Shown in pieces: positions 1 to 64,000 of a stretch of DNA of 64,000 nucleotides (positions are counted from its first letter, which is position 1; every line of letters begins with the position of its first letter). The stretch spans positions 205,197-269,196 of the forward strand of contig JACPGX010000001.1 in NCBI GenBank assembly GCA_016188865.1, in the 5' to 3' direction. This DNA is from Candidatus Nealsonbacteria bacterium (GTDB lineage: Bacteria > Patescibacteriota > Minisyncoccia > Minisyncoccales > MHMH01). The translations under genes were made by a program, and so were the position numbers. The notes under the pieces are model-generated. The model did no database searches, was not told the DNA's origin, and saw only the letters and a list, made by a program, of their open reading frames with translations.

Positions 1-43
1 AAAATAATAAACAGTAGATACACTGCTGCGCCTAATTTTCTCA
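1..43 (-). CDS. 5' end of an unidentified CDS leaving the window (GTG start; VRKLGAAVYLLFII...)
   Basis: AGGAGG lies 5 nt upstream of GTG (41-43). N-terminus is hydrophobic. Promoter at 89-117. Only 14 codons are visible. Confidence 0.3.
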
Positions 44-88
44 CCTTCGCCTCCTCATTTTAAATGTGCGTTTAAAACGCTATACGCC

Positions 89-117
89 ATCTTAGCGCAT
101 TCTTCACTTTCCGTCAA
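89..117 (-). promoter_or_regulatory. sigma70-type promoter TTGACG-17-TAAGAT
   Basis: -35 is revcomp of 112-117 and -10 is revcomp of 89-94, with a 17-nt spacer. Confidence 0.5.
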
Positions 118-132
118 GGTTCTTACCGAACA

Positions 133-163
133 AAAAATACACCGGTTGAACCGGTGTATTTTT
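133..163. repeat. REP-1 hairpin, 3'-flank copy (aaaaatacaccggtt-g-aaccggtgtattttt)
   Basis: 31-nt perfect palindrome overlapping the RAYT-1 stop codon (162-164). The T-run makes it terminator-like. Confidence 0.9.
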
Positions 164-899
164 ATTCTAAAATTATATTTTTAATTATTTCGAAGCCGGA
201 TTTCAACTCAGTTTTATATAAAATCCAATCTTCAACAGATTTTTTAATTTTATCGGAACTGCCGAAAAATTCTGTAACGAAATCTCTTTTTGTAACTGAC
301 GGAAAATTTGGTATTCCGATATAATCTAAATAGCTAGACCAGCGATATGATTCCAAAAATTTAACAGCTTCCTCAACATCTTTTACTCCCACTTCTTTCC
401 AGTTTTTTTCTAATAATTCAAGCGGATTAGTAAATATATAACAAATCAAAGCCATTAATTGTCTATCATCTTCCACGTGAACTGCTTTAAAACGACCCTG
501 GAATAAAGCGCCAATCCCTTTTCTATTATATTTTTCATTAAAGTATCCAGTATAACCATTAGATAATTTTTTCATGAAAAGAGAAATCCCGCCATCAACT
601 AATTGATGCAAAATTAAATGGTAGTGATTTGGCATCAAACAAAAGCTAATAATCTCTACTAGCGGCTCTCTTTTATCTTTACGATCAGATACACCGGTTG
701 AACCGGTGTATTTCTTATTTTCTTTACGGATTTCTATACGGTCACGCATCTTAACTAATTTTTTATCATTTAATTCATAAAGACAAAAAATAAATCTAAA
801 ATTATCAGAGATTTGCTGAAAAATATTTCTTCTTTCTACTCCCCTATTAAAAATATGATAAATCTGGCCAGTAATAAATTTGGGTCGTTTTATTGCCAT
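162..899 (-). CDS. REP-associated tyrosine transposase-like protein (IS200/Y1 HUH family), paralog 1
   Basis: HUH strand FCLMPNHYHLIL and Tyr helix CYIFTNP. N-terminus MAIKRPKF..GQIYHIFNRG aligns with the paralogs at 26070 and 50608. Start trimmed from 929 to ATG 897-899 by that alignment. Confidence 0.85.
   Translation of the reverse strand: MAIKRPKFITGQIYHIFNRGVERRNIFQQISDNFRFIFCLYELNDKKLVKMRDRIEIRKENKKYTGSTGVSDRKDKREPLVEIISFCLMPNHYHLILHQLVDGGISLFMKKLSNGYTGYFNEKYNRKGIGALFQGRFKAVHVEDDRQLMALICYIFTNPLELLEKNWKEVGVKDVEEAVKFLESYRWSSYLDYIGIPNFPSVTKRDFVTEFFGSSDKIKKSVEDWILYKTELKSGFEIIKNIILE
689..711. repeat. REP-1 hairpin, internal in-frame copy
   Basis: atacaccggtt-g-aaccggtgtat lies inside the RAYT-1 ORF and is translated KYTGSTGVS. 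Confidence 0.9.
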
Positions 900-923
900 A
901 CCTAATTTAATATACCACATAAG

Positions 924-946
924 ATACACCGGTTCAACCGGTGTAT
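924..946. repeat. REP-1 hairpin, 5'-flank copy (loop base c instead of g)
   Basis: atacaccggtt-c-aaccggtgtat lies 24 nt upstream of the RAYT-1 ATG. Confidence 0.9.
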
Positions 947-952
947 GTTGCG

Positions 953-987
953 GAAAAAAGAAAGAGCGAGAAGTGTTCTCGCTCTTT
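953..987 (-). terminator. rho-independent terminator of ftsH
   Basis: 12-bp stem aaagagcgagaa/ttctcgctcttt with a 3-nt loop, then a U-run on the minus strand. The stem core resembles the REP-3 core cgagaa..ttctcg. Confidence 0.75.
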
Positions 988-997
988 TATTCTAAGA

Positions 998-2803
998 TTA
1001 TTTAATCTGGGGGCAAACGGCTTCAATCTCTTCCTGTCCAAGGGTTTCAACGGCTAAAAGTCTGTCAAATAATTCCCCGGCTTCTTTTCCCCTTTGCGTC
1101 AAAATATCTCTGGCTTTTGCATAACCTTCCCTGATAATCTTATCCACTTCATCGTCTATGCGCTTAAGGGTTTGCGGACTGACGTCTTCTTTTCTGGACA
1201 CCTCCCTACCCAAAAAAATCTCTTCCTCTTTTGCTCCGAAAACTCTTGGCCCCAAACTAGACATTCCCCATTCGCAAACCATTTTTTGAGCCAAGTCAGT
1301 GGCTTTTCTTAGGTCGTCTTCGGCGCCGGTTGATTTAGTCTTGCAGAAAATTTCTTCAGCTGCCCGGCCGCCTAGCAATTCGGAAATAAAATTCAAAAGA
1401 TACTCGTGTCTATAAAGATGCCTATCTTCATCGGGCAAGCTAAGAGTTTGGCCCAATGAAGTTTCTCTGGCAGTAATAGAAATTTTTCTGACAGGATCTG
1501 CGCCCGGCAGAGATTTGGAAACTACGGTATGGCCAACTTCATGAAAGGCTACAAGTTCCTTTTCATTAGCGCTCATTACCAGCTTTCTTCCCTTGCCCAA
1601 TAAAATCCTGTCTACAGCTTGGAAAAAATGGGCTTGGGCAATCGCTGCAACTCCGTCTTTAGCGGCAATAATAGCTGCTTCATTTGTCATATTTTCCAAA
1701 TCAGCTCCGCTGACTCCCGGCAAACTTTTAGCAAGAACTTCCAGATTAACATCGCCTGCCAAAGGTTTATTATTGGTATGAACCCTAAGAATCGCTTCCC
1801 TACCCCTGACATCGGGCCTGTTGACAACCACTTTTTTGTCGAAACGGCCCGGCCTTAGCAGGGCAGGATCCAGAATATCTGGCCTATTGGTGGCAGCTAT
1901 GACAATAACATTAGTTCTTGGATCAAACCCGTCCATTTCAACGAAAATTTGATTTAAGGTTTGCTCTCTTTCATCGTGAGCATTGCCCAAACCCGAACCA
2001 CGATGACGGCCGACAGCGTCAATCTCATCAATAAAAAGTATTGAAGGAGCTTGGTGCTTGGCTCGCGCGAATAAGTCCCTAACTCTGCTGGCTCCCACGC
2101 CGACAAACATTTCCACAAATTCCGAACCAGACATATGGAAAAATGGCACTCCGGCTTCGCCGGCTATGGCTTTGGCCAGCAAGGTTTTGCCGGTGCCCGG
2201 AGGTCCTGAAAGCAGCACTCCTCTCGGAATCCTGGCTCCAAGTTTTTGATATTTTTCCGGATGTTTCAAAAAATCAACGATATCTTGAAGTTCTTCTTTA
2301 ACTTCGTCAATACCAGCAACATCATCAAATCTTTCTCTCGGCGGCTTATCATCAGTAGCTGTTGAGCGAGCTAAACTTTTGGCAAAAGTTTTCGCTCCAT
2401 TTACTTGCCGGGCAGATCCCCATCGAGTTATAAGAACATACACAACAACAAAACCAAGCATCCACCAAATCCAGGAATAGGAAGGAGGCTGGGGCTTAAT
2501 TTTGAACAAACCGGCCTGTTTTGCTTTATCAAACAGCTCGCTATAAGCATGCGCTGGGAAATACGCTTTATAATTTTTGCCATCTTTTAGCGTGACCTGA
2601 ATAATGGCGCTGGAATCTTTATTAATATTTTCATGGGCAATAACTGAAGTGACTTCCCCGGGCTGGTCTAATTTTGCTAAGAAATCTTCATAAGTTATAC
2701 TTTCAGCCGGAGGCTGCGACATTGTGGTGATGCCCCAATAAAGCAAAGCGAACAGCATCAATAACCCGATAATCAATATCCAGTTAAACTTCACTTTACT
2801 CAT
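998..2803 (-). CDS. ftsH: ATP-dependent zinc metalloprotease FtsH
   Basis: N-terminal TM segment, Walker [12 protein letters not shown] second region of homology, and zinc motif HEVGH. Confidence 0.97.
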
Positions 2804-2848
2804 TGCGTCCTCCCTGACGATTTGTAAAGGTACTTTTTAAAAGTAGCA

Positions 2849-4159
2849 CTATTCAGTGCGGGATTCAAGTACAACCTTAAAAATCAATTCTTTTCCGCTC
2901 CTAAAAACTTTCAGGACAACTTCATCTCCAGAATTATATTTTTGCATGATTTTTGCCAAAGAATTTTCAGCAGTTATTTTTTCACTATTGAATTCTAAAA
3001 TAATATCTGCCTCTTTAAGGCCTGCTTTTTCTGCGGCAGAATTAGGCAAAATAGCAGCTTCTCCCTTGCCGGTTACAAGCCAAGCGCCGTAAGAAACTGG
3101 CAAGTTATTATCTTGCTGAATTTTTTCTGTGATAATGGTGTATTTTATTCCTAAAAAGGGATAAATAATTTTCCCTGAATATTTAACTTGCTCAATATCT
3201 CTTTTAGCTTTATTGACCGGTATGGCAAAGCCAATGTTTTGAGCTTCAAGGACTGTGGCCGTGTTGATTCCAACGACTTCGCCCATTAAATTCAAAAGGG
3301 GGCCGCCCGAATTGCCTTTGTTGATTGCCGCATCTGTTTGAATAACATCCTCAATGGTTTCCACTAGACCGCCGCCTTCGGCAGTAATTGTTCTGCCCAA
3401 ACCGGAAATTACTCCAACGGAAATGGTATTCCTAAATTCGCCTAAAGCGTTTCCAATGGTAATGACTGTTTGGCCAATCTGCAGTTTGTCAGAATTACCG
3501 AGCTCAACCACTGGAAAATATTTTTGAATCAGCTGGCCCGAATCGTCAATTCGGCTTTTCGTTTCAATTCTTAATACGGCTAAATCCTGTAGAGGATCTC
3601 TAGCTAAAACTTTTGCTGAAAACTTTTTTCCATCATTGGTAAAAACAGTGTAATCCGCTTCCTCGTCTAGAACTACGTGTTTATTAGTTAAAATCATGCC
3701 ATCTTCAGAAACAATGAAGCCGGTACCTCCGCCAATTTCTTTCTTTTCCGTTCCTATTTGGCGCTTCTGAGGAACGCCAAAATTAAAAGGCTCCCCAAAA
3801 ATCTGTTCAAATTCCTGAAAAGGATTAATGTAATACTGCTCAAAAACCGGCAAATCCTTGCTAATAACAATGCTAACTACAGCCGGAGAGGCAGTTTTAA
3901 TCACATTGATAATTTTTTCCTCTTCAGTAGTTTGAGGAATATATTCTTTTTCAATTGCTTTTTCTGGAGATGGGGTGCTAAACTTTGAAAGATAGTCTTT
4001 GGCTTCAAAATAAAAAACGCTGCCGGAAATAATGCCTGCCAAAAAGCCAAAAAATGAAGACGCAAAAATAATGGATGCAAAAATCCAAAAAGTCTTATTT
4101 TTCCAGAACTTGGGGAATTTTATTTTTATATTAGGAGAATCCAAATCGTAAAGCGTCAT
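2849..4159 (-). CDS. htrA: HtrA/DegP-type trypsin-like serine protease with C-terminal PDZ domain
   Basis: TM anchor, TNKHVV, GNSGGPLLN, and a PDZ-like tail. ATGA overlap with the iscU stop. Confidence 0.9.
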   Translation of the reverse strand: MTLYDLDSPNIKIKFPKFWKNKTFWIFASIIFASSFFGFLAGIISGSVFYFEAKDYLSKFSTPSPEKAIEKEYIPQTTEEEKIINVIKTASPAVVSIVISKDLPVFEQYYINPFQEFEQIFGEPFNFGVPQKRQIGTEKKEIGGGTGFIVSEDGMILTNKHVVLDEEADYTVFTNDGKKFSAKVLARDPLQDLAVLRIETKSRIDDSGQLIQKYFPVVELGNSDKLQIGQTVITIGNALGEFRNTISVGVISGLGRTITAEGGGLVETIEDVIQTDAAINKGNSGGPLLNLMGEVVGINTATVLEAQNIGFAIPVNKAKRDIEQVKYSGKIIYPFLGIKYTIITEKIQQDNNLPVSYGAWLVTGKGEAAILPNSAAEKAGLKEADIILEFNSEKITAENSLAKIMQKYNSGDEVVLKVFRSGKELIFKVVLESRTE

Positions 4160-5631
4160 TTTTTAAATTTTTGATTGTAATCGTCAACTGCAGCTTTTAA
4201 AGCTGACTTAGCTAAGTAAGAGCAATGAACTTTAGCCGGCGGAACTTCACCAAGCTCTTTGACGATATCTTTATAGTCGATTTTTAATGCCTCTTCAATT
4301 GTTTTTCCTTTAACCACTTCGCACATTATATCAGAAATGCTTATGGCGTGCCCGCAATTATGTACCGCAAAACCTTTAACTAAATAAGAATTGGGCGTTC
4401 CGTCTACCAACATATTATATACATATCCTGCATATTTGCTTCTAATTATTTTTTTGATGGGCACAAGGAAATAATTTTTCGTGAAATAAACAAAATTATG
4501 ACCTTTTCTTTTCAGCCTAAAGAAAACATCGTAAATCGGCCCAGATGACACCTTGCGACCTTCTATATAATTTCTCGATGGGTCAAATTTTCTTTTTCTA
4601 ATACTGGAAAATATCTTGCATCTCGCCAAAATTTCTTGCATTTGGATGGCCAAATCTTTGGAGGCGGTCGTTATCTCGTATCGCGGATAATCTCCCACTC
4701 TCCGTACCGAAGACGAGCCATCTCCTTTAATATAAGTTTTAATCATTTCCCATTGTTTTTTAGACGGCAAAACTAGTATCTCATCAGCTAATTTCTTTTG
4801 AGTAGCGTAGCTTCCGCAAATTTTCTTAAAAAATTTACACCACTGCCTAGAGCAAATATAAATTTCGATGACATTGCCCCTAATTCTTTCTTTGGGAACC
4901 TTTTTTGTAACATCGATAAGTAATTTCTGGAGCTCTGCAATATTATCTTTTTCATTTTTATTAAGGGAGAAGTTTAATGCTCCACTATTAGCCGTAACGT
5001 ATCCCTCTGCCAGATAATAACCGATTAATTTCATTATTTTTGAAGTAAATTGAGGATTGTCTTTTATTTTTCTATTAGAAACATAAACAAGGTAATCACC
5101 CCTTACTAATTCTCCGGCGAATACAGGGTCGGGTTTTTTAGACAAAAGCTCATCTTTTTTAATTTTGAGCCAATCGCATTTTTTGTTATAGCGTCGAGCA
5201 GATTTAAGCTTATTCCTTTTTATGCAAAACACTGGATGTTCGGAAGTGACAGAAAATTTATTAAATGGTGAAACAAAAGGCAGTAAAGTCAACATCGGAC
5301 CGCTATATTTTCTTTTAAATGTTTTGAGCACTGTCGTTGCTCGACCATTGCTATTTAAAACTGTTTTACCTTTCTTAATTGTAGAAATTGCACCCCAATC
5401 TCCCTCATTAAATAACACTTCTCCTTTAGGCGGTAGACATCCAAAAGTTTCGAACTTTACATCTTCAATAATTTCTTTTCCTCCGACTTTCTTTACTTTT
5501 ATGTACATTTTCATAACGTCTCCGCAGCGCATATTCTGGGTATCGCCAATGCCCGAGGCATCTTTAATTTTACCCATATTTTTAGGATGAAGAAAATGCT
5601 CTATGACTTTTTTGCTATAGTAAGGTTTCAT
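4156..5631 (-). CDS. iscU: IscU/NifU-type Fe-S scaffold interrupted by an intein
   Basis: Exteins: 64 aa ending ..NMRCGDVM..KFETFG, and 66 aa beginning CGHAISISD..KVHCS. Spliced, they give the canonical TFGCG..HCS IscU core. Confidence 0.9.
   Translation of the reverse strand: MKPYYSKKVIEHFLHPKNMGKIKDASGIGDTQNMRCGDVMKMYIKVKKVGGKEIIEDVKFETFGCLPPKGEVLFNEGDWGAISTIKKGKTVLNSNGRATTVLKTFKRKYSGPMLTLLPFVSPFNKFSVTSEHPVFCIKRNKLKSARRYNKKCDWLKIKKDELLSKKPDPVFAGELVRGDYLVYVSNRKIKDNPQFTSKIMKLIGYYLAEGYVTANSGALNFSLNKNEKDNIAELQKLLIDVTKKVPKERIRGNVIEIYICSRQWCKFFKKICGSYATQKKLADEILVLPSKKQWEMIKTYIKGDGSSSVRRVGDYPRYEITTASKDLAIQMQEILARCKIFSSIRKRKFDPSRNYIEGRKVSSGPIYDVFFRLKRKGHNFVYFTKNYFLVPIKKIIRSKYAGYVYNMLVDGTPNSYLVKGFAVHNCGHAISISDIMCEVVKGKTIEEALKIDYKDIVKELGEVPPAKVHCSYLAKSALKAAVDDYNQKFKK
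4357..5439 (-). mobile_element. Full-length intein (361 aa) with LAGLIDADG homing-endonuclease domain
   Basis: Cys1 (CLPPKG..), block B TSEHP, LAGLIDADG motifs LIGYYLAEGYV and YIKGDGSS, terminal VHN followed by +1 Cys. Confidence 0.85.
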
Positions 5632-5687
5632 ACGATTAAAGATTTCCTAAACCGATTTAATATTTGGAGGTCCCCTCCCCGAATTCG

Positions 5688-6839
5688 TTATTTATAGCCA
5701 GATATTTGCCTCAATCTCTGTATAACCTGCGGTAGAACTTTTAAAAACTTGGTAATCTCTTCTTGGGTTGTGTATCTCCCCAAGGTAATCCTTAGGGAAC
5801 CGTGGGCTTCTTCGTGAGAAAGGCCTAAGGCCAAAAGCACATGGGACGGCTCTAGGCTCTTTGCCGAGCAAGCGGAGCCCGTAGAAACGGCAATGCCTTT
5901 TTGGTCTAAAGCTATGACCATAGCTTCCCCCTCCGCCCCATCTATGGTGACATTAATGTTATTAGGCAAACGCTGGATCGGCGAGCCGTTCAATTTAGAG
6001 TCAGAAACAATCTTTAAAATTGTCTTAATCAATTTATCGCGAAATTGCCTGATCCTTATAATATTAATTTTGATTTTTGGGTTTTGAGTTTCTTCGATGG
6101 CAGCTCCCAAGCCGACAATTGCAGGCACATTTTCAGTGCCCGACCTTCTGCCCTGTTCTTGGCCGCCGCCGTAAATTAGCGGGTTTAACAAAATTCCCTT
6201 TTTTACAAAAAGAGCCCCTACGCCTTTTGGCCCGTAAATTTTGTGGCCGCTTAGCGTCAGCAAATCTACGCCAAGTTTTTTTACGTCGCAGTCTAAATAA
6301 TTTGCCGCCTGCACCGCATCGGTATGAAAATATATTTTATTTTTCCGAGCTTTTAGCAATTCTCCAATCTCGGCAATGGGTTGTATGGTGCCAATTTCGT
6401 TATTGGCGTACATTATGGAAACCAAAATAGTATTTAGCTTAATAGCTTTTTCAACATCGGAAACTTTCACTAAGCCATCTTTGTCTACCGGCAAGTAAGT
6501 CACTTCCACTCCTTCTTTTTCTAGCTTTTGGCATGGCTCTAAAATAGCATGATGCTCAATCTGCGTCGTAATTATGTGATCGCCTTTTTTAATTAAGCCG
6601 AAAATTGCTAGATTATTTGCTTCAGTGGCAGAACCGGTAAAAATAACTTCGTCAAGCTCGCAACCTAAAAAACTCGCTACTTTTTGCCGAGCATCGTCAA
6701 TGGCGGCAATAGCCTTCTGGCCAAAACTATGTATAGAAGAGGGATTGCCAAAATCCTTTTTAAAGTAAGTCTTCATCGCCTCCATGACCTTAGGGTCAAC
6801 GGGCGTGGTAGACGCGTAGTCTAAATAAATCTTTGGCAT
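5688..6839 (-). CDS. iscS: Cysteine desulfurase (NifS/IscS class)
   Basis: PLP lysine SGHKIYGPKG and active-site STGSACS. Confidence 0.93.
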   Translation of the reverse strand: MPKIYLDYASTTPVDPKVMEAMKTYFKKDFGNPSSIHSFGQKAIAAIDDARQKVASFLGCELDEVIFTGSATEANNLAIFGLIKKGDHIITTQIEHHAILEPCQKLEKEGVEVTYLPVDKDGLVKVSDVEKAIKLNTILVSIMYANNEIGTIQPIAEIGELLKARKNKIYFHTDAVQAANYLDCDVKKLGVDLLTLSGHKIYGPKGVGALFVKKGILLNPLIYGGGQEQGRRSGTENVPAIVGLGAAIEETQNPKIKINIIRIRQFRDKLIKTILKIVSDSKLNGSPIQRLPNNINVTIDGAEGEAMVIALDQKGIAVSTGSACSAKSLEPSHVLLALGLSHEEAHGSLRITLGRYTTQEEITKFLKVLPQVIQRLRQISGYK

Positions 6840-6871
6840 GTTTAGGTTATATTTAATATTTTACACTAACT

Positions 6872-8428
6872 TTATTTATTTTCAACCACCTTCCTGAATT
6901 TTTCAGTCGGAAAAAAGCCCATATACTTTCCCAGCATTAATCTAGTTTGGGCATCAATGGCCGGAATCGCCCCGAAAATCACTAAAGCAACTGGAAGAAA
7001 AAGCCATTGGGTCGCCATTGATAATAACTTTTTACGGGTAAAATGAAAAGCGCTGAAGCGAAGCAATAATGTGCTTACAATAATGCCTGCTACCAAACCT
7101 ACCAATGCTAATGTCATTAAATTGCTAGTTATCTGGGGAAGATTATAAGATAGGACCATTCCATTAAAATCGCTGCGCCCAAGCAGCAAGGGCAGCCAGC
7201 CCAAAAAAAGCAATAATAAGGCATTAGTCCCCCAGGCCCAAAAAGATTCTATCATTAAGAAGGCGTAGCGGAATTTTTTACGTAAAGATATTTTGTTATT
7301 TTTTAGAAATCCGAAAAGCAAATAAGGAATGCCTTCAGAGCCCCAGGCCCAGCGCCGCTGCTGTTTGTATTGATTAATAGCTGTCTGCCATGCATTCTTG
7401 GCAACGCAGGAATCCATTGATAAAGGATAATGAATCGGAATAATTTGGTAATCGCCGTCGTAAAATAAAAAAGCCTTCCAAAAAATTCCTGCGTCTTCTG
7501 AAACCACATTTTTTTGCCAAAAACCAATTTCCACCAATGCTTTAAAGCTCATTGAGTGAGATGAATAAGTGGTCAACTTTTCCGGCCTCTGCTGCTGCAT
7601 CATCTGCCAAAAAACATTAGAGGAAGAAACTATCCTGGAAAAAAATGGGGCCTCCAAAATATTGTTGAAATAAAGGGGAATCGGCTGAAAGCTTGATCTA
7701 ACTGCATCTTTGCTGGTCAAATAGTAGTAAGTCAAACAGTTGAAATATTGAGGATAGACTTGCGTGTCAGCGTCAAAACAGGAAACAATAATATTTTGAT
7801 AAGGAATTTTTAATTTATCGATAATCTCTTTCTTCGCCTGCCTGCCAGCCCAGCTTTCATTGGAACCTTTCCCGGCAATTTCGCCTTCAATGCCTTTGGG
7901 ATGGCGGGTTACCAGTAAACGGAAAAATTTATTTCCAAATTCTTTTTTTATTCCTTCTGCCATCTCTCTTGCTTGCAATTCAGCCCTTTCTTCTGTGGCC
8001 AGCACTGCAATTATTTTATCTTTCGGATATTTGCTGACAGCCAAAGCTTTAAAAGAGCCGCGCATTACTCTTAAATCTTCTTTATATGTCGGAAAAATCA
8101 CCAAATGGTATACTTCTTCCCAATTAGCCGCCGGCAGCTGATTTAATTTCTCTTGCCAATCAATATTTAAATTTTTTTTCATTTGCCTGTATTCTAAAGT
8201 TAAATGCAGCACAAAATGAATAGTCCTTAGCAGCCAATAAACGCAAAATCCGATGATAAAATAAGCAACAAAAACCGGAAAAAGCCAGGAAAAAACAGGC
8301 ATGCCGATTAAAGTGCTCCAAATTAAAACGCCGGGCAAAATTTCAAAAGCCCGATAAACTATTCTTTCTTTTTTATCTTTCAAATCAGTCGCTCTGCCGA
8401 TATTAATGTAATATTTATGAATAACCAT
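6872..8428 (-). CDS. Processive family-2 glycosyltransferase (cellulose/chitin-synthase-like), multi-TM
   Basis: FDADTQ and QQRRWAWG (QxxRW), with TM helices at both ends. Start trimmed to ATG 8426-8428, which overlaps the TAA of the upstream ORF (TAATG). Confidence 0.75.
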   Translation of the reverse strand: MVIHKYYINIGRATDLKDKKERIVYRAFEILPGVLIWSTLIGMPVFSWLFPVFVAYFIIGFCVYWLLRTIHFVLHLTLEYRQMKKNLNIDWQEKLNQLPAANWEEVYHLVIFPTYKEDLRVMRGSFKALAVSKYPKDKIIAVLATEERAELQAREMAEGIKKEFGNKFFRLLVTRHPKGIEGEIAGKGSNESWAGRQAKKEIIDKLKIPYQNIIVSCFDADTQVYPQYFNCLTYYYLTSKDAVRSSFQPIPLYFNNILEAPFFSRIVSSSNVFWQMMQQQRPEKLTTYSSHSMSFKALVEIGFWQKNVVSEDAGIFWKAFLFYDGDYQIIPIHYPLSMDSCVAKNAWQTAINQYKQQRRWAWGSEGIPYLLFGFLKNNKISLRKKFRYAFLMIESFWAWGTNALLLLFLGWLPLLLGRSDFNGMVLSYNLPQITSNLMTLALVGLVAGIIVSTLLLRFSAFHFTRKKLLSMATQWLFLPVALVIFGAIPAIDAQTRLMLGKYMGFFPTEKFRKVVENK

Positions 8429-9009
8429 TATTTCTTGAATTCTTCTTTTGGCTTCAATATGCCGACGGCTGCAGCTAAAATAATTACAATTATTGTGAGA
8501 GTGAAAAATAAACCAATAATCCACAGCCATTCTTTCAATAATGCCAGAGAAAACTTTGCGTATAGCAAGGCGGAAATCATTAAAGCGAACCAGTAATCGA
8601 CTGGCAAATGCAAAAACCATTTTTTATGCCACAAAACATGCTCTCCCCAAAAACTTCTAAAATCGTACTTGGGATTAACAACAAACCACAGGAAATCCCA
8701 GATAATCACAACCAAAAATAGAAAAGAAAGGGCAGTGAATTCTGAAGAAAAATTCCATACTTTTCCAGCGAAATACGGATAATGCATGAAAATAAAAACC
8801 AGGCTAAAAACCAGCAAATGGTAAAGCGTCAATTCCCTGCCGCCCATAAACTTTCCATAAAGACGCGAATACCACTTAGATGAGACGGGCTTCCAAGTAG
8901 GCAAATTAGCCGCCCAGCCGGCTGCGCCCTCTATTTGCGTTTCCAAACCGGCCAGCACCAGACAGAACAAAAAAAGAAAAATAATTTGAATAAATAAATG
9001 AAAATCCAT
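8428..9009 (-). CDS. Polytopic membrane protein, unknown function
   Basis: 193 aa with about 6 hydrophobic segments. Translationally coupled to the GT2 gene. Confidence 0.6.
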   Translation of the reverse strand: MDFHLFIQIIFLFLFCLVLAGLETQIEGAAGWAANLPTWKPVSSKWYSRLYGKFMGGRELTLYHLLVFSLVFIFMHYPYFAGKVWNFSSEFTALSFLFLVVIIWDFLWFVVNPKYDFRSFWGEHVLWHKKWFLHLPVDYWFALMISALLYAKFSLALLKEWLWIIGLFFTLTIIVIILAAAVGILKPKEEFKK

Positions 9010-9025
9010 AAAATTTTATTTGAAT

Positions 9026-9067
9026 GAGGTCCGACCTCCCGACAAATATGACGGGAGGTCGGACCTC
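9026..9067. repeat. PE hairpin element, intergenic copy (gaggtccgacctcccg-10 nt-cgggaggtcggacctc)
   Basis: 16-bp perfect stem. Arms are identical to the copy inside tsaD (34384-34425). Confidence 0.9.
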
Positions 9068-9073
9068 CCAATA

Positions 9074-10084
9074 TTACTGAAACAGCTTTTTGGCTTCTTC
9101 CCAGATTTCTAGCTGATTCTGTTTCTCTTTCATCCAATACCACCATTCTGCTCCCCAGAAATAGATTTCCTTTAAACCTGTATCTCTGGCAAATCTAACA
9201 TTCTTTTGAAACTGCTCTAAACTCATCGTTTTTTTCTGCTCCTCTGGCAGACAATCGGCAATGCCTTGCGGACACCAGGGCTCCGCCTGAAGTTCGCCCA
9301 CAAACACTTCTTTGCCGAAAAATTTCTTTATAATTTGGGCTCTCCTCCAGTAGAAAATAGGCCTCAATGGATAGGTAATATAGGCTTTTATCTCTCCGAA
9401 CAAAACTTTCCGATGTAAGGTGGTGCTGACCATATCTCCCAGTTTAGCTGCTTTAATCCAAAAGGAAAACTCACCGCTGTCAGAAATAATCGCTGGTCTT
9501 GTTGGGTCTAAAGATTTTATCAGTTCTGTCTCTTTTTTCAAGAAATTTTTATCGAGCCTAATTGAGCATTCTCCGAACGGAAAAAATGGCTCATTCTCCA
9601 CCTGCCACGCCCAAATGGTCTTATTATCTTTATATCTATTTATTATTTTTTCTAAATATTCCAATAAAAAATTTCGACTTTTGATCCGCCAGCTGGCGGA
9701 TTGATTCTGAACTCTAATCCATTCAGGTTCATGGCATTCCGGCCAGCGGCCCGTCTTCACGCCAACTACCAGCAAAACATTTATCCCTCTTTTTTGGGCT
9801 TGCTCTATCTGCCAATCTAAATCTCCAAAATCATATTTTCCCTCTTTTTGCTCAATCAAATCCCAAAAAGTCAGTATCTTTATCTTTTTTACTCCAAGTT
9901 CATCGAGTAAAGCCAAATAGGTCCCCTGCCAATCCAACCCTAAATATTTAGCATGCTTTTGGGAAAAATTAACTCCCCAACTGATATCTGCGGCCGGCTT
10001 TACTGTACCAATAGATAAATAGCCGGCAAAAAGCAAAATAATATTTAAAATTCCGAATATAATCATTTTTATGATTCTTCTCAT
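9074..10084 (-). CDS. Membrane-anchored clan GH-A glycoside hydrolase (GH5-like)
   Basis: Signal anchor, WQVENEP acid/base motif, TIM-barrel-like pattern. Confidence 0.6.
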   Translation of the reverse strand: MRRIIKMIIFGILNIILLFAGYLSIGTVKPAADISWGVNFSQKHAKYLGLDWQGTYLALLDELGVKKIKILTFWDLIEQKEGKYDFGDLDWQIEQAQKRGINVLLVVGVKTGRWPECHEPEWIRVQNQSASWRIKSRNFLLEYLEKIINRYKDNKTIWAWQVENEPFFPFGECSIRLDKNFLKKETELIKSLDPTRPAIISDSGEFSFWIKAAKLGDMVSTTLHRKVLFGEIKAYITYPLRPIFYWRRAQIIKKFFGKEVFVGELQAEPWCPQGIADCLPEEQKKTMSLEQFQKNVRFARDTGLKEIYFWGAEWWYWMKEKQNQLEIWEEAKKLFQ

Positions 10085-10992
10085 TATTTAAAAGCTAATA
10101 AAACTAATCCGGAAACTATGAATAAAACACCGGTAATTTTCTGAAAAAGGGCCATCCCCCCCATTTCTTCTTTCAAAAGCAGGGGTTTCCAACGAAACAG
10201 CAGAAAAACAAAAAACAGCAAGAAGAGGTGCCTTGTCCCTTCTAGGGCGTTAATTATTGGAACTTGGCCGGGTTTTGCCAAAAAAATAGCATAATACTGC
10301 GCAAAGACCCCCAAGCCGCCGATTATCTGGCCGAAAATAAAAAGTCCCGATATTTTTTGAGTAACCTTTTGGGTAAAAATTTCTTTTCTAAATGAAGGGG
10401 TGACAAGCATGCTGCCCAAGAAAATCACCCCGCCTATTGATGTTAGGAAAAATCCGGTTAGGAAATCAGTTTTCATAAAAAGTATTTTTGTTATCAAAAA
10501 AGATAGGGCAAAAAGCAGGGCAGAAAAAAATGGATATTTTAATGTTTTAAAATGAATGAATTCTTTAGTAAATTTTGAGAAGGAAATTACAATAGATCCT
10601 GAAACCAAAAGAACAAAAGCTATAATTTGATATAAATTTACAATTTCTGTTATGGGAAAGTAAAGAAAAAAGAAAATAAAAGCGAAAATCGGCAAAAATC
10701 CGCTGACAGCGGGGACGATCCTTGAAACTTCGCTTCTGATTATCCCTTCAGTTAAAAATAAAATGGCTAAAGCCCTGATCAATCCGCTTGCCAATCCTAC
10801 TAAAATTATACTGACTGCCGGTAAATTTATTCCGAAGGGAATCAGGAGAATGCCCACTAAAAACCACAAAATTACCACATTAAAAGTGTAAATCCTCGGG
10901 CTGGGAATTGAACCAACTAAAAAATAACGATCGAATAAAGAGACGATAGCCAAAAAGAAATAAGCTAAAATGGTAAGCAATAACCAAAACAT
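10084..10992 (-). CDS. Polytopic membrane protein (DMT/EamA-like transporter?)
   Basis: 302 aa with about 10 TM segments. Family call is tentative. Confidence 0.5.
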   Translation of the reverse strand: MFWLLLTILAYFFLAIVSLFDRYFLVGSIPSPRIYTFNVVILWFLVGILLIPFGINLPAVSIILVGLASGLIRALAILFLTEGIIRSEVSRIVPAVSGFLPIFAFIFFFLYFPITEIVNLYQIIAFVLLVSGSIVISFSKFTKEFIHFKTLKYPFFSALLFALSFLITKILFMKTDFLTGFFLTSIGGVIFLGSMLVTPSFRKEIFTQKVTQKISGLFIFGQIIGGLGVFAQYYAIFLAKPGQVPIINALEGTRHLFLLFFVFLLFRWKPLLLKEEMGGMALFQKITGVLFIVSGLVLLAFK

Positions 10993-10994
10993 AG

Positions 10995-12281
10995 TTAGAT
11001 GATTTGTTCAATATTCATTGTTCCCATTTTTTCTCCCTCAATAAAGCCCTCCATGGCAGCTTCAGCCAGATAGCCCTGCCGGATCCAATCATTAAGCCAC
11101 TGGTAAGCATATCTGGGATTTTCCTGCAGGCTGCCAAAACCTGATTTCAAAAGCCACCTTTTGTTAAATTCTTCCTGAGAACCAATGGGCGGGGCTATAA
11201 TTATGGGCAATCCCAAAGCAGAATAAAAAGAAAGCTCGGATGGCTTAGTCCACAAAATATCGGTTTTTCTCAGAGCTTCATTAAATTTCTGAAAATAATC
11301 TTCGATATTTTCTTCAAAAATAATCTCTATACTAGGATTGCCTTTTAGCTTTAATTTTTCTAAATTATGCTCAAAATATTCCTTAACTTTTTCTTTAATG
11401 CCAGCGACTAAAATCACCTTAAGTTCTTTCGCCCATATTTTTACTACCAGCGATTTAGCAATCTGGATGCCGATTTCTCTCTGAGCCCCGGCTCCTCCAA
11501 CGGCAAACATTATAGTTAAAGGATGGTCCGAAGATGATGGTAAGTTTCCAAGATAGGTTTCAAGCAAATGCTCGTATTTGCTAAGGTATCTTTTTTGCGG
11601 ATCTAAATTTAAAATTCTACTGCCCAAATCATCTTTAAGATTGCGCATTTCTTCCCCGTCAATAATATCTTGGGGCAAGGGATACCCTGTAAAAAAAATA
11701 TTCTCCGACTTTATCCCGTAAGCTTTAAGTCTCTCCACCACCCTAAGATTGGGAGCGCAATACTTTATTCTGCTCCTACCCGGCTCGAGGGGGGCCCAGG
11801 TTCTGGAAATGTCGGCATCGGCAACAACGCAAAAAATCTCGCCAGGGTAATTAAAGTATTCAGCCATAAAAGCTGGCACGAAAAACGTAGTGACAAATGG
11901 CAAATTTCCGTTCCTCAATTTTAATTCTTCAATAAGATGTCTGCCCCAGTTTTTTTTAATCAGGGAGTAAATTTGTTTTAGCTGAATATTCGACTTAGAC
12001 AAGTCTCTTTTGGGATAATAGCTTAAAATTTCTTGAAGCTTATCCATAACGGCAAAAGCCAGCTGACCAATGATGGGAATCCGTTTGATCCGGGAAATAA
12101 ATTCATAAAATTTTCTTGATTTTTCCCAGATATTCCTGTCTTTGGAAGGAATTCCTTCGTAATTGTTGGCATTGATGATTTTTCCCTCCAAAGCCAGGTG
12201 CCTCAAAGGATAAGCAGTCCTTTGGTGCCCGTAACCCATGTTTACCGCTACCACCCAGGCTTTTTTAGTTGTACTTGCCAT
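10995..12281 (-). CDS. GT-B glycosyltransferase, MGDG-synthase/UgtP-like
   Basis: N-terminal VAVNMGYGH motif and a central GGAGAQ. Overlaps the comEC stop by 34 nt. Confidence 0.5.
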   Translation of the reverse strand: MASTTKKAWVVAVNMGYGHQRTAYPLRHLALEGKIINANNYEGIPSKDRNIWEKSRKFYEFISRIKRIPIIGQLAFAVMDKLQEILSYYPKRDLSKSNIQLKQIYSLIKKNWGRHLIEELKLRNGNLPFVTTFFVPAFMAEYFNYPGEIFCVVADADISRTWAPLEPGRSRIKYCAPNLRVVERLKAYGIKSENIFFTGYPLPQDIIDGEEMRNLKDDLGSRILNLDPQKRYLSKYEHLLETYLGNLPSSSDHPLTIMFAVGGAGAQREIGIQIAKSLVVKIWAKELKVILVAGIKEKVKEYFEHNLEKLKLKGNPSIEIIFEENIEDYFQKFNEALRKTDILWTKPSELSFYSALGLPIIIAPPIGSQEEFNKRWLLKSGFGSLQENPRYAYQWLNDWIRQGYLAEAAMEGFIEGEKMGTMNIEQII

Positions 12282-13684
12282 ACACGTTTATTGTACCACC
12301 AAATAAAGCCAAACAGAATGAAATAAAAAACTATCAGCCAAAGCCAGTGCAAATTGCCCACAGCCATGGAAACTAACGGCATTTTGCTAAACCAATCAAC
12401 AATTTTCGTAATATATGTCAAAGAAAGCCAAACGGGCCAAGACAATAAAAACCCAAGAGGTTGCAAGATAATACCGAAAATTGCAAAAATAAAAATTAAG
12501 ATAGTAATTGGAGCCAAAAAGGGAACTATTAAAATATTAACAACAGGACTCAATAAGGATATTCTGCCAAAATTATAAGCTAAAATCGGCAAAGTAAAAA
12601 CTTGGGCCGAAAGAGTAGCAGATAAAGTGGTTCTTAATGGAAAAACTTTTGGATTAGGTAAAAGCCTTAGCCAATTTGAAAAATACGGCTCTAAATAAAT
12701 AAGGCCTAAAATGGCTAAAAAAGAAAGCTGGAAACCTACGTCTTTCGTCAAGAGAAAAGGATTTTGAACAAGCATAAAAGTTGCCGCAAAAAATACCGCT
12801 CTTGAGCCGGATGACATGCGTCCTAATTTTTTAGCTAAAATAAAAATAACGGCCATAATAAAAGCCCTGACAGCTGAAGCCTGGGCTCCGATCATTAAAA
12901 TGTAAAGAAAAAGCAAAACTATCGAAATATAAAACGGCGCAAAGGAAGATATTATAGAAGAAATAATGGTTATATTCATTCCGGAAACCGCCGCAATATG
13001 GCGGGTGCCGGTAATATTGAGCTTGTCTTTCCATTCTCGGGAAATATTAGATTCTTGGCCGAAAACTAATGCCTCCAAAAAACCTTCTTGCGGCGGCGAA
13101 ATAAAAGAACCGGCGGTATCTCTAAATTTATTTTTAAAAGATAAAATAATTTCCATTATCGGGTTGCCAAACCCGGAACTCATAAACTCAATTTTTGGAA
13201 AACTCATTACTGCCGTAATGCCGTCTTTTTTAAGATAATCACGATAGTTAAAATCATCGAAAACCGGCGGCATTTCCAAACGGCCAATAATTTTTAGTCT
13301 ATCCCCATAATTATATTTCGGATACCTCCCCGCCGTCACCAAAATCGGGCGAGAACCGTTCTCGCCCGATTTTATCACAAGCTTTATGCTAGCAGGCCTG
13401 ACATCGGGTTCTTTAACCACGATTCCGACAAACTCGACATTCCCTTCTTGGGGATAAACAATTTTTGACTCCGCCATCTGATACCGCCAAATTCCCAAAA
13501 CTAAAAACAGTAAGCAAAATCCGCCCGTAGCCAGTTTTTTATAACGCCAAAAAATTGAAATTAAAAATACTCCAATAATTAAAAAACCCAGTAAAAATAA
13601 CTGGGGCATAAAAATAAATGAACTCGCAAAAATTCCTCCTACAAACGCCAGACAAAAATACAAAAATATCCGCGACTTAGTCAT
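12248..13684 (-). CDS. comEC: ComEC/Rec2 DNA-uptake channel protein (no metallo-beta-lactamase domain)
   Basis: N-terminal TM plus OB-like region, HIAAVSGMNITI, many TM segments. Confidence 0.85.
   Translation of the reverse strand: MTKSRIFLYFCLAFVGGIFASSFIFMPQLFLLGFLIIGVFLISIFWRYKKLATGGFCLLFLVLGIWRYQMAESKIVYPQEGNVEFVGIVVKEPDVRPASIKLVIKSGENGSRPILVTAGRYPKYNYGDRLKIIGRLEMPPVFDDFNYRDYLKKDGITAVMSFPKIEFMSSGFGNPIMEIILSFKNKFRDTAGSFISPPQEGFLEALVFGQESNISREWKDKLNITGTRHIAAVSGMNITIISSIISSFAPFYISIVLLFLYILMIGAQASAVRAFIMAVIFILAKKLGRMSSGSRAVFFAATFMLVQNPFLLTKDVGFQLSFLAILGLIYLEPYFSNWLRLLPNPKVFPLRTTLSATLSAQVFTLPILAYNFGRISLLSPVVNILIVPFLAPITILIFIFAIFGIILQPLGFLLSWPVWLSLTYITKIVDWFSKMPLVSMAVGNLHWLWLIVFYFILFGFIWWYNKRVWQVQLKKPGW
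13341..13373. repeat. REP-3-like hairpin variant in-frame in comEC (aaaatcgggcgagaac-c-gttctcgcccgatttt)
   Basis: 33-nt perfect palindrome translated KSGENGSRPIL. It shares the core cgagaaccgttctcg with REP-3. Confidence 0.85.
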
Positions 13685-13777
13685 TTTTAATTTATATCAA
13701 ATTATTGCATCTAATGGAATCTAGACGACCCCGATCATTAATTCAAAACCACCGAAGATTTATTATCTATCTAAATA

Positions 13778-13823
13778 AAAAAATCGTATTATTATTGCCA
13801 TGGCTTTAATTTTACGATTTTTT
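13778..13823. repeat. Imperfect palindrome aaaaaatcgta..gccatggc..tacgatttttt at the 3' end of the 13822-14400 gene
   Basis: Related to the palindrome at 14414-14449. Could act as a terminator and/or a second operator. Confidence 0.6.
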
Positions 13824-14400
13824 ATAAATTAAACGCTTTCCTTAGCTCTCTGTCATCGCCCAAATTTTCAGCTACCACCAAACGCAACTCTTTTTCTAGC
13901 AAACCAAAAAATGTCCGCAATAAATCTATCTCAGCCCGACAATCGAAAGGATAAACCCAAATGCTTTTCTGAAACTGATAAAATCCCAATGTCTTTAATT
14001 TACTTCTGAAAGCATCTCGATGAAACTTTTTAAGTTGGGCGATGTCAAACATTACCATTCTCCATTTATCGTCCCACTTCTTTGGTTTGGCAATTTTTAA
14101 ATTATCGATCTGCAGCCATCCGGCTTTTTTCTTTCCTTCCCTTGTCAGAGAAATGCATATTTGGTGATTATTTTCTTGAATATTAATTAACCCTTGTTTT
14201 CTAAAATGATAGAAAGTATCAGAAACTTTCTGCTTGGGATATTTTTTAAATTTTTGGTGATATTTTAAAAGATTGGTTAGAAAACAGGGTGAAGTAGCCG
14301 CAATAGACACCGCTCCAGCGATCATTAACCAGCGAAAGATGTCTTTCCCAATTTCCGATTTTGGTTTTGTAAAATAATATTTATATTTTCTTATACTCAT
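13822..14400 (-). CDS. PaaX-like / Cas2-fold domain protein with N-terminal TM and wHTH-like segment
   Basis: WRMVMFDI..LKTLGFYQFQKSIWVYP resembles the Cas2/PaaX_C ferredoxin-fold pattern. No SD sequence before the ATG. Confidence 0.5.
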   Translation of the reverse strand: MSIRKYKYYFTKPKSEIGKDIFRWLMIAGAVSIAATSPCFLTNLLKYHQKFKKYPKQKVSDTFYHFRKQGLINIQENNHQICISLTREGKKKAGWLQIDNLKIAKPKKWDDKWRMVMFDIAQLKKFHRDAFRSKLKTLGFYQFQKSIWVYPFDCRAEIDLLRTFFGLLEKELRLVVAENLGDDRELRKAFNL

Positions 14401-14413
14401 ATTAATAAATAAT

Positions 14414-14449
14414 ATCGTATAATTAACGCCATGGCAATAATTATACGAT
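14414..14449. promoter_or_regulatory. 36-nt near-perfect palindrome (atcgtataatta..gccatggc..taattatacgat); candidate operator over the promoter
   Basis: Lies 14-49 nt upstream of the ATG at 14400 and contains TATAAT-like boxes. Confidence 0.5.
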
Positions 14450-14522
14450 AAATATTATGAATTATCCGTTACTGCTTACCTAAAAATAAAAAAGTGTCGA
14501 AATGACACTCCTTTGGCTACTC

Positions 14523-14807
14523 TTAGTTTATTGTTATTTCTTTTTTGCAGCAAAGACTGAATTTGTATTTTCTTTCATCGACTGAAAGTTCCCGTTCGCA
14601 TCGAGGACAAACGATAATGCCTTCACGCTTTACTAATCGCACTTCATGCGCCACCAAATAGATAGTCGCAACGCCAACTATTAAACCGGCAATCCAATAA
14701 ACGGTTACAGTAAGTATATAGGATAGCCAGACGCCAATTAAAATCCAAAACCATAAAGACCCTCTGGACCGCTTTAACGCCTCCCTCCAGCTTAAACTCT
14801 TCTCCAT
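14523..14807 (-). CDS. Small membrane protein with C-terminal zinc-ribbon (CPRC..CC)
   Basis: 94 aa, 2 TM segments, terminator hairpin at 14492-14511. Confidence 0.55.
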   Translation of the reverse strand: MEKSLSWREALKRSRGSLWFWILIGVWLSYILTVTVYWIAGLIVGVATIYLVAHEVRLVKREGIIVCPRCERELSVDERKYKFSLCCKKEITIN

Positions 14808-14865
14808 TGTTCCTCCCTTATTTTATTTTCAACTAAAAACATCTTAGCAAATGCCTAAAATTATA

Positions 14866-15144
14866 TCAAGCAAAGGTAAATAGGCTGATAAGGCCCTTAA
14901 TGGCTAAAAAGGCGGCAATGCCTAATAAGACAAAGGGATGCATAATGGAAATCCAGCCGGAAACCAATAAAATTCCGGCGCCGATATCTATCAAACTGAA
15001 GAAATTCATAAAGAAAATCAGGCCTTTTAAAATAAGATAAATGCCAAAAGCAATCATCATCCCCCTGGGTATGTCTATATGATAGAAGCTGGCCACAAAT
15101 AACAAACCGGATATGATGTCGGCAAGGCCGAAAAATCTAGCCAT
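14866..15144 (-). CDS. Small polytopic membrane protein
   Basis: Start trimmed to MARFFG (ATG 15142-15144), just after the nrdJ stop. Confidence 0.5.
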   Translation of the reverse strand: MARFFGLADIISGLLFVASFYHIDIPRGMMIAFGIYLILKGLIFFMNFFSLIDIGAGILLVSGWISIMHPFVLLGIAAFLAIKGLISLFTFA

Positions 15145-15146
15145 AA

Positions 15147-17354
15147 TTATATATTGCAAGTTGGGCAGGCGCCTGGCGGCAAATCAGGAATCTGCGGAGA
15201 AGGATCTCTCAATTCCGGAGGAATTTCCTGTTCTGGAATTTTTTCTTTTTCCTCCTTAAGCTGAATTTCTGATTGCCCGCTAGATTTTATATTCAACACC
15301 TGCTGCTGCCGGCTGCCAGTCCTAAATACGGTAACGCCCTTGCATCCCAAATCAAAAGCCAGGAAGTAAGCTTTTCTTACATCATCTTCTGAAGCCTCAA
15401 ATGGGAAATTAATTGTCTTTGATACGGCATTATCTGAGTATTTTTGGAAAGCCGCTTGAATACGAACATGGTCTTCCGGAACAATGTCAAAAGTGGTTAT
15501 AAAAATTTGCCTGATGTCTTTCGGTATCTCTTCAAAATTTTGAATGCTGGGCTCTCCAGAAATTTTTTCAATTAGTTCTTCTGAATAAAATCCTCTCTTT
15601 TTTGCTATTTCCTCAAAGACAGGATTTATTTCTACTAATTCCTGCCCGCCTAAAACATGCTTTCTGGTAAAAGCCACTGTGAATAAAGGCTCTATCCCAG
15701 AAGAACAGCCGGCAATAATGCCGATAGTGCCAGTGGGCGCTATAGTGGTGGTGGTAGCGTTTCTCATTTTTAACAAAGACCCCTCTTTATCGTAAATGCT
15801 GTTCTTAAAATTAGGAAAAGCTCCTCTTTCTTCAGCCAGCTTGGCTGAAGTATTTTTGGATTCATCTTGAATAAATTTCATTATTTTTTCGGCTATGGAT
15901 AAAGCCTCTTTAGAATTATAAGGCATCTCCAATCTAATCAGCATGTCGGCAAAACCCATTACCCCTAAACCAATTTTTCTGTTGCCCTTAGTCATTTCTT
16001 CAATTTGCGGCAAAGGATAGCGGTTTACCTCGACAACATTATCCAAAAAGCGCACCGCGTTAGAAACTGTTTCTCTAAGTTTCTGCCAATTAATTTCCCA
16101 CCTACCCTGAGCCGCGCCGAAGGGTTTTTTTTCTGCAAGCATTTTAGCCAAATTAATACTGCCCAAGTTGCACGATTCGTACGGCAATAATGGTTGTTCA
16201 CCGCATGGGTTGGTGCTTTCAATGTCTCCCAATCTCGGAGTCGGATTAAACTCGTTAATTCTATCAATAAAAATCACTCCGGGGTCGCCCGTCTGCCAAG
16301 CGTAGCGGACAATCATATCAAAAACTTTTTTAGCATTAAGCTTGCCCCAAACTTGGCCGGTTCGCGGATTAATCAAGTCGTAATCTTCCCCCAATTTGGC
16401 TTTTTTCATAAAATCATCCGTGGCGGCAACGGAAATATTAAAATTAGAAAGAATGCCTTCTTCTGTCTTGGCAGTAATAAACTCAAGAATATCAGGATGG
16501 TCTACTCTTAAAATACCCATATTAGCGCCGCGTCTTTTTCCGCCTTGCTTTATGGTTTGAGTAGCTGCATCGAAAACGGTCATAAAACTTATGGGGCCAG
16601 AAGCTACGCCTTTGGTGGATTTCACAATATCGCCCTTTGGCCTTAAACGGGCGAAAGAATAGCCCGTTCCCCCTCCAGACTGATGAATTAAAGCACCATT
16701 TTTTACGGCATCAAAAATTCCATCCATTGAGTCTGGGATCGGGATCACAAAACACGCACTAAGCTGCTGCAGGGGGTTGCCGGCATTCATCAATGTCGGA
16801 GAATTGGGTAAAAATTCCAGAGAAGCCATCATGTGATAAAATTTTTCTTCTATCTGAAATACCTGCTCATCGGTCAAATCCGGCTTATAAATTTTTTCAG
16901 CCGAAGATATATTTTGAGAAACCCTCTTGAATAATTCCTGCGGCGTTTCAACGATTTTACCTTCGTCATTTTTGTTTAAATACCTTGATTCTAAAACTCG
17001 AAGCGCGTTAGAGCTCAATTTTGTCTTAAACTCAAAATTCAATAGCCACCACTTGGCTTCCCTGATTTCCGCTCTTTTCTGGCGATAGGTATGATAAGCA
17101 TGGGCAACTTTTTCCAATCCGTTAGTCTGCAAAACCTCTTCAACAATATCTTGGATTTGCTCCACTCCGGGAATTTTGCCAGCCAATCTTTCATTCAAAA
17201 TTAAAACTACCTTATCTGAAAGACCTCCGGCCAGCGTTTCATTTTCTCCAGTAGCTACTAATGCTTTAGAAACAGCATCGGTAATTTGGCTTTGATCCCA
17301 GTCAACTAGCCTGCCGTCCCTTTTTTTAATTTTTGGAAATTTGCTTTCTGCCAT
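15147..17354 (-). CDS. nrdJ: Class II (adenosylcobalamin-dependent) ribonucleotide reductase with ATP-cone
   Basis: N-terminal ATP-cone, active-site NPCGEQPL, C-terminal Cys pair (CPTC). Confidence 0.93.
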   Translation of the reverse strand: MAESKFPKIKKRDGRLVDWDQSQITDAVSKALVATGENETLAGGLSDKVVLILNERLAGKIPGVEQIQDIVEEVLQTNGLEKVAHAYHTYRQKRAEIREAKWWLLNFEFKTKLSSNALRVLESRYLNKNDEGKIVETPQELFKRVSQNISSAEKIYKPDLTDEQVFQIEEKFYHMMASLEFLPNSPTLMNAGNPLQQLSACFVIPIPDSMDGIFDAVKNGALIHQSGGGTGYSFARLRPKGDIVKSTKGVASGPISFMTVFDAATQTIKQGGKRRGANMGILRVDHPDILEFITAKTEEGILSNFNISVAATDDFMKKAKLGEDYDLINPRTGQVWGKLNAKKVFDMIVRYAWQTGDPGVIFIDRINEFNPTPRLGDIESTNPCGEQPLLPYESCNLGSINLAKMLAEKKPFGAAQGRWEINWQKLRETVSNAVRFLDNVVEVNRYPLPQIEEMTKGNRKIGLGVMGFADMLIRLEMPYNSKEALSIAEKIMKFIQDESKNTSAKLAEERGAFPNFKNSIYDKEGSLLKMRNATTTTIAPTGTIGIIAGCSSGIEPLFTVAFTRKHVLGGQELVEINPVFEEIAKKRGFYSEELIEKISGEPSIQNFEEIPKDIRQIFITTFDIVPEDHVRIQAAFQKYSDNAVSKTINFPFEASEDDVRKAYFLAFDLGCKGVTVFRTGSRQQQVLNIKSSGQSEIQLKEEKEKIPEQEIPPELRDPSPQIPDLPPGACPTCNI

Positions 17355-17362
17355 AGTTGAAA

Positions 17363-17408
17363 GATTACTCTATTTTACCCCGACAAAAAAACGGGGTCAA
17401 AACCCCGT
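17363..17408 (-). terminator. ftsZ-operon terminator with the embedded nrdJ promoter (TTGACC-17-TAAAAT)
   Basis: Stem acggggt/accccgt followed by U7 on the minus strand. The -35 sits in the hairpin, and TAAAAT lies ~17 nt before the nrdJ ATG with no SD. Confidence 0.6.
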
Positions 17409-17442
17409 CAATCCCTCTGGGAATTATCACTTATCCACACCG

Positions 17443-18375
17443 CTATTTTTCTTCAAACCCCGTGGCAATAACCGTGATTTTAATCTCGTCTTTTGAGAGG
17501 CGCTTGTCCAAGACTGCGCCGAAAATAACTTTAGCCCGAGAGTCGGCATTTTTGGTTATGGTTTTTGCCGCCAAGTCAATTTCATTCAAGCTTAAACTGC
17601 TGCCGCCCGAGATATTAAATAAAATTCCCTTGGCTCCCTTAATTGAAAAATCAAGCAAAGGAGAATTGATAGCCAAATTAGCGGCTGTTTCCGCCCTATT
17701 TTCCCCTTTGGCCCTGCCTTGACCGAAAAAAGCGGAACCCGCCTCCCGCATAATAGTTTTAACATCAGAAAAATCAACATTAACAATGCCAGGTATGGTA
17801 ATCAAATCAGTAATTCCCTGCACCGCCTGGCGTAAAACCTCGTCGCAATGCCAAAAAGCTGACAATAATGTAGCAGTTTTATCACCTAATGCAATAATCT
17901 TATCATTGGGAACCACCAAAAGAGTGTCTACTTTTTCTTTAAGAGCCGCCAAGCCTTCCTTAGCCAATTGGTTTCTGTAAGAACCCTCAAAAGAAAAAGG
18001 AAGGGTAACTACTCCCACTACCAGAGCCCCTAAAGATTTAGCTGTCTGGGCCACGACAGGAGCTGCTCCCGTACCCGTGCCCCCGCCAAGCCCGGCAGTC
18101 ACAAAAACCATATCTGCTCCTTTTAAAAGCTGGCTTATTTCTCCCTTATTTTCTTCGGCTGCCAATCTGCCGACTTCCGGATCCATGCCGGCTCCCAGCC
18201 CTTTAGTTAAATTTCTGCCAATGCGCAATTTTTGATGGGCTCTGGCTTTCTGCAGGTCCTGAGCATCGCAGTTAATCACCGCTAAATCCACCCCCTGAAT
18301 TTTACAGGCTGCCATTCTGGAAACAGCATTAGAACCTGCTCCGCCAACCCCAACTACTTTAATTTTTGTAGCCAT
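17443..18375 (-). CDS. ftsZ: Cell-division GTPase FtsZ (short, 310 aa)
   Basis: GVGGAGSNAV and GGGTGTGAAPV. Confidence 0.96.
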   Translation of the reverse strand: MATKIKVVGVGGAGSNAVSRMAACKIQGVDLAVINCDAQDLQKARAHQKLRIGRNLTKGLGAGMDPEVGRLAAEENKGEISQLLKGADMVFVTAGLGGGTGTGAAPVVAQTAKSLGALVVGVVTLPFSFEGSYRNQLAKEGLAALKEKVDTLLVVPNDKIIALGDKTATLLSAFWHCDEVLRQAVQGITDLITIPGIVNVDFSDVKTIMREAGSAFFGQGRAKGENRAETAANLAINSPLLDFSIKGAKGILFNISGGSSLSLNEIDLAAKTITKNADSRAKVIFGAVLDKRLSKDEIKITVIATGFEEK

Positions 18376-18390
18376 AATTTATTTAAAGAG

Positions 18391-19617
18391 TTAAGGAATG
18401 AAAAATTTAAATGCCTTTTTTATTTTTTCAGCAAAACCGCTGTTTAAAACAGGAATAATTATTCCGCCAGCGTCCATTTCTAAATCTGACCCCTCTAAAA
18501 TAAGCCCGACTGCCGCACTTATAGACGGATCTCCGCTCAAACCGGCTATTCCTTCGGGCAAGCCAATCCGGCAGGGCAGTTTTGTTTCTTTTTTGGCAAA
18601 CTCTACAATTTTAGGCAGCATAGCTCCCCCGCCGGTTAAAACTATGCCGGCTGGCAATATTGATTTTGGAGAAACCCTCTTTAATTCCTGGAGGGCTAAG
18701 CTGAATATTTCAGAAACTCTCGCTTCAATAATTTTTACCAGCATTTTATGGTTGAAAACTAGGGGCTCTCCGTTGCCCGGATGCTGCGGCGGAATAATTT
18801 TTTCTTTTTTATCGCCTCCTTTCAAGACGCAGGAACCAAATTCTTTTTTAATTTTTTCAGCTGTTTCAATATCGGTTTTCAAGCCAATGGCTATGTCATG
18901 GGTAATCAATTCCGAACCTACAGGAAATACGGCTAAATGCGCCAAGTCGCCCTCTTCATAAAGCGCCATATCAGTCGTGCCGGCTCCGATATCCAATAAG
19001 CAAACCCCCAATTCTTTCTGCTGGGGAGTTAAAACCGCCCTGGCTGCAGCTATGGCAGAAGGAATAATGTCGGAAATTTGAAAACCTGCTTCTAAAACAG
19101 CTGCTGTCAAATTTTTCAAAAAAGGCGAGAAAGCGCAAAGAGCTAAAATTTTTACCTCGAGGCGCAATCCCTGCATATTGAGAGGGTCTTTGATTTTACC
19201 TTGGTCGTCAACAATAAATTCTCTGGGGAAAATATTCAAAATTTCCTTGTTAGACGGCAAAGAAAATGTTTGGGCTGTTTGAATAACCCTATTTTTATCT
19301 TCTTCAGAAATTCTCTGGTCTGCCCTGGAAACCACTATAGAACCTGAAGAGGGAGTGGCAAAAATATGGCTGCCGCCGATGTTGATATAAACGTCTTCGA
19401 TTTTTTGGCCGAGTTCTTGGCTAAGCTGGGCCATCGCTTCGGAAATTCTTTTTGAAACTTCTTCCGGCTTCACGACCGTTCCCCGCCTCAAACCAAAAGA
19501 AGGATAACGGGCCTGCCCCAAGACCTCAAGATTTCTATTATCGGTTTTTACAGCGGCTAAAACTTTAATTTCGCTGGTGCCGATATCCAATCCGCAAATT
19601 ATACGATTTTTAGCCAT
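18391..19617 (-). CDS. ftsA: Cell-division protein FtsA
   Basis: Actin-fold motifs GLDIGTS and DIGAGTTD. Located upstream of ftsZ. Confidence 0.93.
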   Translation of the reverse strand: MAKNRIICGLDIGTSEIKVLAAVKTDNRNLEVLGQARYPSFGLRRGTVVKPEEVSKRISEAMAQLSQELGQKIEDVYINIGGSHIFATPSSGSIVVSRADQRISEEDKNRVIQTAQTFSLPSNKEILNIFPREFIVDDQGKIKDPLNMQGLRLEVKILALCAFSPFLKNLTAAVLEAGFQISDIIPSAIAAARAVLTPQQKELGVCLLDIGAGTTDMALYEEGDLAHLAVFPVGSELITHDIAIGLKTDIETAEKIKKEFGSCVLKGGDKKEKIIPPQHPGNGEPLVFNHKMLVKIIEARVSEIFSLALQELKRVSPKSILPAGIVLTGGGAMLPKIVEFAKKETKLPCRIGLPEGIAGLSGDPSISAAVGLILEGSDLEMDAGGIIIPVLNSGFAEKIKKAFKFFIP

Positions 19618-20080
19618 GGAGTGATTCTTTAACTATTTGGGAAACCAAATTACCGTTGGCGCGGCCCTTGACCTGCGGCATAAGAATTACCATCACTTTG
19701 CCCATATCTTTTTGCTCTTTGGCGCCGGACTTTGCAACAGCTTGAATAACTAATTTTTTAATTTCATCTGCCGATAATTGTTCGGGCAGATATTTTTGCA
19801 AAATCTCCAGTTCTGACTTTTCTTTTGCTGCCAACTCTGACCTCCCGCCTTTTTCATATAACTCTGCTGCTTCTTTTCTTTTTTTTGCTTCCAAAGAAAC
19901 TACTTCCAAAATCTCTTCATCGGTTAATAAAGTATCTTGATTTTCTTTTAGTTTGTATCTTTTATCTTTCTCTTTGTTTAAAATTGAAGCTAAAAGCATT
20001 CTCAAAACAGAAGTTTTTAATTCTTTTTTAGCTTTTAAGGCTTCGATCAAGTCTTGCTGAATTTTTTCTTTGAAGGACAT
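19610..20080 (-). CDS. GatB/YqeY-domain protein
   Basis: Helical 156-aa protein with the typical YqeY N-terminus. Confidence 0.75.
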   Translation of the reverse strand: MSFKEKIQQDLIEALKAKKELKTSVLRMLLASILNKEKDKRYKLKENQDTLLTDEEILEVVSLEAKKRKEAAELYEKGGRSELAAKEKSELEILQKYLPEQLSADEIKKLVIQAVAKSGAKEQKDMGKVMVILMPQVKGRANGNLVSQIVKESLHG

Positions 20081-20105
20081 AATCTATCTTTAATTTTTCC
20101 CCGCC

Positions 20106-20345
20106 TCAATACCTCCTCGCTTTAGGCGAATCTAGTTTGCCCAATTTCTTAAGCTTTTCGTATTCTTTTCTTGTTTCTTCCCTCCTTAAAGCGGCTTTCT
20201 TTCTTGCTAAACGGCTCTTTGGCCTATGCAAAAACTGGCGCTTTCTTGCGCCAAATAAAACGCCGCTTTGCTGCACTCCTTTGGCAAAGCGCCTGACTAA
20301 AGCTTGAGACGATTCGGTTGATTGTTTTTTGACTTCTATAACCAT
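20106..20345 (-). CDS. rpsU: 30S ribosomal protein S21
   Basis: Basic 79-aa protein containing ALVRRFAK..RKRQF..KPS..RK. Confidence 0.8.
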   Translation of the reverse strand: MVIEVKKQSTESSQALVRRFAKGVQQSGVLFGARKRQFLHRPKSRLARKKAALRREETRKEYEKLKKLGKLDSPKARRY

Positions 20346-20671
20346 AATAGTTTTTTTCCTCCCAATAAATGCAAATGAAGATGATCGACTGTTTGCCCGG
20401 CATCTCTGCCGACGTTAAAAATTAACCTGTAGCCCGATTGCAAAGTGGCCTGATTCTCGGCAATTTTTTTAGCCGTTAGAATCATCTCTCCAATTAATTC
20501 TTTATCATGTAATTCAATCTGGTCAAGGGGCGGCACATGTTCTTTGGGAATTATTAAGATGTGAAAGGGAGCTATAGGATTAATATCCTTAAAAGCTATA
20601 AAATTTTTATCTTCATAAATAATTTCGGACGCTATTTCTTTATGGACGATTTTGCAGAAAATGCAATCCAT
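20336..20671 (-). CDS. HIT-family nucleotide hydrolase
   Basis: CIFCKI and histidine triad HLHLHLLGG. Confidence 0.92.
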   Translation of the reverse strand: MDCIFCKIVHKEIASEIIYEDKNFIAFKDINPIAPFHILIIPKEHVPPLDQIELHDKELIGEMILTAKKIAENQATLQSGYRLIFNVGRDAGQTVDHLHLHLLGGKKLLWL

Positions 20672-20674
20672 AAT

Positions 20675-21976
20675 TTATTTTTCCAATCTTTTCTGCATTT
20701 CTGCAATTACTTTCTCTATTTTTACTATATCTTGCTTGCCCGATCGCATATCTCTAATTATTATTGTCCCTTCCAAGGCTTCTTTCTGCCCTAAAATCAA
20801 AGCATAAACCGCTCCTATTTTATCGGCTGATCTCAACTGAGTTTTTAAAGAATCTTTCCCTAAAGATTCGGCAATAGGAATCTTAGCTTTTCTGAATTCT
20901 TCAGAGAGCCGCAGGCTTTTTCTTTTGGCTAATTCTCCCAATTGAGCTAAGAAAACTTTTATTTGGGACGGCTCTTTTCCCTGACTCGCGTCGAAGGACT
21001 TTTTTTGCCTTTCTTTTAAAACTTGGACTATTCTTTCTACGCCAGCTGCAGCGCCTGTTGCGGGGACATCTTTACCTGATAAAATTTTCACTAAAGCATC
21101 GAATCTCCCTCCGCCCGCTAAAGCTCCCAAGGCTTTGCCCTGCTCGGTGTCTTCAAAAATTTCAAAAACAGTTTTAGTATAATAATCTAAGCCTCTGACC
21201 AAATACGGGTTAAGCCTGTAAGGAAGCTCGGCTTCATCTAAAAATTCCAGAACTTGCTTAAAATGTACCTTGCATTCGTCGCAGAGATGATCAATAATTT
21301 GCGGAGCATGAGCTTTTACCGGTTGGCATTTTTCTTCTTTGCAGTCAAGAACCCTTAAGGGATTTTCCCTAAGCCTTCTTCGGCAATCAGAGCAGAGAGA
21401 ACTCTCGCGGGCTTTTAAATAATTTGTCAGTAATTTTTTATAATAAGGCCGGCATTGGCTGTCTCCGATGCTGTTTACTTCTATGACAAGATTTTTAAAT
21501 TTCAACTCTTTAAGGATATTATGAAAAATTTGTATAATCTGAGTATCTATCGCCGGGCTTTTTTCGCCAAAAGATTCGAGATCAATCTGATGAAATTGGC
21601 GGAAACGTCCAAATTGCGGCCTTTCGTAGCGGAAAAGAGGGCCGGAAGTATAAAGTTTAACCGGTTGAGACAGGTTAAACATGCCATGCTCAATGTACGA
21701 GCGCGAAATGGCAGCGGTAAACTCCGGGCGCAATGCCAAATAATCTCCTCCCTTGCTCTTGAAAGTGTACATTTGCTTTTCAACTATGTCCGTCGTCAAG
21801 CCTACACCTTTAGAAAATAACTCGGCATCTTCAATGATTGGCGTATCTATTCTTTGGAAACCATAAAACTCTGCCACATGGGCCGCAGTATTGTAAATTT
21901 TTTGATAAATCGGCTGGTCTTCCGGCAATATGTCGTGCATGCCGGAAGGTGTCTGAAATTTTGCTTGTTTTGTCAT
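20675..21976 (-). CDS. hisS: Histidine--tRNA ligase
   Basis: Class II motifs including RPEFTA and GGGRFD. Confidence 0.95.
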   Translation of the reverse strand: MTKQAKFQTPSGMHDILPEDQPIYQKIYNTAAHVAEFYGFQRIDTPIIEDAELFSKGVGLTTDIVEKQMYTFKSKGGDYLALRPEFTAAISRSYIEHGMFNLSQPVKLYTSGPLFRYERPQFGRFRQFHQIDLESFGEKSPAIDTQIIQIFHNILKELKFKNLVIEVNSIGDSQCRPYYKKLLTNYLKARESSLCSDCRRRLRENPLRVLDCKEEKCQPVKAHAPQIIDHLCDECKVHFKQVLEFLDEAELPYRLNPYLVRGLDYYTKTVFEIFEDTEQGKALGALAGGGRFDALVKILSGKDVPATGAAAGVERIVQVLKERQKKSFDASQGKEPSQIKVFLAQLGELAKRKSLRLSEEFRKAKIPIAESLGKDSLKTQLRSADKIGAVYALILGQKEALEGTIIIRDMRSGKQDIVKIEKVIAEMQKRLEK

Positions 21977-21986
21977 TATTTAAAAA

Positions 21987-22535
21987 TTAATAATCGGGCG
22001 CTTCAATCATTGCCATGGCGGCAAATGGCCAAACCCTCAAAAGAACCTTGCCAATAATATTTTCTCTGGGCAGAGTACCCCACCGTCTCGAATCGGAAGA
22101 AGCAACCCTATTGTCACCTAAAACAAAATATTCGCCGTCGGCCAGCTGAACTTCTGTGCTGCCAGATGTTTCAATAAATACAGGAAGATAGCTTAGTTCA
22201 TCTAAAATTTGCGGAACGCCGTTTGAGTTGTAAACATTTACTTTGCCATATTTAATTTCTACTATTTCTCCCGGCAATCCAATAATTCTTTTAATATAGC
22301 GCTGGCTGGTATTTCCCGGATATTTAAAAACAATCACTTCTCCTCTCTGGGGATCTCTCATCCTGTAAGAAATTTCATCGACAATCAAATAATCGCCGTT
22401 TTGAAAATTCGGCTCCATCGATGCGCCCTTCACAAAGAATGGCTGAAAAATAAAATACCTGATAGGCACCACTATCAGTAAAGCAATAATCACAATTTTT
22501 GACATTTCCCAAATAAAAAGAAAGAAGCTTCTCAT
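21987..22535 (-). CDS. lepB: Signal peptidase I
   Basis: GASMEP, KRIIGLPGE, GDNRVASSDSR. Confidence 0.93.
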   Translation of the reverse strand: MRSFFLFIWEMSKIVIIALLIVVPIRYFIFQPFFVKGASMEPNFQNGDYLIVDEISYRMRDPQRGEVIVFKYPGNTSQRYIKRIIGLPGEIVEIKYGKVNVYNSNGVPQILDELSYLPVFIETSGSTEVQLADGEYFVLGDNRVASSDSRRWGTLPRENIIGKVLLRVWPFAAMAMIEAPDY

Positions 22536-22575
22536 GTGCTTCCACTATTATAACAAAGTGATAAAATAAAACAAT

Positions 22576-23037
22576 ATGTTAATCGTCGGTCTGGGCAATC
22601 CGGGGAAAAAGTATAAAAATACCCGGCATAATGTCGGCCATATGGTTATTGATGAATTAGAGAAAGAAAATCTCGATGGTTTTACTTTGGCAAAAACCGA
22701 TGCTTTTATGAATGAATCCGGTATGGCAGTTAAAAAATTAACTAAAAACTATAAACTAAAAACCATAAACCTGGTTATAGTTCACGACGATATTGATTTG
22801 CCTTTAGGTGAATTCAAAATACAGAAAGGCCGGGGAGCAGCCGGACACAAGGGCGTGCAATCGGTTATAAATGAATTAAAAACAAAAGATTTTTGGCGAG
22901 TACGAATCGGCATCTGCCCCAAGGGGGGAAAACCTGCAAATGTTGAAAAATTCGTTTTGCAAAACTTCACCAAAGAAGAACAAAAAATTCTAACTGGAAT
23001 AATTTCCGAAATCCCAAATTACCTCCCGAAGGTGTAG
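22576..23037 (+). CDS. pth: Peptidyl-tRNA hydrolase (short, 153 aa)
   Basis: GLGNPG..Y..TRHNVG and HDDIDLPLG. The last 5 codons lie in the hairpin at 23021-23055. Confidence 0.88.
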   Translation: MLIVGLGNPGKKYKNTRHNVGHMVIDELEKENLDGFTLAKTDAFMNESGMAVKKLTKNYKLKTINLVIVHDDIDLPLGEFKIQKGRGAAGHKGVQSVINELKTKDFWRVRIGICPKGGKPANVEKFVLQNFTKEEQKILTGIISEIPNYLPKV

Positions 23038-23055
23038 CGTAAACCTTCGGGAGGT
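23021..23055. repeat. 13-bp perfect hairpin acctcccgaaggt/accttcgggaggt spanning the pth stop codon
   Basis: The left arm encodes ..YLPKV and the stop codon sits in the loop. Confidence 0.8.
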
Positions 23056-23079
23056 GAACGCTGATGGATTTCGGAAATC

Positions 23080-23110
23080 AAAAAGCTGAGGCGTTAACCT
23101 CGGCTTTTTT
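23080..23110. terminator. Bidirectional terminator between pth (+) and the 23120-23353 gene (-)
   Basis: aaaaagctgagg..cctcggctttttt, with A/T runs on both sides. Confidence 0.7.
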
Positions 23111-23119
23111 GTTTTGCCT

Positions 23120-23353
23120 CTAGTCGGTTGTTCCCTCGCTTCCCATGCCTGTTGGTTGCCTTACGGTCTTTTCTTCTATAATATCGCCAATATTGGCAAT
23201 AACGCTTTCTCTCAAATCAGTACTGCCGCATTCCGGACAAGGGCCTTCATGCGATAAGGGCAGTATCATGCCGCACTCGCAGAGTTTTCCTCCAATATGG
23301 GAAACAACTTGGCCATCAGCTCTGATAACTCGGTATTTTTGCTCATTAGCCAT
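23120..23353 (-). CDS. Small zinc-ribbon protein
   Basis: CxC..CPEC pattern, with a strong AAGGAGG RBS. Confidence 0.6.
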   Translation of the reverse strand: MANEQKYRVIRADGQVVSHIGGKLCECGMILPLSHEGPCPECGSTDLRESVIANIGDIIEEKTVRQPTGMGSEGTTD

Positions 23354-23370
23354 CCAGCGCCTCCTTCTTT

Positions 23371-23796
23371 TTATTTTCTCAGCTTTCTTAAAAGTTCTTG
23401 GGCCATTCCTCGCTGAATGCCGTATATATCAAAGTTCTTATCATAGATAATTTTGCAAGGAAACCACTGGGCATCCAGAATTTCATCTGGGTCTATTTTT
23501 ATCGTTCCCGGAGTAGGATAGCCGATGAAAGCGACTTTTAAATAATCTTTCTGCCTTCTTTCTACCCTTATTCGCGAATTAACTTCCGGAAAAATGCCGA
23601 TTTCATGTAGAACCTCTCTTTCTGCTACAGCAATTTCGTCTTTGTCTTGAGGCTCACCTCTGCCTCCGGACATTCCCCACTTAGACGGCTTTGGAAAAGT
23701 TTCACCGTTCGGCTTTGTGATTAGTTTCTCCTTTTCCAGTACAAAGAGAATTTGATTATCATCAAGCATCAGCACTTTCACATCAATATCTTCCAT
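23371..23796 (-). CDS. NUDIX hydrolase
   Basis: Nudix box GGRGEPQDKDEIAVAEREVLHEIG. Confidence 0.85.
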   Translation of the reverse strand: MEDIDVKVLMLDDNQILFVLEKEKLITKPNGETFPKPSKWGMSGGRGEPQDKDEIAVAEREVLHEIGIFPEVNSRIRVERRQKDYLKVAFIGYPTPGTIKIDPDEILDAQWFPCKIIYDKNFDIYGIQRGMAQELLRKLRK

Positions 23797-23973
23797 TTTC
23801 CGCCTCCCTTAATCTACCCGCGAGACCGCAGTGATTTGAAGGCGCATAAAGCGCCTTGCCGCGAAGAGTCCTGGGATTCTTAATCCCATACCCGGCCTTC
23901 TAGACTTAAAGTATCGTCCAGAATACCACTCGCGAGCAGGTTAAGGAAAGGGAAATTTTGACAAGTTGCTAAC
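23797..23973 (-). promoter_or_regulatory. ~175-nt GC-rich structured 5' leader of the NUDIX operon (candidate riboswitch or regulatory RNA, unclassified)
   Basis: 8-bp closing helix CUCGCGAG/CUCGCGGG encloses three hairpins, including GGGAUU-AAG-AAUCCC and AAGGCGC-UUUAU-GCGCCUU. The RBS AAGGGAGG follows directly. Confidence 0.4.
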
Positions 23974-24009
23974 TGTGTACTATATATCACATATAGATGG
24001 AAAAGTCAA
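23958..24009. promoter_or_regulatory. Face-to-face promoters sharing one palindromic -10 box: TTGACA-17-TATATA-17-AGTCAA
   Basis: Plus strand: -35 at 23958-63 and -10 at 23981-86, driving mfd (ATG 23997). Minus strand: -35 is revcomp of 24004-09 with the same -10, driving the NUDIX leader. Confidence 0.55.
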
Positions 24010-26024
24010 CGGTGCCGGGTGTTAAATCGATTCTAATCGTCAGTATCAACCCCTACTTTTTAGACAGGGAGAATTTTTGGTTTGAAGAAAATATCAAACA
24101 AATACTGGAAGCGCGGAAAAATCAAACCTTCTTTCAAGATAATACCATATATGTAGACGTAGAAAAAAGCCCCGCCTTCGCCAAGGCTTCGGCGGGCAAG
24201 CAGAAAATTAAGCTTTCTGAATTTTTAAGAAAAATTGATGAAATGGGCTATGAAAAAGTTCAAAAGGTCTCCGAGCCCGGAGAATTTTCCCGCCAAGGAG
24301 GAATTATTGATATTTTCCCGTTAAATATAAATTGTGCCGTTAGAATTGAATTTTTCGGCAACTCAATAGAAAACATGGAAAAACTGCCCATTATTATTGA
24401 AAATGAAAAAGAAATCAAAGAAAGAATAAAAAATAAACTGAAAAGGCAGAAAATTTACTCGCAATTGGGAACATTAAAGCCGGGTGATTATTTGGTGCAT
24501 CTAGACCACGGCGTCGGAATTTACAGAGGTCGGACCTCCCAAGGAGGTCCGACCTCAAACGACTCAAACGATTACTACACATTGGAATATGCCCAGAACG
24601 ATAAACTCTATGTTCCGATTGGGCTGGAAAGAAAACTTTCAAGATATGTTGGATTTTCAGAGCCGAAAATATCGCGGCTAAGCTCGCCCGTCTGGATAAA
24701 CACCAAAAGAAAAATTAAAGAAGAAACTGAAAAACTAGCTAAAGAACTTTTGGAAATTTACGCCCAGAGAGAAATTTCAACTCGCCCATATTATATAGAA
24801 GATACGGAAATTGACGCCTTGCTGGCAAGTACTTTTGTTCACGAAGAAACTCCGGATCAAATCCAAGCCATGGAAGAAATTAAAAAAGATTTGGAAGAAA
24901 AAGAAGAGCCAATGGACAGAATTGTTTGCGGCGACGTGGGTTTTGGCAAAACTGAAATTGCCTTAAGGACCATTATTAAAGCGGTCAATTCCGGATATCA
25001 ATCGGCTTTGATTTGCCCAACCACTATTTTGGCCTCGCAGCATTGCCAGACTTTCCAAAAAAGAATTGGTGATCTTCCGATAAAAGTTGAATTATTAAGC
25101 CGTCTTCAATCAAAGAGGGAGCAGAAACAAATAATTCAAAATATCAAAGATGGCAAAACAGATATCGTTATAGGAACCCACCGCCTTTTATCAAATGACG
25201 TTAACTTTAAAAACTTAGGATTGCTGGTTATTGACGATGAACAAAGATTCGGAGTCAGGCAGAAAGAAAAATTAAAAAAAATAAGGACTTCCCTAGATGT
25301 TTTATCGCTTTCAGCCACGCCAATTCCCAGAACCCTCTACTTGGCCATGTCTTCTTTAAAAGATATCAGCATAATTCAAACGCCGCCTGCTCAACGGCTT
25401 CCGATTAAAACTTTGGTAAAACCATGGTCAAAAGAAATCATTAAAAAGGCAATTCAGGAAGAAATTTCGCGCAACGGCCAAGTTTATTACCTGCACAATC
25501 GCGTAGAAACTATTGAAACAGCAAAAAAATTGCTGGAAGATTTACTGCCGAAAGTAAAATTTGGAATTATCCACGGCAAAATGGAAGAAAAAAATTTAAT
25601 AAAGATAATGGATGATTTTACCAATAAAAAAATTGGCGTTTTAATCGCTACCACCATTATTGAAAACGGCCTGGACCTGCCCAATGTCAACACTTTAATT
25701 GCGGCCAATGCCGCCAAACTCGGACTTTCCCAGGCATATCAAATAAGAGGCAGAATCGGCAGGTCGCACATTCAGGCATTCGCTTATTTCTTGCATGGCG
25801 GCAATCTTTCTGAGCTAGCAAAGGAAAGATTAAGAGCTTTAAAAGAGGCGGAAGAGCTTGGTTCGGGATACCGAATTGCCATGAAAGATTTGGAACTTCG
25901 GGGCGCCGGCAACATTCTAGGAAAAGAGCAATCAGGCAACATCAACCATGTGGGACTGAATCTATATTGTCAAATGTTATCCGATGCGATTGAAAAACTG
26001 AAGGCTTACGATTATAATAAATAA
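23997..26024 (+). CDS. mfd: Transcription-repair coupling factor Mfd (short form, 675 aa)
   Basis: RNAP-interaction module PGDYLVHLDHGVGIY, helicase motifs DVGFGKTE and DDEQRFG, and a TRG-like region. Confidence 0.9.
   Translation: MEKSTVPGVKSILIVSINPYFLDRENFWFEENIKQILEARKNQTFFQDNTIYVDVEKSPAFAKASAGKQKIKLSEFLRKIDEMGYEKVQKVSEPGEFSRQGGIIDIFPLNINCAVRIEFFGNSIENMEKLPIIIENEKEIKERIKNKLKRQKIYSQLGTLKPGDYLVHLDHGVGIYRGRTSQGGPTSNDSNDYYTLEYAQNDKLYVPIGLERKLSRYVGFSEPKISRLSSPVWINTKRKIKEETEKLAKELLEIYAQREISTRPYYIEDTEIDALLASTFVHEETPDQIQAMEEIKKDLEEKEEPMDRIVCGDVGFGKTEIALRTIIKAVNSGYQSALICPTTILASQHCQTFQKRIGDLPIKVELLSRLQSKREQKQIIQNIKDGKTDIVIGTHRLLSNDVNFKNLGLLVIDDEQRFGVRQKEKLKKIRTSLDVLSLSATPIPRTLYLAMSSLKDISIIQTPPAQRLPIKTLVKPWSKEIIKKAIQEEISRNGQVYYLHNRVETIETAKKLLEDLLPKVKFGIIHGKMEEKNLIKIMDDFTNKKIGVLIATTIIENGLDLPNVNTLIAANAAKLGLSQAYQIRGRIGRSHIQAFAYFLHGGNLSELAKERLRALKEAEELGSGYRIAMKDLELRGAGNILGKEQSGNINHVGLNLYCQMLSDAIEKLKAYDYNK
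24526..24556. repeat. PE hairpin element, short-loop copy in-frame in mfd (gaggtcggacctcc-caa-ggaggtccgacctc)
   Basis: 14-bp perfect stem translated RGRTSQGGPTS. The arm sequence matches the copies at 9026 and 34384. Confidence 0.9.
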
Positions 26025-26030
26025 ATTATC

Positions 26031-26057
26031 AATCTTACGAGGCGAAGCCTCGTAAAT
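26031..26057. repeat. REP-2 hairpin, 5'-flank copy (ttacgaggc-gaa-gcctcgtaa)
   Basis: Lies 12 nt upstream of the RAYT-2 ATG. Confidence 0.9.
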
Positions 26058-26069
26058 TCGTAAATTTTA

Positions 26070-26783
26070 ATGAAGAGAGTAATATTCGCCAAAGATCAAA
26101 TCTATCATGTTTATAATCGCGGTGTAGAAAAACGAAATATCTTTTTAGATGATAAAGATTATTTTCGGTTTATTCACAATCTCTTTGAATTTAACGATGA
26201 AAAACCAGCAGAAAATATTTATTATAAACAACCAATGCTTCAGTCGCAGAAAATACAATCTTACGAGGCTTCGCCTCGTAAGATTAATATGCCTAGAAAA
26301 TTACTAGTAGAAATTATGGCATTTTGTCTGATGCCCAATCACTATCATTTATTGCTAAGACAAAAACAAGATAGGGGGATCACCAGATTTATGCAAAAAT
26401 TAGGTACTGGATATTCTATGTATTTTAATCAAAAGCACGAAAGAACCGGAATTTTATTCCAGGGACCGTTCAAGGCCATTTTAGTCGATAGGGAAACTTA
26501 TTTTTATTATTTACCATATTACATTCACTTTAATCCCCTAGATTTGATTGAGCCAGAATGGAGAAATGGCAAAATTAATAATTACAAAGAAGCCTTAAAT
26601 TTTCTGGAAAATTATCGCTGGTCAAGCCATCTTGATTATATTGGCAAGAAAAATTTTCCCTCGGTGACCCAACGGGAATTTCTTTTAGAATACCATCAAA
26701 ATGGAAACCGATATAAACAATCTATTGAAAATTGGCTAAAAGAAATACAACTAGAAAAAATAAAAGATATAATGCTGGAATAA
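26070..26783 (+). CDS. REP-associated tyrosine transposase-like protein (IS200/Y1 HUH family), paralog 2
   Basis: DQIYHVYNRG, FCLMPNHYHLLL, YYIHFNP. Confidence 0.85.
   Translation: MKRVIFAKDQIYHVYNRGVEKRNIFLDDKDYFRFIHNLFEFNDEKPAENIYYKQPMLQSQKIQSYEASPRKINMPRKLLVEIMAFCLMPNHYHLLLRQKQDRGITRFMQKLGTGYSMYFNQKHERTGILFQGPFKAILVDRETYFYYLPYYIHFNPLDLIEPEWRNGKINNYKEALNFLENYRWSSHLDYIGKKNFPSVTQREFLLEYHQNGNRYKQSIENWLKEIQLEKIKDIMLE
26257..26285. repeat. REP-2 hairpin, internal in-frame copy (loop inverted: ttc)
   Basis: aatcttacgaggc-ttc-gcctcgtaagatt, translated QSYEASPRKI. Confidence 0.9.
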
Positions 26784-26811
26784 ATCTTACGAGGCGAAGC
26801 CTCGTAAGATT
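26783..26811. repeat. REP-2 hairpin, 3'-flank copy
   Basis: aatcttacgaggc-gaa-gcctcgtaagatt, starting at the last base of the stop codon. Confidence 0.9.
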
Positions 26812-26854
26812 GAGGGACGATAGAAAAATTAAAAACTAAATGTTGAACTAAAAA

Positions 26855-28882
26855 ATGCAACTAATTATAGTAGAAAGTCCGACTAAATCTAAGACGCTTC
26901 AAGGTTTTTTGGGGCCTCAATATAGGGTCCTTTCTTCTTATGGACACATCCGTGATTTGCCGAAAAGTGAGCTTGGCGTTGATGTGGAAAAAAACTTCCA
27001 GCCGAAATACGTAATTCCGGCAAAGGCGAAAAAAACTATAAAAACGCTTACTGAAGCGGTTAAAGAAACTGACTCAACCATTTTGGCCACCGATGAGGAC
27101 AGAGAAGGAGAAGCTATTTCCTGGCATCTCATTAAGGCCCTAAAACTGGACGGCGAAAAAGAGCCGTACCAAAGAATCGTTTTCCATGAAATCACAAAAC
27201 AAGCCGTGGAAGAAGCTTTAAAAAATCCCAGAAAAGTTGACATGAATCTGGTGGACGCCCAGCAGGCAAGAAGGATTCTGGACAGAATTGTCGGCTACAA
27301 GCTGTCTCCGTTCTTATGGAAAAAAATCGCCCGAGGACTTTCAGCCGGCAGAGTGCAATCGGTGGCAGTTAGACTTGTTGTGGAACGCGAAAGAGAAATA
27401 GAAAAATTTAAACCAGACGAGTACTGGACGATTGAAGCCCGGCTCCGACGGAATGAAGCCGGGCTTCTCTCGCCAGAATTTACGGCTTCTTTGGCTAAAA
27501 AAGACGAGAAAATTTTAGATAAGCTTTTTATTAAAAATGAAAAAGAAGCTAAAGAAATAGTAAATAATTTGGGAGGAGCTGAATATAGGATTAGTAATAT
27601 CGAGAAAAAAGAAACAACAAAGAATCCTTATCCGCCGTTTACCACTTCAACATTACAGCAGGAGGCCTGGAGACGTTTTAAATTTCCGGCGAAATTTACC
27701 ATGCGCCTGGCGCAGAATCTTTATGAAAAAGGCTTTATTACTTATCACAGAACGGATTCTTTAAACCTTTCTGATTTAGCGTTAGGAATCGCAAAAAAAT
27801 TCATCACGGAAAATTATGGTCAAACTTATTACCAATTCAGAAAATATAAAGCCAAGGGCCGCGCCCAAGAAGCCCACGAAGCAATCAGGCCGGCTTACCC
27901 GGAAAAAATGGAAATTGAAACCGATGAGCCGGGGGCAAAATTATATAACTTGATTTGGAAAAGATTTATTGCCTGCCAAATGTCGCAAGCCGTTTTTGAT
28001 TCAACAGCGGTTGATATTAATGCGAAAAATTATGGTTTTAGGGCCAACGGCCAAATTCTAAAGTTTGACGGATTTTTAAAGGTTTACCCGATAAAATACG
28101 AGGAGTCGGAACTTCCAAATTTGAAAAAAGATGATATTTTAGAATTGCTCAAACTTTCTCCTCTGCAGCATTTTACTCAGCCACCGGCAAGATACAGCGA
28201 AGCCACTCTGATTAAAGCCTTGGAACAGGAGGGAATAGGACGCCCCTCAACCTATGCCCCGGTTATTTCTACTATTCAGGAAAGAAATTACATTGAAAAA
28301 GATGAAAAAAAATTCTTCAAGCCGACAGAAATAGGCATTGTAGTAAATGATGTTTTGGTAAGACATTTTCCTCAAATAGTTGATATTAAATTTACCGCAT
28401 CAATGGAAGAAGACCTGGATAAAATAGCCGAAGGCGAAAAGAAATGGGAAAAAGTCATGGAAGAATTTTATCGCCCCTTTGAAGAAAATCTTAAAAAAAA
28501 ATATAAAGAAGTTTCAAAAAAAGAATTTACCGAGGAGCCGACTAAAAAAAAATGCCCCAAATGCGGCTCGCCTTTGTTGATCAGATTAGGCAGGTACGGC
28601 AAATTCTATGCCTGCTCGACTTTCCCAAAATGCAATTATACCGAATCACTGCCTAAAAATATCTTAGGAATAAAATGCCCGAAGTGTAATGAGGGGCAGC
28701 TTGTGGAAAAAAGAACGGCCAAGAGGAAAATCTTTTACGGCTGCAATAAGTACCCTAATTGCAATTTTGCTTTATGGGATAAGCCTATCGGAGATAAATG
28801 CCCCAAGTGCGATTCCCTATTGGTGAAAACTAAAAGAAAACAAATCAAATGCTCAAATAAGGACTGCGACTACGCAAGGTGA
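26855..28882 (+). CDS. topA: DNA topoisomerase I with C-terminal zinc ribbons
   Basis: TOPRIM domain (IVESPTK, DEDREGE), active-site YHRTDS, and repeated CPKC zinc-ribbon motifs. Confidence 0.96.
   Translation: MQLIIVESPTKSKTLQGFLGPQYRVLSSYGHIRDLPKSELGVDVEKNFQPKYVIPAKAKKTIKTLTEAVKETDSTILATDEDREGEAISWHLIKALKLDGEKEPYQRIVFHEITKQAVEEALKNPRKVDMNLVDAQQARRILDRIVGYKLSPFLWKKIARGLSAGRVQSVAVRLVVEREREIEKFKPDEYWTIEARLRRNEAGLLSPEFTASLAKKDEKILDKLFIKNEKEAKEIVNNLGGAEYRISNIEKKETTKNPYPPFTTSTLQQEAWRRFKFPAKFTMRLAQNLYEKGFITYHRTDSLNLSDLALGIAKKFITENYGQTYYQFRKYKAKGRAQEAHEAIRPAYPEKMEIETDEPGAKLYNLIWKRFIACQMSQAVFDSTAVDINAKNYGFRANGQILKFDGFLKVYPIKYEESELPNLKKDDILELLKLSPLQHFTQPPARYSEATLIKALEQEGIGRPSTYAPVISTIQERNYIEKDEKKFFKPTEIGIVVNDVLVRHFPQIVDIKFTASMEEDLDKIAEGEKKWEKVMEEFYRPFEENLKKKYKEVSKKEFTEEPTKKKCPKCGSPLLIRLGRYGKFYACSTFPKCNYTESLPKNILGIKCPKCNEGQLVEKRTAKRKIFYGCNKYPNCNFALWDKPIGDKCPKCDSLLVKTKRKQIKCSNKDCDYAR
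27434..27467. repeat. GC-rich hairpin in-frame in topA (gaagcccggct-12 nt-agccgggcttc)
   Basis: 11-bp perfect stem translated EARLRRNEAGLL. Sits in a segment that varies between TopA proteins recalled from memory. Confidence 0.75.
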
Positions 28883-28893
28883 CAGACGGACTA

Positions 28894-28923
28894 AAAAAGT
28901 TGGACATTAATGTCCAACTTTTT
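28894..28923. terminator. topA terminator (aaaaagttggacatt/aatgtccaacttttt)
   Basis: 15-bp perfect palindrome with flanking A and T runs. Confidence 0.8.
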
Positions 28924-28973
28924 CGTATTGCCAAATTACTTTCTATGATATATGGTAAAATATAAAAAGGAAT

Positions 28974-30962
28974 ATGTCAATTTTTGATTTAATCCCGAAA
29001 ATTACTAAACAAAACAATGATTCAAGCTTGCCTGAAAGGGCTTTGGAATTTGCAAAAGAGGCCCATTGCGGCCAAAAAAGAGCTTCCGGCGAAGATTATA
29101 TTCAGCATCCTATCAGAGTGGCCCAAATTCTAACGGAAATGCATCTTGACCCAAAAGCCATAGCAGCCGGCTTTCTGCACGACGTTCCCGACGACACGCC
29201 AAAAACGATCAAAGATATTGAAAAAGAATTCGGCAAAGAAGTCGCTTTCCTGGTGGAGGGGGTAAGCAAACTGGGAAAGTTAAGGTATCCTAAAACTGGC
29301 TGGGAAATAAAAACCGCAAAAGACAGGCTCCGTGAGCCAATCGACCTTAGGGCAGAAAACTTAAGGAAAATGTTTTTTGCCATGGCTCAAGACTTAAGAG
29401 TTGTTTTGATAAAATTGGCCGATAGACTTCATAATATGGAAACATTGGGGTCTCTGCCTCCTGAAAAACAAAAGAGGATTGCTCTGGAAACAATGGAAAT
29501 ATTTGCTCCCATAGCTAACAGATTGGGCATGGGAGACATAAAGGGTAAATTAGAGGATTTGGCCTTTCCCCATCTTTACCCTAAGGAATTTGAATGGTTA
29601 ATGCGCAATGTAAAAGAAAAATATGAAGAACAAGAAAAATATATCAGGAAGATTAGACCAACTTTTAAAAAAATTCTGGGCAAGGAAGCTATTTCTGTTA
29701 TAGATATTCACTCTAGGGCCAAACATTACTGGTCTCTCTATCAAAAACTTCAAAGATACGATATGAACTTCGATAAAATATATGATTTGGTTGCTTTAAG
29801 GGCGATTGTTGATGATGTTAAAACCTGCTACAAAATTTTAGGAATTATCCACAAACTATGGAGGCCGCTGCCCGGACTGATTAAAGATTATATCGCCTTC
29901 CCTAAGCCTAATAATTACAGGGCCATTCATACTACTTGTTTTTGCCTTGATGGAAAAATTACCGAATTCCAGGTCAAAACCAGAGAAATGCATCAAGAAG
30001 ATGAATACGGCATTGCCTCCCACTGGGCTTATAAAGAAGGCATTGATTTAAAAACTCAAAGAAGAAAATTCGCCTGGGTTCAGCAGTTAAGAGACTGGCA
30101 AAAAGAAGTTTCAAAATCAGGAGAATTTATAGAAAGTCTTAAAATTGACTTCTTTAAAAATAGAATCTTTGTTTTTACTCCCAAGGGCGACGTCATTGAC
30201 TTGCCGGAAGGCGCCACTCCCGTTGATTTTGCTTACAGCGTGCACACCGAAATAGGCCAACATTGCTCTGGGGCTAAAATTAATGGCAAAATAGATAATC
30301 TTTCTCGAATGCTGCAAAACGGTGATGTAGTTGAAATTTTAATTGATAAAAAGAAAGGGCCCTCAAGAGATTGGCTGGAGTTTGTCAAAACTGCCATAGC
30401 CCGTTCTAAAATAAGAGAATACTTGAAAGAAAAGGCGCCGGAAAAAACCTTGCCAAGGGCAGTTTTCCCGCCTTTATTAAGGCCGGAGTTTGCCGAAATT
30501 CCATTAAAAACAAGGGGAAATTCTCCAACGATTTTCTTAGCCGGGCAAACTGGCATGCAAATGTATTTAGCTAAGTGCTGCCGACCTGAAATAGGCCAGG
30601 AAATCAAAGCCTATTTAACAAAATCGCAGGGAGCGGCTGTCCACAGAGCCGACTGCCGTAATTTTATAAAATCTCAAAAAAAATGGCCTCAAAAAATCGT
30701 GGAGGCATCATGGTCAAATAAGAGGTGGGGTACCACTTCTTTAGAAATACAAGCTCAAGATCGCGTAGGATTGTTAAGCGATGTTTCTCTGGCCATCAGC
30801 AGGTTGGGAATAAATATTATAAATTGCGAAACTAAAACTAAGCCCGGAGAAAAATCAGCTACAATTTCGGCTGAAGTAGAAATTCCCAAATGGAATGACC
30901 TAGATCGTCTTTTCCGCCGCCTCCATCAAATCAAAGGCGTAAAGGATATTAAAAAAGCTTAA
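28974..30962 (+). CDS. rel: Bifunctional (p)ppGpp synthetase/hydrolase (RelA/SpoT homolog)
   Basis: HD domain (HPIRVA..HD), synthetase domain, TGS domain and C-terminal ACT domain. Confidence 0.94.
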   Translation: MSIFDLIPKITKQNNDSSLPERALEFAKEAHCGQKRASGEDYIQHPIRVAQILTEMHLDPKAIAAGFLHDVPDDTPKTIKDIEKEFGKEVAFLVEGVSKLGKLRYPKTGWEIKTAKDRLREPIDLRAENLRKMFFAMAQDLRVVLIKLADRLHNMETLGSLPPEKQKRIALETMEIFAPIANRLGMGDIKGKLEDLAFPHLYPKEFEWLMRNVKEKYEEQEKYIRKIRPTFKKILGKEAISVIDIHSRAKHYWSLYQKLQRYDMNFDKIYDLVALRAIVDDVKTCYKILGIIHKLWRPLPGLIKDYIAFPKPNNYRAIHTTCFCLDGKITEFQVKTREMHQEDEYGIASHWAYKEGIDLKTQRRKFAWVQQLRDWQKEVSKSGEFIESLKIDFFKNRIFVFTPKGDVIDLPEGATPVDFAYSVHTEIGQHCSGAKINGKIDNLSRMLQNGDVVEILIDKKKGPSRDWLEFVKTAIARSKIREYLKEKAPEKTLPRAVFPPLLRPEFAEIPLKTRGNSPTIFLAGQTGMQMYLAKCCRPEIGQEIKAYLTKSQGAAVHRADCRNFIKSQKKWPQKIVEASWSNKRWGTTSLEIQAQDRVGLLSDVSLAISRLGINIINCETKTKPGEKSATISAEVEIPKWNDLDRLFRRLHQIKGVKDIKKA

Positions 30963-30964
30963 CG

Positions 30965-31840
30965 CTATTTTATCTTCTTGAGCAGATTTTCCAGTTCTTT
31001 TTTGGAATTAAAGAAAACGATCAGTTTAGGCAAGCCGGATTCGATTCTTAATTTAATATTTTTGATTCCGAAGATATTTCTTATTTCCTCTTCTAGGTTT
31101 TTCATTTCTTTTGAGGCGGCAGTTATTTGCTTTTTAATCGGCTGCCAGATATTTAATTTTTGGACTAAACTTTCAGCATCCCTAACGCTTAAACCATTCC
31201 TAACAACTTGGGCAAAAACGTCTTTTTGTTTTTGAATATCCTGAAGAGCTAAAATGGCTCTGGCATGCCCTTCAGAAATTTTATTTTCTTTTATTCCCTC
31301 CTTTATTTCCAATGGCAAGTCCACTAATCGCATGGTATTGGCTACCGCTTCCCGGCTTTTGCCCACCATCTGGGCAATATCTTTTTGCAGCAGCTTAAAT
31401 TCACTCTGCAAACGCTTATACGCTTCGGCTTTTTCCATGGGATTTAAGTCTTCTCTTTGAATGTTTTCAATTAAAGCTATTTCTAATTTTTCCTGCTCAG
31501 TCGGATCTCTGACAATAACCGGCACCTGGGATAATCCCGCCATCTTTGAAGCCAAAAGACGCCTTTCACCGGCCACCAGCTGATATTCTGTAACGCCGTC
31601 AGACTCTTTTTGTATGCGGCTAACGAGCAACGGCTGCAAAATGCCGTGCTCTTTTATTGATTCTGCCAAAGATTTTAAGCCATCCTGATCAAAAATTCTT
31701 CTGGGCTGATAAGGATTAGATTTTATTTTTGCTATATCAATATAAAAAATCGGCTCTTGTTTTATTTCCCCCGTCCCTTGATCGCCGTTGTCTTTCTTGG
31801 GGATTAATGATTCCAACCCCTTGCCAAATGTTTGTTTCAT
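30965..31840 (-). CDS. parB: Chromosome partitioning protein ParB
   Basis: ParB box GILQPLLV and an HTH segment. Overlaps the parA stop. Confidence 0.93.
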   Translation of the reverse strand: MKQTFGKGLESLIPKKDNGDQGTGEIKQEPIFYIDIAKIKSNPYQPRRIFDQDGLKSLAESIKEHGILQPLLVSRIQKESDGVTEYQLVAGERRLLASKMAGLSQVPVIVRDPTEQEKLEIALIENIQREDLNPMEKAEAYKRLQSEFKLLQKDIAQMVGKSREAVANTMRLVDLPLEIKEGIKENKISEGHARAILALQDIQKQKDVFAQVVRNGLSVRDAESLVQKLNIWQPIKKQITAASKEMKNLEEEIRNIFGIKNIKLRIESGLPKLIVFFNSKKELENLLKKIK

Positions 31841-32610
31841 AGATGTTGATTCGTTGAATTGATTATTTCCTCTGCCAAATCCCTATAGGACTGGGCGGCT
31901 TGAGATCCGGGGGCATACTGCAAAATTGTCTTGCCAAACCTCGGGGCTTCAGCTAAAACTACGGCTCTGGGAATTACAGCATTAAAAACTCGTCCGGGAA
32001 ATTTTTCTCTGACTTCTCTGGCCACCTCTTTCGATATTTTATTACTTTTATTATACATAGTCAAAAGTGCGCCGGCAATTTTTAAATCGTGACCTAAATT
32101 ATTTTTTACTAAATTAATGGTATCCAATAATTGCCCCAATCCCTCCAAGGCCAAATATTCGCATTGCACGGGAATCAAAACTTCATCAGCCGCGCAAAAA
32201 GCATTAAGAGTAAGCAGGCCTAAGCTTGGCGGAGAATCAATAATAATAAAGTCATAGGAATCTTTAACCTTATCTAAAATCTGTCTTAATTTGGATTCTC
32301 TGTTATCGGCTGAAACAAGTTCTACCGCGGCTCCGGCCAAGTCTGGAGAAGCTGGCATAATCTCATAGTTAAAAAACGGGCTTTTCCTGATAATAGCTGA
32401 TGGGCTGACTTGGCCAGCCATGGCGTGATAAATGGATAAAGGCAAATTTTTAGGAGCTATTCCCAAAGAAAAAGTGGCATTAGCCTGATTATCAAGGTCC
32501 ACCAGCAAAACTTTCTTCCCCATAGCTGCCAAAAAAACAGGCAAATTTACAGCTGTCGTTGTTTTCCCGGTTCCTCCCTTGTTATTAGCTATAACAATAA
32601 CCCTCGTCAT
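31837..32610 (-). CDS. parA: Chromosome partitioning ATPase ParA/Soj
   Basis: Deviant Walker A NNKGGTGKTT. Confidence 0.95.
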   Translation of the reverse strand: MTRVIVIANNKGGTGKTTTAVNLPVFLAAMGKKVLLVDLDNQANATFSLGIAPKNLPLSIYHAMAGQVSPSAIIRKSPFFNYEIMPASPDLAGAAVELVSADNRESKLRQILDKVKDSYDFIIIDSPPSLGLLTLNAFCAADEVLIPVQCEYLALEGLGQLLDTINLVKNNLGHDLKIAGALLTMYNKSNKISKEVAREVREKFPGRVFNAVIPRAVVLAEAPRFGKTILQYAPGSQAAQSYRDLAEEIINSTNQHL

Positions 32611-32637
32611 TAAATCAAATTATCACAAAACTTCATC

Positions 32638-32666
32638 TTTGACAAATAAGAAAATTTTTGGTAAAT
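32638..32666 (+). promoter_or_regulatory. Promoter TTGACA-17-TAAATT for tRNA-Leu
   Basis: Lies ~35 nt upstream of the mature tRNA 5' end. Confidence 0.55.
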
Positions 32667-32701
32667 TTAAATAGTTTAGGGCTTGCCCCGAGCTTGCCGA
32701 G

Positions 32702-32784
32702 GGGCGAGTGGTGGAATGGCAGACACGATGGATTCAAAATCCATTGAGCGCAAGCTCATGAGAGTTCGACTCTCTCCTCGCCCA
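32702..32784 (+). tRNA. tRNA-Leu (anticodon CAA), class II, no encoded CCA
   Basis: Acceptor GGGCGAG/CUCGCCC plus discriminator A. Anticodon arm AUGGA-UUCAAAA-UCCAU. Long variable arm GAGC-GCAA-GCUC. T arm GAGAG-UUCGACU-CUCUC. Confidence 0.92.
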
Positions 32785-32815
32785 TATGGCACATTAAAAA
32801 TTATTGGAGGTGTGA

Positions 32816-33094
32816 ATGGCTGAAAATCCAAACCAAGAGAAAAAAACAGATCCTCTAATGCAGGAATTTCACGAAACAAAAAATGCCATTAAGGAAAATC
32901 TTTTGACATTGGTTGTAGCAGCGTTTACTTTAGTAGCTGCTTTGGCATGGAATGATGCTGTTCAAAGCTTAGTCAAGACTATTTTTCCCCAAGGCAATGG
33001 AGGAATTATTAGTAAATTCGTTTATGCCATTATTGCCACTATTATAGTGGCTGTGATTTCTTTGCGATTGAGAAAAATCGCTGCAAAAAAATAA
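32816..33094 (+). CDS. Small 2-TM membrane protein
   Basis: GGAGGTG RBS. 92 aa. The 3' end overlaps the convergent PAP2 gene by 53 nt. Confidence 0.6.
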   Translation: MAENPNQEKKTDPLMQEFHETKNAIKENLLTLVVAAFTLVAALAWNDAVQSLVKTIFPQGNGGIISKFVYAIIATIIVAVISLRLRKIAAKK

Positions 33095-33584
33095 TAGTTA
33101 ACCAGCCAGAAATAACGCCGACTATCGCTCCGGCTAAAATATCTGAAGGCCAATGAACTCCCGCAAAAACGCGCGCAATTGAAATTAAGAAGCTGGCAAT
33201 AAAAACCCATATGCCGGCTTTTTTGTTATATTTATAAACAACAAAAGACAGGGCAAAGAAAAAAGCAGCATGACCCGAAGGAAAAGACGCTTGATTGACT
33301 TTATCAATAAGCAAATTGATATGGTTTTCAATGAAAGGTCGCGGCCTTGGCCACAGCCAGCGAATCAATTCCACAACAGCAAAACGAGCAATAAATGACG
33401 CTAAAAATGCCTGAAAAATTATTTTCCATTTATTTACCTGCCTGCCGGCAGGCAGGTAGAATAATAAAATAATTAAAGCAACTAAAATATAGCCAAGATA
33501 TTTGGCGGAAAAAACAGCTAAATTATCCAGCCAAGCATATTGGCCTGCTAAATTATTTATTTTTTGGAATAAAAAATAGTCCAT
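33042..33584 (-). CDS. PAP2-family phosphatase (undecaprenyl-diphosphatase-like)
   Basis: PSGHAA and SRVFAGVHWPSD motifs, with several TM segments. Confidence 0.85.
   Translation of the reverse strand: MDYFLFQKINNLAGQYAWLDNLAVFSAKYLGYILVALIILLFYLPAGRQVNKWKIIFQAFLASFIARFAVVELIRWLWPRPRPFIENHINLLIDKVNQASFPSGHAAFFFALSFVVYKYNKKAGIWVFIASFLISIARVFAGVHWPSDILAGAIVGVISGWLTIIFLQRFFSIAKKSQPL
33435..33458. repeat. 24-nt loop-less perfect palindrome tacctgcctgcc|ggcaggcaggta in-frame in the PAP2 gene
   Basis: Translated YLPAGRQV. A GC-rich island within an AT-rich gene. Confidence 0.8.
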
Positions 33585-33586
33585 AT

Positions 33587-34648
33587 TTAGGAGATCCGTA
33601 AATTAGCTTCGGCTTTAATATTTTTTCTGACGTCTTTTCTGTGGAAATAAGCAGTTGCGGCCACCATTGCGGCATTGTCGGTGCACAAATTTTTTGGCGG
33701 AACCAAAAAATTTAGTTTATAGTTTAGAGTTTTTAGTTTATAGTCGAATTGTTTTCTTAACTCTTCATTCGCTGCTACGCCGCCTCCAAGAATGATTGAT
33801 TTTACTCCAAAATCCCTTGCTGCCTTTATGGTCTTATGCATCAAAACATCAATTATCGCCTGCTGAACTTCGTAACACATCTCTATTTTATCATAATTAC
33901 CCTTTTTTACTTTATATAATACGGCTGTTTTAAGACCGGAAAAACTAAAATCATAATTTTTTTGCCTAATCATCGGCCTCGGCAGTTGGTCGGAAACCCG
34001 ACGTCCGACCATTTTTGCGGCTGTGGCTGCAATAGCTGGGCCACCGGGATAGCCGAGGCCTAAAATCCTGGCAACCTTATCAAGGCATTCGCCAGCTGCG
34101 TCATCACGAGTTTCGCCTATTAATTTATATTTTCCGATAGCTTTCATCAAAACTAACTGCGTATGCCCACCCGACACCACCAAAGCCACCGCCGGAAAAA
34201 CTATTGAGGCCGGGCCTCCATAGTGTTCGCTAATGAAATTGGCGAGAATGTGCGCTTCGATGTGGTTGACTGAAATTAATGATTTTTTATATTTTTTTGC
34301 AATTTCTTTGGCAAAGTTGATCCCCTGCCATAAACAGGGTTCTAATCCTGGGCCGACGGTCACGGTGACGAAATCAATTTTTAGAGGTCCGACCTCCCGT
34401 AATATTTTTCGGGAGGTCGGACCTCCTAATATTCTCAAAACTTTTTCAAAGACAACCGGTAAATTCTTTTGATGCTCGCGTTTCGCTAAGAAGGGATAAA
34501 CCCCTCCATATTTTGCGTGGATTTTCACTTGCGAAGAGACTGTATTTGATATAATTTTGAAATTAGAATTTTTTACTTCCAGTAAAGCAATGGCTGTATC
34601 ATCGCAGGAAGTGTCAATTCCTAATATCTTAATATTTTGGGAGGCCAT
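33587..34648 (-). CDS. tsaD: tRNA N6-adenosine threonylcarbamoyltransferase TsaD
   Basis: GIDTSCDDT, VNHIEAH, CTDNAAM. Confidence 0.95.
   Translation of the reverse strand: MASQNIKILGIDTSCDDTAIALLEVKNSNFKIISNTVSSQVKIHAKYGGVYPFLAKREHQKNLPVVFEKVLRILGGPTSRKILREVGPLKIDFVTVTVGPGLEPCLWQGINFAKEIAKKYKKSLISVNHIEAHILANFISEHYGGPASIVFPAVALVVSGGHTQLVLMKAIGKYKLIGETRDDAAGECLDKVARILGLGYPGGPAIAATAAKMVGRRVSDQLPRPMIRQKNYDFSFSGLKTAVLYKVKKGNYDKIEMCYEVQQAIIDVLMHKTIKAARDFGVKSIILGGGVAANEELRKQFDYKLKTLNYKLNFLVPPKNLCTDNAAMVAATAYFHRKDVRKNIKAEANLRIS
34384..34425. repeat. PE hairpin element, in-frame copy inside tsaD
   Basis: gaggtccgacctcccg-10 nt-cgggaggtcggacctc, translated GGPTSRKILREVGP. This gives about 11 extra residues relative to E. 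coli TsaD as recalled. Confidence 0.9.
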
Positions 34649-35154
34649 ATGGTTAAATCAATAACTTTTGATGGTTTGGCTTTTTTAAGATTGCCAGCAT
34701 CAACCGCCAAGTCGGGCTGATGCCTTTTGCCTTCAAATTGTTTTATCACTTCTTTAATTTTCGTTGAAGCCGGCTGGCCTGATATATTCGCCGAAGTTTC
34801 CGCCAAAGGGCCCGTGTGCTTGACTAAGTCAAGCACAAATTTATAGTTAGGAATGCGAATACCGGGCTTTTTATAATGAAAAACCGCTGTCACCGGCCCC
34901 GGCCAAACTCGTTTAAGAAATTTTTCCTGTCTGGGATTGATCTCGGCTAATTTTTTAGCCATTTTGATATCGCTGACAAAAATAGGTATCAATTTATTTT
35001 TGGGCCTCTTTTTTATTTTATATAATCTTGCAACCGCTTCTTTATTCCCGGCATCGCAAATCAACCCGTAAACTGTATCGGTGGGACAAATAATCACTTT
35101 GCCCTCCTTTATGGCCTTAATTACTTTTTTAAGATTTGGCTTGGTAATCTCCAT
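34621..35154 (-). CDS. tsaC: L-threonylcarbamoyladenylate synthase (TsaC/YrdC/Sua5 family)
   Basis: PTDTVYGL and SANISG. Confidence 0.9.
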   Translation of the reverse strand: MEITKPNLKKVIKAIKEGKVIICPTDTVYGLICDAGNKEAVARLYKIKKRPKNKLIPIFVSDIKMAKKLAEINPRQEKFLKRVWPGPVTAVFHYKKPGIRIPNYKFVLDLVKHTGPLAETSANISGQPASTKIKEVIKQFEGKRHQPDLAVDAGNLKKAKPSKVIDLTIWPPKILRY

Positions 35155-35184
35155 ATTATTAAATTTAACCTATTTTCTTGAAAC

Positions 35185-35207
35185 AAAAAAGAGGAGCTAT
35201 GCTCCCC
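35185..35207 (-). terminator. Terminator of the small-ORF pair
   Basis: GGGGAGC-AUA-GCUCCUC followed by U6. The stop codon lies in the loop. Confidence 0.6.
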
Positions 35208-35418
35208 TTCTGATTGCTCTATACTCTCTATACTGCTCAAGCTTGCCTATAAGCTCTTTTAACTGCGAATGACTAATCACCCCATATTGATTGCCGCCAC
35301 CCCTGATTACGCGACTACTCTCTTCTATGAGAGCGTGAATTATTGCCTCAAGTTCTTCTTCTGTCGGGACAACAGCTCCATCCTTTAGCCAACTGCCAAC
35401 ACTAGGAATTATCAACAT
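35197..35418 (-). CDS. Hypothetical 73-aa protein
   Basis: AAGGAGG RBS. No family recognised. Confidence 0.55.
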   Translation of the reverse strand: MLIIPSVGSWLKDGAVVPTEEELEAIIHALIEESSRVIRGGGNQYGVISHSQLKELIGKLEQYREYRAIRRGA

Positions 35419-35435
35419 TTTCCACCTCCTTCTTT

Positions 35436-35708
35436 TTAATAATTTCCGAAAAGAGTATCTTCGTCAAGACCTCTTTTTTTTATTTCATCTCGAACCGCAA
35501 AAACATCGCATTCATGACAATACCCCGGCGTACGAATGCCGCAATAAACTTCCAAACAACCATCAAGCCAGCAGGGCGCCTCTCTATGGCTTACTGCATT
35601 AACCCATATCCACCAACAAGCTTTAGAGCAAGTTGGATGGTAATCTCGGTTGATAAATTCGCTCTTGCAAATAGGGCATCTATCTATCTGGCCAATAGCG
35701 CTCCTCAT
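35436..35708 (-). CDS. Hypothetical Cys-rich 90-aa protein (12 Cys)
   Basis: CPIC..C..C..C patterns. More GC-rich than the neighbouring genes. Confidence 0.55.
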   Translation of the reverse strand: MRSAIGQIDRCPICKSEFINRDYHPTCSKACWWIWVNAVSHREAPCWLDGCLEVYCGIRTPGYCHECDVFAVRDEIKKRGLDEDTLFGNY

Positions 35709-35740
35709 TATGCCGCCTTCATTTTCAAAATACCAAAGTG

Positions 35741-35769
35741 ATTATAGAAAACTTAATGCTTCTTGTCAA
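35741..35769 (-). promoter_or_regulatory. Consensus promoter TTGACA-17-TATAAT
   Basis: -35 is revcomp of 35764-69, inside the 3' end of the upstream CDS. -10 is revcomp of 35741-46. Confidence 0.7.
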
Positions 35770-36898
35770 GCACGTTTGAGAACTTACTGTAAAAAATTGT
35801 GTTATCTTCAAGATTTTCAAAAACAACCGAAGCGGGCCCAATCGCGCAATTCGACCCGATTAATACTCCGGGCATTAAAGAAACATGGATGCCGGTCTGT
35901 GTGTTATCGCCCATAATGCAGCCGAGTTTCGTCCGGCCGGTATCGACAGGATTGCCCTTAATTTTCGCCCTAATCGTGTTTTTATCAAAACGCAAATTAG
36001 CGGTAATCGTGCCGGCGCCCAAATTGCAGTTTTGGCCGATAACTGAATCGCCCACGTAGCTTAAGTGGGGAATTTTTGAATTATCGCCAATAATCGAATT
36101 TTTAATTTCAACGCCGTTGCCGATGTGGCAATTATCTCCGATAGAAACCGGCCCGCGCAAAACGCAGTTCTTGCTGATGCGGCAATTCTTGCCAATGTAA
36201 ACTTTCGTCTTGCTATTATTGAGAAGATGCTCTAAAATGGCAAACAAATCCCAAGGGTATTTTAAAGAAACCGGCTCTTCCTTTGCCAAAACAAACTCGG
36301 CGCCCCTTTCTTTTATCAATAAATTTATTGTGTCTATTAAATTATCTTCTTTTTGGGGAACCTTTTTGTAATAATCAAAAAAATTAGCTGGAAAAATATA
36401 GGTTTCAGCGGCTTTAATTTTTGAGGGCTCTTTGCCTTTTTCTGGATTTTCAACGATTTCAACAATCTTCTTGCCCCGGAACTTTATCATGCCAAAATCC
36501 CACGGCCGGTCGGTTTTTACTCCCAAAAGGACGGCTTTTGCCGTATTTGTCTTAAATTTTACAAGCAATCGCGGCAAATATTCTTTAACGTCAACCTTGT
36601 GCGGACCAACAACGACAAATGGCCCTTTGATGAATTTTCTGGCTTGCCAAATGGCATCACCCGTACTTTCTGGTTTTGATTGAACAACATATTTAACGCT
36701 TTTATCTTTTAAATCATTTTCAATGTCTTTTTGAGGCCCCTGAACAACAATTATATCCTTAATGCCGGATTTTCTTAAACCTTTTATCGTATGCAAAATT
36801 AAGGGCTCTCCCATTATTTGGGTTAAAGATTTGTGCTTTAAATTGAACGGCCAGAATCTTGAAGATTTGCCGGCAGCTAAAATAATGGCTTGGGGCAT
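35753..36898 (-). CDS. Sugar-phosphate nucleotidyltransferase with C-terminal left-handed beta-helix (GlmU-like)
   Basis: LAAGKSSRF followed by hexapeptide repeats. Confidence 0.8.
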   Translation of the reverse strand: MPQAIILAAGKSSRFWPFNLKHKSLTQIMGEPLILHTIKGLRKSGIKDIIVVQGPQKDIENDLKDKSVKYVVQSKPESTGDAIWQARKFIKGPFVVVGPHKVDVKEYLPRLLVKFKTNTAKAVLLGVKTDRPWDFGMIKFRGKKIVEIVENPEKGKEPSKIKAAETYIFPANFFDYYKKVPQKEDNLIDTINLLIKERGAEFVLAKEEPVSLKYPWDLFAILEHLLNNSKTKVYIGKNCRISKNCVLRGPVSIGDNCHIGNGVEIKNSIIGDNSKIPHLSYVGDSVIGQNCNLGAGTITANLRFDKNTIRAKIKGNPVDTGRTKLGCIMGDNTQTGIHVSLMPGVLIGSNCAIGPASVVFENLEDNTIFYSKFSNVLDKKH

Positions 36899-37836
36899 AG
36901 ATTCAAAATTATTTTTGACAGTTTATCCGAGTCGTGAACAATCGCACCCCTATCTGTCAAAATGTCTCCTCCTATAAATTTATCTATGTCTAAAATTTCG
37001 GAAAATTTTACCAACTCCAATAATTCGGAATGATTTTTTTTATAATTAGCAATTCTTAAGGGAGACGGCTTGCGTTTGTTGAAAATAACATTGTTAAATT
37101 CCTGTCCAAGATATCTTTCCATTTCAAAAGTAAAATCCAAAACTGAAAAATTATCGGTCTCTCCATGCTTTGTCATCAAATTACAAATATAAACTTTTCT
37201 GGCATAACTTTTTCTGATTGCTTCAGAAATTCCCTTAACCAGCAAAATTTGCGCCAAAGATGAATATAAATCTCCGGGGCCCATAATAATTACATCCGCT
37301 TCTTGAATGGCCCTTAAGACGGGCTGGTAAGCTTTGGCTTCGGGCTCTAAGAAAACTTTTTTAATTTTTATGTTTCCATCGTGTTTGGGAACATCTATAT
37401 TAGTTTCTCCTCTGATGGTTTGACCATTCTCCAGCTGGGCGCAAAGAGTGGCGTTGTCCAGAGTAACCGGAAGCACTTCCCGATTATCGGGGATATTCAG
37501 ATCTTCCTTAAGCGCACTTGGGAGTTCCTTTGCATCAAAGGCTAGGGAAATACTTGTGCAATAAGCATTAGCTAAAATAACTCCATTTTCAAAACGATGC
37601 GAAAATAATTCTTTCTTTTCTTTAGGCGCTTCGGATAAAGCTAAAGCCGCTCTTCTAATGTCGCCGAAAGCCACTTTAGTCTTAAATAGCTCTCTTTCTT
37701 TGCCGGCAAAACCGCCCGAATCGAGCATAGCCGAAATCGCCGTTATCTTTACCGGGTATTTTTTAAGACCCTCCAGCACCGCCTTGGGCATAGCATTCCC
37801 CCCGCCCAAGACCACTATTTTAGTAATTTCTTTCAT
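36877..37836 (-). CDS. YvcK/CofD-family protein
   Basis: VVLGGGNA..SAMLDSGG pattern. Confidence 0.75.
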   Translation of the reverse strand: MKEITKIVVLGGGNAMPKAVLEGLKKYPVKITAISAMLDSGGFAGKERELFKTKVAFGDIRRAALALSEAPKEKKELFSHRFENGVILANAYCTSISLAFDAKELPSALKEDLNIPDNREVLPVTLDNATLCAQLENGQTIRGETNIDVPKHDGNIKIKKVFLEPEAKAYQPVLRAIQEADVIIMGPGDLYSSLAQILLVKGISEAIRKSYARKVYICNLMTKHGETDNFSVLDFTFEMERYLGQEFNNVIFNKRKPSPLRIANYKKNHSELLELVKFSEILDIDKFIGGDILTDRGAIVHDSDKLSKIILNLCPKPLF

Positions 37837-37842
37837 TGCGTA

Positions 37843-37867
37843 ATGTAACGGGTCGTACCAGTTACAT
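37843..37867. repeat. Hairpin atgtaacggg-tcgta-ccAgttacat (copy 1 of 2)
   Basis: Directly downstream of the korB-like stop. The second copy is at 44340-44364. Confidence 0.8.
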
Positions 37868-37872
37868 ATGGA

Positions 37873-38745
37873 TTATTTAAATTCTCTGATTATGTTATCC
37901 CAGTTGGTTTTTCTGTCAATTGTATGCCAGGGTTGTTTTAATTGAGGCCACTGGGATTCAAAAGTGGCGCGTTCCGTCTGGTAAAAAACGCCAATGGGCA
38001 CTTTGGTATCTTTTTCGTAAGAATAATCCCATTCTCTGACTCTCTCCAGGGCTTGGCTAAAATTGCCAGCATCGTGAGTCTCCTCTAATTTATAAACATT
38101 TTTAGTCAAATAAGGCACTGAATGCTTATGGTAAACAATGCAGGGCTGTAAAATATCAAGAAAGGCAAAACCTTTATGCGTTATGGCTTTTTTCATCAGT
38201 TCTTTTAAATGCGGCCCCTGCAAAGCATAACCCCTGGCCACGAAAGTAGCGCCCAAATCTAAGGCCATAAGTAAGGAATTAATCGGCTTTTCTCCTTGGC
38301 CTAAAGGAGTGGAACCATCAACAAATCCTTTTTCCGTAAGAGCAGTAGCTTGTCCGGTAGTCAAAGCAAAAACCTGATTAGTATGCACCATCATGGTCAT
38401 GTCGGCGTTATACCTGCAAGCGTGAACAAAATGAGAAACGCCTTCGTCAAAAGTATCGCCGTCTCCTCCGAATCCTACCACAGTTAAATCGGGGTTTCCC
38501 AATTTTATTCCTAAACAAACCGGCAAAACCCTGCCATGCAGCCCGTTAAAGCCGTTTAAATTTACGTAGTCAAAAATCTTGCCGTGGCAGCCGATGCCAG
38601 CCACTAAAGAAGTATCTTTGACGCTTATTTTTCCTTCATTGACCAATTCGGCCAGCGCCTCTTTAATTGAGTTCAAAATGCCGAAATTGGGACAGCCGGG
38701 GCACCAGGTATTTATTTCTTTTGTTGTAAAATCTTGCGGAGTCAT
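37873..38745 (-). CDS. korB: 2-oxoacid:ferredoxin oxidoreductase, beta (TPP) subunit
   Basis: WCPGCPNFG and GGDGD. Confidence 0.88.
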   Translation of the reverse strand: MTPQDFTTKEINTWCPGCPNFGILNSIKEALAELVNEGKISVKDTSLVAGIGCHGKIFDYVNLNGFNGLHGRVLPVCLGIKLGNPDLTVVGFGGDGDTFDEGVSHFVHACRYNADMTMMVHTNQVFALTTGQATALTEKGFVDGSTPLGQGEKPINSLLMALDLGATFVARGYALQGPHLKELMKKAITHKGFAFLDILQPCIVYHKHSVPYLTKNVYKLEETHDAGNFSQALERVREWDYSYEKDTKVPIGVFYQTERATFESQWPQLKQPWHTIDRKTNWDNIIREFK

Positions 38746-40337
38746 AGTTGATTAATTATATCATCCGGAGTAAACGGCCTCCCGTCGTACTTTAAAATCT
38801 TATTTTTAATCGTAATGCCGGTTTCTTCTTTGATAACATCAGCCAAGGAGCCCGTAACGCTATTTTCTACCAAAACAACCTTCTTGGCCTGCCTGCCGGT
38901 AGGCATGGATTTTTTGATTTCTTTAGCAACTTTTTCTGCCGGGAAAGGTTTTAAATAAGAAATCTGCATAAATCTAAAATTCTTTATTTGGGGTAAGGCA
39001 TCTAGAATCGCGCCCTTAGTTGAACCGTGACTAATAAGCAAATTACTTCCTTTGCCATAAACAGAAATCGGATTTAATTTATCAATCTCTTTTTTAAGAT
39101 AAGGCAATTTTTTAAATCTTTTATCCTGCATTTTAACTGCCCCAGCAGAATCTTCAATGGTATAGCCATATTCATTATGCTCATAGCTATTTGCCCTAAC
39201 CACAAAGTTGCCTTGTCCCGGAACAGCTCTTGGAGAAATGCCATTCGGCGTTAAAGCATAGGGCCTGTAATCTTCCTGCGGATTTTCCACGATAAAGCGA
39301 TCAATCGGCAAAGATGACTTTGCTATTTCATCAAAAGTATAATTGCTTTCAGCCAAATGCTTATCCGATAAAAGAATAACGGGGATTCTATATTTATTGG
39401 ACAGATAAAAAGCCTCCTGGGTTCTGATCACGGCCTCTTGTGCGTCACCCGGAGATAAAACCACCCTCAAAAATTCCCCATGTCCGGCGTTTAAAGCGAA
39501 CTTCAAATCTCCCTGACCAGTATGGGTAGCTAATCCGGTTGCAGGAGCCGGCCTCTGCCCTAAATAAATTACCAAAGGAAGTTCGGTCATAGCTGCCAAG
39601 CTCAATCCTTCGGTCATTAAAGCAAAACCGCCGCCCGAAGTCCCGACCATAGCTTTAGCTCCCGCGAATGAAGCCCCCAAGGCGGCATTAATAACTGCAA
39701 TTTCATTTTCCGGCTGAAAAACCAAGATATTATTTTCCAGCTGCCTCTTGGCCAAAAAATGGAGCACGGGACTAGCCGGAGTCATGGGATAAGCTAAATA
39801 AATATCCATGCCAGCGGCTATTGCTCCAATGCCTATGGCTTCCGTGCCGGAAATAAAACACTTAGGTTTTAATTTTTTAAGTTTTTCTTTTTCAGAGTCC
39901 AATTGATAACCCTCTTGAATTGATTTTTTTACCAAGTCGGCGTTTTTACCGAATGTTTTTTCTGCGGCTGCAAAAAGAATATTTAAATCCACTCCGAAAT
40001 ATTTGAAAAGCAGGCCGATTAGAATATTGTTAGCTAAAATTTTCGGCTCCGTTTCTTTGGCTTTAAAAACCAAACCGCTTTGTTTTAAATCTTTCTTGTG
40101 AATATCAACTGTTTTTTGGTCTAAAGCCAAAATAAAATCATATTTATATTCGTGGGAATAAACCGGCTTATCAGAAATTTTCAGAATATTAAAATTATGC
40201 CCTCCCCTGATTAAGGAGGGATAATCTCGGTAATTAAAAACGTAATATCCCAAACTAGTAAAAATTTTCCCGACAAAATGCGAGGTAACAGCCGTGCCCA
40301 GCCCCGCCTCCCCGCCGATGAGAATCGTTTTTTGCAT
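38742..40337 (-). CDS. korA: 2-oxoacid:ferredoxin oxidoreductase, fused gamma-alpha subunit
   Basis: Gamma-like N-terminus GEAGLG, then alpha-subunit YPMTPAS. Start trimmed to MQKTILIGG (ATG 40335-40337). Confidence 0.85.
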   Translation of the reverse strand: MQKTILIGGEAGLGTAVTSHFVGKIFTSLGYYVFNYRDYPSLIRGGHNFNILKISDKPVYSHEYKYDFILALDQKTVDIHKKDLKQSGLVFKAKETEPKILANNILIGLLFKYFGVDLNILFAAAEKTFGKNADLVKKSIQEGYQLDSEKEKLKKLKPKCFISGTEAIGIGAIAAGMDIYLAYPMTPASPVLHFLAKRQLENNILVFQPENEIAVINAALGASFAGAKAMVGTSGGGFALMTEGLSLAAMTELPLVIYLGQRPAPATGLATHTGQGDLKFALNAGHGEFLRVVLSPGDAQEAVIRTQEAFYLSNKYRIPVILLSDKHLAESNYTFDEIAKSSLPIDRFIVENPQEDYRPYALTPNGISPRAVPGQGNFVVRANSYEHNEYGYTIEDSAGAVKMQDKRFKKLPYLKKEIDKLNPISVYGKGSNLLISHGSTKGAILDALPQIKNFRFMQISYLKPFPAEKVAKEIKKSMPTGRQAKKVVLVENSVTGSLADVIKEETGITIKNKILKYDGRPFTPDDIINQL

Positions 40338-40543
40338 AATACAACTAATTCCTATATTACCACTTTTCTTCCAAAATAAAAAGTGTGCGACACTCGGTGT
40401 CGCACGCTTATATTTCAACCCACGAAGTTGAAGATTTTACGAAAATTGTGCTTTATCGTGGCAGCAGCCGTTATCAAGCAATACGAGTATTTTCTTTTAC
40501 AATACTAGTGTTATGAGTTGTTCAAAATATTTTACATAAACCG

Positions 40544-40858
40544 CTATAATTTCCTCGGGGAATTCTTCCGGATATTCATCTTTATTAAATTTTTATTAAA
40601 TTTCCTCAATGCAGTCTCCAAATACTTCGCCGCTTCTTCTAATTTTTCAAGATCTTCTAGATTATTTTTATCTCGCAAAATCTTCTCCGCTGCTTCGGTA
40701 AATATAGAAACATCTCTTAAAAATCTTTTGCCCTTTCCGTCAGGAAGTTTTTTATCCATATCGCCTAATACTGTGTATTTTTGGCTATCGCTTTTTGCTC
40801 TTTCAAGTCTATCGACCGCCATTTTTAATACCTGTCCTTCTGTCTTTTGTTTAACCAC
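40544..40858 (-). CDS. Hypothetical helical 104-aa protein (GTG start)
   Basis: AGGAGG lies 5 nt upstream of the GTG. The plus-strand ORF 40518-40916 is judged to be its shadow. Confidence 0.5.
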   Translation of the reverse strand: MVKQKTEGQVLKMAVDRLERAKSDSQKYTVLGDMDKKLPDGKGKRFLRDVSIFTEAAEKILRDKNNLEDLEKLEEAAKYLETALRKFNKNLIKMNIRKNSPRKL

Positions 40859-40955
40859 TTTTGCCTCCTCATGTACTGCTATCCTATACCCAAACTTTTT
40901 AAAGAAATGGCGTTAGCTCGGAAGTGCGCAACGCTCGGTATCGCATACGTCATTT

Positions 40956-41168
40956 TTAAGGAAGCCTTGCTTCATTAAAAATAATAATCTCTTCTTTTAA
41001 GGCAAACCAATCACCTGTGCGTCTTTTTTTGTCTCTAATTTCTTGAATAAACACTTCGGCTTCTTTGCGAGCTTCTCGCCTTGATTTGGCGTTTAGTTTT
41101 TTCCGCACATCTATTACAGTCGCGCCGCCATAATATTGATAACAAAGGTAGTATGACTTATTTTCCAT
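40956..41168 (-). CDS. Hypothetical 70-aa protein
   Basis: AAGGAGGGAG RBS. Confidence 0.5.
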   Translation of the reverse strand: MENKSYYLCYQYYGGATVIDVRKKLNAKSRREARKEAEVFIQEIRDKKRRTGDWFALKEEIIIFNEARLP

Positions 41169-41347
41169 TTCTCCCTCCTTATTTATTCCAATGATCTAAT
41201 CGTAGCCTATCAAACCTCAAAATAAAAATCAAGCGTATAAATAGTGTACACCCCGCGGGAATGCACACTATTATTTATTCTTACTCATATTTTTAGCCCT
41301 GTGGATAACCTCTTGCTTGACACGAGCTTATGTGCTATAATAAGGAT

Positions 41348-41405
41348 GTAGGAGAAATCCTACTAATCACGCGGTCCCGCCTAAAGCGGGATTTTCGCTT
41401 TTTAT
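41348..41405 (+). ncRNA. Candidate ~58-nt antisense sRNA overlapping the 3' end of the NYN gene
   Basis: Promoter TTGCTT-17-TATAAT (41313-41341). Hairpin GUAGGA-GAAA-UCCUAC. Terminator CCCGC-CUAAA-GCGGG with a U-rich tail found only on the plus strand. Confidence 0.3.
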
Positions 41406-42080
41406 ATAACCCCTCTTTCCTGTATAAAATTTACCGAAATCAATATATTTATCTTTAATGCGATGCAACTCCCCTGCCACCATATCGCGTACTCCAACCA
41501 CGTAAATATTTTTTCCCCTTACTTTTAGACGCTCTAATGGCGCGACCAAATCGGAATCACCAGAAAAAAGCATAACTGCCGTTATTTTTTCCGCATCGTC
41601 TAACATATCCATTGTCATCTCAACATCAAAATTACATTTTGGCTCCTCGAGAATTATTCCAGATTTTTGCAACTCATCTATCAACTCGTAAATTTTCTCT
41701 TTAACTTTTCCATCAAATAAAGTCATGGTACGACGCTGAAAAAACAATGCTTCATCAATGTCTTTCTTAATAAATTTCATAACTTTTGGCGGATTTGGTC
41801 TCAAAATTGCTCCAGTCTTTTTTATGCGATTATGAAATGCTTCAGAATTTTCCCTATCCCTTTCATTCAATCCGTAATACACCTTTACCTCTTTAATGTT
41901 TGGGAAAGTAAAAAGTTGCCCAACTACGTCTTCTATTCTAAATCTCCAGCCCAAAACATCTTGCCAATGAAACATATTAGTTAAATCCAAATATACAAAA
42001 ATAGATGTTTCCTTGTTTATCCAATCTAAATAATCTCTTCTGACTATAAAATTATTTTTAATATTTTGAGGTATATCCAT
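41367..42080 (-). CDS. NYN-domain (LabA/DUF88-like) putative RNase
   Basis: FSGDSDLVAPLERLK..GKNIYVVG. Confidence 0.75.
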   Translation of the reverse strand: MDIPQNIKNNFIVRRDYLDWINKETSIFVYLDLTNMFHWQDVLGWRFRIEDVVGQLFTFPNIKEVKVYYGLNERDRENSEAFHNRIKKTGAILRPNPPKVMKFIKKDIDEALFFQRRTMTLFDGKVKEKIYELIDELQKSGIILEEPKCNFDVEMTMDMLDDAEKITAVMLFSGDSDLVAPLERLKVRGKNIYVVGVRDMVAGELHRIKDKYIDFGKFYTGKRGYIKSENPALGGTA

Positions 42081-42162
42081 AATGTTCAGTTCCCCTTATC
42101 TTAACAAATAGAAAATCCGGATTCAACCGGAAGAAAATAGATCTACTATTACCATCCCCAAT

Positions 42163-42383
42163 AAAAAAAGAAACCCCTGAATGCTCTTTTGAGCTATTCA
42201 GGGGGGCTTCTTCTCGGGGCCCCTATTACTCTCTTGCACAGCGGGGCCAGAAGACCGTGCAAGATATACCTGTTAAAGTCTTTCCCCGCAGACCGGTAGA
42301 CGTCTTACGAGAATACCCCTGTCAAAATCCTCTTTGCATGCCGGGGAACGCATTGCTCGAGTGGTGTCCTTCTCTATCTTTAC
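42163..42383 (-). ncRNA. ~220-nt GC-rich structured RNA of unknown class (free sRNA, or terminator-controlled leader of the NYN gene)
   Basis: Own promoter and intrinsic terminator (CCCCCCUGAAU..AUUCAGGGG plus a U-run). Internal CUUGCAC/GUGCAAG helix and pseudoknot-capable GGCCCC/GGGGCC and UCUUCU/AGAAGA pairs. Confidence 0.55.
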
Positions 42384-42389
42384 TATAAC

Positions 42390-42418
42390 AGTATAGCATG
42401 GAACTCAAATTCTGTCAA
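42390..42418 (-). promoter_or_regulatory. Promoter TTGACA-17-TATACT
   Basis: -35 is revcomp of 42413-18 and -10 is revcomp of 42390-95. Confidence 0.7.
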
Positions 42419-42443
42419 TAGGCCTATCGTACGAGGGTGCACA

Positions 42444-44255
42444 CTATTCTACGGTGACGGATTTGGCTAGGTTACGAGGCTTGTCTACATCGCAGCCGCG
42501 AAGGACGCCCATGTGGTAAGCGAAAAGCTGGAGAGGAATGACGCTTAAAATGGGGGTGAGCATTTCCAATGTTTTGGGGATATAAATGACATCGTTAGCC
42601 AATTTTTTAATTCCCTCATCGCCCTCGGTGGCAATAACAATAATTTTTCCTTTGCGGGCTTTGATTTCCTCTATGTTTGATATATTTTTTTCGTAAACCG
42701 AATCGGCTGGAGCAATGACTATAGTGGGGAAATTTTCATCAATCAAAGCGATGGGACCGTGCTTCAATTCGCCGGCTCCGTAACCTTCAGCGTGAATGTA
42801 GGATATTTCTTTTAGTTTTAAAGCGCCCTCTAAAGCAACGGGATAATTATATTTTCTGCCAAGATAGAAAAAATTATTATAGTCCTTATATTTCTCGGCT
42901 AATTTTTTAATTTGAACGCTGGTACTCAAAACTGTTTTTATCAATCCCGGCAAAAGCTGAAGCTCTTTGGCGATTCTTTGGCCCGTGACAACTGAAAGTT
43001 CTTTTTGCCTGCCAAGGTATAAAGTTAAAAGCGCTAAAATTGCCAATTGGGAGGTGAAGGCCTTGGTGGAAGCCACGCCAATTTCCGCGCCGGCCCGATT
43101 GTAAACACCGGCATCGGTTTCTCTGGCCACAGAAGAACCAACCATATTAACAATTCCCATGGTTTGCACGCCTTTTCTTTTTGCTTCTTTGAGAGCAGCT
43201 AAAGTATCGGCAGTTTCTCCAGATTGGGAAATCGCCAAAACCGCTGTTTTTTTATCGAAAATCGGCTTTCTGTAACGGAATTCCGAGGCTAAATCCACAT
43301 CGGTTGAAATGCCGGCATATTCTTCCAGCATGTACTCGCCTACCAAGCCGGCATGATAAGCAGTGCCGCAGGCGATAATATCAATGCTATCAATTTCTCG
43401 AAGTTTTTCTTTGACTGATTCAAGCCCGCCAAGCCTGGCAGCTCCCTGATTAGTTAGCACCCTGCCTTTAAGGGCGTTATCAATGGTTTCTGACTGCTCC
43501 ATAATTTCTTTAAGCATAAAATGAGGAAAACCTTTTTTCTGGGCATCTTCCGATTCTATTTCCAGAAGCTCCGGCTGCTTTTCTCTTAGAATAAGCAAAT
43601 CGTTTGGAGTAATAACTGCTATTTCATTATCATCCAAATTAACTACTTTTTTAGCATAAGGAGCTATGGCATTGGCGTCAGATGCGACGAGGTATTCCTT
43701 TTTGCCGGTAATGCCGATTAAAAGAGGGCTGGAAAGCCGGGCTACTACAATTTTCCCCGGATCTTTTTTGGCAATAATGGCTAAGGCGTAAGCGCCTCTA
43801 ACCTGCCTCAAGGCCTTTCTAACTGCTTCCTCTAAATTTTTATGAAAAAATTTCTCAATTAAATGAGCTACGACTTCAGTATCTGTTTCAGAACTGAAAA
43901 CGTGGCCTTCTTTTTCCAGGCCTTCTTTCAACTCGCGATAATTTTCAATAATCCCATTGTGAACAAGCCAAATGTTGCCATGGCAATCGGAATGAGGATG
44001 GGCATTGGCTTCAGTTACGCCGCCGTGAGTTGCCCATCTTACGTGCCCAAGGCCAAAAGTGCCTTCAATGTTGCAATCTTTTAGTTTATTTTCTAATGCA
44101 TCAAGTTTTCCTACTGCTTTTAAGCAAATGGTTTTATCGTTATCAAAAATAACAAGACCCGAGGAATCATATCCCCGGTAGCTTTCTCGCTGAAGCCCAT
44201 TAATCAAAATGGGCACAGCTTTCTGTTTTCCCAAATAACCGACTATCCCGCACAT
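42444..44255 (-). CDS. glmS: Glutamine--fructose-6-phosphate aminotransferase
   Basis: MCGIVGY N-terminal nucleophile and two SIS domains. Start set to the Met directly preceding Cys. Confidence 0.96.
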   Translation of the reverse strand: MCGIVGYLGKQKAVPILINGLQRESYRGYDSSGLVIFDNDKTICLKAVGKLDALENKLKDCNIEGTFGLGHVRWATHGGVTEANAHPHSDCHGNIWLVHNGIIENYRELKEGLEKEGHVFSSETDTEVVAHLIEKFFHKNLEEAVRKALRQVRGAYALAIIAKKDPGKIVVARLSSPLLIGITGKKEYLVASDANAIAPYAKKVVNLDDNEIAVITPNDLLILREKQPELLEIESEDAQKKGFPHFMLKEIMEQSETIDNALKGRVLTNQGAARLGGLESVKEKLREIDSIDIIACGTAYHAGLVGEYMLEEYAGISTDVDLASEFRYRKPIFDKKTAVLAISQSGETADTLAALKEAKRKGVQTMGIVNMVGSSVARETDAGVYNRAGAEIGVASTKAFTSQLAILALLTLYLGRQKELSVVTGQRIAKELQLLPGLIKTVLSTSVQIKKLAEKYKDYNNFFYLGRKYNYPVALEGALKLKEISYIHAEGYGAGELKHGPIALIDENFPTIVIAPADSVYEKNISNIEEIKARKGKIIVIATEGDEGIKKLANDVIYIPKTLEMLTPILSVIPLQLFAYHMGVLRGCDVDKPRNLAKSVTVE

Positions 44256-44262
44256 CATATTC

Positions 44263-44292
44263 ATAATAGCTATTTATAGCCGCCGCTGTCAA
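44263..44292 (-). promoter_or_regulatory. glmS promoter TTGACA-18-TATTAT, implying a leaderless mRNA
   Basis: The -10 box ends 5-8 nt before the ATG-ATG-TGC start. No SD and no room for a glmS ribozyme. Confidence 0.5.
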
Positions 44293-44299
44293 CGGCAGT

Positions 44300-44330
44300 A
44301 ATATAAAACCTCGGTTAAAAACCGAGGTTT
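44300..44330 (-). terminator. Terminator of the dehydrogenase/OFOR operon
   Basis: aaacctcgg-loop-ccgaggttt followed by UUUUAU. Confidence 0.7.
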
Positions 44331-44339
44331 CTTTTTCTG

Positions 44340-44364
44340 ATGTAACGGGTCGTACCCGTTACAT
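44340..44364. repeat. Hairpin atgtaacggg-tcgta-cccgttacat (copy 2 of 2, perfect)
   Basis: Abuts the stop codon of the dehydrogenase gene. Confidence 0.8.
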
Positions 44365-45563
44365 TATCTTAAAATTTGAGCGAGATAAATTTTTTCTTCG
44401 GCTAGCATGTCAGCTACTATATTGGTAGGCAGATTAAGCCTTTTCGAGTACCAGAAAACTTTCATTAAATTAGGAAAAATACTTTCCAGTTTTTCCTGCA
44501 CCCTTACTTCACTGTAGCCATCGGGGTGTCTTTCATCATCAACATTTATTAAGCCCCCGGCATTAATAACATAATCTGGCGCGTAAAGAATTCCTTTTTT
44601 CATCAATAGTTTACCGGCAACAGAATCCTGCAGCTGGTTGTTAGCAGCGCCAGCCACAATCCGGCACCTTAAATTAGAGACAGTCTGTTTAGTGAGAATG
44701 CCCCCAGCGGCGCAGGGAGCAAAAATATCGCATTCTTGAGAAAAAATTTCTTCTTGAGCCACTACTTTGCTTAATTTCTTAAATTCCCCAAGCGCTTTCT
44801 CTTTAAGCTCTTCCTGAAAATGAGCTATCCTTCTCGGATCGATATCTGAGCCAATAATTTGCTTTACTCCTTCTTGATATAAAAATTCAGCCAATCGATA
44901 GCCGACTTTTCCTAAACCCTGAATGGCGACAGTTTTGCCTTCCAGCGGCCCCATATTCAAAAACCTTAAACAGGCTTTCATTCCGTAAACAATCCCCCGG
45001 GCAGTAACTGGTGATGGATCACCGCTGCCGCGCAATTTCCCGTAGCGATAGGTTTCCGGCAAGCCTGCCACAAAAGAAGTTTTCATCCTCATTAAACGAA
45101 CATCCTGCTCGTCAATATTCATATCTTCGCCGCCAATATATTCGCCTCTCAAGGCTTCAATTTCTTCCGCCAATTCCCATAGGAGAAAGTTGGTTTTATC
45201 TTCTCTAGGATTGCCCCAAACCACGCATTTGGCTCCGCCTTTTTTAATGCCAGCTATAGCTGCTTTATAAGTCATGGCTTTGGAAAGGCGAAGAACGTCG
45301 GTAATCGCCTCTTTTTCGTCTCGATATTGGAGCATACGGATTCCGCCGAGAGCCTGTTCCGCAATGGCTCGATTGTGAATGGCGATGGCCGTTTTTAATT
45401 TCACTTCGGGATGATAAAATAAATAAATTCTTTCGTGGCCCTCTTTTCTCATTACTTCGGCGATCCATTCCGCTTCTGGATAAGGCACTAAATCTGGCCG
45501 AACCTCAAGCTTTCTCTGGCTATTTTCCAGCATCCTTTCAAAGACGCCATTATTTTCTCCCAT
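44364..45563 (-). CDS. Glu/Leu/Phe/Val dehydrogenase family, leucine/valine-dehydrogenase-like
   Basis: GGIRM, KKGGAKCVV, and Rossmann motif GLGKVG. Own promoter TTGACA-16-TAGATT at 45613-45640. Confidence 0.85.
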   Translation of the reverse strand: MGENNGVFERMLENSQRKLEVRPDLVPYPEAEWIAEVMRKEGHERIYLFYHPEVKLKTAIAIHNRAIAEQALGGIRMLQYRDEKEAITDVLRLSKAMTYKAAIAGIKKGGAKCVVWGNPREDKTNFLLWELAEEIEALRGEYIGGEDMNIDEQDVRLMRMKTSFVAGLPETYRYGKLRGSGDPSPVTARGIVYGMKACLRFLNMGPLEGKTVAIQGLGKVGYRLAEFLYQEGVKQIIGSDIDPRRIAHFQEELKEKALGEFKKLSKVVAQEEIFSQECDIFAPCAAGGILTKQTVSNLRCRIVAGAANNQLQDSVAGKLLMKKGILYAPDYVINAGGLINVDDERHPDGYSEVRVQEKLESIFPNLMKVFWYSKRLNLPTNIVADMLAEEKIYLAQILR

Positions 45564-45680
45564 ATTTTGCCTCCTTAGCTACACGCTTTTACAAGGTGCT
45601 TAATCTATTTTTAATCTATCTCCTACAAATTTCTTGTCAAACCCTTCAGCGGACTCTGAGTAAATAAAAAGTCCCGAAGA

Positions 45681-46604
45681 CTAAGCTTGGGACTTTATTA
45701 AAGATAGTTTTTTAAGATAGTCCATTTGAGAATCAACACTTTTTTGAATTTCAGAAATTTTTTCTTTGATTAAATGCCTAAACCTTCCTTGCAGCCTTAA
45801 ATAATCATCAACGGGAATCTTATCGGGCATTTTGTTAATCACATATTTTTTCCCGCCAAAAACTTCGTAAAGCGGAAAAACTCTGGAAGCTACAGCTAAT
45901 CTTGATATTTCAATCGATAGATTTTCCGATAAGCGCCAGCCAGTCGGGCAAGGGGTAAACAAATGAATGAATCTGAAGCCCTGAATGTCTTTGGCTTTTC
46001 TGACTTTTTCCCGCAAATCATCAAGAAAAGCAACTGCTGCCGTAGCTACATAAGGAACGCCGTGGTCAGCCAAAATCCTTACGATATCCTTTTTAGCATC
46101 TTTCTTGCCTTCGGTTGTCACGGTTGTCCACGCTTCCCTGGGAGTGGAACCAGACTGCTGAATTCCCGTATTCATATAAGCTTCATTATCGTGGCAAAAG
46201 ACAAGAATATTTTCATTGCGGGTTGCTGCAGCCGATAAAGAACCAAAACCGATATCAAATGCGGCTCCGTCGCCCATCCATGGGACGACTAAAGCGTCCT
46301 GAATGCCGTAACAATCGAGCGCCATTCTCAAGCCGGTCGCCCTGTCAGGCGCTGACATGAATAAGCTGGCCATGTCAAACACTTTTTCAGCGTTTGCTTC
46401 AAAGCTGGCGCAAACGCTTTTGCAGGAAGCCGGAGTGACAAAAATAATGATCTTTTTCTTACTTTCCCCGAGCGAAGTCGAGGGGTCTTCAGCCAAAACG
46501 CTTAAAACTTGGCGCAACAATACAGGTTCTGCACAGCCCGGGCAAAAAGAATGTCCGGGCCAAAGCATTTCTTCTGCAGGTTTTGCATAAATTTGTTCTG
46601 GCAT
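45681..46604 (-). CDS. 2-oxoacid:ferredoxin oxidoreductase beta (TPP) subunit, second OFOR
   Basis: CPGCAE and GDGAAFDIG. Confidence 0.88.
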   Translation of the reverse strand: MPEQIYAKPAEEMLWPGHSFCPGCAEPVLLRQVLSVLAEDPSTSLGESKKKIIIFVTPASCKSVCASFEANAEKVFDMASLFMSAPDRATGLRMALDCYGIQDALVVPWMGDGAAFDIGFGSLSAAATRNENILVFCHDNEAYMNTGIQQSGSTPREAWTTVTTEGKKDAKKDIVRILADHGVPYVATAAVAFLDDLREKVRKAKDIQGFRFIHLFTPCPTGWRLSENLSIEISRLAVASRVFPLYEVFGGKKYVINKMPDKIPVDDYLRLQGRFRHLIKEKISEIQKSVDSQMDYLKKLSLIKSQA

Positions 46605-46606
46605 TT

Positions 46607-47746
46607 TTAACTCCTCCAGCGAATCATTCGAGGATTGTCTGATTTAAGAGCGTCTTCGATGTCTTCAACAATGTGCTCTGGTCTGATATCTTTGCCGCCC
46701 ATGCCGCGGATATAGTTAAAAATGGGAATATTTGAATTATACATAGCTGATTCAATCTCTTGGGCAAAAATTCCTTTGGCTCCATAACTCATCGACCTGT
46801 CAAAAACCGCAATTTTCTTACCCTTAGACAGCCAATATCTTAAAGCTGTTGAGGGAAATGGCCTAAACAAACGAAGCTTTAACAGGCCAACCCTATCGCC
46901 GTACAAATCAACCGCCTCTTTGGCAATGGAAGCAGTAATGCCTGCTGCCACTAAAATTAATTCCTGTTTTGGTTGAATCTTGTAGGGCATTACCAGACGA
47001 TAATTTCTGCCAAAAGATTTATTGAATGCAACCATTACTTGCTTGATTATTTTCGGAGCTGACCGCATTGCTTCAAAAAGCCTCTGGCTATGAACCGGCG
47101 TGCGCGAAGAGCCACTGAAAACATAAGGGTCATCCGGATTCAAGGGCAAGAGAGTATTTACGGGCGGTAAAAATCCGTCAATTGCTTCCTGACTAGGAAT
47201 ATCGATTATTTCCGATAAATGCGAAAGAATAAATCCTTCATAGCAGACCATCGCCGGGATTTTTACAGTTTCAGTTATTTTAAAAGCCTGCAAAACAGTA
47301 TCAAAAACTTCCTGAACGTCTTCGCAATATAATTGAATCCAGCCGGTGTCTCTTTGCGACAAACTATCCTGAAAATCAGGCCAAATATTCCAAGGCAAAC
47401 CTAGAGAACGATTGGCTACGGCTAAAACAACGGACGCTCTTTCTTTAGCTGCCGAATGCATAGACTCGCTCATTAAAGTCAAACCGTGCGAGCTGGTAGC
47501 GGTCATAACTCTCAGTCCGAGAAGGGCAGCTCCAACGCAAGCTTCCATTGCCGCATGCTCATTATACATCCAGCGGGTTTGCGACCCGCTCTCTCCGAGA
47601 AACTCTATGAGTTTTTCAACCGCTCCCGTACTTGGAGTAATGCAGTAATTCGGTGAAGCTTGGACTCGGGCAGCAAAACCAGCCAAAGCAACAGCGGTAT
47701 TGCCGTCTAAAAGCATTTTTTTACCGAGCATTTCACTCGCCTTCAT
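46607..47746 (-). CDS. 2-oxoacid:ferredoxin oxidoreductase alpha subunit, second OFOR
   Basis: GNTAVALAG..ITPST. Start set to MKASEM, preceded by GGAGGAAGAAA. Confidence 0.88.
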   Translation of the reverse strand: MKASEMLGKKMLLDGNTAVALAGFAARVQASPNYCITPSTGAVEKLIEFLGESGSQTRWMYNEHAAMEACVGAALLGLRVMTATSSHGLTLMSESMHSAAKERASVVLAVANRSLGLPWNIWPDFQDSLSQRDTGWIQLYCEDVQEVFDTVLQAFKITETVKIPAMVCYEGFILSHLSEIIDIPSQEAIDGFLPPVNTLLPLNPDDPYVFSGSSRTPVHSQRLFEAMRSAPKIIKQVMVAFNKSFGRNYRLVMPYKIQPKQELILVAAGITASIAKEAVDLYGDRVGLLKLRLFRPFPSTALRYWLSKGKKIAVFDRSMSYGAKGIFAQEIESAMYNSNIPIFNYIRGMGGKDIRPEHIVEDIEDALKSDNPRMIRWRS

Positions 47747-49244
47747 TTTCTTCCTCCATAACAATCACTCCCCTCGGGCATTCTTTGGCGCAAATACCGC
47801 AGCCCTTGCAGTAATCATAATCAACAATGTATGGTTTTTTTGCATTGCCGGTTTTTTTAACAGCCGGTTCCGGGCAAAAATTAAAACAATTTTCGCATTC
47901 GCGGCAAAGTCCGCAAGAAAAGCATCTTTTAACCTCTTTTTTCAAATCAATTTTTCTTGGCTGTGGTTCAAAATAAGCAAAGTTAATGCTGTCGCGGTTA
48001 ATCCTGATTTTTGGCTTAGCCCGAAGATGCGGCTTTCCATTCAGAAAGTTAATAATCTTTCTGGCGCTTTCTTTGCCGGAATTAATAGCTTGAGCAACTG
48101 TTTTAGGCCCCAAAAGGAAATCGCCTCCGGTAAACAAATAAGGTTTTTGGCCCTTAACAATCTTTTCCCAAAATGGCGATTTTTCCTGGCCGACGGCAAA
48201 AATTAAAAGATCGCATTCGTCCGTGAAATTAGAAATTGGCGACTGAAATTCTACAGTTAATCTTGGGGTATTCTCTGAAATTTTTACCGGCAGAGCCAAC
48301 GGCCGAAATTCAGCCCCGGCTTGCCGGGTTTTCTCAATTTCCTGCTGGCTGGCTTTCGCTTTATCGCCCCGATAAAAAATTGATGCTTTCGCCCCAAGTT
48401 GCAAAGCCACTCGAGAGCAGTCCATGGCTGTGTTGCCGGCGCCGACAATAAATACGGTTTTATCGACTAATGGCGCTATATCTCCGTAAGTTGCTTTTTT
48501 CAAAAAATCAATGGCAGTTATAACGCCTGCTTGACGAACTCCGGGAATATCCAGCGTTTTGCCAAAAGTAAATCCGGGCGCCAAAAAAATAGCTGAAAAT
48601 TCTTTTTCTATTTCTTTGAAATTATTTTCAGTAATTTCAGTATCAAGACGAAAATCAATTCCCTGAAAATGAAGGATCAGTTCCCTGTCAAGAATTTCTT
48701 TGGGCAGACGGTCTTCGGGAATGCCATACCTTAAAAGTCCGCCTAATTTGCTCTCTTTTTCAAAAACTGTAACAAAGTATCCTTTCAATCTTAAAGAATA
48801 AGCGCAGGTGAGGCCGGCAGGGCCGGAACCTACTATTGCCACTTTTTTATCTTTAGCAACAGCCGGGAAATCAATATGAAATTTGCTCTTTATTGCCAAG
48901 TCGCCTAAAAACTTTTCAGTCTGGCTAATAGCAACAGGCGTATCGAAATCTTTGCGCAAAAAAGCGCAGCCTTTCTCGCAAAAAGCAGGGCAAACTCTGG
49001 AAACAGAAGCCGGCAAAGGATTTTGCAAGAGCAATTTGCGCATAGCTGTTTTAGGGTTTTTATCCTTAAGACTTGCCAGCCAGCCTCTGATATCTTGATG
49101 AATCGGGCAGGAAATCATGCAGAGTGAGATAGTCTCTGTCTCCTGCAAATATCTCGGCTTTTGCTTTAATTCAGCATCGCGCCAAGAACCGGTTTTCCTG
49201 GAAAGAGTATTTTCTCTAAAAATAGGCCTTTCAATTTCAGTCAT
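47733..49244 (-). CDS. Fusion of a GltD-like NAD(P)H-dependent FAD/FeS oxidoreductase with a 2x[4Fe-4S] ferredoxin (OFOR delta) domain
   Basis: N-terminal Cys clusters, VAIVGSGPAGL and VGAGNTAMD, then a C-terminal CFSCGLCRECENC..CP and CKGCGICAKECP. Confidence 0.8.
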   Translation of the reverse strand: MTEIERPIFRENTLSRKTGSWRDAELKQKPRYLQETETISLCMISCPIHQDIRGWLASLKDKNPKTAMRKLLLQNPLPASVSRVCPAFCEKGCAFLRKDFDTPVAISQTEKFLGDLAIKSKFHIDFPAVAKDKKVAIVGSGPAGLTCAYSLRLKGYFVTVFEKESKLGGLLRYGIPEDRLPKEILDRELILHFQGIDFRLDTEITENNFKEIEKEFSAIFLAPGFTFGKTLDIPGVRQAGVITAIDFLKKATYGDIAPLVDKTVFIVGAGNTAMDCSRVALQLGAKASIFYRGDKAKASQQEIEKTRQAGAEFRPLALPVKISENTPRLTVEFQSPISNFTDECDLLIFAVGQEKSPFWEKIVKGQKPYLFTGGDFLLGPKTVAQAINSGKESARKIINFLNGKPHLRAKPKIRINRDSINFAYFEPQPRKIDLKKEVKRCFSCGLCRECENCFNFCPEPAVKKTGNAKKPYIVDYDYCKGCGICAKECPRGVIVMEEENEGE

Positions 49245-49245
49245 C

Positions 49246-49806
49246 TTACGCCTCCTTTAAAGGTTGAGCCAGCTCATAAGCTTCCTTGGTCGCCTCAATG
49301 TTTTCTTTTTTATATGCCGGAATTTTTTCTTGAATAATCTCTATTAAATCAGCGAGACTAAAAAGATTGGTCATTTTAGCAAAGGCTCCCAGCATGATGG
49401 TATTTAACCTATTCAAGTTATGATATCTGGCAATGGCTGAAGCATTAAATGCCACTACTCTGTAGCCGGGGTATAAACGAGATAAATCTTGAGATGTCTT
49501 GCGGCTGTTAACAATCAAACAACCCGAAGGCTTCAAATTATCTTTCAAATCCCTGGTCTTTAAAAGATCTGCTCCTAAAACTATGAAATAGTCGGCTTGC
49601 TTTATTTGGCACTTCAATCGTATGGGTTTTGAATCAGATCTGACGAAGCCTTCGACCGGTTGACCAATTCTTTCTGAACCAAAAAAGGGGAAACACTGAA
49701 GGCTGTATTCTTTATCACCTAACGCCCTAAAAAGAGCCTCGGCTAAAATTTCTGAAGCTAACCTAGTGCCTTTTCCGCCGCGCCCAAAAATCGTTATTTC
49801 TATCAT
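49246..49806 (-). CDS. 2-oxoacid:ferredoxin oxidoreductase gamma subunit, second OFOR
   Basis: IFGRGGKGTRLASEILA. Confidence 0.85.
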   Translation of the reverse strand: MIEITIFGRGGKGTRLASEILAEALFRALGDKEYSLQCFPFFGSERIGQPVEGFVRSDSKPIRLKCQIKQADYFIVLGADLLKTRDLKDNLKPSGCLIVNSRKTSQDLSRLYPGYRVVAFNASAIARYHNLNRLNTIMLGAFAKMTNLFSLADLIEIIQEKIPAYKKENIEATKEAYELAQPLKEA

Positions 49807-49851
49807 TTATCAAAGACCTCCTTATTCAATTAACAAAGGACTCATCTTTTC

Positions 49852-49880
49852 AAGATAGTCCCTGCAATTTTTAATGTCAA
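49852..49880 (-). promoter_or_regulatory. OFOR-operon promoter TTGACA-17-TATCTT
   Basis: -35 is revcomp of 49875-80 and -10 is revcomp of 49852-57. An AAGGAGG RBS follows. Confidence 0.6.
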
Positions 49881-50045
49881 CTATCTGGGAAAATCTCTAA
49901 AAAATTGCTCGGCTTTCCTCGACAGGACTCGAGATAAGTCGCTTAAAACAAGTAAAAAGCTACCACTGAATAATTTTGTTGGTAGCTTTATTTTCTTCTT
50001 TAAGATATTGGTCTCTTAAAATACTCCGTTATCCTTTCAAAATTT

Positions 50046-50444
50046 TCATCTCCAGCGCGGATTTTCCTCTCCTGAAGCCTTTATCTTGGCGTTTTCTTTA
50101 TCCCCCCTTAAACGACTTTCTATTGATATCCCTTCAATATAATATGACTCGCCTCTGTCATGCGGCTCCAGTTTAGCATTCCATGAGATTATTTCTAATT
50201 CGGGATGGGCTTTTTCAAAGGCATCGAGAACTAAAAATACTGTCTCGTAGTAATCCGACCACTCATAAGTCCGAACATGCATGGGCAGAAATGTGCGATT
50301 TCCTACGGTGATGCCGGCTTTTAGATTTATTGATCCTTTGAAAAAAACGCTAGAATTTTCGTTTTCTTGAACGCAAGCTATTAAGCCGGCCGTTAAAACG
50401 ATCAGGATGGCGAAGAAAAGAATAACGCTCCTTCTTGTAATCAC
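50046..50444 (-). CDS. Small membrane-anchored or secreted protein (GTG start)
   Basis: AAGGAGG RBS and signal anchor. Promoter TTGACG-16-TATAAT upstream. Confidence 0.55.
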   Translation of the reverse strand: MITRRSVILFFAILIVLTAGLIACVQENENSSVFFKGSINLKAGITVGNRTFLPMHVRTYEWSDYYETVFLVLDAFEKAHPELEIISWNAKLEPHDRGESYYIEGISIESRLRGDKENAKIKASGEENPRWR

Positions 50445-50576
50445 CTTTTCCTCCTTTACCCCCTTATTCCTTTATTTGTTAAATCAATGTATTATACGCC
50501 CATATAAATATCCGTCAACACCCAGCATTTATTTACTTCAAAAATACTCAAAAAGCTACCCGGCAAAAAACTGACG

Positions 50577-50607
50577 AAAACTGACGAGAACCGTTCTCGT
50601 CAGTTTT
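50577..50607. repeat. REP-3 hairpin, 3'-flank copy (aaaactgacgagaac-c-gttctcgtcagtttt)
   Basis: Ends one base before the RAYT-3 stop codon. Preceded by a partial duplicate, ctgacgaaaa. Confidence 0.9.
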
Positions 50608-51333
50608 TTATTCGATGGCAACACGTTGAGAATCAGCTAATTCTTTTTTGAACTGAAGCCAATCGTTAACGAATCTTTGCCCTTCGCCCGCTCCGCCGAC
50701 TGTTTCAAATAAAAACTCTCTGCTGGTTACTGAAGGAAAATTCCTCTTGCCTAAATAGTCAGAATAACTTGACCATCGGTAATTTTCTAAAAATTCTATT
50801 ATTTCTTGCAATTTCCTGCCGCTAATTCCCCTTTCCTTCCAATTCTGAACTAAAATTGCCACTGGGTTTGTATGAATATAAACGAAAACTGTTATTAATT
50901 GTTTATCATCTTTAACGTGGACTATTTTATATTTTCCCTGAAACAGGTGGCCACTTCTTTTATATTTTTTATTATAATATCCGCCGTATCCCGCCCCAAT
51001 TTTTCTCATAAACTTGCTTATTCCTCCATTTCTTAACTGTCTTACCAGCAGATGCGCGTGATTCGGCATCAAACAAAACGCTAAAATCTCCAATAAACAT
51101 TCCCTGCCCGTATGTCTTTTATACGAACTATCTAAACTGACGAGAACGGTTCTCGTCAGTTTTTGTTCTTGACGATAGTATGAAGAAGTAGGTTTTTCAT
51201 CATTGAATTCAAATAAATCATGAATCATTCTAAAATAATCTTTTTGATCTTTGAAAAGCTTTAACCCTTCTACGGCTCTAATAACGATGTGATAAATTTC
51301 GCCGTTTACTAATGGTGGTCGTTTTATTGGCAT
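50608..51333 (-). CDS. REP-associated tyrosine transposase-like protein (IS200/Y1 HUH family), paralog 3
   Basis: GEIYHIVIRA, FCLMPNHAHLLV, VYIHTNP. Confidence 0.85.
   Translation of the reverse strand: MPIKRPPLVNGEIYHIVIRAVEGLKLFKDQKDYFRMIHDLFEFNDEKPTSSYYRQEQKLTRTVLVSLDSSYKRHTGRECLLEILAFCLMPNHAHLLVRQLRNGGISKFMRKIGAGYGGYYNKKYKRSGHLFQGKYKIVHVKDDKQLITVFVYIHTNPVAILVQNWKERGISGRKLQEIIEFLENYRWSSYSDYLGKRNFPSVTSREFLFETVGGAGEGQRFVNDWLQFKKELADSQRVAIE
51134..51162. repeat. REP-3 hairpin, internal in-frame copy (centre g)
   Basis: aaactgacgagaac-g-gttctcgtcagttt, translated KLTRTVLVSL. Confidence 0.9.
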
Positions 51334-51364
51334 AAAACTGACGAGAACCGTTCTCGTCAGTTTT
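51334..51364. repeat. REP-3 hairpin, 5'-flank copy
   Basis: Starts at the base next to the ATG (51331-33), leaving no room for an SD sequence. Confidence 0.9.
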
Positions 51365-51401
51365 ATTATAACGGAATAAATTTAAATGAAAAGCCCTGAG
51401 C

Positions 51402-52733
51402 TTAGCTCGGGGCTTTTGTTGCTTTTGCCAAAGCTTTTTCAAACTTGGCTACAATTTTATCTATATCATCTTTAGTTACAATTAATGGAGGCAGAAAACG
51501 GATAATGGGATTCCTTTGAGCGTGACCGGCAGCCAAAGGAAGAATGCCTTGCTCCACACATTCTTGAAGCACCGCGTTTCTCGAGGCAGGATTCGGTCCG
51601 CCCGATTCATCAACAAATTCTACTCCAACCATCAGCCCCATCCCCCGCACATCTCCAATAAAATGATTCTTAATTCCTTTCAACTTCTCAATAAAATATG
51701 CGCCATTTTCTGCAGCTCTCTTAATCAATTTTTCTTCTTCGAGTACTTCAAGGGTTGCTTTCGCAGCTGCCCAGCCAAGCGGCCCTCCGCCAAATGTGGT
51801 TGAATGTCGACCGGCTCGGGAAAAATCCCAATCCCGCGGAAAAACAATAGCTCCAATGGGAACGCCCGAACCAAGCTTCTTGGCTAAACAAATGATATCG
51901 GGTATTGCGGCGAAATGTTCAATCGCAAACATCTTGCCAGTTCTGCCCAAGCCAGTTTGCACTTCATCAGCGACTAAAGCCCAGTCATATTTCTGGCAAA
52001 GACGGTGAAGATCGTGTATTGCTAAGAGACTGGGTACGACGAATCCGCCCTCTCCCTGAATCGGCTCTATAATCACCCCGTTTATTTCGTCAGGATCACA
52101 AAATCGACCGAGATACTCTTGCTCAATAAAACGAATGCAGAGTTGGGCGCAATCTTCCGGCTTTTTCTCGTAAGCGCAATGCCGACAATCAGGATATGGC
52201 AAATGAATCACATCAAGAGCTTTGGGAAAATCTCTCTTATGCAATGATTTACTGGAAGCCACATCCAGCGCATAGCCGAATCTGCCGTGAAAGGCGCCGA
52301 GAAAACTGATAAATTTCTTTCGCTGCGGCCTGCGGTCAATTAAAAGTTTTATTGCAGCATTATTCGCTTCACCGCCCGAGGAGCAAAAATAAACTCGCCA
52401 ATCTCTTTCAGGAAAACTATTATGAGTTATTCTCGCCAATTTCTCAGCTGCCTCAACTTGGGAAGAATTGTAAACATCGGTGCCTATGCAGGCCATTAAC
52501 TTATCTGCTTGCTGTTTTACCGCTTCCACAACTTTAGGATGGCAATGCCCGATGTCAGCGATGCTTACTTGGGTAAAACAATCAATAAATTTATTGCCGT
52601 CGGCATCCCAGACATAAATGCCTTTTCCCCTTTCAACTGTTACGGGAAAATTTATATCGTGAGTAGTTGTCGCCAAAACTTCCTTATGCCTTGCAATCAA
52701 CCCCAATGTTTTAGAGCCGGGAATCTCTTTCAT
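51402..52733 (-). CDS. Class III PLP aminotransferase (4-aminobutyrate/omega-amino-acid type)
   Basis: DEVQTGLGRTGKMFA. Confidence 0.88.
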   Translation of the reverse strand: MKEIPGSKTLGLIARHKEVLATTTHDINFPVTVERGKGIYVWDADGNKFIDCFTQVSIADIGHCHPKVVEAVKQQADKLMACIGTDVYNSSQVEAAEKLARITHNSFPERDWRVYFCSSGGEANNAAIKLLIDRRPQRKKFISFLGAFHGRFGYALDVASSKSLHKRDFPKALDVIHLPYPDCRHCAYEKKPEDCAQLCIRFIEQEYLGRFCDPDEINGVIIEPIQGEGGFVVPSLLAIHDLHRLCQKYDWALVADEVQTGLGRTGKMFAIEHFAAIPDIICLAKKLGSGVPIGAIVFPRDWDFSRAGRHSTTFGGGPLGWAAAKATLEVLEEEKLIKRAAENGAYFIEKLKGIKNHFIGDVRGMGLMVGVEFVDESGGPNPASRNAVLQECVEQGILPLAAGHAQRNPIIRFLPPLIVTKDDIDKIVAKFEKALAKATKAPS

Positions 52734-52846
52734 CTTTTACCTCCTGTTGCATTGTCAAATAACTCATTTTATCTAAACACGCTAACAAAAAACTTGCAAG
52801 AAAAACAAAAAGAGCCCTTCGATAAACTCAGGACTCTTTTTTATTT

Positions 52847-53983
52847 TTACTTTAAAAATTTTCTTGAAAGAACTTCCAGCTGGACTTCGGAGGCGCCTTC
52901 ATAAAGAGTTAAAGCTCTGGCGTCGCGGAACATTCTCTCAACCGGAGTTTCATCCATGTAGCCCATGCCGCCGTGAATCTGTAAAGCGTCATAAGTTATT
53001 TTCTGAACCATCTCGGTGGCAAACCATTTGGCTCTGGCTGCAGCCAATTTGACATCATGGCCTTGGTCTTTTTGCCAGGCAGCATACCAGGTAAGCCAAC
53101 GGCTGGCTTCAATTTGGGCTTCCATTTTAGCTAATTTATGCTGGCAATCTTGAAGATCAATCAATCTCTTGCCAAACATCTGACGATTTCTGGCGTAGTT
53201 TACGGCTTCTTCAAAAGCGCCTTGAGCTATACCTACGGCTTGGGCCGCGATATTGATTCTGCCGCCATTTAAAGTCTGCATAGCCACTTTCCAGCCGTCG
53301 CCTTCCTGGCCAAGCATATTGGCATGGCTGACTTGGCAGTCAGTCAAAACTATCGGGGAAGTCGGCGAACAGTGAAGCCCCATTTTCTTTTCAATTTTCG
53401 GCACTGAAAATCCCGGAGTGGAAGTTTCCACGATGAAAGCGGAAAGCCCATGATGAGGATGATCGCTGGTTCTGGCTATTAAAACGCAAACTTTCGCTTT
53501 AGCGACATTGGTAATGAATTGCTTGGTACCATTAATCACCCAACCATTATCATTTCTTACAGCCCGAGTTTTGATTCTCGTCACATCAGAGCCGGCATCC
53601 GGCTCTGTTAAAGCATAACATCCCAATGCCTTGCCTTGAGCCAAAGAAGCAAGATATTTCTTTTTTTGATCTTCATTGCCCCACTCCAAAATGGGAGCTC
53701 CGGATAAGGAATTATTGGCTGACATAATCAAAGCAAGCGAAGCCCAAACTCTGGCCAACTCTTCTTCGGCAATGGCATAAGCTAAAATATCCGAGCCCAT
53801 GCCGCCGTACTGCTCTGGAACAAATATACCCATAAAGCCCATTTCGCCGAGTTTTTCAACAAGCTCTTTGGGAAATTTTCCTTTTTCTTCAAATTCTTTA
53901 ATCCTTGGCCTGACTTCTTTTTCGGCAAATTCTCTCATCAAGTTGCGGATACCCGCATGCTCTTCCGACAACCGAAAATCCAT
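52847..53983 (-). CDS. Acyl-CoA dehydrogenase
   Basis: YALTEPDAGSD, and QIHGGMGY..YEGASEVQ. Confidence 0.93.
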   Translation of the reverse strand: MDFRLSEEHAGIRNLMREFAEKEVRPRIKEFEEKGKFPKELVEKLGEMGFMGIFVPEQYGGMGSDILAYAIAEEELARVWASLALIMSANNSLSGAPILEWGNEDQKKKYLASLAQGKALGCYALTEPDAGSDVTRIKTRAVRNDNGWVINGTKQFITNVAKAKVCVLIARTSDHPHHGLSAFIVETSTPGFSVPKIEKKMGLHCSPTSPIVLTDCQVSHANMLGQEGDGWKVAMQTLNGGRINIAAQAVGIAQGAFEEAVNYARNRQMFGKRLIDLQDCQHKLAKMEAQIEASRWLTWYAAWQKDQGHDVKLAAARAKWFATEMVQKITYDALQIHGGMGYMDETPVERMFRDARALTLYEGASEVQLEVLSRKFLK

Positions 53984-53994
53984 TTCCGCCTCCC

Positions 53995-55914
53995 TTATAA
54001 AGATTTCTCTATCAATTCCAGCAAGTCAATCACTGAAATCTCTTCGCCCTGTAGCATTTGCAGACACCAGGGACAGCTGACCGCCGCTATATTGGCTTCC
54101 GTTTCCTTAGCATCTTTAAGGCGCAGTTGGTTAACTCTTTTTTGAGGATCTTCCTCTTGCCACATTCTGCCGCCGCCTCCGCCGCAGCATAAACTTTGTT
54201 TTTTGGAACGCTTCATTTCAACTATTTTTTCAGCGCAAACGGCTTTTAGAATTTCTCGGGGAGCTTCAAAAATACCATTATAACGGCCAAGATAGCAAGA
54301 ATCATGATAGGTTATTTTACCAGATATTTTCTTGCTTACTTTAAGTTTTCCTTCTTTGATGAGCTTGGCTATGAATTCGGTGTAATGATAAACTGCGAAA
54401 TCAGCGCCAAAATCAGGATATTCATTTTTTAAAGTATTAAAGCAGTGAGGGCAAGCGGTAATAATTTCTTTCACGCCGTAACGATTCAAAATTTCAATAT
54501 TCTTTTTGGCCAATTCCTGAAATAAATATTCGTTGCCCATTCTTCTTGCCGGGTCCCCGCAGCAAAGCTCTTCAGAGCCAAGTATGCCGAAGTTAACCCC
54601 GGCTTTTTCCAATATTTTAACCAGAGAAACAGCTGCTTTGGTATTCTGCTCATTCAAAGCCGCGGTGCAGCCGACCCAGTAAAGAACATCTATTGCTCTA
54701 TCTGAAGAAAGCGTTTTGACCTTTAAATCCTTTGCCCAATCAGTTCTTGAAAGATTGGTTCCCCTCCAAGGATGTCCCCGGGCCTCAATGCTTTCCAAGG
54801 CTCGCATAGCTGAATCGGGCAACTGGGATTTTTCAAGCACTAAATTGCGCCGCATTTCCACAATTTTATCAATATGGGTATTTAAAACAGGACACTGCTC
54901 TTGGCAGGCGCGGCAGGTAGTGCAAGACCAGAGATCATCTTCCTTAATTGCTCCGCCAATTAAATTATCGTTATTTTGATTCAGCAGAGGCTTTTTTAGA
55001 TTTTGAATCATTTCTTTTGGGTTAAGCGATTTTCCGCTCAAATAGGCCGGACAAGCTTCCTGACAGCGGCCGCAGACAACGCAGGCGTAAAGATCGAGCA
55101 GCTGCTTTTGGCTGAAATCTTCAATCTTTGCCGCGCCGAAAGTTTCCGTATTTTCCAAATCAAGAGTTTCCAGGGCCCCTTTGGGCCGTGAACTTTTCAG
55201 AAAAATATTGAGAGGGCCGGCTAAAATGTGAAGATATCTGGAATAAGCTATGAAAACCAAAACGAACAAAACCGTCAGCCAATGCGCCCAGAAAAAAGTC
55301 ATGTTGGCTATTGCCAGCGCGGACAAGCTGAAATCCTTAAAAAAATAACTTAGGGCTGAACTAAGCGGCGGTAAAAGAGTGCTTTCGCTGGTAGCTTCTT
55401 TCAGTAAATGCGTTACGGGATGCAGAAAAACTGTGACTAAGATAATCAATGCCTCAAAAGTCTGCTCTCCTTTAAGCCGAGGCGGTCGCACAACATATCT
55501 TCGCAGAATTCCCCAAAGGGCTGCCAGCATGATAAAAGGAGCTGCCATGTCCATCACCCAAGAGTAGTAAAAGAAAAGCTTGGTGTTTTCCATTGCTCCT
55601 GACAAACCGAAGCCTGCTCCGATGATGATATATAGAAAATAATATCCGACAAAAATCAGAAATCCCCATGCCATAAAAATATGGCCGAGGCCGGCTCTGT
55701 CTTTCAGAGATATGGACTTTAACTGGCGCCATTGCCCGACAAGATAAGCTAAAACAAGCAATATCCTTTTGAGCGCGCTATTCTTTAAGTTATGATTTTC
55801 TTTCTTACCCCGGCTCAAAAAACCGTAGAGCCGGTATATTCTGAAAAAGAAAAGGCCGAAAGCTATCAGGGTCAAACCCCAGAAAAAAATATAGAACATC
55901 GAATCCCTCCGCAT
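53995..55914 (-). CDS. Membrane FeS oxidoreductase (HdrD/GlpC-like: TM domain + 2x[4Fe-4S] + two CCG domains)
   Basis: About 5 N-terminal TM segments, CVVCGRCQEACP, CTTCRACQEQCP, and CCG motifs. Confidence 0.8.
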   Translation of the reverse strand: MRRDSMFYIFFWGLTLIAFGLFFFRIYRLYGFLSRGKKENHNLKNSALKRILLVLAYLVGQWRQLKSISLKDRAGLGHIFMAWGFLIFVGYYFLYIIIGAGFGLSGAMENTKLFFYYSWVMDMAAPFIMLAALWGILRRYVVRPPRLKGEQTFEALIILVTVFLHPVTHLLKEATSESTLLPPLSSALSYFFKDFSLSALAIANMTFFWAHWLTVLFVLVFIAYSRYLHILAGPLNIFLKSSRPKGALETLDLENTETFGAAKIEDFSQKQLLDLYACVVCGRCQEACPAYLSGKSLNPKEMIQNLKKPLLNQNNDNLIGGAIKEDDLWSCTTCRACQEQCPVLNTHIDKIVEMRRNLVLEKSQLPDSAMRALESIEARGHPWRGTNLSRTDWAKDLKVKTLSSDRAIDVLYWVGCTAALNEQNTKAAVSLVKILEKAGVNFGILGSEELCCGDPARRMGNEYLFQELAKKNIEILNRYGVKEIITACPHCFNTLKNEYPDFGADFAVYHYTEFIAKLIKEGKLKVSKKISGKITYHDSCYLGRYNGIFEAPREILKAVCAEKIVEMKRSKKQSLCCGGGGGRMWQEEDPQKRVNQLRLKDAKETEANIAAVSCPWCLQMLQGEEISVIDLLELIEKSL

Positions 55915-55966
55915 GTATTTTCAAAGTACCGCATCTAATGACTTCTAACACGAAGAAAAAACTCGG

Positions 55967-55996
55967 TCAACAAAAAAGGACGCTAGGCGTCCTTTG
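55967..55996 (-). terminator. Terminator/-35 cassette, copy 1 (caacaaaaaaggacgctaggcgtcctttg)
   Basis: On the minus strand this reads AAAGGACGC-CUA-GCGUCCUUUUUU, followed directly by GTTGAC. Confidence 0.75.
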
Positions 55997-56004
55997 GTTA
56001 TTGT

Positions 56005-56163
56005 TCATCTTTTAACCGGAACGGGCACTTTTTCGGGCATTGGCGTTTTTTCCGGTACGGGGCTCGAAGGCTCCGGTTTGGTTCTGGGAACTCTTCTGGG
56101 AATTCTTACCGGTTCTTCTGTAGGAATAGTTTCCCTACGGTTATTTTCTGCGGAATCAAGCAT
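56005..56163 (-). CDS. Pro-rich 52-aa ORF (not in the supplied ORF track)
   Basis: AGGAGG lies 6 nt upstream of ATG 56161-63. The ATG overlaps the upstream stop (AATGCTTGA). Terminator lies 10 nt downstream. Confidence 0.4.
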   Translation of the reverse strand: MLDSAENNRRETIPTEEPVRIPRRVPRTKPEPSSPVPEKTPMPEKVPVPVKR

Positions 56164-57517
56164 TTTCTTCCTCCTTTTTTTGCTGATAACGCTTTTGGTA
56201 TTCTACGCTTTGGTCTGGAAAATTTTTGTAATCTATGAAAGGCTCTCTTTCTTGGTCTGGAGGCAAAAATTCAGAACAAATCTTTTTGCCTTCCAAAACT
56301 AAACGGATATCAGTGGCCTTATCAACAACCAATCTTTGCACTTCGCGAATAAACTTATTGCCCAGAGGAACATTACCTTCATCGGCTTCCCTTTGAAGAA
56401 TAACTGCCTCAATTTTCCTAAGGTAGGGCAAAAGCCGAGACCAGGAATTGTCTATTGCATATAAATCATTTAACCATTCTTTGTCAGGGTAAAGGCATTC
56501 TTCTAAAAGATACTTAAGGGATTCTTTTCTGGCCAAATTGTATTTTTCCTGTCCGGGAATCTCATAAATAGCTTCGGGATTAAGCAGGGAGTTAAACTTT
56601 CTTAAAATTTGTACCAATTCCGCTTCAAAATTTTCGTACAGCGAAATGATAGTTGAATGAACTGGCGTCACGTTAAGCGAGCTTCTTTCTGGCTGGGGAT
56701 ATTTCCAGTAAGCAGTGGTTAAAAGCAAGCCCAAATTAAGATATTGCAAAAAATAAATCAATTGAGCCAAGTTTCCCTGGCTTATTTCCGGAGATACATG
56801 GAAAAGATAATCAATCCGATGCCGAGCTATATTAATTTCATTCAATGCTTTAACTTCTGCGCCCCTGATGACTAAGCCGTAAGAAGCTCCATGGTCTCTT
56901 TTGGGCACATCTTTAAATGTTGTAAAATGATCGAGGTTAACAGAAATAATAAACAAAGCTAAGGCAATAAACTTGGCGCGATGCTGATATTTATTAAAAC
57001 CAGTATCAAAACCAACTGATATTTGTATTTCGCCTGCCTTAATGAGCCTTGCTTTTATTTGGCTGGCCAATGCTTGGGAATCGACTGTCGGCTGAAAACA
57101 GTGCTTTTCTCTTCCTTGGCCGGGATAAATTTTAGCCCCTAAAGTCACAAAAGATAAAAGCTGCCGGCTATTATTTAGAGAAGAAAATATGATTGAACCT
57201 GGCCAGTAAGGCGAATTAGCTAAAGCTTGGGCTGCTGCCTCACGGACACCAGGGTCTGGATCATATTTTGAGGCCTTCTTTAATGACGGGATTGCTTCCA
57301 GAGAGCCGATTACTCCCAAGGCCTCGGCTGCTTTCTCGCGGACAAAATAATACTGATCTGTTTCCAAAACTTCGATTAAAGCTTTGGTTGCTTCCGAAGA
57401 GCCGATTACTCCCAAGGCCTTAGCTGCTTCGTAACGGCTAAAATTATCTCCCTTGTTTAATTGATGCAAAAGACTTTTAATACTGGCCTTACTCGCCTTT
57501 TCTTTCTTATTTTCCAT
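56156..57517 (-). CDS. HEAT-repeat (PBS-lyase type) protein with ~330-aa unknown C-terminal domain
   Basis: Repeated AAxALGVIGSxEA units. Start trimmed to MENKKEK, because the longer ORF runs through its own promoter. Confidence 0.65.
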   Translation of the reverse strand: MENKKEKASKASIKSLLHQLNKGDNFSRYEAAKALGVIGSSEATKALIEVLETDQYYFVREKAAEALGVIGSLEAIPSLKKASKYDPDPGVREAAAQALANSPYWPGSIIFSSLNNSRQLLSFVTLGAKIYPGQGREKHCFQPTVDSQALASQIKARLIKAGEIQISVGFDTGFNKYQHRAKFIALALFIISVNLDHFTTFKDVPKRDHGASYGLVIRGAEVKALNEINIARHRIDYLFHVSPEISQGNLAQLIYFLQYLNLGLLLTTAYWKYPQPERSSLNVTPVHSTIISLYENFEAELVQILRKFNSLLNPEAIYEIPGQEKYNLARKESLKYLLEECLYPDKEWLNDLYAIDNSWSRLLPYLRKIEAVILQREADEGNVPLGNKFIREVQRLVVDKATDIRLVLEGKKICSEFLPPDQEREPFIDYKNFPDQSVEYQKRYQQKKEEENA

Positions 57518-57557
57518 CGCCGTCATTCCTCCACAAATTTCAATGTACTCTAATAAC

Positions 57558-57586
57558 TTAATAGCACTAAGGGAAAACCCGGTCAA
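57558..57586 (-). promoter_or_regulatory. Promoter TTGACC-17-TATTAA
   Basis: The -35 box directly follows the REP-3-like hairpin. Confidence 0.6.
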
Positions 57587-57590
57587 CAAA

Positions 57591-57621
57591 AAAACTGACG
57601 AGAACCATTCTCGGCAGTTTT
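57591..57621. repeat. REP-3 hairpin, solo degenerate copy (two mismatches) acting as a terminator
   Basis: aaaactgacgagaac-c-attctcggcagtttt. Confidence 0.8.
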
Positions 57622-57670
57622 AATTATTTATAAAGGCACTCTAAAATTCATTTAAGGAGGGTTGCTACTG

Positions 57671-57958
57671 CTACCACCCAGAGTTGCTGCTGCTACTACC
57701 CCAAAAATAAACGTCACTAAGTTTTATTATTACGAAGGATATAAGACTGCTAAAAAAAGAAATGCCTCCGACGAATATTATGATATTACTTATGTTATGG
57801 AGAAGTTCGCTCTGGAACATGAACCTTAATACTGCGCCCACACCAATCAGGAATACATTTGAAAATATCAAGATATAAAATATCTTATCTATCTTCTTGT
57901 TCATCCTCTTATAGTTCTCGTAAATTTGCCGTGATTCTTCATCAATTTCATGGGCCAT
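57671..57958 (-). CDS. Small 2-TM membrane protein (95 aa)
   Basis: AAGGAGGTG RBS. Promoter TTGACA-17-TAAGAT at 58004-58032. Confidence 0.6.
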   Translation of the reverse strand: MAHEIDEESRQIYENYKRMNKKIDKIFYILIFSNVFLIGVGAVLRFMFQSELLHNISNIIIFVGGISFFSSLISFVIIKLSDVYFWGSSSSNSGW

Positions 57959-58041
57959 ATTATATTCACCTCCTTTTTAATGTGCCGCATAATTATAGAG
58001 TACATCTTAGTTCAACGCAAAAAATCTGTCAAGACATCGTA

Positions 58042-58087
58042 TTACGAGACCCGGACTCGTAAAAAATTACGAGTCCGGATCTCGTAA
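58042..58087. repeat. Inverted REP doublet (REPIN-like): ttacgag-acccgga-ctcgtaa / ttacgag-tccggat-ctcgtaa
   Basis: The two hairpins are reverse complements of each other apart from one base. Their stems equal the REP-2 stem. Confidence 0.8.
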
Positions 58088-58104
58088 AACTAGCGGAAAC
58101 CGAA

Positions 58105-58134
58105 ACAACAAAAAAGGACGCTAGGCGTCCTTTG
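58105..58134 (-). terminator. Terminator cassette, copy 2
   Basis: Hairpin identical to copy 1. The -35 part is degenerate (TTGTTG). Confidence 0.7.
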
Positions 58135-58185
58135 ATTGTTTATTCTACTGATCGAGAGTATTTGGCGGCCTTTTGTTTTTACCCT

Positions 58186-58500
58186 TCAGTCAACCAAGGC
58201 TCTTCGGCTTCGATGGCGTCCCAATAAATCGTACAATTTCTGAATTGGTTTTGAAAAAAATCGGAACCCCCTATCTCTTAATTCAATCTCTCTCCCCTCA
58301 TTCTCAACGCGCAGGCACAAATCCGGGGAGGTAGATACCCAGCCACAAATACTTTCACCATGGTAGTATCTCAACGACAAACCATAACCTTCAAATTCGG
58401 TATGCCACACATCAGACCACGCGTCACCCCCTCGAAGCCACTGAAGTTCTCCGCTCCTAGTTTTTTCAATGACCATCTTCAGTAGTCTTGAATTATTCAT
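58186..58500 (-). CDS. Hypothetical 104-aa protein
   Basis: GAGGAGGAG RBS. Promoter TTGACA-17-TATATT at 58536-58564. Confidence 0.55.
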   Translation of the reverse strand: MNNSRLLKMVIEKTRSGELQWLRGGDAWSDVWHTEFEGYGLSLRYYHGESICGWVSTSPDLCLRVENEGREIELRDRGFRFFSKPIQKLYDLLGRHRSRRALVD

Positions 58501-58577
58501 TCTCTCCTCCTCTCATTTTTTTTACACCATATGACAATATATACCCATTCATTGAATATGTCAAATCGAATGGAATC

Positions 58578-58607
58578 GTCAACAAAAAAGGACGCTAAGC
58601 GTCCTTT
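58578..58607 (-). terminator. Terminator/-35 cassette, copy 3 (loop taa); contains the etfA stop codon
   Basis: The 5' arm encodes the EtfA C-terminus ..TKDA. GTTGAC follows. Confidence 0.75.
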
Positions 58608-59605
58608 GTGAGTTCTTTTAATTTTTCAATAAATGCCGGTAAAACTTCCTGCCACCGACCGACTATTCCGAAATCAGCTTCTTTAAAGATATTGGCTTCC
58701 GGATCGCTATTAATTGCCACAATAACTTTGGCTCCGGAGCAGCCAGCCAAATGCTGACTCGACCCGGAAACTCCGACAACGATGTAAAGATCGGGGACGA
58801 CAATTTTGCCGGTAAGGCCGATCTGCAGACTAGCAGGCATCCAACCCTGATCGCAAGGAGGCCGACTGGCGCCCACTGCTCCTTTTAGCACCCTAGCTAA
58901 TTCCTCTAATTTCTTAAAACCTTCCGGCCCGCCTATGCCCCGGCCGCCGCAAACAATCACTTTAGCTGCTTCTAGTTTAACTCCGGAGTATTCTTCGATT
59001 TTCTTGCCAATGACCTTTGTTTTTAATTCAGCTTGTAGTACGGCCGGATCTATTATAATGCATTCTATCACCTGACCTGTTCTCTTTTCATCTCTTGGCA
59101 AAGGAGAAAATGCTTTCTGCCTGACTGTGGCCATTTGCGGAAAGAAATCCGAAGCAAAGACTGCCCTGGCACTGCCGCCGTAAACCGGCTTTGTCATCAA
59201 AAGATTTTTTTTAGCAGAATCAATGCTTAGCTCGAGGCAATCGGTCACTAAGCCAACTCTCAACCTGAAAGCTAATCTGGGGGCTAAGTCTCTGCCCATA
59301 GCCGTCTGGCCAAAAAGCAAAATATTTGGAAGCCCCATGCTCACCATTTGTTCCAGTGCATACAGATAAGTTTCTGCCTGATAATTATCGAGCAAAGAAT
59401 TCTGGACAAGGTAAACTCTATCTGCTCCCAAAGCAATAACTTCTTGAGAAAAATCGCTTGCTCTGCTGCCAAATAAAACACAGGAAACTTTTTCTTTAAG
59501 GCTATCGGCAAGCAATCTAGCGCATGCTAAAAGTTCTGCGGTAACTGAATTTAATTTTCCTTCGCTAACTTCTCCTAAAACCATTATTCCTTTATATTCT
59601 CTCAT
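58595..59605 (-). CDS. etfA: Electron transfer flavoprotein alpha subunit
   Basis: C-terminal FAD-binding region GVSGSSQHLAG..INSDP. Confidence 0.93.
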   Translation of the reverse strand: MREYKGIMVLGEVSEGKLNSVTAELLACARLLADSLKEKVSCVLFGSRASDFSQEVIALGADRVYLVQNSLLDNYQAETYLYALEQMVSMGLPNILLFGQTAMGRDLAPRLAFRLRVGLVTDCLELSIDSAKKNLLMTKPVYGGSARAVFASDFFPQMATVRQKAFSPLPRDEKRTGQVIECIIIDPAVLQAELKTKVIGKKIEEYSGVKLEAAKVIVCGGRGIGGPEGFKKLEELARVLKGAVGASRPPCDQGWMPASLQIGLTGKIVVPDLYIVVGVSGSSQHLAGCSGAKVIVAINSDPEANIFKEADFGIVGRWQEVLPAFIEKLKELTKDA

Positions 59606-59615
59606 AACTGCCTCC

Positions 59616-60395
59616 TCAAACCGCCTTTGCTTCGCGCAGTTTTAAAGCAAGCTTTGCGCCGGCTTCGGCCGGATTGTCAGCCTTCACCATTTGGCACTGT
59701 TTTTCCTTGATTGGCTGAAAGACTTTAAGGAGTTTAGAATGCGGAACGTCCAAGCTAATATCGGTTTTATTCCAAATAGTGGGCGTTTTCTTTTTGGCGG
59801 CCAGCACTCCCTTAACGCTGGCATACCTCGGATCTCCCAGTTCATTGGTTACGGTAATTAAAGCGGGCAAAATAGTTTCAATGGTTTCGTAACCGTCGGG
59901 AAGCAGGCGCTCTATCCTGACCTTAGTGTCAACTATTTCAATTTGTTTGGCTAAAGTTACTGCAGGAATTCCCAAAAATTCGGCAATGCCTATGCCGACT
60001 TGGCCGTTATCCCAATCAGCTGCCTGCCTGCCGCAAAGAATTAAATCGTATCTGCCGATTTTTCTAATAGCTGCTGCCAAAGCATGAGCCGCAGCCCAGC
60101 TATCAAGCCCATCAAAAGCCTCGTCTTCCAAAAGAATTAATTCGTCAGCTCCCATGGCTAAAGGTTTTTTAACCACTTCTCTGACAAAATTATTTCCTAA
60201 GCTCAAAATGGTAATTTTGCCTGATAATTTATCTTTAATGCGTAAAGCCGCTTCAACAGCGTGCATGTCAAAGGGACTGATAACCGAAGCTGTTCCGGAC
60301 GGCGTAATTATTTTTTTACCGGTTTCGTCTATCTTTAAATTCGAAGGCGGAATTTCAGGGTCAATTATCTGCTTGCAGCAAACAATTATATCCAT
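59616..60395 (-). CDS. etfB: Electron transfer flavoprotein beta subunit
   Basis: IVCCKQ..DP and LILCGRQAADWDNGQVG. Confidence 0.93.
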   Translation of the reverse strand: MDIIVCCKQIIDPEIPPSNLKIDETGKKIITPSGTASVISPFDMHAVEAALRIKDKLSGKITILSLGNNFVREVVKKPLAMGADELILLEDEAFDGLDSWAAAHALAAAIRKIGRYDLILCGRQAADWDNGQVGIGIAEFLGIPAVTLAKQIEIVDTKVRIERLLPDGYETIETILPALITVTNELGDPRYASVKGVLAAKKKTPTIWNKTDISLDVPHSKLLKVFQPIKEKQCQMVKADNPAEAGAKLALKLREAKAV

Positions 60396-61120
60396 TAAAA
60401 CTTTACCTCCTTTATGCCTTGCATCAATTCGGGAAAACCATCGCCATTGAGCGAATTGACTTTATAAAGCTTTTTGCTTTGGCCAAAGTGCGTTGTCAAA
60501 TCTTGAAAAGCCTGATCTGCTTTCGGCGAATCGGATCTGTTCAAAACAATTATATCGGCTGTTTCAATAACGCCGCCCTTAAACAGCTGAATCTCATCTC
60601 CGATGTCGGGCGAGGTTACGTAAATCAAGGCCCTCACTTGCTCCCTGAATCCTAAATTTTCCTGGCCGGAACCGACGGTTTCAACAATGATAACGTCTTT
60701 TCCCATAGCACCGAAAATCTTGATCAGGTAGGAAATTTCCGGACTCGCTCCCTTAAAATTCTGGCGCTGGGTCAAACTCCTGATAAAAACTTGTTCTTTG
60801 CCGGCGTGCTCCTGCATCCTGATTCTGTCGCCCAAAAAAGAGCCGTCAGAAATAGACACCGGGTCGCAGCATAAAATGCCGATGCTTTTTTGCTCTTTCA
60901 AAAAATAATGAATTAATTTATTTATCAAAGTGCTTTTGCCCACGCCGCCAGAACCAGTAACTCCAATCAAAAGAGTCTTATCTGGCAAAGTAAGCTTGGA
61001 AACCATTCTCTTGGCTGTTTTGTTGTCCCATTGAATTTTGCTCATTAATCTACTGGCCGCCAAAGCCTCTCCATTTTTCGTTCTTTCAAGCAAATCTTTG
61101 ACAGAGCCTCTTTTTGCCAT
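60395..61120 (-). CDS. G3E-family P-loop GTPase, MeaB/ArgK-like (short, 241 aa)
   Basis: GVTGSGGVGKST, DPVS..GSFLGDRIRM, ETVGSGQ, NRSD. TAATG overlap with etfB. Start set to MAKRGS after AAAGGAG. Confidence 0.8.
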   Translation of the reverse strand: MAKRGSVKDLLERTKNGEALAASRLMSKIQWDNKTAKRMVSKLTLPDKTLLIGVTGSGGVGKSTLINKLIHYFLKEQKSIGILCCDPVSISDGSFLGDRIRMQEHAGKEQVFIRSLTQRQNFKGASPEISYLIKIFGAMGKDVIIVETVGSGQENLGFREQVRALIYVTSPDIGDEIQLFKGGVIETADIIVLNRSDSPKADQAFQDLTTHFGQSKKLYKVNSLNGDGFPELMQGIKEVKF

Positions 61121-61330
61121 TTTGTTCTCCTTTGCGGTTATTTTCAAAGTTCTCTAAAATTTTTAACACAACTTCGAGCAAAAGAAAAGCCCCGGATTTC
61201 TCCAGAGCTTTATGAAACTAAAAAATGATTTATTGGCCTAAAATTTCCTGGCCCATCTTTGAAAATTTAGAGGAGGCCGTTATGCGCTGCCAGAAGATGG
61301 AAAGTTTTTCTTGAGCTTAACCAGTAAACA

Positions 61331-61357
61331 AAAAGCGATCTCTTGCGAGATCGCTTT
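61331..61357 (-). terminator. Terminator of the acetoacetyl-CoA synthetase gene
   Basis: aaagcgatctc/gagatcgcttt followed by a U-run. Confidence 0.75.
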
Positions 61358-61363
61358 AAATTT

Positions 61364-63316
61364 TCAATCTTCCTGAAGCTCGAGAATGTTTTTGTAAAAC
61401 TCCAGAGCTTCCGGATTAGCAATGGCATTTAAATTCTTAATGGGTTTGCCGTGAATGGCGTTCTTAACTGCTGATGCCACCTTTTTCCCGTTAAAAGTAT
61501 AGGGAATGTCGGGAACTGCAATAACTTTTGCCGGAACATGGCGCGGCGTAGCGTTTTCCCTGATTCTCAACTTAATCTTATTAACCAGCTCTTCTGTCAA
61601 CTCAATGCCTTCTTTCATTTTAACAAAAAGAATAACCCTATTATCTCCCTGCCAATCCTGACCGACAGCTATGCTATCTGAAACTTCTTGGATTGTTTCC
61701 ATCTGGCGGTAAATCTCGGCTGTGCCGATTCTCACTCCAGCCGGCTTTAGGGTATCATCCGACCTGCCGTAAATTACCATACTACCGGTTTTAGTAATTT
61801 TTGCGATATCGCCATGGCACCAAATACCGGGGTATTTCTCAAAATAGGCCTCTTGATACTTTTGATTATTTTGATCGTTCCAGAAAAAAAGAGGCGCTGA
61901 AGGAAAGGGAGCGGTGCAAACCAGCTCACCTTGCTGTTCTGCGATTGAATTTCCCTCATCATCAAAAACTTCCACTTTCATGCCCAAAGCGCGGCACTGG
62001 AGTTCGCCCGAATAAACCGGCAAAAGAGAATTTCCCAGAGCAAAACATCCGTTAAGATCAGTGCCGCCGGAAATGGAAGCCAATAAAACGTCTTTTTTGA
62101 TATCGCGATAAACATACTCAAAGCTTGCTTCAGAAAGCGGGGAACCGGTAGATAAAATAGTCTGCAAACTTTGCAAATTGTATTGCCAGCCGGGTTTTGC
62201 TCCTCTCTTTTCCAATTCGGAAAGATATTTGGCGCTTGTTCCAAAAATCGTTATTTTCAAATCTTCCGCCAGCTGAAAGAGAGCGCCCGTATCGGGATAA
62301 AACGGCGAACCGTCGAAAAGAACAATGGTTGCTCCGAGCGCCAAAGAACTGACCAGCCAATTCCACATCATCCAGCCGCAAGTGGTGTAATAAAAGATGA
62401 CATCGTCTGCTTTTACATCGGTGTGGAGCTTTAACTCTTTGAAATGATTAATTAAAACGCCCGACCCCTGAACTATGCATTTCGGCAAGCCGGTTGTGCC
62501 CGAGGTATACATAATGTAAACCGGATGGTCAAAAGTAACCTGCTCAAAAACGCATTCGGCATTTCTATCTTGGGAAATAAAATCGTAAAAATTTACAGCT
62601 GAAGGCAGTCTGCTCACATCGGAATTTTTTTCTGCGTAAGGAACGACTATTATCTTTTCTAAAGACGGCAGGTTTTTTATTATTTCTGAAACTTTTTCCA
62701 AAGAGTTGAATTTTTTGCCGTTGTAGTAATAACCATCGGCGCAAAAAAGCATTTTCGGAAAAATTTGGGAAAAACGGTCCAAAGCTCCTTTAATTCCGAA
62801 ATCCGGAGAACAGCTTGACCAAACAGCTCCGATACTGGTTGTTGCCAGCATGGCAACTACGGTTTCTGGCATGTTAGGCAAAAAGCCTGCCACTCTATCG
62901 CCCTTTTGAATCCCCGACTCCCGCATTGATTTTGCCAGCCTTGCCGTTAATCCATAAAGCTCGTTATAGTTAACCTTTCTTATTTCTTGTCCCTCGCCTT
63001 TAAAAATTAAAGCTGGTTTTTGACCGCGAAAGCATAACAGATTTTCGGCGAAATTCAATTCCGCCCCCTCAAACCATTTCACTCCCGGCATCTGATTTTC
63101 ATCGCTAACTACTCTATGATAAAGCTTCGATGACTTGATATCGCAAAAATCCCAGACAGCCGACCAAAACTCTGAAATATTTTCTATTGACCATTGATAC
63201 AGCTCTTCATAGTTATGGATTTTTTTCCCGCGAGTCTTATCTAGGAAATCCGTGAATTTGGTTAAATTAGCATTTTGTTTTCTTTTTCGGGACGGACTCC
63301 AAAGCTTTTTTGCCAT
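61364..63316 (-). CDS. Acetoacetyl-CoA synthetase (acetoacetate--CoA ligase)
   Basis: N-terminus LWSPS..FW..VWDF and AMP-binding motif YTSGTTGLPK. Length 650 aa. Confidence 0.88.
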   Translation of the reverse strand: MAKKLWSPSRKRKQNANLTKFTDFLDKTRGKKIHNYEELYQWSIENISEFWSAVWDFCDIKSSKLYHRVVSDENQMPGVKWFEGAELNFAENLLCFRGQKPALIFKGEGQEIRKVNYNELYGLTARLAKSMRESGIQKGDRVAGFLPNMPETVVAMLATTSIGAVWSSCSPDFGIKGALDRFSQIFPKMLFCADGYYYNGKKFNSLEKVSEIIKNLPSLEKIIVVPYAEKNSDVSRLPSAVNFYDFISQDRNAECVFEQVTFDHPVYIMYTSGTTGLPKCIVQGSGVLINHFKELKLHTDVKADDVIFYYTTCGWMMWNWLVSSLALGATIVLFDGSPFYPDTGALFQLAEDLKITIFGTSAKYLSELEKRGAKPGWQYNLQSLQTILSTGSPLSEASFEYVYRDIKKDVLLASISGGTDLNGCFALGNSLLPVYSGELQCRALGMKVEVFDDEGNSIAEQQGELVCTAPFPSAPLFFWNDQNNQKYQEAYFEKYPGIWCHGDIAKITKTGSMVIYGRSDDTLKPAGVRIGTAEIYRQMETIQEVSDSIAVGQDWQGDNRVILFVKMKEGIELTEELVNKIKLRIRENATPRHVPAKVIAVPDIPYTFNGKKVASAVKNAIHGKPIKNLNAIANPEALEFYKNILELQED

Positions 63317-63317
63317 T

Positions 63318-63749
63318 CTAACCTCCTTTTGGATAAGCTGCGCAAGTGCCTTTGAGAAATTCTTCGGGAGAAGCGCCTTCTTTTACGGCGCACTCCATCA
63401 AAACCCAAGCTGCAAAATCAATGACAATGGTGGCCAAATTCCTCAAATGAACGCAGCCGGTTTCGCCGCCTAAAATATCTGAAACATCTTTTAATATGCC
63501 TTTTTTAATGACCAGCCCTTTTAATCTTTTAACTTTAACTAAAACTGTCGAACAAATATCGTGGGGAACTTTTTGCATTTCAGCTTTTGCTCTTATGATT
63601 TTACGTTCTTTGGGCTCTATCTCCAAACTAATGTGAATAAGATGGAAGCCGTCTAAAAGCTCTGATTCAACCAGCAAGTTGCCATTTTTCAATCTGTAAG
63701 CCCGCGGGCTGATGGCCCTCTGGGCAATCAATTCTTTGCCATTAGTCAT
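63318..63749 (-). CDS. DUF2889-like protein
   Basis: 143 aa containing GGETGCVHLRNL. Family assignment is from memory. Confidence 0.45.
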   Translation of the reverse strand: MTNGKELIAQRAISPRAYRLKNGNLLVESELLDGFHLIHISLEIEPKERKIIRAKAEMQKVPHDICSTVLVKVKRLKGLVIKKGILKDVSDILGGETGCVHLRNLATIVIDFAAWVLMECAVKEGASPEEFLKGTCAAYPKGG

Positions 63750-63792
63750 TTCTTCCTCCTTATTTAACTGTAAAAGTTCTCACAACATTCTT

Positions 63793-63831
63793 GCATAAAA
63801 AAGCAGCTGCATCAACTATGCAACTGCTTTT
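63793..63831 (-). terminator. Terminator of the partial upstream CDS
   Basis: aaaagcagctgcat/atgcaactgctttt followed by U6. Confidence 0.7.
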
Positions 63832-63841
63832 ATTTTTTTAT

Positions 63842-64000
63842 TTAACAATTGTCTCGGCGTAAAGAACGCGGCAGACGGTCTAGCCGGGAAATGGTTTCCA
63901 ACTCCGGTTTGCTAACCCAAAGAGTTCCCTCCATAACCAGATTGGTCAAAGCCGAACCTCTTTCCAGCCAAGATAACAAAGCAGCTGGATTCTCAACCGC
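63842..64000 (-). CDS. 3' end (52 codons) of an unidentified CDS entering from the right edge
   Basis: Open frame ..LVMEGTLWVSKPELETISRLDRLPRSLRRDNC, ending at TAA 63842-44. Confidence 0.4.
   Translation of the reverse strand, partial: AVENPAALLSWLERGSALTNLVMEGTLWVSKPELETISRLDRLPRSLRRDNC

Follow-up and report, generated by a model that had tools for sequence, protein, structure and literature searches.

The window, i.e., the whole 64,000-nucleotide stretch of DNA that was analyzed, contains exactly three copies of a 29-nt cassette (CAACAAAAAAGGACGCTARGCGTCCTTTG, referred to here as D3). Judged by its sequence, D3 is an intrinsic (Rho-independent) terminator, in which a stem of 9 bp closes a 3-nt loop and is followed by U6; termination and the use of the neighboring promoters are predicted from consensus. 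We consider it probable that this terminator, REP-like in design, was duplicated locally, is maintained by selection, and insulates added genes. Rather than a new kind of element, the locus is a local variant of repeat and terminator biology that is already known. The copies, all on the minus strand, are located at 58580-58608 (D3c, at the etfA stop), 58106-58134 (D3b), and 55968-55996 (D3a), and none was expected in shuffled sequences. They are mutually 29/29 and 28/29 identical, tail included. The three copies reported in the first-pass annotation were thus borne out, with coordinates that had been 1 to 2 nt off. No further match with up to 3 mismatches was found in the 64-kb window, the other 61 kb containing none.

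On the minus strand, each copy reads AAAGGACGC-YTA-GCGTCCTTT, followed by TTTTTTG. The hairpin (58587-58607 in D3c, 58113-58133 in D3b, and 55975-55995 in D3a) is a perfect 21-nt palindrome with a 9-bp stem that includes 5 GC pairs, a 3-nt loop, and T6 on its 3' side. The hairpin followed by U6 on the coding strand, as had been proposed, is present in all three copies: a terminator scan detected each of them, and folding agreed (-14 to -19 kcal/mol; z from -3.1 to -4.6). D3 has the hallmarks of an intrinsic terminator, namely, a GC-rich stem-loop, an adjacent U-tract, and a location 3' of a gene in the same orientation. The distance from the stop codon to the cassette is 0 nt for etfA, 52 nt for a 104-aa protein gene, and 9 nt for a 52-aa ORF, in the orientation of transcription throughout, so that the cassettes are terminator-shaped and occupy positions proper to terminators. 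Two of the three copies are intergenic, and D3c overlaps the etfA stop: its 5' arm codes for the terminal K-D-A of EtfA, and the stop codon TAG runs across the loop and the 3' arm, in agreement with the claim that the etfA stop lies within this copy. All copies are single and in direct orientation, with the same loop asymmetry relative to the tail; the loop is TTA in D3c and CTA in D3a and D3b. Known intrinsic terminators resemble D3 in the GC-rich 9-bp stem, the 3-nt loop, the U6 tract, and the location just past stop codons on the transcribed strand, and a stop codon inside the hairpin, as in D3c, is often seen in compact genomes. However, ordinary neighboring terminators are not identical in sequence, whereas the D3 copies share 28 to 29 of 29 nt.

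The cassette was also sought outside the window. Among 185,579 species genomes, which do not include the source genome, the cassette 25-mer gave single matches in 9 Shewanella genomes and 1 Acinetobacter genome. The 21-nt core was found at 28 loci in JGI metagenomes and 2 in IMG/VR, all in unrelated contexts, and a tblastx comparison of the contigs carrying the core with the window revealed no relationship. Unrelated contigs from Shewanella, Acinetobacter, and metagenomes thus use the same core hairpin as a lone terminator, which points to a generic terminator solution. The proposal that the cassettes are boundaries of portable expression units found no counterpart in the collections searched, where the matches were single and in unrelated contexts. 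The independent origin of this core in unrelated taxa could suggest that the three copies in the window are also a product of chance or convergence. Against this stand the near-complete identity of the copies, which extends into the tail, and its absence from shuffled sequences. An assembly artefact is equally at odds with the data, since assemblies made independently from several runs give the identical sequence, and the gene order is the same in all 7 contigs from the same population. Chance and artefact are effectively refuted.

Each cassette had furthermore been described as a terminator fused to a -35 box. GTTGAC does follow the T6 tract in D3c and, as GTTGACC, in D3a, but the middle copy, D3b, reads GTTGTT and lacks a -35. 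The -10 box claimed 17 nt downstream of two copies is weak (TAGAAG after D3a), and after D3c a far better promoter is offered by a separate TTGACA 18 nt further on. At D3a, the T-tract lies directly against the -35 of the fadF promoter-like site (TTGACC-17-TAGAAG, 55942-55970, minus strand). This TTGACC is very probably the true fadF -35, as TTGACA-17-TAAAAA/TAGAAA occupies the corresponding position in the relatives L015 and L052, with a shared leader behind it. The window has exactly three occurrences of TTTTTTGTTGAC, against an expectation of 0.03, and one of them lies behind a different hairpin (57591-57621).

The genes in this region are all encoded on the minus strand. Upstream lies etfA (58595-59605), the last gene of the meaB-etfB-etfA unit, and downstream are fadF (53995-55899), which encodes a FadF-type membrane FeS oxidoreductase with Fer4 and CCG domains, and an acyl-CoA dehydrogenase (ACAD) gene (52847-53983). 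The first gene in between codes for a 104-aa protein (58186-58500) of a very rare family, with only two relatives among 1.84 billion representative proteins, no match in Pfam, NCBIfam, PHROG, or PADLOC, and an AlphaFold model with a pLDDT of 53. It is followed by a gene for a small 95-aa protein (57671-57958) with two hydrophobic segments by inspection and weak, sub-threshold family matches, and by a gene for a 453-aa protein (56156-57517), with HEAT repeats in the N-terminal ~125 aa and no homologue detectable for the C-terminal ~330 aa. A 52-aa Pro-rich ORF (56005-56163) overlaps the stop of the HEAT gene (ATGCTTGA), is preceded by a strong SD (AAGGAGG), and is at best translationally coupled. 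Whether it is coding is uncertain, given that the plus strand has a mirror Gly-rich ORF (55994-56302). Searches of Pfam, NCBIfam, PHROGs, and PADLOC for functions of these genes returned only the HEAT repeats and weak transmembrane-type matches; no viral relatives were found, and Rfam gave nothing at gathering score between 55700 and 58800.

The four ORFs had been credited with a promoter and a strong ribosome binding site each. All four exist and are preceded by a Shine-Dalgarno sequence, but no separate promoter precedes the 52-aa ORF. The predicted promoters of the 104-aa gene (TTGACA-17-TATATT, 58536-58564, 11/12 matches) and the 95-aa gene (TTGACA-17-TAAGAT, 58004-58032, 10/12 matches) are near consensus, and a promoter-like site read from the sequence precedes the HEAT gene (TTGACC-17-TATTAA, 57558-57586). 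This last site and its leader (~75 nt) are paralogous to the region upstream of fadF (alignment A1; shuffle test, 2/2000), and the fadF/HEAT pair was the only pair of flanks significant in this test. A promoter module common to all four flanks was also considered and rejected; the likeness of the D3b and D3c flanks was by eye, and 735 to 1997 of 2000 shuffles scored as well.

Comparison with relatives suggests an order of events. The relative L051 is 81% identical to the window over 1363 aligned columns at the nucleotide level, and the hairpin-T6-GTTGAC at its etfA stop (AAAGGACGCTTAGCGTCCTTTTTTGTTGAC) is identical to that of the window, within a 30-nt run that is the second-longest identical run of the alignment. 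The KDA C-terminus of EtfA is common only to the window and L051, and L051 has the TTA loop of D3c. By this comparison, D3c is the ancestral copy that predates D3a and D3b, with a degree of conservation equal to that of the best-conserved coding stretches, and the CTA loop of D3a and D3b is, on the same sequence evidence, a derived, common variant. If the favored reading is correct, identity among such hairpins is no evidence of recent insertion, as the hairpin has been conserved across lineages that differ to this extent. After GTTGAC, L051 continues with CGGG, as do the HEAT and fadF upstream flanks, whereas the etfA copy of the window continues with GATT; these 4 informative bases of the L051 flank fit an addition of DNA just 3' of the ancestral terminator.

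The region had been interpreted as an insertion that splits a single gene cluster. In support of an insertion, the enclosed genes are orphans or near-orphans, with no homologues in the nearest relatives and almost none elsewhere, which supports the view that they are lineage specific, and the etfA copy appears to be older than the others. However, neither an empty-site relative nor a compositional signature was found. The GC and GC3 contents of the insert genes are within the background range, with no sign of foreign origin, so that these genes are either old or native and not recent imports. An uninterrupted etfA-FeS oxidoreductase junction was found in none of the six relative contexts sampled, in which the two operons are not adjacent, and the splitting of a cluster is therefore an assumption. 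The nearest etfA relatives are followed by a convergent EF-G gene; the nearest FeS relatives are preceded by an isochorismatase gene, an MCM subunit gene, or housekeeping genes. The fadF-ACAD pair is kept in L015, and the L052 contig ends 117 nt past fadF.

The same observations bear on the view that nothing was inserted, the four genes being old residents and the identical hairpins the outcome of gene conversion or concerted evolution between neighboring terminators. The background composition, the fixation of the arrangement in the population, the strong constraint on the hairpin, and the separation of the etfBA and fadF units in every relative sampled would all accord with it. Nevertheless, we regard it as quite improbable, given the near absence of homologues of the four genes, the L051 flank, which is unlike the etfA flank of the window and matches the HEAT/fadF type, and the common CTA variant, which indicates a copying event.

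The window is rich in other palindromes. It contains 25 perfect hairpins with a stem of at least 8 bp, the majority of which belong to repeat families, and perfect palindromes between A and T runs, many of them multicopy, are the general style of this genome. Three Y1_Tnp/RAYT-like genes are present, each with its own palindrome family (D1, D5, and D9); their proteins scored 36 to 45 bits, the NCBIfam RAYT cut-off being 80. The gene nearest to the D3 region (50608-51333, minus strand, in a locus spanning 50577-51364) is flanked by D1 palindromes before its start (51334-51364) and abutting its stop (50577-50607), with another in frame inside the ORF (51133-51163). In-frame palindromes within coding genes were observed in tsaD and in the RAYT-like genes themselves. 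Satellite palindromes away from their RAYT are located at 57591 and 13341. The former is a terminator-like D1 palindrome (AAAACTGACGAGAACSGTTCTCGTCAGTTTT, 57591-57621, minus strand) that lies 49 nt past the stop of the 95-aa gene and is followed by TTTGTTGACC; TTTTTTGCCGGGT, which follows the D1 copy at 50577, resembles TTTTTTGTTGACCGGGT at 57591, but over too short a stretch to count. In addition, a REPIN-like inverted doublet of TTACGAG-NCCGGN-CTCGTAA units is present at 58039-58090, with 24-bp arms that are 92% complementary (-39 kcal/mol, z -9.2) and an outer stem that also occurs in the palindromes belonging to the RAYT-like gene at 26070-26783. The REP-3 copy and the REP doublet noted in the first-pass annotation are hence both real.

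REP/BIME and REPIN-RAYT systems of Escherichia coli and Pseudomonas consist of short extragenic palindromes that are mostly downstream of genes and have roles in termination and mRNA stability (PMC3116915, PMC3333891, PMC3733652). The window resembles them in its Y1 (RAYT-like) genes flanked by their own palindromes and in the presence of a REPIN-like doublet and a RAYT-family palindrome in the region. D3 is likewise a short palindrome, but its copies are single, clustered, and direct instead of inverted doublets. It is therefore to be considered whether D3 is a genuine REP/REPIN-type palindrome that is mobilized in trans by a RAYT located elsewhere, with three independent intergenic insertions and termination as a by-product. 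Three RAYT-like genes with cognate palindromes and satellites in the same 64 kb, two further palindrome families within the same 2.6 kb, the architecture that D3 shares with the RAYT palindromes (an A-run, a GC stem, a 3-nt loop, and a T-run), and the preference of REPs for sites downstream of genes (PMC3733652) speak for this possibility. Yet the three Y1 genes of the window are flanked by D1, D5, and D9 and none by D3, and the D3 copies in the window number just three, all within 2.6 kb and in one orientation. One end of a REP is marked by the conserved tetranucleotide GTAG or CGTC (PMC3733652), whereas D3 ends in CAAAGG... and ...CCTTTTTTGTTG, without such a tag and with CGTC only inside the stem. 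Moreover, the etfA copy is fixed at the orthologous site in L051, and insertion polymorphism is absent among the 7 contigs. We thus rate trans mobilization by a RAYT as unlikely.

The cassettes had alternatively been proposed to be recombination sites through which the insert arrived, and integrons offer one model of this kind. As in integrons, a palindromic site is found 3' of each small, often orphan gene, in one orientation. Under this model, circular one-hairpin cassettes would have integrated serially at the etfA hairpin, which would then act in the manner of attC. The outer copies are hybrids as expected from such integration, D3c having the ancestral left flank and TTA, and D3a having CTA and an ancestral-type right flank. 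Nonetheless, attC sites comprise at least 55 nt, are imperfect, contain conserved boxes, and depend on IntI, and integron cassettes are promoterless; none of this holds for D3, the hairpin of which is only 21 nt, is perfectly paired, and lacks the R''/L''/L'/R' boxes. GTTGACC and GTTGTTT do not fit GTTRRRY, the units bring their own promoters, and no cassette was found elsewhere. No integrase or recombinase domain was detected among the genes called between 51.3 and 64 kb, which are metabolic or orphan, and the DNA enzyme nearest to the D3 region is the Y1 gene at 50608-51333. With no adjacent recombinase and no presence/absence polymorphism in the 7 contigs, the recombination-site proposal was not supported, and serial attC-like integration appears extremely improbable.

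Other repeat elements were also compared. Correia elements (CREE/NEMIS) of Neisseria are small repeats between genes that contribute promoters or terminators and thereby alter how the adjacent genes are expressed. They measure 100 to 155 bp, have terminal inverted repeats of 26 bp and an IHF site, and duplicate a TA target. D3, a 21-nt hairpin with a tail, is far from this anatomy, and both the Correia and integron readings were rejected on anatomy. Rickettsia palindromic elements measure 100 to 150 bp, and the likeness consists in the in-frame palindromes in coding genes of this genome; D3c overlaps the end of etfA but supplies merely its last three codons and the stop. The segments D3c/D3b and D3b/D3a resemble IS200/IS605 elements and PATEs, in a purely descriptive sense, in having direct hairpins at both ends, and the genome has Y1 transposases; however, no second copy of a D3-bounded segment, no empty site, and no D3-matched transposase were found. 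We consider it very improbable that the D3-bounded units are cassettes moved or captured by the Y1 (RAYT-like) transposases of the genome acting on terminator-shaped hairpins, with the etfA hairpin as a landing site.

Under the local-duplication reading that we favor, the stretch between the meaB-etfBA and fadF-ACAD units would have gained, in this lineage, the 104-aa gene, the 95-aa gene, and the HEAT/52-aa pair, each with its promoter. The etfA terminator, in the CTA-loop variant, would have been copied to the ends of two of these three added units, and the remaining unit would end in a palindrome of the neighboring RAYT family; the fadF promoter and leader appear to have been copied to the HEAT unit as well. 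The copying most likely involved the palindrome, by recombination or template switching at the hairpin or by resident Y1 transposases acting on it. The identity over 29 nt may be held by selection on the hairpin and T-tract, possibly together with gene conversion, and would then carry little information on the age of the copies. If the hairpins stop read-through, each unit would be expressed from its own promoter. The location of a T-tract against the next TTGAC -35 would reflect tight packing and not a designed fusion, and the tract may double as an UP-like A/T tract.

Should local duplication be correct, the locus illustrates how genes newly added to a compact genome can be closed off with a terminator hairpin that was already proven there. 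Should the Y1 transposases have moved the units, the locus would represent an ssDNA-based, hairpin-bounded delivery of promoter-gene-terminator units beside existing terminators. For annotation, a census should come before repeats of this type are called insertion scars or ends of mobile elements. The cassette itself may be of less value than its wider context: this is a CPR-labelled genome with several RAYT-like loci, in which the gene has its own palindrome before, inside, and after it, and other palindromes lie in frame inside housekeeping genes.

All genes in the region are encoded on the - strand, in the order etfB (59616-60395), etfA (58595-59605), a 104-aa ORF (58186-58500), a 95-aa ORF (57671-57958), a HEAT-repeat gene (56156-57517), a 52-aa ORF overlapping the HEAT gene (56005-56163), the gene for a FadF-type FeS oxidoreductase (fadF, 53995-55899), and an acyl-CoA dehydrogenase (ACAD) gene (52847-53983). 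This gene order was identical in all seven contigs obtained from several sequencing runs of the same population, one of which was 100% identical to the window across 12.7 kb. The arrangement is thus real and fixed, and not a recent import. The GC and GC3 values of the four genes between etfA and fadF were inside the background range of the window, and no phage or defence-system links were found for any of them. Among 5.8 billion proteins, the HEAT protein had no full-length homologue and only its N-terminal repeats found matches; no Pfam family matched its C-terminal 330 aa. Two relatives of the 104-aa protein (69% and 51% identity) were found among 1.84 billion representatives, and their conserved columns indicate that it belongs to a real but very rare family.

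The first-pass annotation had regarded these four genes as an insertion that split an ETF-ACAD cluster. The comparison with relatives revealed other neighbours beside both fadF and etfA. A divergent isochorismatase gene lies upstream of the nearest FadF relative (69% aa identity, contig L015), an MCM small-subunit gene precedes the next one (64%, contig L052), and two Dehalococcoidia-type fadF contexts contain unrelated housekeeping genes. The nearest EtfA relatives on long contigs (63-64% aa identity) show the order prfA-prmC-etfB-etfA, followed by a convergent EF-G gene. L015 retains the fadF-ACAD pair; the L052 contig ends too soon after fadF to show the next gene. These sampled contexts speak against conservation of an etfA-FeS cluster, and the claim of a split one is not supported.

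The source genome is labelled Candidatus Nealsonbacteria (CPR) at NCBI. The window encodes MeaB-EtfBA, the FadF-type FeS oxidoreductase, the acyl-CoA dehydrogenase, an acetoacetyl-CoA-synthetase-like enzyme, and a POR subunit; the nearest homologues of these proteins (56-64%) carry Dehalococcoidia or Chloroflexota labels. If the Nealsonbacteria label is right, such a metabolism is unusual for the group; otherwise the label is in error. Elsewhere in the window, a NifU-type gene (4156-5631) is interrupted by an intein/LAGLIDADG domain, as annotated, from weak Pfam matches, on the corresponding Logan contig L054.

The 29-mer CAACAAAAAAGGACGCTARGCGTCCTTTG occurs at three sites, 55968-55996 (D3a), 58106-58134 (D3b), and 58580-58608 (D3c), whereas none is expected by chance; no further copies with up to 3 mismatches were found in the 64-kb window. 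On the coding strand, each copy reads AAAGGACGC-YTA-GCGTCCTTT followed by TTTTTTG, corresponding to a stem of 9 bp, five of them G-C, closed by a 3-nt loop and followed by a U6 tract. The loop is TTA in D3c and CTA in D3a and D3b. Folding energies range from -14 to -19 kcal/mol (z -3.1 to -4.6), a terminator scan detected all three copies, and the distances from stop codon to copy are 0 nt (D3c), 52 nt (D3b), and 9 nt (D3a), the etfA stop TAG sitting across the loop and 3' arm of D3c. On this anatomy, the reading of the hairpins as putative terminators is well founded. In relative L052 (170-205), the stop codon of the MCM small-subunit gene lies in the loop of an AAAGGAC...GTCCTTT hairpin with the same outer stem, which hints that placing stop codons inside terminator hairpins may be a lineage-wide habit. 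L012, an independent Logan assembly of the same population, ends at window position 58134, exactly one base before the D3b hairpin; L011 (window 51335) and L054 (window ~137) end at copies of the palindromes D1 and D5, respectively. These ends suggest that repeats or hairpins caused the assemblies to break, or that D3b has a minor variant.

The GTTGAC sequence reported after every copy was present at two; the middle copy, D3b, has GTTGTT. The window has three exact occurrences of the 12-mer TTTTTTGTTGAC (0.03 expected), the third after a non-cassette hairpin at 57591-57621. The window fadF promoter and leader (TTGACC-17-TAGAAG ... GTACTTTGAAAATA) are kept in L015 and L052, where TTGACA-17-TAAAAA or TAGAAA precedes the leader GCACTTTGAAAATA, so that the TTGACC abutting the T-tract of D3a is most likely a genuine fadF -35. 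After D3c, a separate TTGACA-17-TATATT (11/12) that starts 18 nt further on is the convincing promoter. Upstream of the HEAT gene, the ~75-nt stretch following the hairpin is paralogous to the region preceding fadF (2/2000 shuffles); the shuffle test found no such homology for the flanks of D3b and D3c. The 52-aa ORF, previously credited with its own promoter, has a strong Shine-Dalgarno sequence and no promoter, and overlaps the HEAT stop. Opposite this Pro-rich ORF lies a mirror-image Gly-rich ORF of 102 aa (55994-56302, +), which starts inside the D3a hairpin; both are candidate coding ORFs.

The closest EtfA (P0218, 73% aa identity) is encoded on the 1369-nt ENA contig L051, which shares 81% nt identity with the window across 1363 columns and ends in ...AAAGAACTCTTAAAGGACGCTTAGCGTCCTTTTTTGTTGACCGGG. 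The 30-nt hairpin-T6-GTTGAC is identical in both, forming the second-longest identical run of the alignment, and both share the loop TTA. Both proteins end in KDA; among other aligned EtfA proteins, seven (332-333 aa) have the C-terminus (A/S)G, and P0298 (335 aa) has AEQKQ. Judged by this comparison, the etfA copy is old and ancestral. After GTTGAC, L051 continues with CGGG, unlike the GATT of the window etfA copy; CGGG equals the flank upstream of the HEAT gene and matches the fadF upstream flank at 3 of 4 bases. This suggestive pattern, four bases long at the contig end, would be expected if DNA had been added directly 3' of the ancestral terminator and the hairpin duplicated, and is the one support for the view that cassettes mark where DNA was added.

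The proposal that the cassette is portable fared less well. In 185,579 species genomes, the source organism not among them, its 25-mer was found once each in nine Shewanella and one Acinetobacter only. The 21-nt core was retrieved from 28 metagenome loci and from 2 viral contigs, in each case amid unrelated flanks, and none of these contigs is related to the window. Neither these data sets nor the window provided evidence for a dispersed or portable element; the hairpin is thus a terminator sequence that arises repeatedly and independently.

The window contains 25 perfect hairpins with stems of at least 8 bp, most in multicopy families. Three Y1 (IS200-like) transposase genes (162-899, 26070-26783, and 50608-51333) resemble REP-associated tyrosine transposases (RAYTs; 36-45 bits, below the NCBIfam cut-off of 80). 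Each carries its own palindrome family three times, just before the start, in frame within the ORF, and abutting the stop (loci 162-949, 26028-26811, and 50577-51366). The internal palindrome falls within a variable linker (aa ~58-72) that connects the N-terminal YHxxxR strand to the HUH motif, and is inverted relative to the outer copies in two of the three loci. The REP copy and REP doublet reported between etfA and fadF are present: the terminator-like hairpin at 57591-57621, 3' of the 95-aa gene, is D1 (AAAACTGACGAGAACSGTTCTCGTCAGTTTT), the family of the nearest Y1 gene, and the 52-nt palindrome at 58039-58090 forms an inverted doublet that shares its outer stem with the palindromes of the 26070-26783 gene. 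The region thus holds three REP-like palindrome families, the cassette having the same build as the others (A-run, GC stem, 3-nt loop, T-run). In-frame palindromic repeats within coding genes, reminiscent of Rickettsia palindromic elements, were observed at 34384-34433, 24526-24556, and 13341-13373. The first, D12, adds ~12 aa (LRILGGPTSRKIL), absent in the solved T. maritima structure, to TsaD (33587-34648); a 675-aa ORF (23997-26024) contains a half-copy, and a 478-aa ORF (12248-13684) a D1-like copy. Inverted repeats of 44 nt (13783-13826 and 14406-14449, 86% complementary) flank a 192-aa gene (13822-14400) whose product has a PaaX central, Cas2-like domain.

The original observation is essentially right. 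Most likely, selection maintains the cassette as a terminator, its ancestral copy is the one at etfA, and two further copies arose nearby while lineage-specific genes built up between two operons. The setting is a genome in which REP-like palindromes and Y1 transposases populate the intergenic DNA and some of the coding DNA. Candidate routes for the copying are recombination at the palindrome or template switching there, Y1 transposase action, and gene conversion. The genome-wide organization of palindromes and RAYT-like genes merits a separate look.

Follow-up and report, generated by a model that had tools for sequence, protein, structure and literature searches.

A 46-bp, non-coding inverted repeat in an intergenic region at positions 58042–58087 of a 64-kb stretch of Nealsonbacteria DNA (the window, throughout this text) raises the question of what kind of element it is, which enzyme made it, and whether the repeat itself is the unit that moves. 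Its first half (58042–58062; TTACGAG-ACCCGGA-CTCGTAA) is a hairpin with a 7-bp stem and a 7-nt interior containing a conserved A/A mismatch; an AAAA spacer (58063–58066) separates it from an inverted second half (58067–58087; TTACGAG-TCCGGAT-CTCGTAA). The sequence confirms the original prediction of two 21-nt hairpins, 4 nt apart, that are reverse complements of one another bar one base, the difference being in the loop. A repeat search describes the doublet as two 24-nt arms with 92% complementarity and 4 nt between them, the palindrome continuing for 3 nt past the 21-mers with two of these three positions matching; this extension is too weak to separate one duplication from two insertions. 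Folding of a 58-nt stretch with the doublet as single-stranded DNA gives one long hairpin on either strand (+ strand: -21.8 kcal/mol, z -8.4; - strand: -23.2 kcal/mol, z -10.5), of which the AAAA spacer becomes the loop, and the single 21-mers fold weakly (-4.5/-4.6 kcal/mol each). Six independent Logan assemblies (six SRA runs) agree at every position of the 228-nt intergenic region, and the doublet is therefore not an assembly artefact.

The stem of both halves recurs in the window far beyond expectation. Hairpins of the form TTACGAG-N(3-30)-CTCGTAA number five in 64 kb, with 0.00 expected on the basis of 100 shuffles, and comprise the two doublet halves and three further copies beginning at 26035, 26261 and 26787, around or inside a RAYT-like gene, RAYT-2. 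The 7-mer TTACGAG is present 15 times against 4.5 expected, with 10 of the 15 occurrences falling within TTACGAG..CTCGTAA hairpins. A stem common with REP-2 (26035–26055) had been predicted and is indeed found at all three of these positions, and the predicted distance of ~32 kb from RAYT-2 is close to the measured one (about 31 kb to the gene at 26070–26783). REP-2, REP-C and the doublet hairpin follow one common geometry, T-K-ACGAG-N7-CTCGT-M-A (7+7+7), and the 7-bp stem match is therefore a superfamily trait and not a product of chance.

Outside the window, the exact 21-mer (TTACGAGAYCCGGACTCGTAA) was found at four loci among 185,579 species-representative genomes, all of them in CPR MAGs (two Saccharibacteria MAGs with three loci between them, and a Parcubacteria MAG with one), and at 25 loci in a scan of JGI metagenomes, while a scan of viral contigs gave zero matches. 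The flanks of these 29 public loci represent about 16 unrelated contexts. Five independent locus groups (L008/L017/L020; L007/L013/L027; L037–L040; L041; and L042/L043) have the hairpin, or a variant with the same core, flanking a homologue of the RAYT-like genes of the window. One or two hairpins lie upstream of the transposase gene in L008/L017/L020 and L037–L041, with one more in frame at around residue 59 and one at the 3' end. In L007/L013/L027 and L042/L043, inverted hairpin pairs with 48-nt spacers are located on both sides of the gene, and the layout of the L007/L042 groups is the one classically seen for a RAYT with REPINs on its flanks. Other copies are singlets inside long housekeeping ORFs, coding for MetAP, AlaRS, LeuRS, TsaD, IOR-alpha and an ELP3-like radical SAM enzyme. 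The 21-mer occupies exactly seven codons in such genes and is read in frame, giving the peptides YESGSR, YETRTR, ITRPGLV and ITSPGLV; when the MetAP sequences are aligned, T. maritima MetAP has a 6-residue gap inside the hairpin-encoded peptide ITRPGLV.

Alignment of 31 distinct family members, in which the core ACGAG...CTCGT is fixed by the construction of the search, shows that two outer stem pairs co-vary (UA/CG at columns 3-23 and UA/AU at columns 4-22), with a covariation score of 0.127 compared to 0.086 in shuffled alignments, a value reached in 1 of 500 shuffles. At the top of the stem the two bases are almost always mismatched (A/A or A/C), which lends the hairpin a polarity, and the positions beyond the stem differ among the 31 members. 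Classical REPs, as described in PMC3733652 and PMC6006769, carry a conserved GTAG or CGTC guide tetranucleotide 5' of the hairpin foot; no such conserved tetranucleotide was seen in the flanks of the 31 members. The sequence is a short imperfect palindrome with the potential to form a stem-loop in ssDNA, and a RAYT gene flanked by the same sequence is present in other genomes, not within the window, where the only copies of the ACGAG-ACCCGGM-CTCGT hairpin are the two doublet halves. Judged by these comparisons of sequence, the hairpin is a genuine REP-type element, one set into many sites and provided with a cognate transposase clade.

The window contains three RAYT-like genes, which are 44–48% identical to each other, and every one of them is flanked on either side by a hairpin of its own, a further copy of which lies in frame within the ORF. 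The RAYT-A cassette (133–949, - strand; gene 162–929) has the hairpin ACACCGGTTNAACCGGTGT at 139–157, 691–709 (in the ORF) and 926–944. In the RAYT-2 cassette (26035–26807, + strand; gene 26070–26783) the hairpin TTACGAGGCGAAGCCTCGTAA lies upstream at 26035–26055 and downstream at 26787–26807, with a further in-frame copy, its loop inverted, at 26261–26281. The RAYT-C cassette (50581–51360, - strand; gene 50608–51333), absent from the original prediction and with 6.7 kb the nearest RAYT-like gene to the doublet, has CTGACGAGAACNGTTCTCGTCAG at 50581–50603, 51137–51159 (in the ORF) and 51338–51360. The respective hairpins can be written as ACACCGGTT-N-AACCGGTGT for RAYT-A, TTACGAG-GCGAAGC-CTCGTAA for RAYT-2 and CTGACGAG-AACNGTT-CTCGTCAG for RAYT-C. 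That 64 kb contain three paralogues with one hairpin type apiece fits the pattern of one gene per REP family, and this density of paralogues is unusual.

The proteins themselves are divergent. RAYT-2 scores 34.1 bits against Pfam PF01797 (Y1_Tnp; cut-off 23), and the three proteins reach 35.8–45.2 bits against NCBIfam NF047646 (REP_Tyr_transpos), below its cut-off of 80 bits. Residues H91 and H93 (HUH) and Y151 of the YIHxNP motif are invariant in 37 family sequences, Y151 being presumably the catalytic tyrosine by analogy with RAYT motifs, and an extra C-terminal region carries an invariant YRWSS motif. A phmmer search of RAYT-2 against PDB sequences gave zero matches, and a 6-sequence profile gave weak matches to ISDra2 TnpA and 4er8. 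With the AlphaFold model of RAYT-2 (pLDDT 86, pTM 0.85) as the query, the top PDB match in a fold search was 4er8_A (E 1e-5, TMt 0.67), the E. coli TnpA-REP bound to a REP hairpin, which outranked the IS608 and ISDra2 TnpA structures; for the predicted model, this settles the relationship of RAYT-2 to TnpA-REP. The family is large, with 427 clusters (50% identity) at E up to 1e-30 and 6,876 at E up to 1e-10.

None of the three genes appears to be the source of the doublet. The transposases flanked by ACGAG-ACCCGGM-CTCGT hairpins resemble each other closely: those of L008 and L007 have 62% of their residues in common, and identity to the L008 enzyme is 72% for L037, 65% for L041 and 61% for L042. 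RAYT-2, RAYT-A and RAYT-C are only 41–48% identical to L008 and L007, and have other hairpin cores. Across the five independent locus groups, the core ACGAG-ACCCGGM-CTCGT tracks one RAYT clade, in agreement with the published rule that each tnpA-REP gene is matched with its own REP family (PMC6006769). No copy of a transposase of this L008 clade was found in the 64-kb window, and, because the core tracks the clade and the RAYTs of the window are only 41–48% identical to it, the cognate enzyme is expected outside the window. RAYT-2 or RAYT-C is an unlikely cognate enzyme given the same distance; cross-recognition through the common ACGAG/CTCGT stem is conceivable from the sequences. The link between the doublet and RAYT-2 that had been implied by the original prediction is thus not upheld, as the core tracks another clade and RAYT-2 has its own hairpin; the claim of RAYT-2 on the doublet is no better than that of RAYT-C.

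Tight inverted doublets are the usual form of dispersed REP elements in the window. Three tight GAGGTCSGACCTC doublets (REP-1) are present. That at 9026–9067 is intergenic and reads GAGGTCCGACCTCCCG - 10 nt - CGGGAGGTCGGACCTC; that at 34384–34425 lies in the tsaD ORF (33587–34648); both are 42 nt long and, in their different contexts, have identical 16-nt arms around unrelated 10-nt spacers. The third (24526–24556), of opposite polarity and with a 3-nt spacer, lies in the mfd ORF (23997–26024). Overall, 4/5 of the REP elements dispersed over the window take this tight inverted form, and all nine RAYT-adjacent hairpins are singlets. Tight doublets of other hairpins were also seen in other CPR loci (two in L015, one each in L010 and L026).

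We conclude that the doublet is in all likelihood a REP doublet (BIME/REPIN-like) made by a divergent RAYT-like transposase system of CPR bacteria. In this respect the original prediction of an inverted REP doublet belonging to a RAYT system stands: the same 21-mer flanks RAYT genes elsewhere and is dispersed, and doublets recur in the window. We suggest that it consists of two inverted copies of a 21-nt REP-type hairpin belonging to the ACGAG-ACCCGGM-CTCGT family, which would be the cognate hairpin of one Y1 (HUH) RAYT-like clade that is widespread in Patescibacteria/CPR. By analogy with E. coli TnpA-REP and the IS200/IS605 transposases, the paradigms for such a mechanism (PMC3479197, PMC8266576, PMC6006769), the RAYT-like enzyme would bind the hairpin on ssDNA, probably at the replication fork, cut at the hairpin foot and rejoin the strand elsewhere, so that copies could spread. 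A nicked hairpin may have given rise to the dimer through fold-back copying or priming, in which AAAA would form the turn; alternatively, a second hairpin may have inserted alongside the first. The most likely state of the doublet at present is that of a non-autonomous, passive REP doublet with no dedicated host function.

A stronger claim, that the doublet is a true REPIN, i.e. itself the replicating unit copied to new sites by a RAYT-like enzyme (RAYT-2 acting through the common 7-bp stem, or a cognate enzyme from another part of the genome), seems to us unlikely, even though its architecture speaks for it. Two inverted REPs of the same group form one long hairpin, albeit with a spacer of just 4 nt, and the division in the window between RAYT-adjacent singlets (9/9) and dispersed tight doublets (4/5), as well as the tight doublets of other hairpins in CPR loci L015, L010 and L026, would be expected from doublets that move as such. 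The two REP-1 doublets with identical 16-nt arms and unrelated spacers resemble the REPINs of P. fluorescens, in which REP arms are shared and spacer sequences are all different (PMC3337134). For the doublet at 58042–58087 itself, however, multiple, better-conserved copies were found neither in the 64-kb window, where the ACGAG-ACCCGGM-CTCGT hairpin forms no second doublet, nor at the public loci, 0/29 of which have a tight doublet of the 21-mer, the hairpin being elsewhere a singlet or part of a 48-nt-spaced pair. What has spread elsewhere is the 21-nt singlet, even as exactly seven codons in genes. The doublet polarity (ACCCGGA then TCCGGRT) is opposite to that of the 48-nt-spaced pairs flanking the L007 and L042 RAYT genes, and the hairpin core is not that of the RAYT-2 clade. 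The original prediction, which treated such a doublet as the proposed mobile unit, had suggested looking for similar hairpins and for polymorphism at the site. The hairpin census, covering the 64-kb window out of a contig of at least 271 kb, returned the five TTACGAG..CTCGTAA hairpins, with a single doublet among them, and the six assemblies from six SRA runs, compared at the consensus level, show no difference over 228 nt. As far as they reach, both results, together with the 29 public loci, argue against the doublet as a mobile unit.

The gene setting bears on two further explanations, both of which assign the repeat a local function. Every gene neighbouring the doublet is on the - strand. 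In the order of transcription, ETF-alpha (58595–59605) is followed by a terminator-like hairpin, an orphan 104-aa ORF (58186–58500), a second copy of the terminator and the doublet; past it lie a promoter-like site (TTGACA-17-TAAGAT, 58004–58032, - strand) serving a 95-aa membrane ORF (57671–57958), a decayed REP-C-like hairpin, a HEAT-repeat protein and a 52-aa ORF, and beyond these a third terminator module (55968–56002), an Fe-S/CCG oxidoreductase and an acyl-CoA dehydrogenase. The doublet thus occupies the gap from the terminator to the next promoter. The decayed hairpin (57595–57617), a REP-C singlet (CTGACGAGAACCATTCTCGGCAG) with 2 mismatches, belongs to the same small island as the doublet and lies 425 nt from it. 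The terminator module is present in three near-identical copies bounding small cassettes, and its threefold repetition together with the orphan ORF suggests, within the window, that small cassettes have been added between ETF-alpha and the oxidoreductase; to that extent, the window lends some support to the small accessory insertion in the ETF cluster in which the original prediction had placed the doublet. As an identity for the repeated modules, integron attC sites were rejected, since they lack the R'/R'' consensus and there is no integrase in the vicinity. The nearest relative of ETF-alpha is 73% identical and located on a 1.4-kb contig, the next relatives (61–63% identity) have ETF beta/alpha in a different gene context, and the named relatives, apart from an identical Nealsonbacteria protein, are all labelled Chloroflexota or Dehalococcoidia.

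The first of these explanations, an element acting at the transcript level as a back-up terminator, a read-through insulator or a 3' stabilising hairpin for the 104-aa ORF, we regard as improbable. On the - strand, the doublet half at 58067–58087 is followed by TTTTTT and obtains a weak terminator-like score, and REPs elsewhere are described, in PMC3337134 and PMC3733652, as attenuating transcription and stabilising mRNA. A stronger, canonical intrinsic-terminator-like hairpin of the 104-aa ORF, however, is already in place on the same strand (58113–58133; 9-bp stem with 5 GC pairs and a T-run), 25 nt before the doublet along transcription, while only 3/7 stem pairs are GC in the doublet hairpin and the long 21-bp hairpin form has no T-run after it. 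No Rfam family was found above threshold; across 56000–60000 the matches were sub-threshold only, to STnc540 (27.6 bits, cut-off 38) and a plant miRNA.

A regulatory palindrome, in which the 46-bp repeat would be the operator of a dimeric DNA-binding protein controlling the promoter of the 95-aa membrane ORF, is very improbable. The repeat is a near-perfect palindrome and its end is 9 nt upstream of the TTGACA -35 box of that promoter-like site on the - strand, as an operator might be. Against this, the 21-mer is found in other organisms in ~16 unrelated contexts, within ORFs and beside transposase genes; no regulator gene is adjacent to the doublet; and the flanking ORFs are lineage-specific, with the 104-aa ORF having no homologue but itself among 5.8 billion proteins. 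Finally, the idea that the palindrome arose by chance and matches the 7-bp stem of REP-2 by coincidence, against which the original prediction had cautioned since such a match is by itself short, is already refuted by the absence of any such hairpin from 100 shuffles versus five observed, the folding z of -8 to -10, the recurrence of the exact 21-mer over many genomes and the superfamily geometry, with REP-C sharing 6/7 stem bases and the same 7+7+7 arrangement.

Compared with known systems, the doublet resembles the REPINs of Pseudomonas fluorescens SBW25 (Bertels & Rainey 2011; PMC3116915, PMC3337134), with which it shares two inverted, imperfect REP palindromes, the long-hairpin fold, a central mismatch that gives the REP its polarity, the specificity of the hairpin family for one RAYT clade, and the occurrence of its hairpin in inverted pairs flanking a transposase on both sides (CPR loci L007 and L042). 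It differs from them in having a spacer of 4 nt instead of 34–110 nt, a REP unit of only 21 nt, a single doublet in the window with no cognate RAYT nearby, a polarity opposite to that of the RAYT-flanking pairs, and a transposase family with several paralogues (three in 64 kb) in place of a single copy. The unit of E. coli BIMEs and TnpA-REP (Ton-Hoang et al. 2012; Messing et al. 2012) is likewise two inverted REPs with a short linker; there, a Y1 HUH enzyme recognises the REP hairpin in ssDNA, and binding of BIMEs by IHF, gyrase and Pol I has been reported (PMC3479197, PMC8266576, PMC6006769). The enzyme is also the best structural match of the RAYT-2 model (4er8). However, the CPR hairpins have no conserved GTAG/CGTC guide 5' of the foot, and the proteins of the window, at 36–45 bits versus the 80 required for REP_Tyr_transpos, have the extra C-terminal region with YRWSS.

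Elements of the IS200/IS605 family (IS608, ISDra2) similarly have short imperfect hairpins, recognised in ssDNA, on the flanks of a Y1 transposase gene, and the fold is common to both; unlike those, the CPR hairpins on the two sides are identical in sequence, copies are dispersed without the gene, and an extra in-frame copy exists inside the transposase ORF. Rickettsia palindromic elements are reportedly roughly 100–150 bp long and located in frame in conserved genes, and are not known to have a transposase. The resemblance to those elements (Ogata et al. 2000) is in the presence of family palindromes in frame in conserved protein-coding genes, where they add a short peptide, whereas the present unit is 21 nt (seven codons) long and is served by a cognate Y1 transposase clade, and the doublet of the window is intergenic.

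The doublet is thus of a known kind, a BIME/REPIN-like REP doublet, in a new setting and form: a CPR host, a 21-nt unit and a 4-nt spacer. Further new points are the divergent, multi-paralogue RAYT-like family and the hairpins in frame in essential and transposase genes. Studies of REP/RAYT systems are, as far as is known, almost confined to Proteobacteria. Literature searches in full text gave no paper linking RAYTs or REPINs with CPR/Patescibacteria, and the paper on a closed Nealsonbacteria genome lists 39 predicted transposases, with REPs not reported.

Taking these observations together, we tentatively propose, as a reading that may well turn out otherwise, that Patescibacteria possess a RAYT-like/REP system that is very diverse, is still active and stands out in three respects. 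Its mobile units would be minimal 21-nt hairpins and tight inverted doublets. Essential genes (MetAP, aminoacyl-tRNA synthetases, TsaD, Mfd) would receive these units in frame and could tolerate the insertions as short peptide loops. Each transposase gene would keep its own hairpin in frame, in a disordered loop at around residue 60, and this internal copy could serve self-recognition or autoregulation. The doublet would then be one product of the system, marking a horizontally acquired ETF island as resident in a CPR genome. The closest named relatives of the ETF/acyl-CoA island are from Chloroflexota, and the presence of host-specific hairpins within it argues that the island truly belongs to the CPR organism and is not a binning error; such hairpins may be of practical use in judging binning. 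More broadly, the doublet leads to a divergent RAYT-like family with 21-nt hairpins in essential and transposase genes, and the system, if active, would generate variation in protein loops and rearrangements in some of the smallest known genomes.

The 21-nt hairpin that forms the inverted doublet at 58042–58087 also occurs within housekeeping genes of other CPR organisms, where it is read in frame as seven codons. Among public CPR genome and metagenome loci (L-numbers), such copies are found in genes for MetAP (L019 9007–9027), AlaRS (L009 228–248), LeuRS (L014 1331–1351), TsaD (L012 1431–1451), IOR-alpha (L029 1509–1529) and an ELP3-like protein (L026 2245–2265). In an alignment of MetAP, the T. 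maritima enzyme shows a 6-residue gap that falls within the hairpin-encoded peptide. These in-gene hairpins are similar to the Rickettsia palindromic elements, although on a much smaller scale.

The RAYT-like transposase genes themselves also contain in-frame hairpins, with seven of the nine examined repeating their own flanking hairpin at around residues 58–80. These internal copies are located at 691–709 (RAYT-A), 26261–26281 (RAYT-2) and 51137–51159 (RAYT-C) in the window, and at L008 2038–2054, L037 9778–9798 and 15745–15763, and L041 10175–10195 in other CPR loci. In both RAYT-2 and RAYT-C the loop of the internal hairpin is inverted relative to the flanking copies, and in the structural model of RAYT-2 the region is a disordered loop, with pLDDT <50 at residues 54–63 and 69–71. 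In the L008 clade, whose hairpin core matches that of the doublet, 68 of 119 homologues contain a peptide xRxPxSx, mostly QRxPxSL, the coding product of the CAACGAG..CTCGTTG hairpin.

Tight inverted doublets are likewise carried by conserved genes of the window. A different hairpin, GAGGTCSGACCTC, forms in-frame doublets in the mfd ORF (24526–24556, encoding RGRTSQGGPTS) and in the tsaD ORF (34384–34425, encoding GGPTSRKILREVGPL), as well as an intergenic one at 9026–9067; no RAYT bearing this hairpin was found within the 64-kb window. Doublets of further short hairpins, such as CCGGGATGGCTTCCCGG, with spacers of 0–5 nt, are present on other CPR contigs (L015 8014–8056 and 12133–12173, L010 3573–3611, L033 9799–9841, L026 1412–1445), so this genome is not alone in having closely spaced inverted pairs.

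In the window, RAYT-2 and its two flanking hairpins form a cassette of 773 bp (26035–26807) that fills the interval between the stop of mfd (26024), here a short form of 675 aa, and the start of topA (26855). Immediately upstream of the full RAYT gene, L008 (1671–1808) and L017 (2707–2823) carry a second copy of its N-terminal fragment (residues 1–43) that ends at a hairpin, an arrangement suggesting that the stretch from the upstream hairpin to the internal one was copied. A DnaA-box-like TTATCCACA within GGGGAAAGTTATCCACAGG lies in L007 (1–10 and 975–983) 10–12 nt past the REP pairs flanking the RAYT gene and in L006 (~4000–4015) ~75 nt past the hairpin, and may mark a link to the replication origin.

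Elsewhere in the window, ORF 12248–13684 contains a perfect 16-bp hairpin, AAAATCGGGCGAGAAC-G-GTTCTCGCCCGATTTT (13341–13373), which shares the core CGAGAAC-N-GTTCTCG with REP-C, the hairpin of RAYT-C, and may be another intragenic REP. The two long AT-rich palindromes bracketing ORF 13822–14400 (13778–13823 and 14401–14462; centre TGCCA|TGGC, ATCGTATAAT-like arms) resemble operators and do not belong with the REP families.

A terminator module, AAAGGACGCYTAGCGTCCTTT followed by a TTTTTTGTTGAC-like sequence, occurs three times in the window, and its tail once more behind a REP-C-like hairpin (together 55946–56002, 57562–57620, 58092–58140 and 58580–58614). Between ETF-alpha and the Fe-S oxidoreductase gene each of these copies ends one small cassette, suggesting serial cassette insertion or duplication at the terminator. 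The surrounding cluster (~42000–64000; acetoacetyl-CoA synthetase, MeaB, ETF, Fe-S oxidoreductase, acyl-CoA dehydrogenase, aminotransferase) has a slightly higher GC content (0.41–0.45) than the remaining window (0.37–0.43). The closest relative of its ETF-alpha is 73% identical, the next-best matches reach ~57–64%, and all named relatives are labelled Chloroflexota/Dehalococcoidia. The cluster of this Candidatus Nealsonbacteria MAG looks like a horizontal acquisition, and the presence within it of RAYT-C and of hairpins of the CPR type argues against a binning error.
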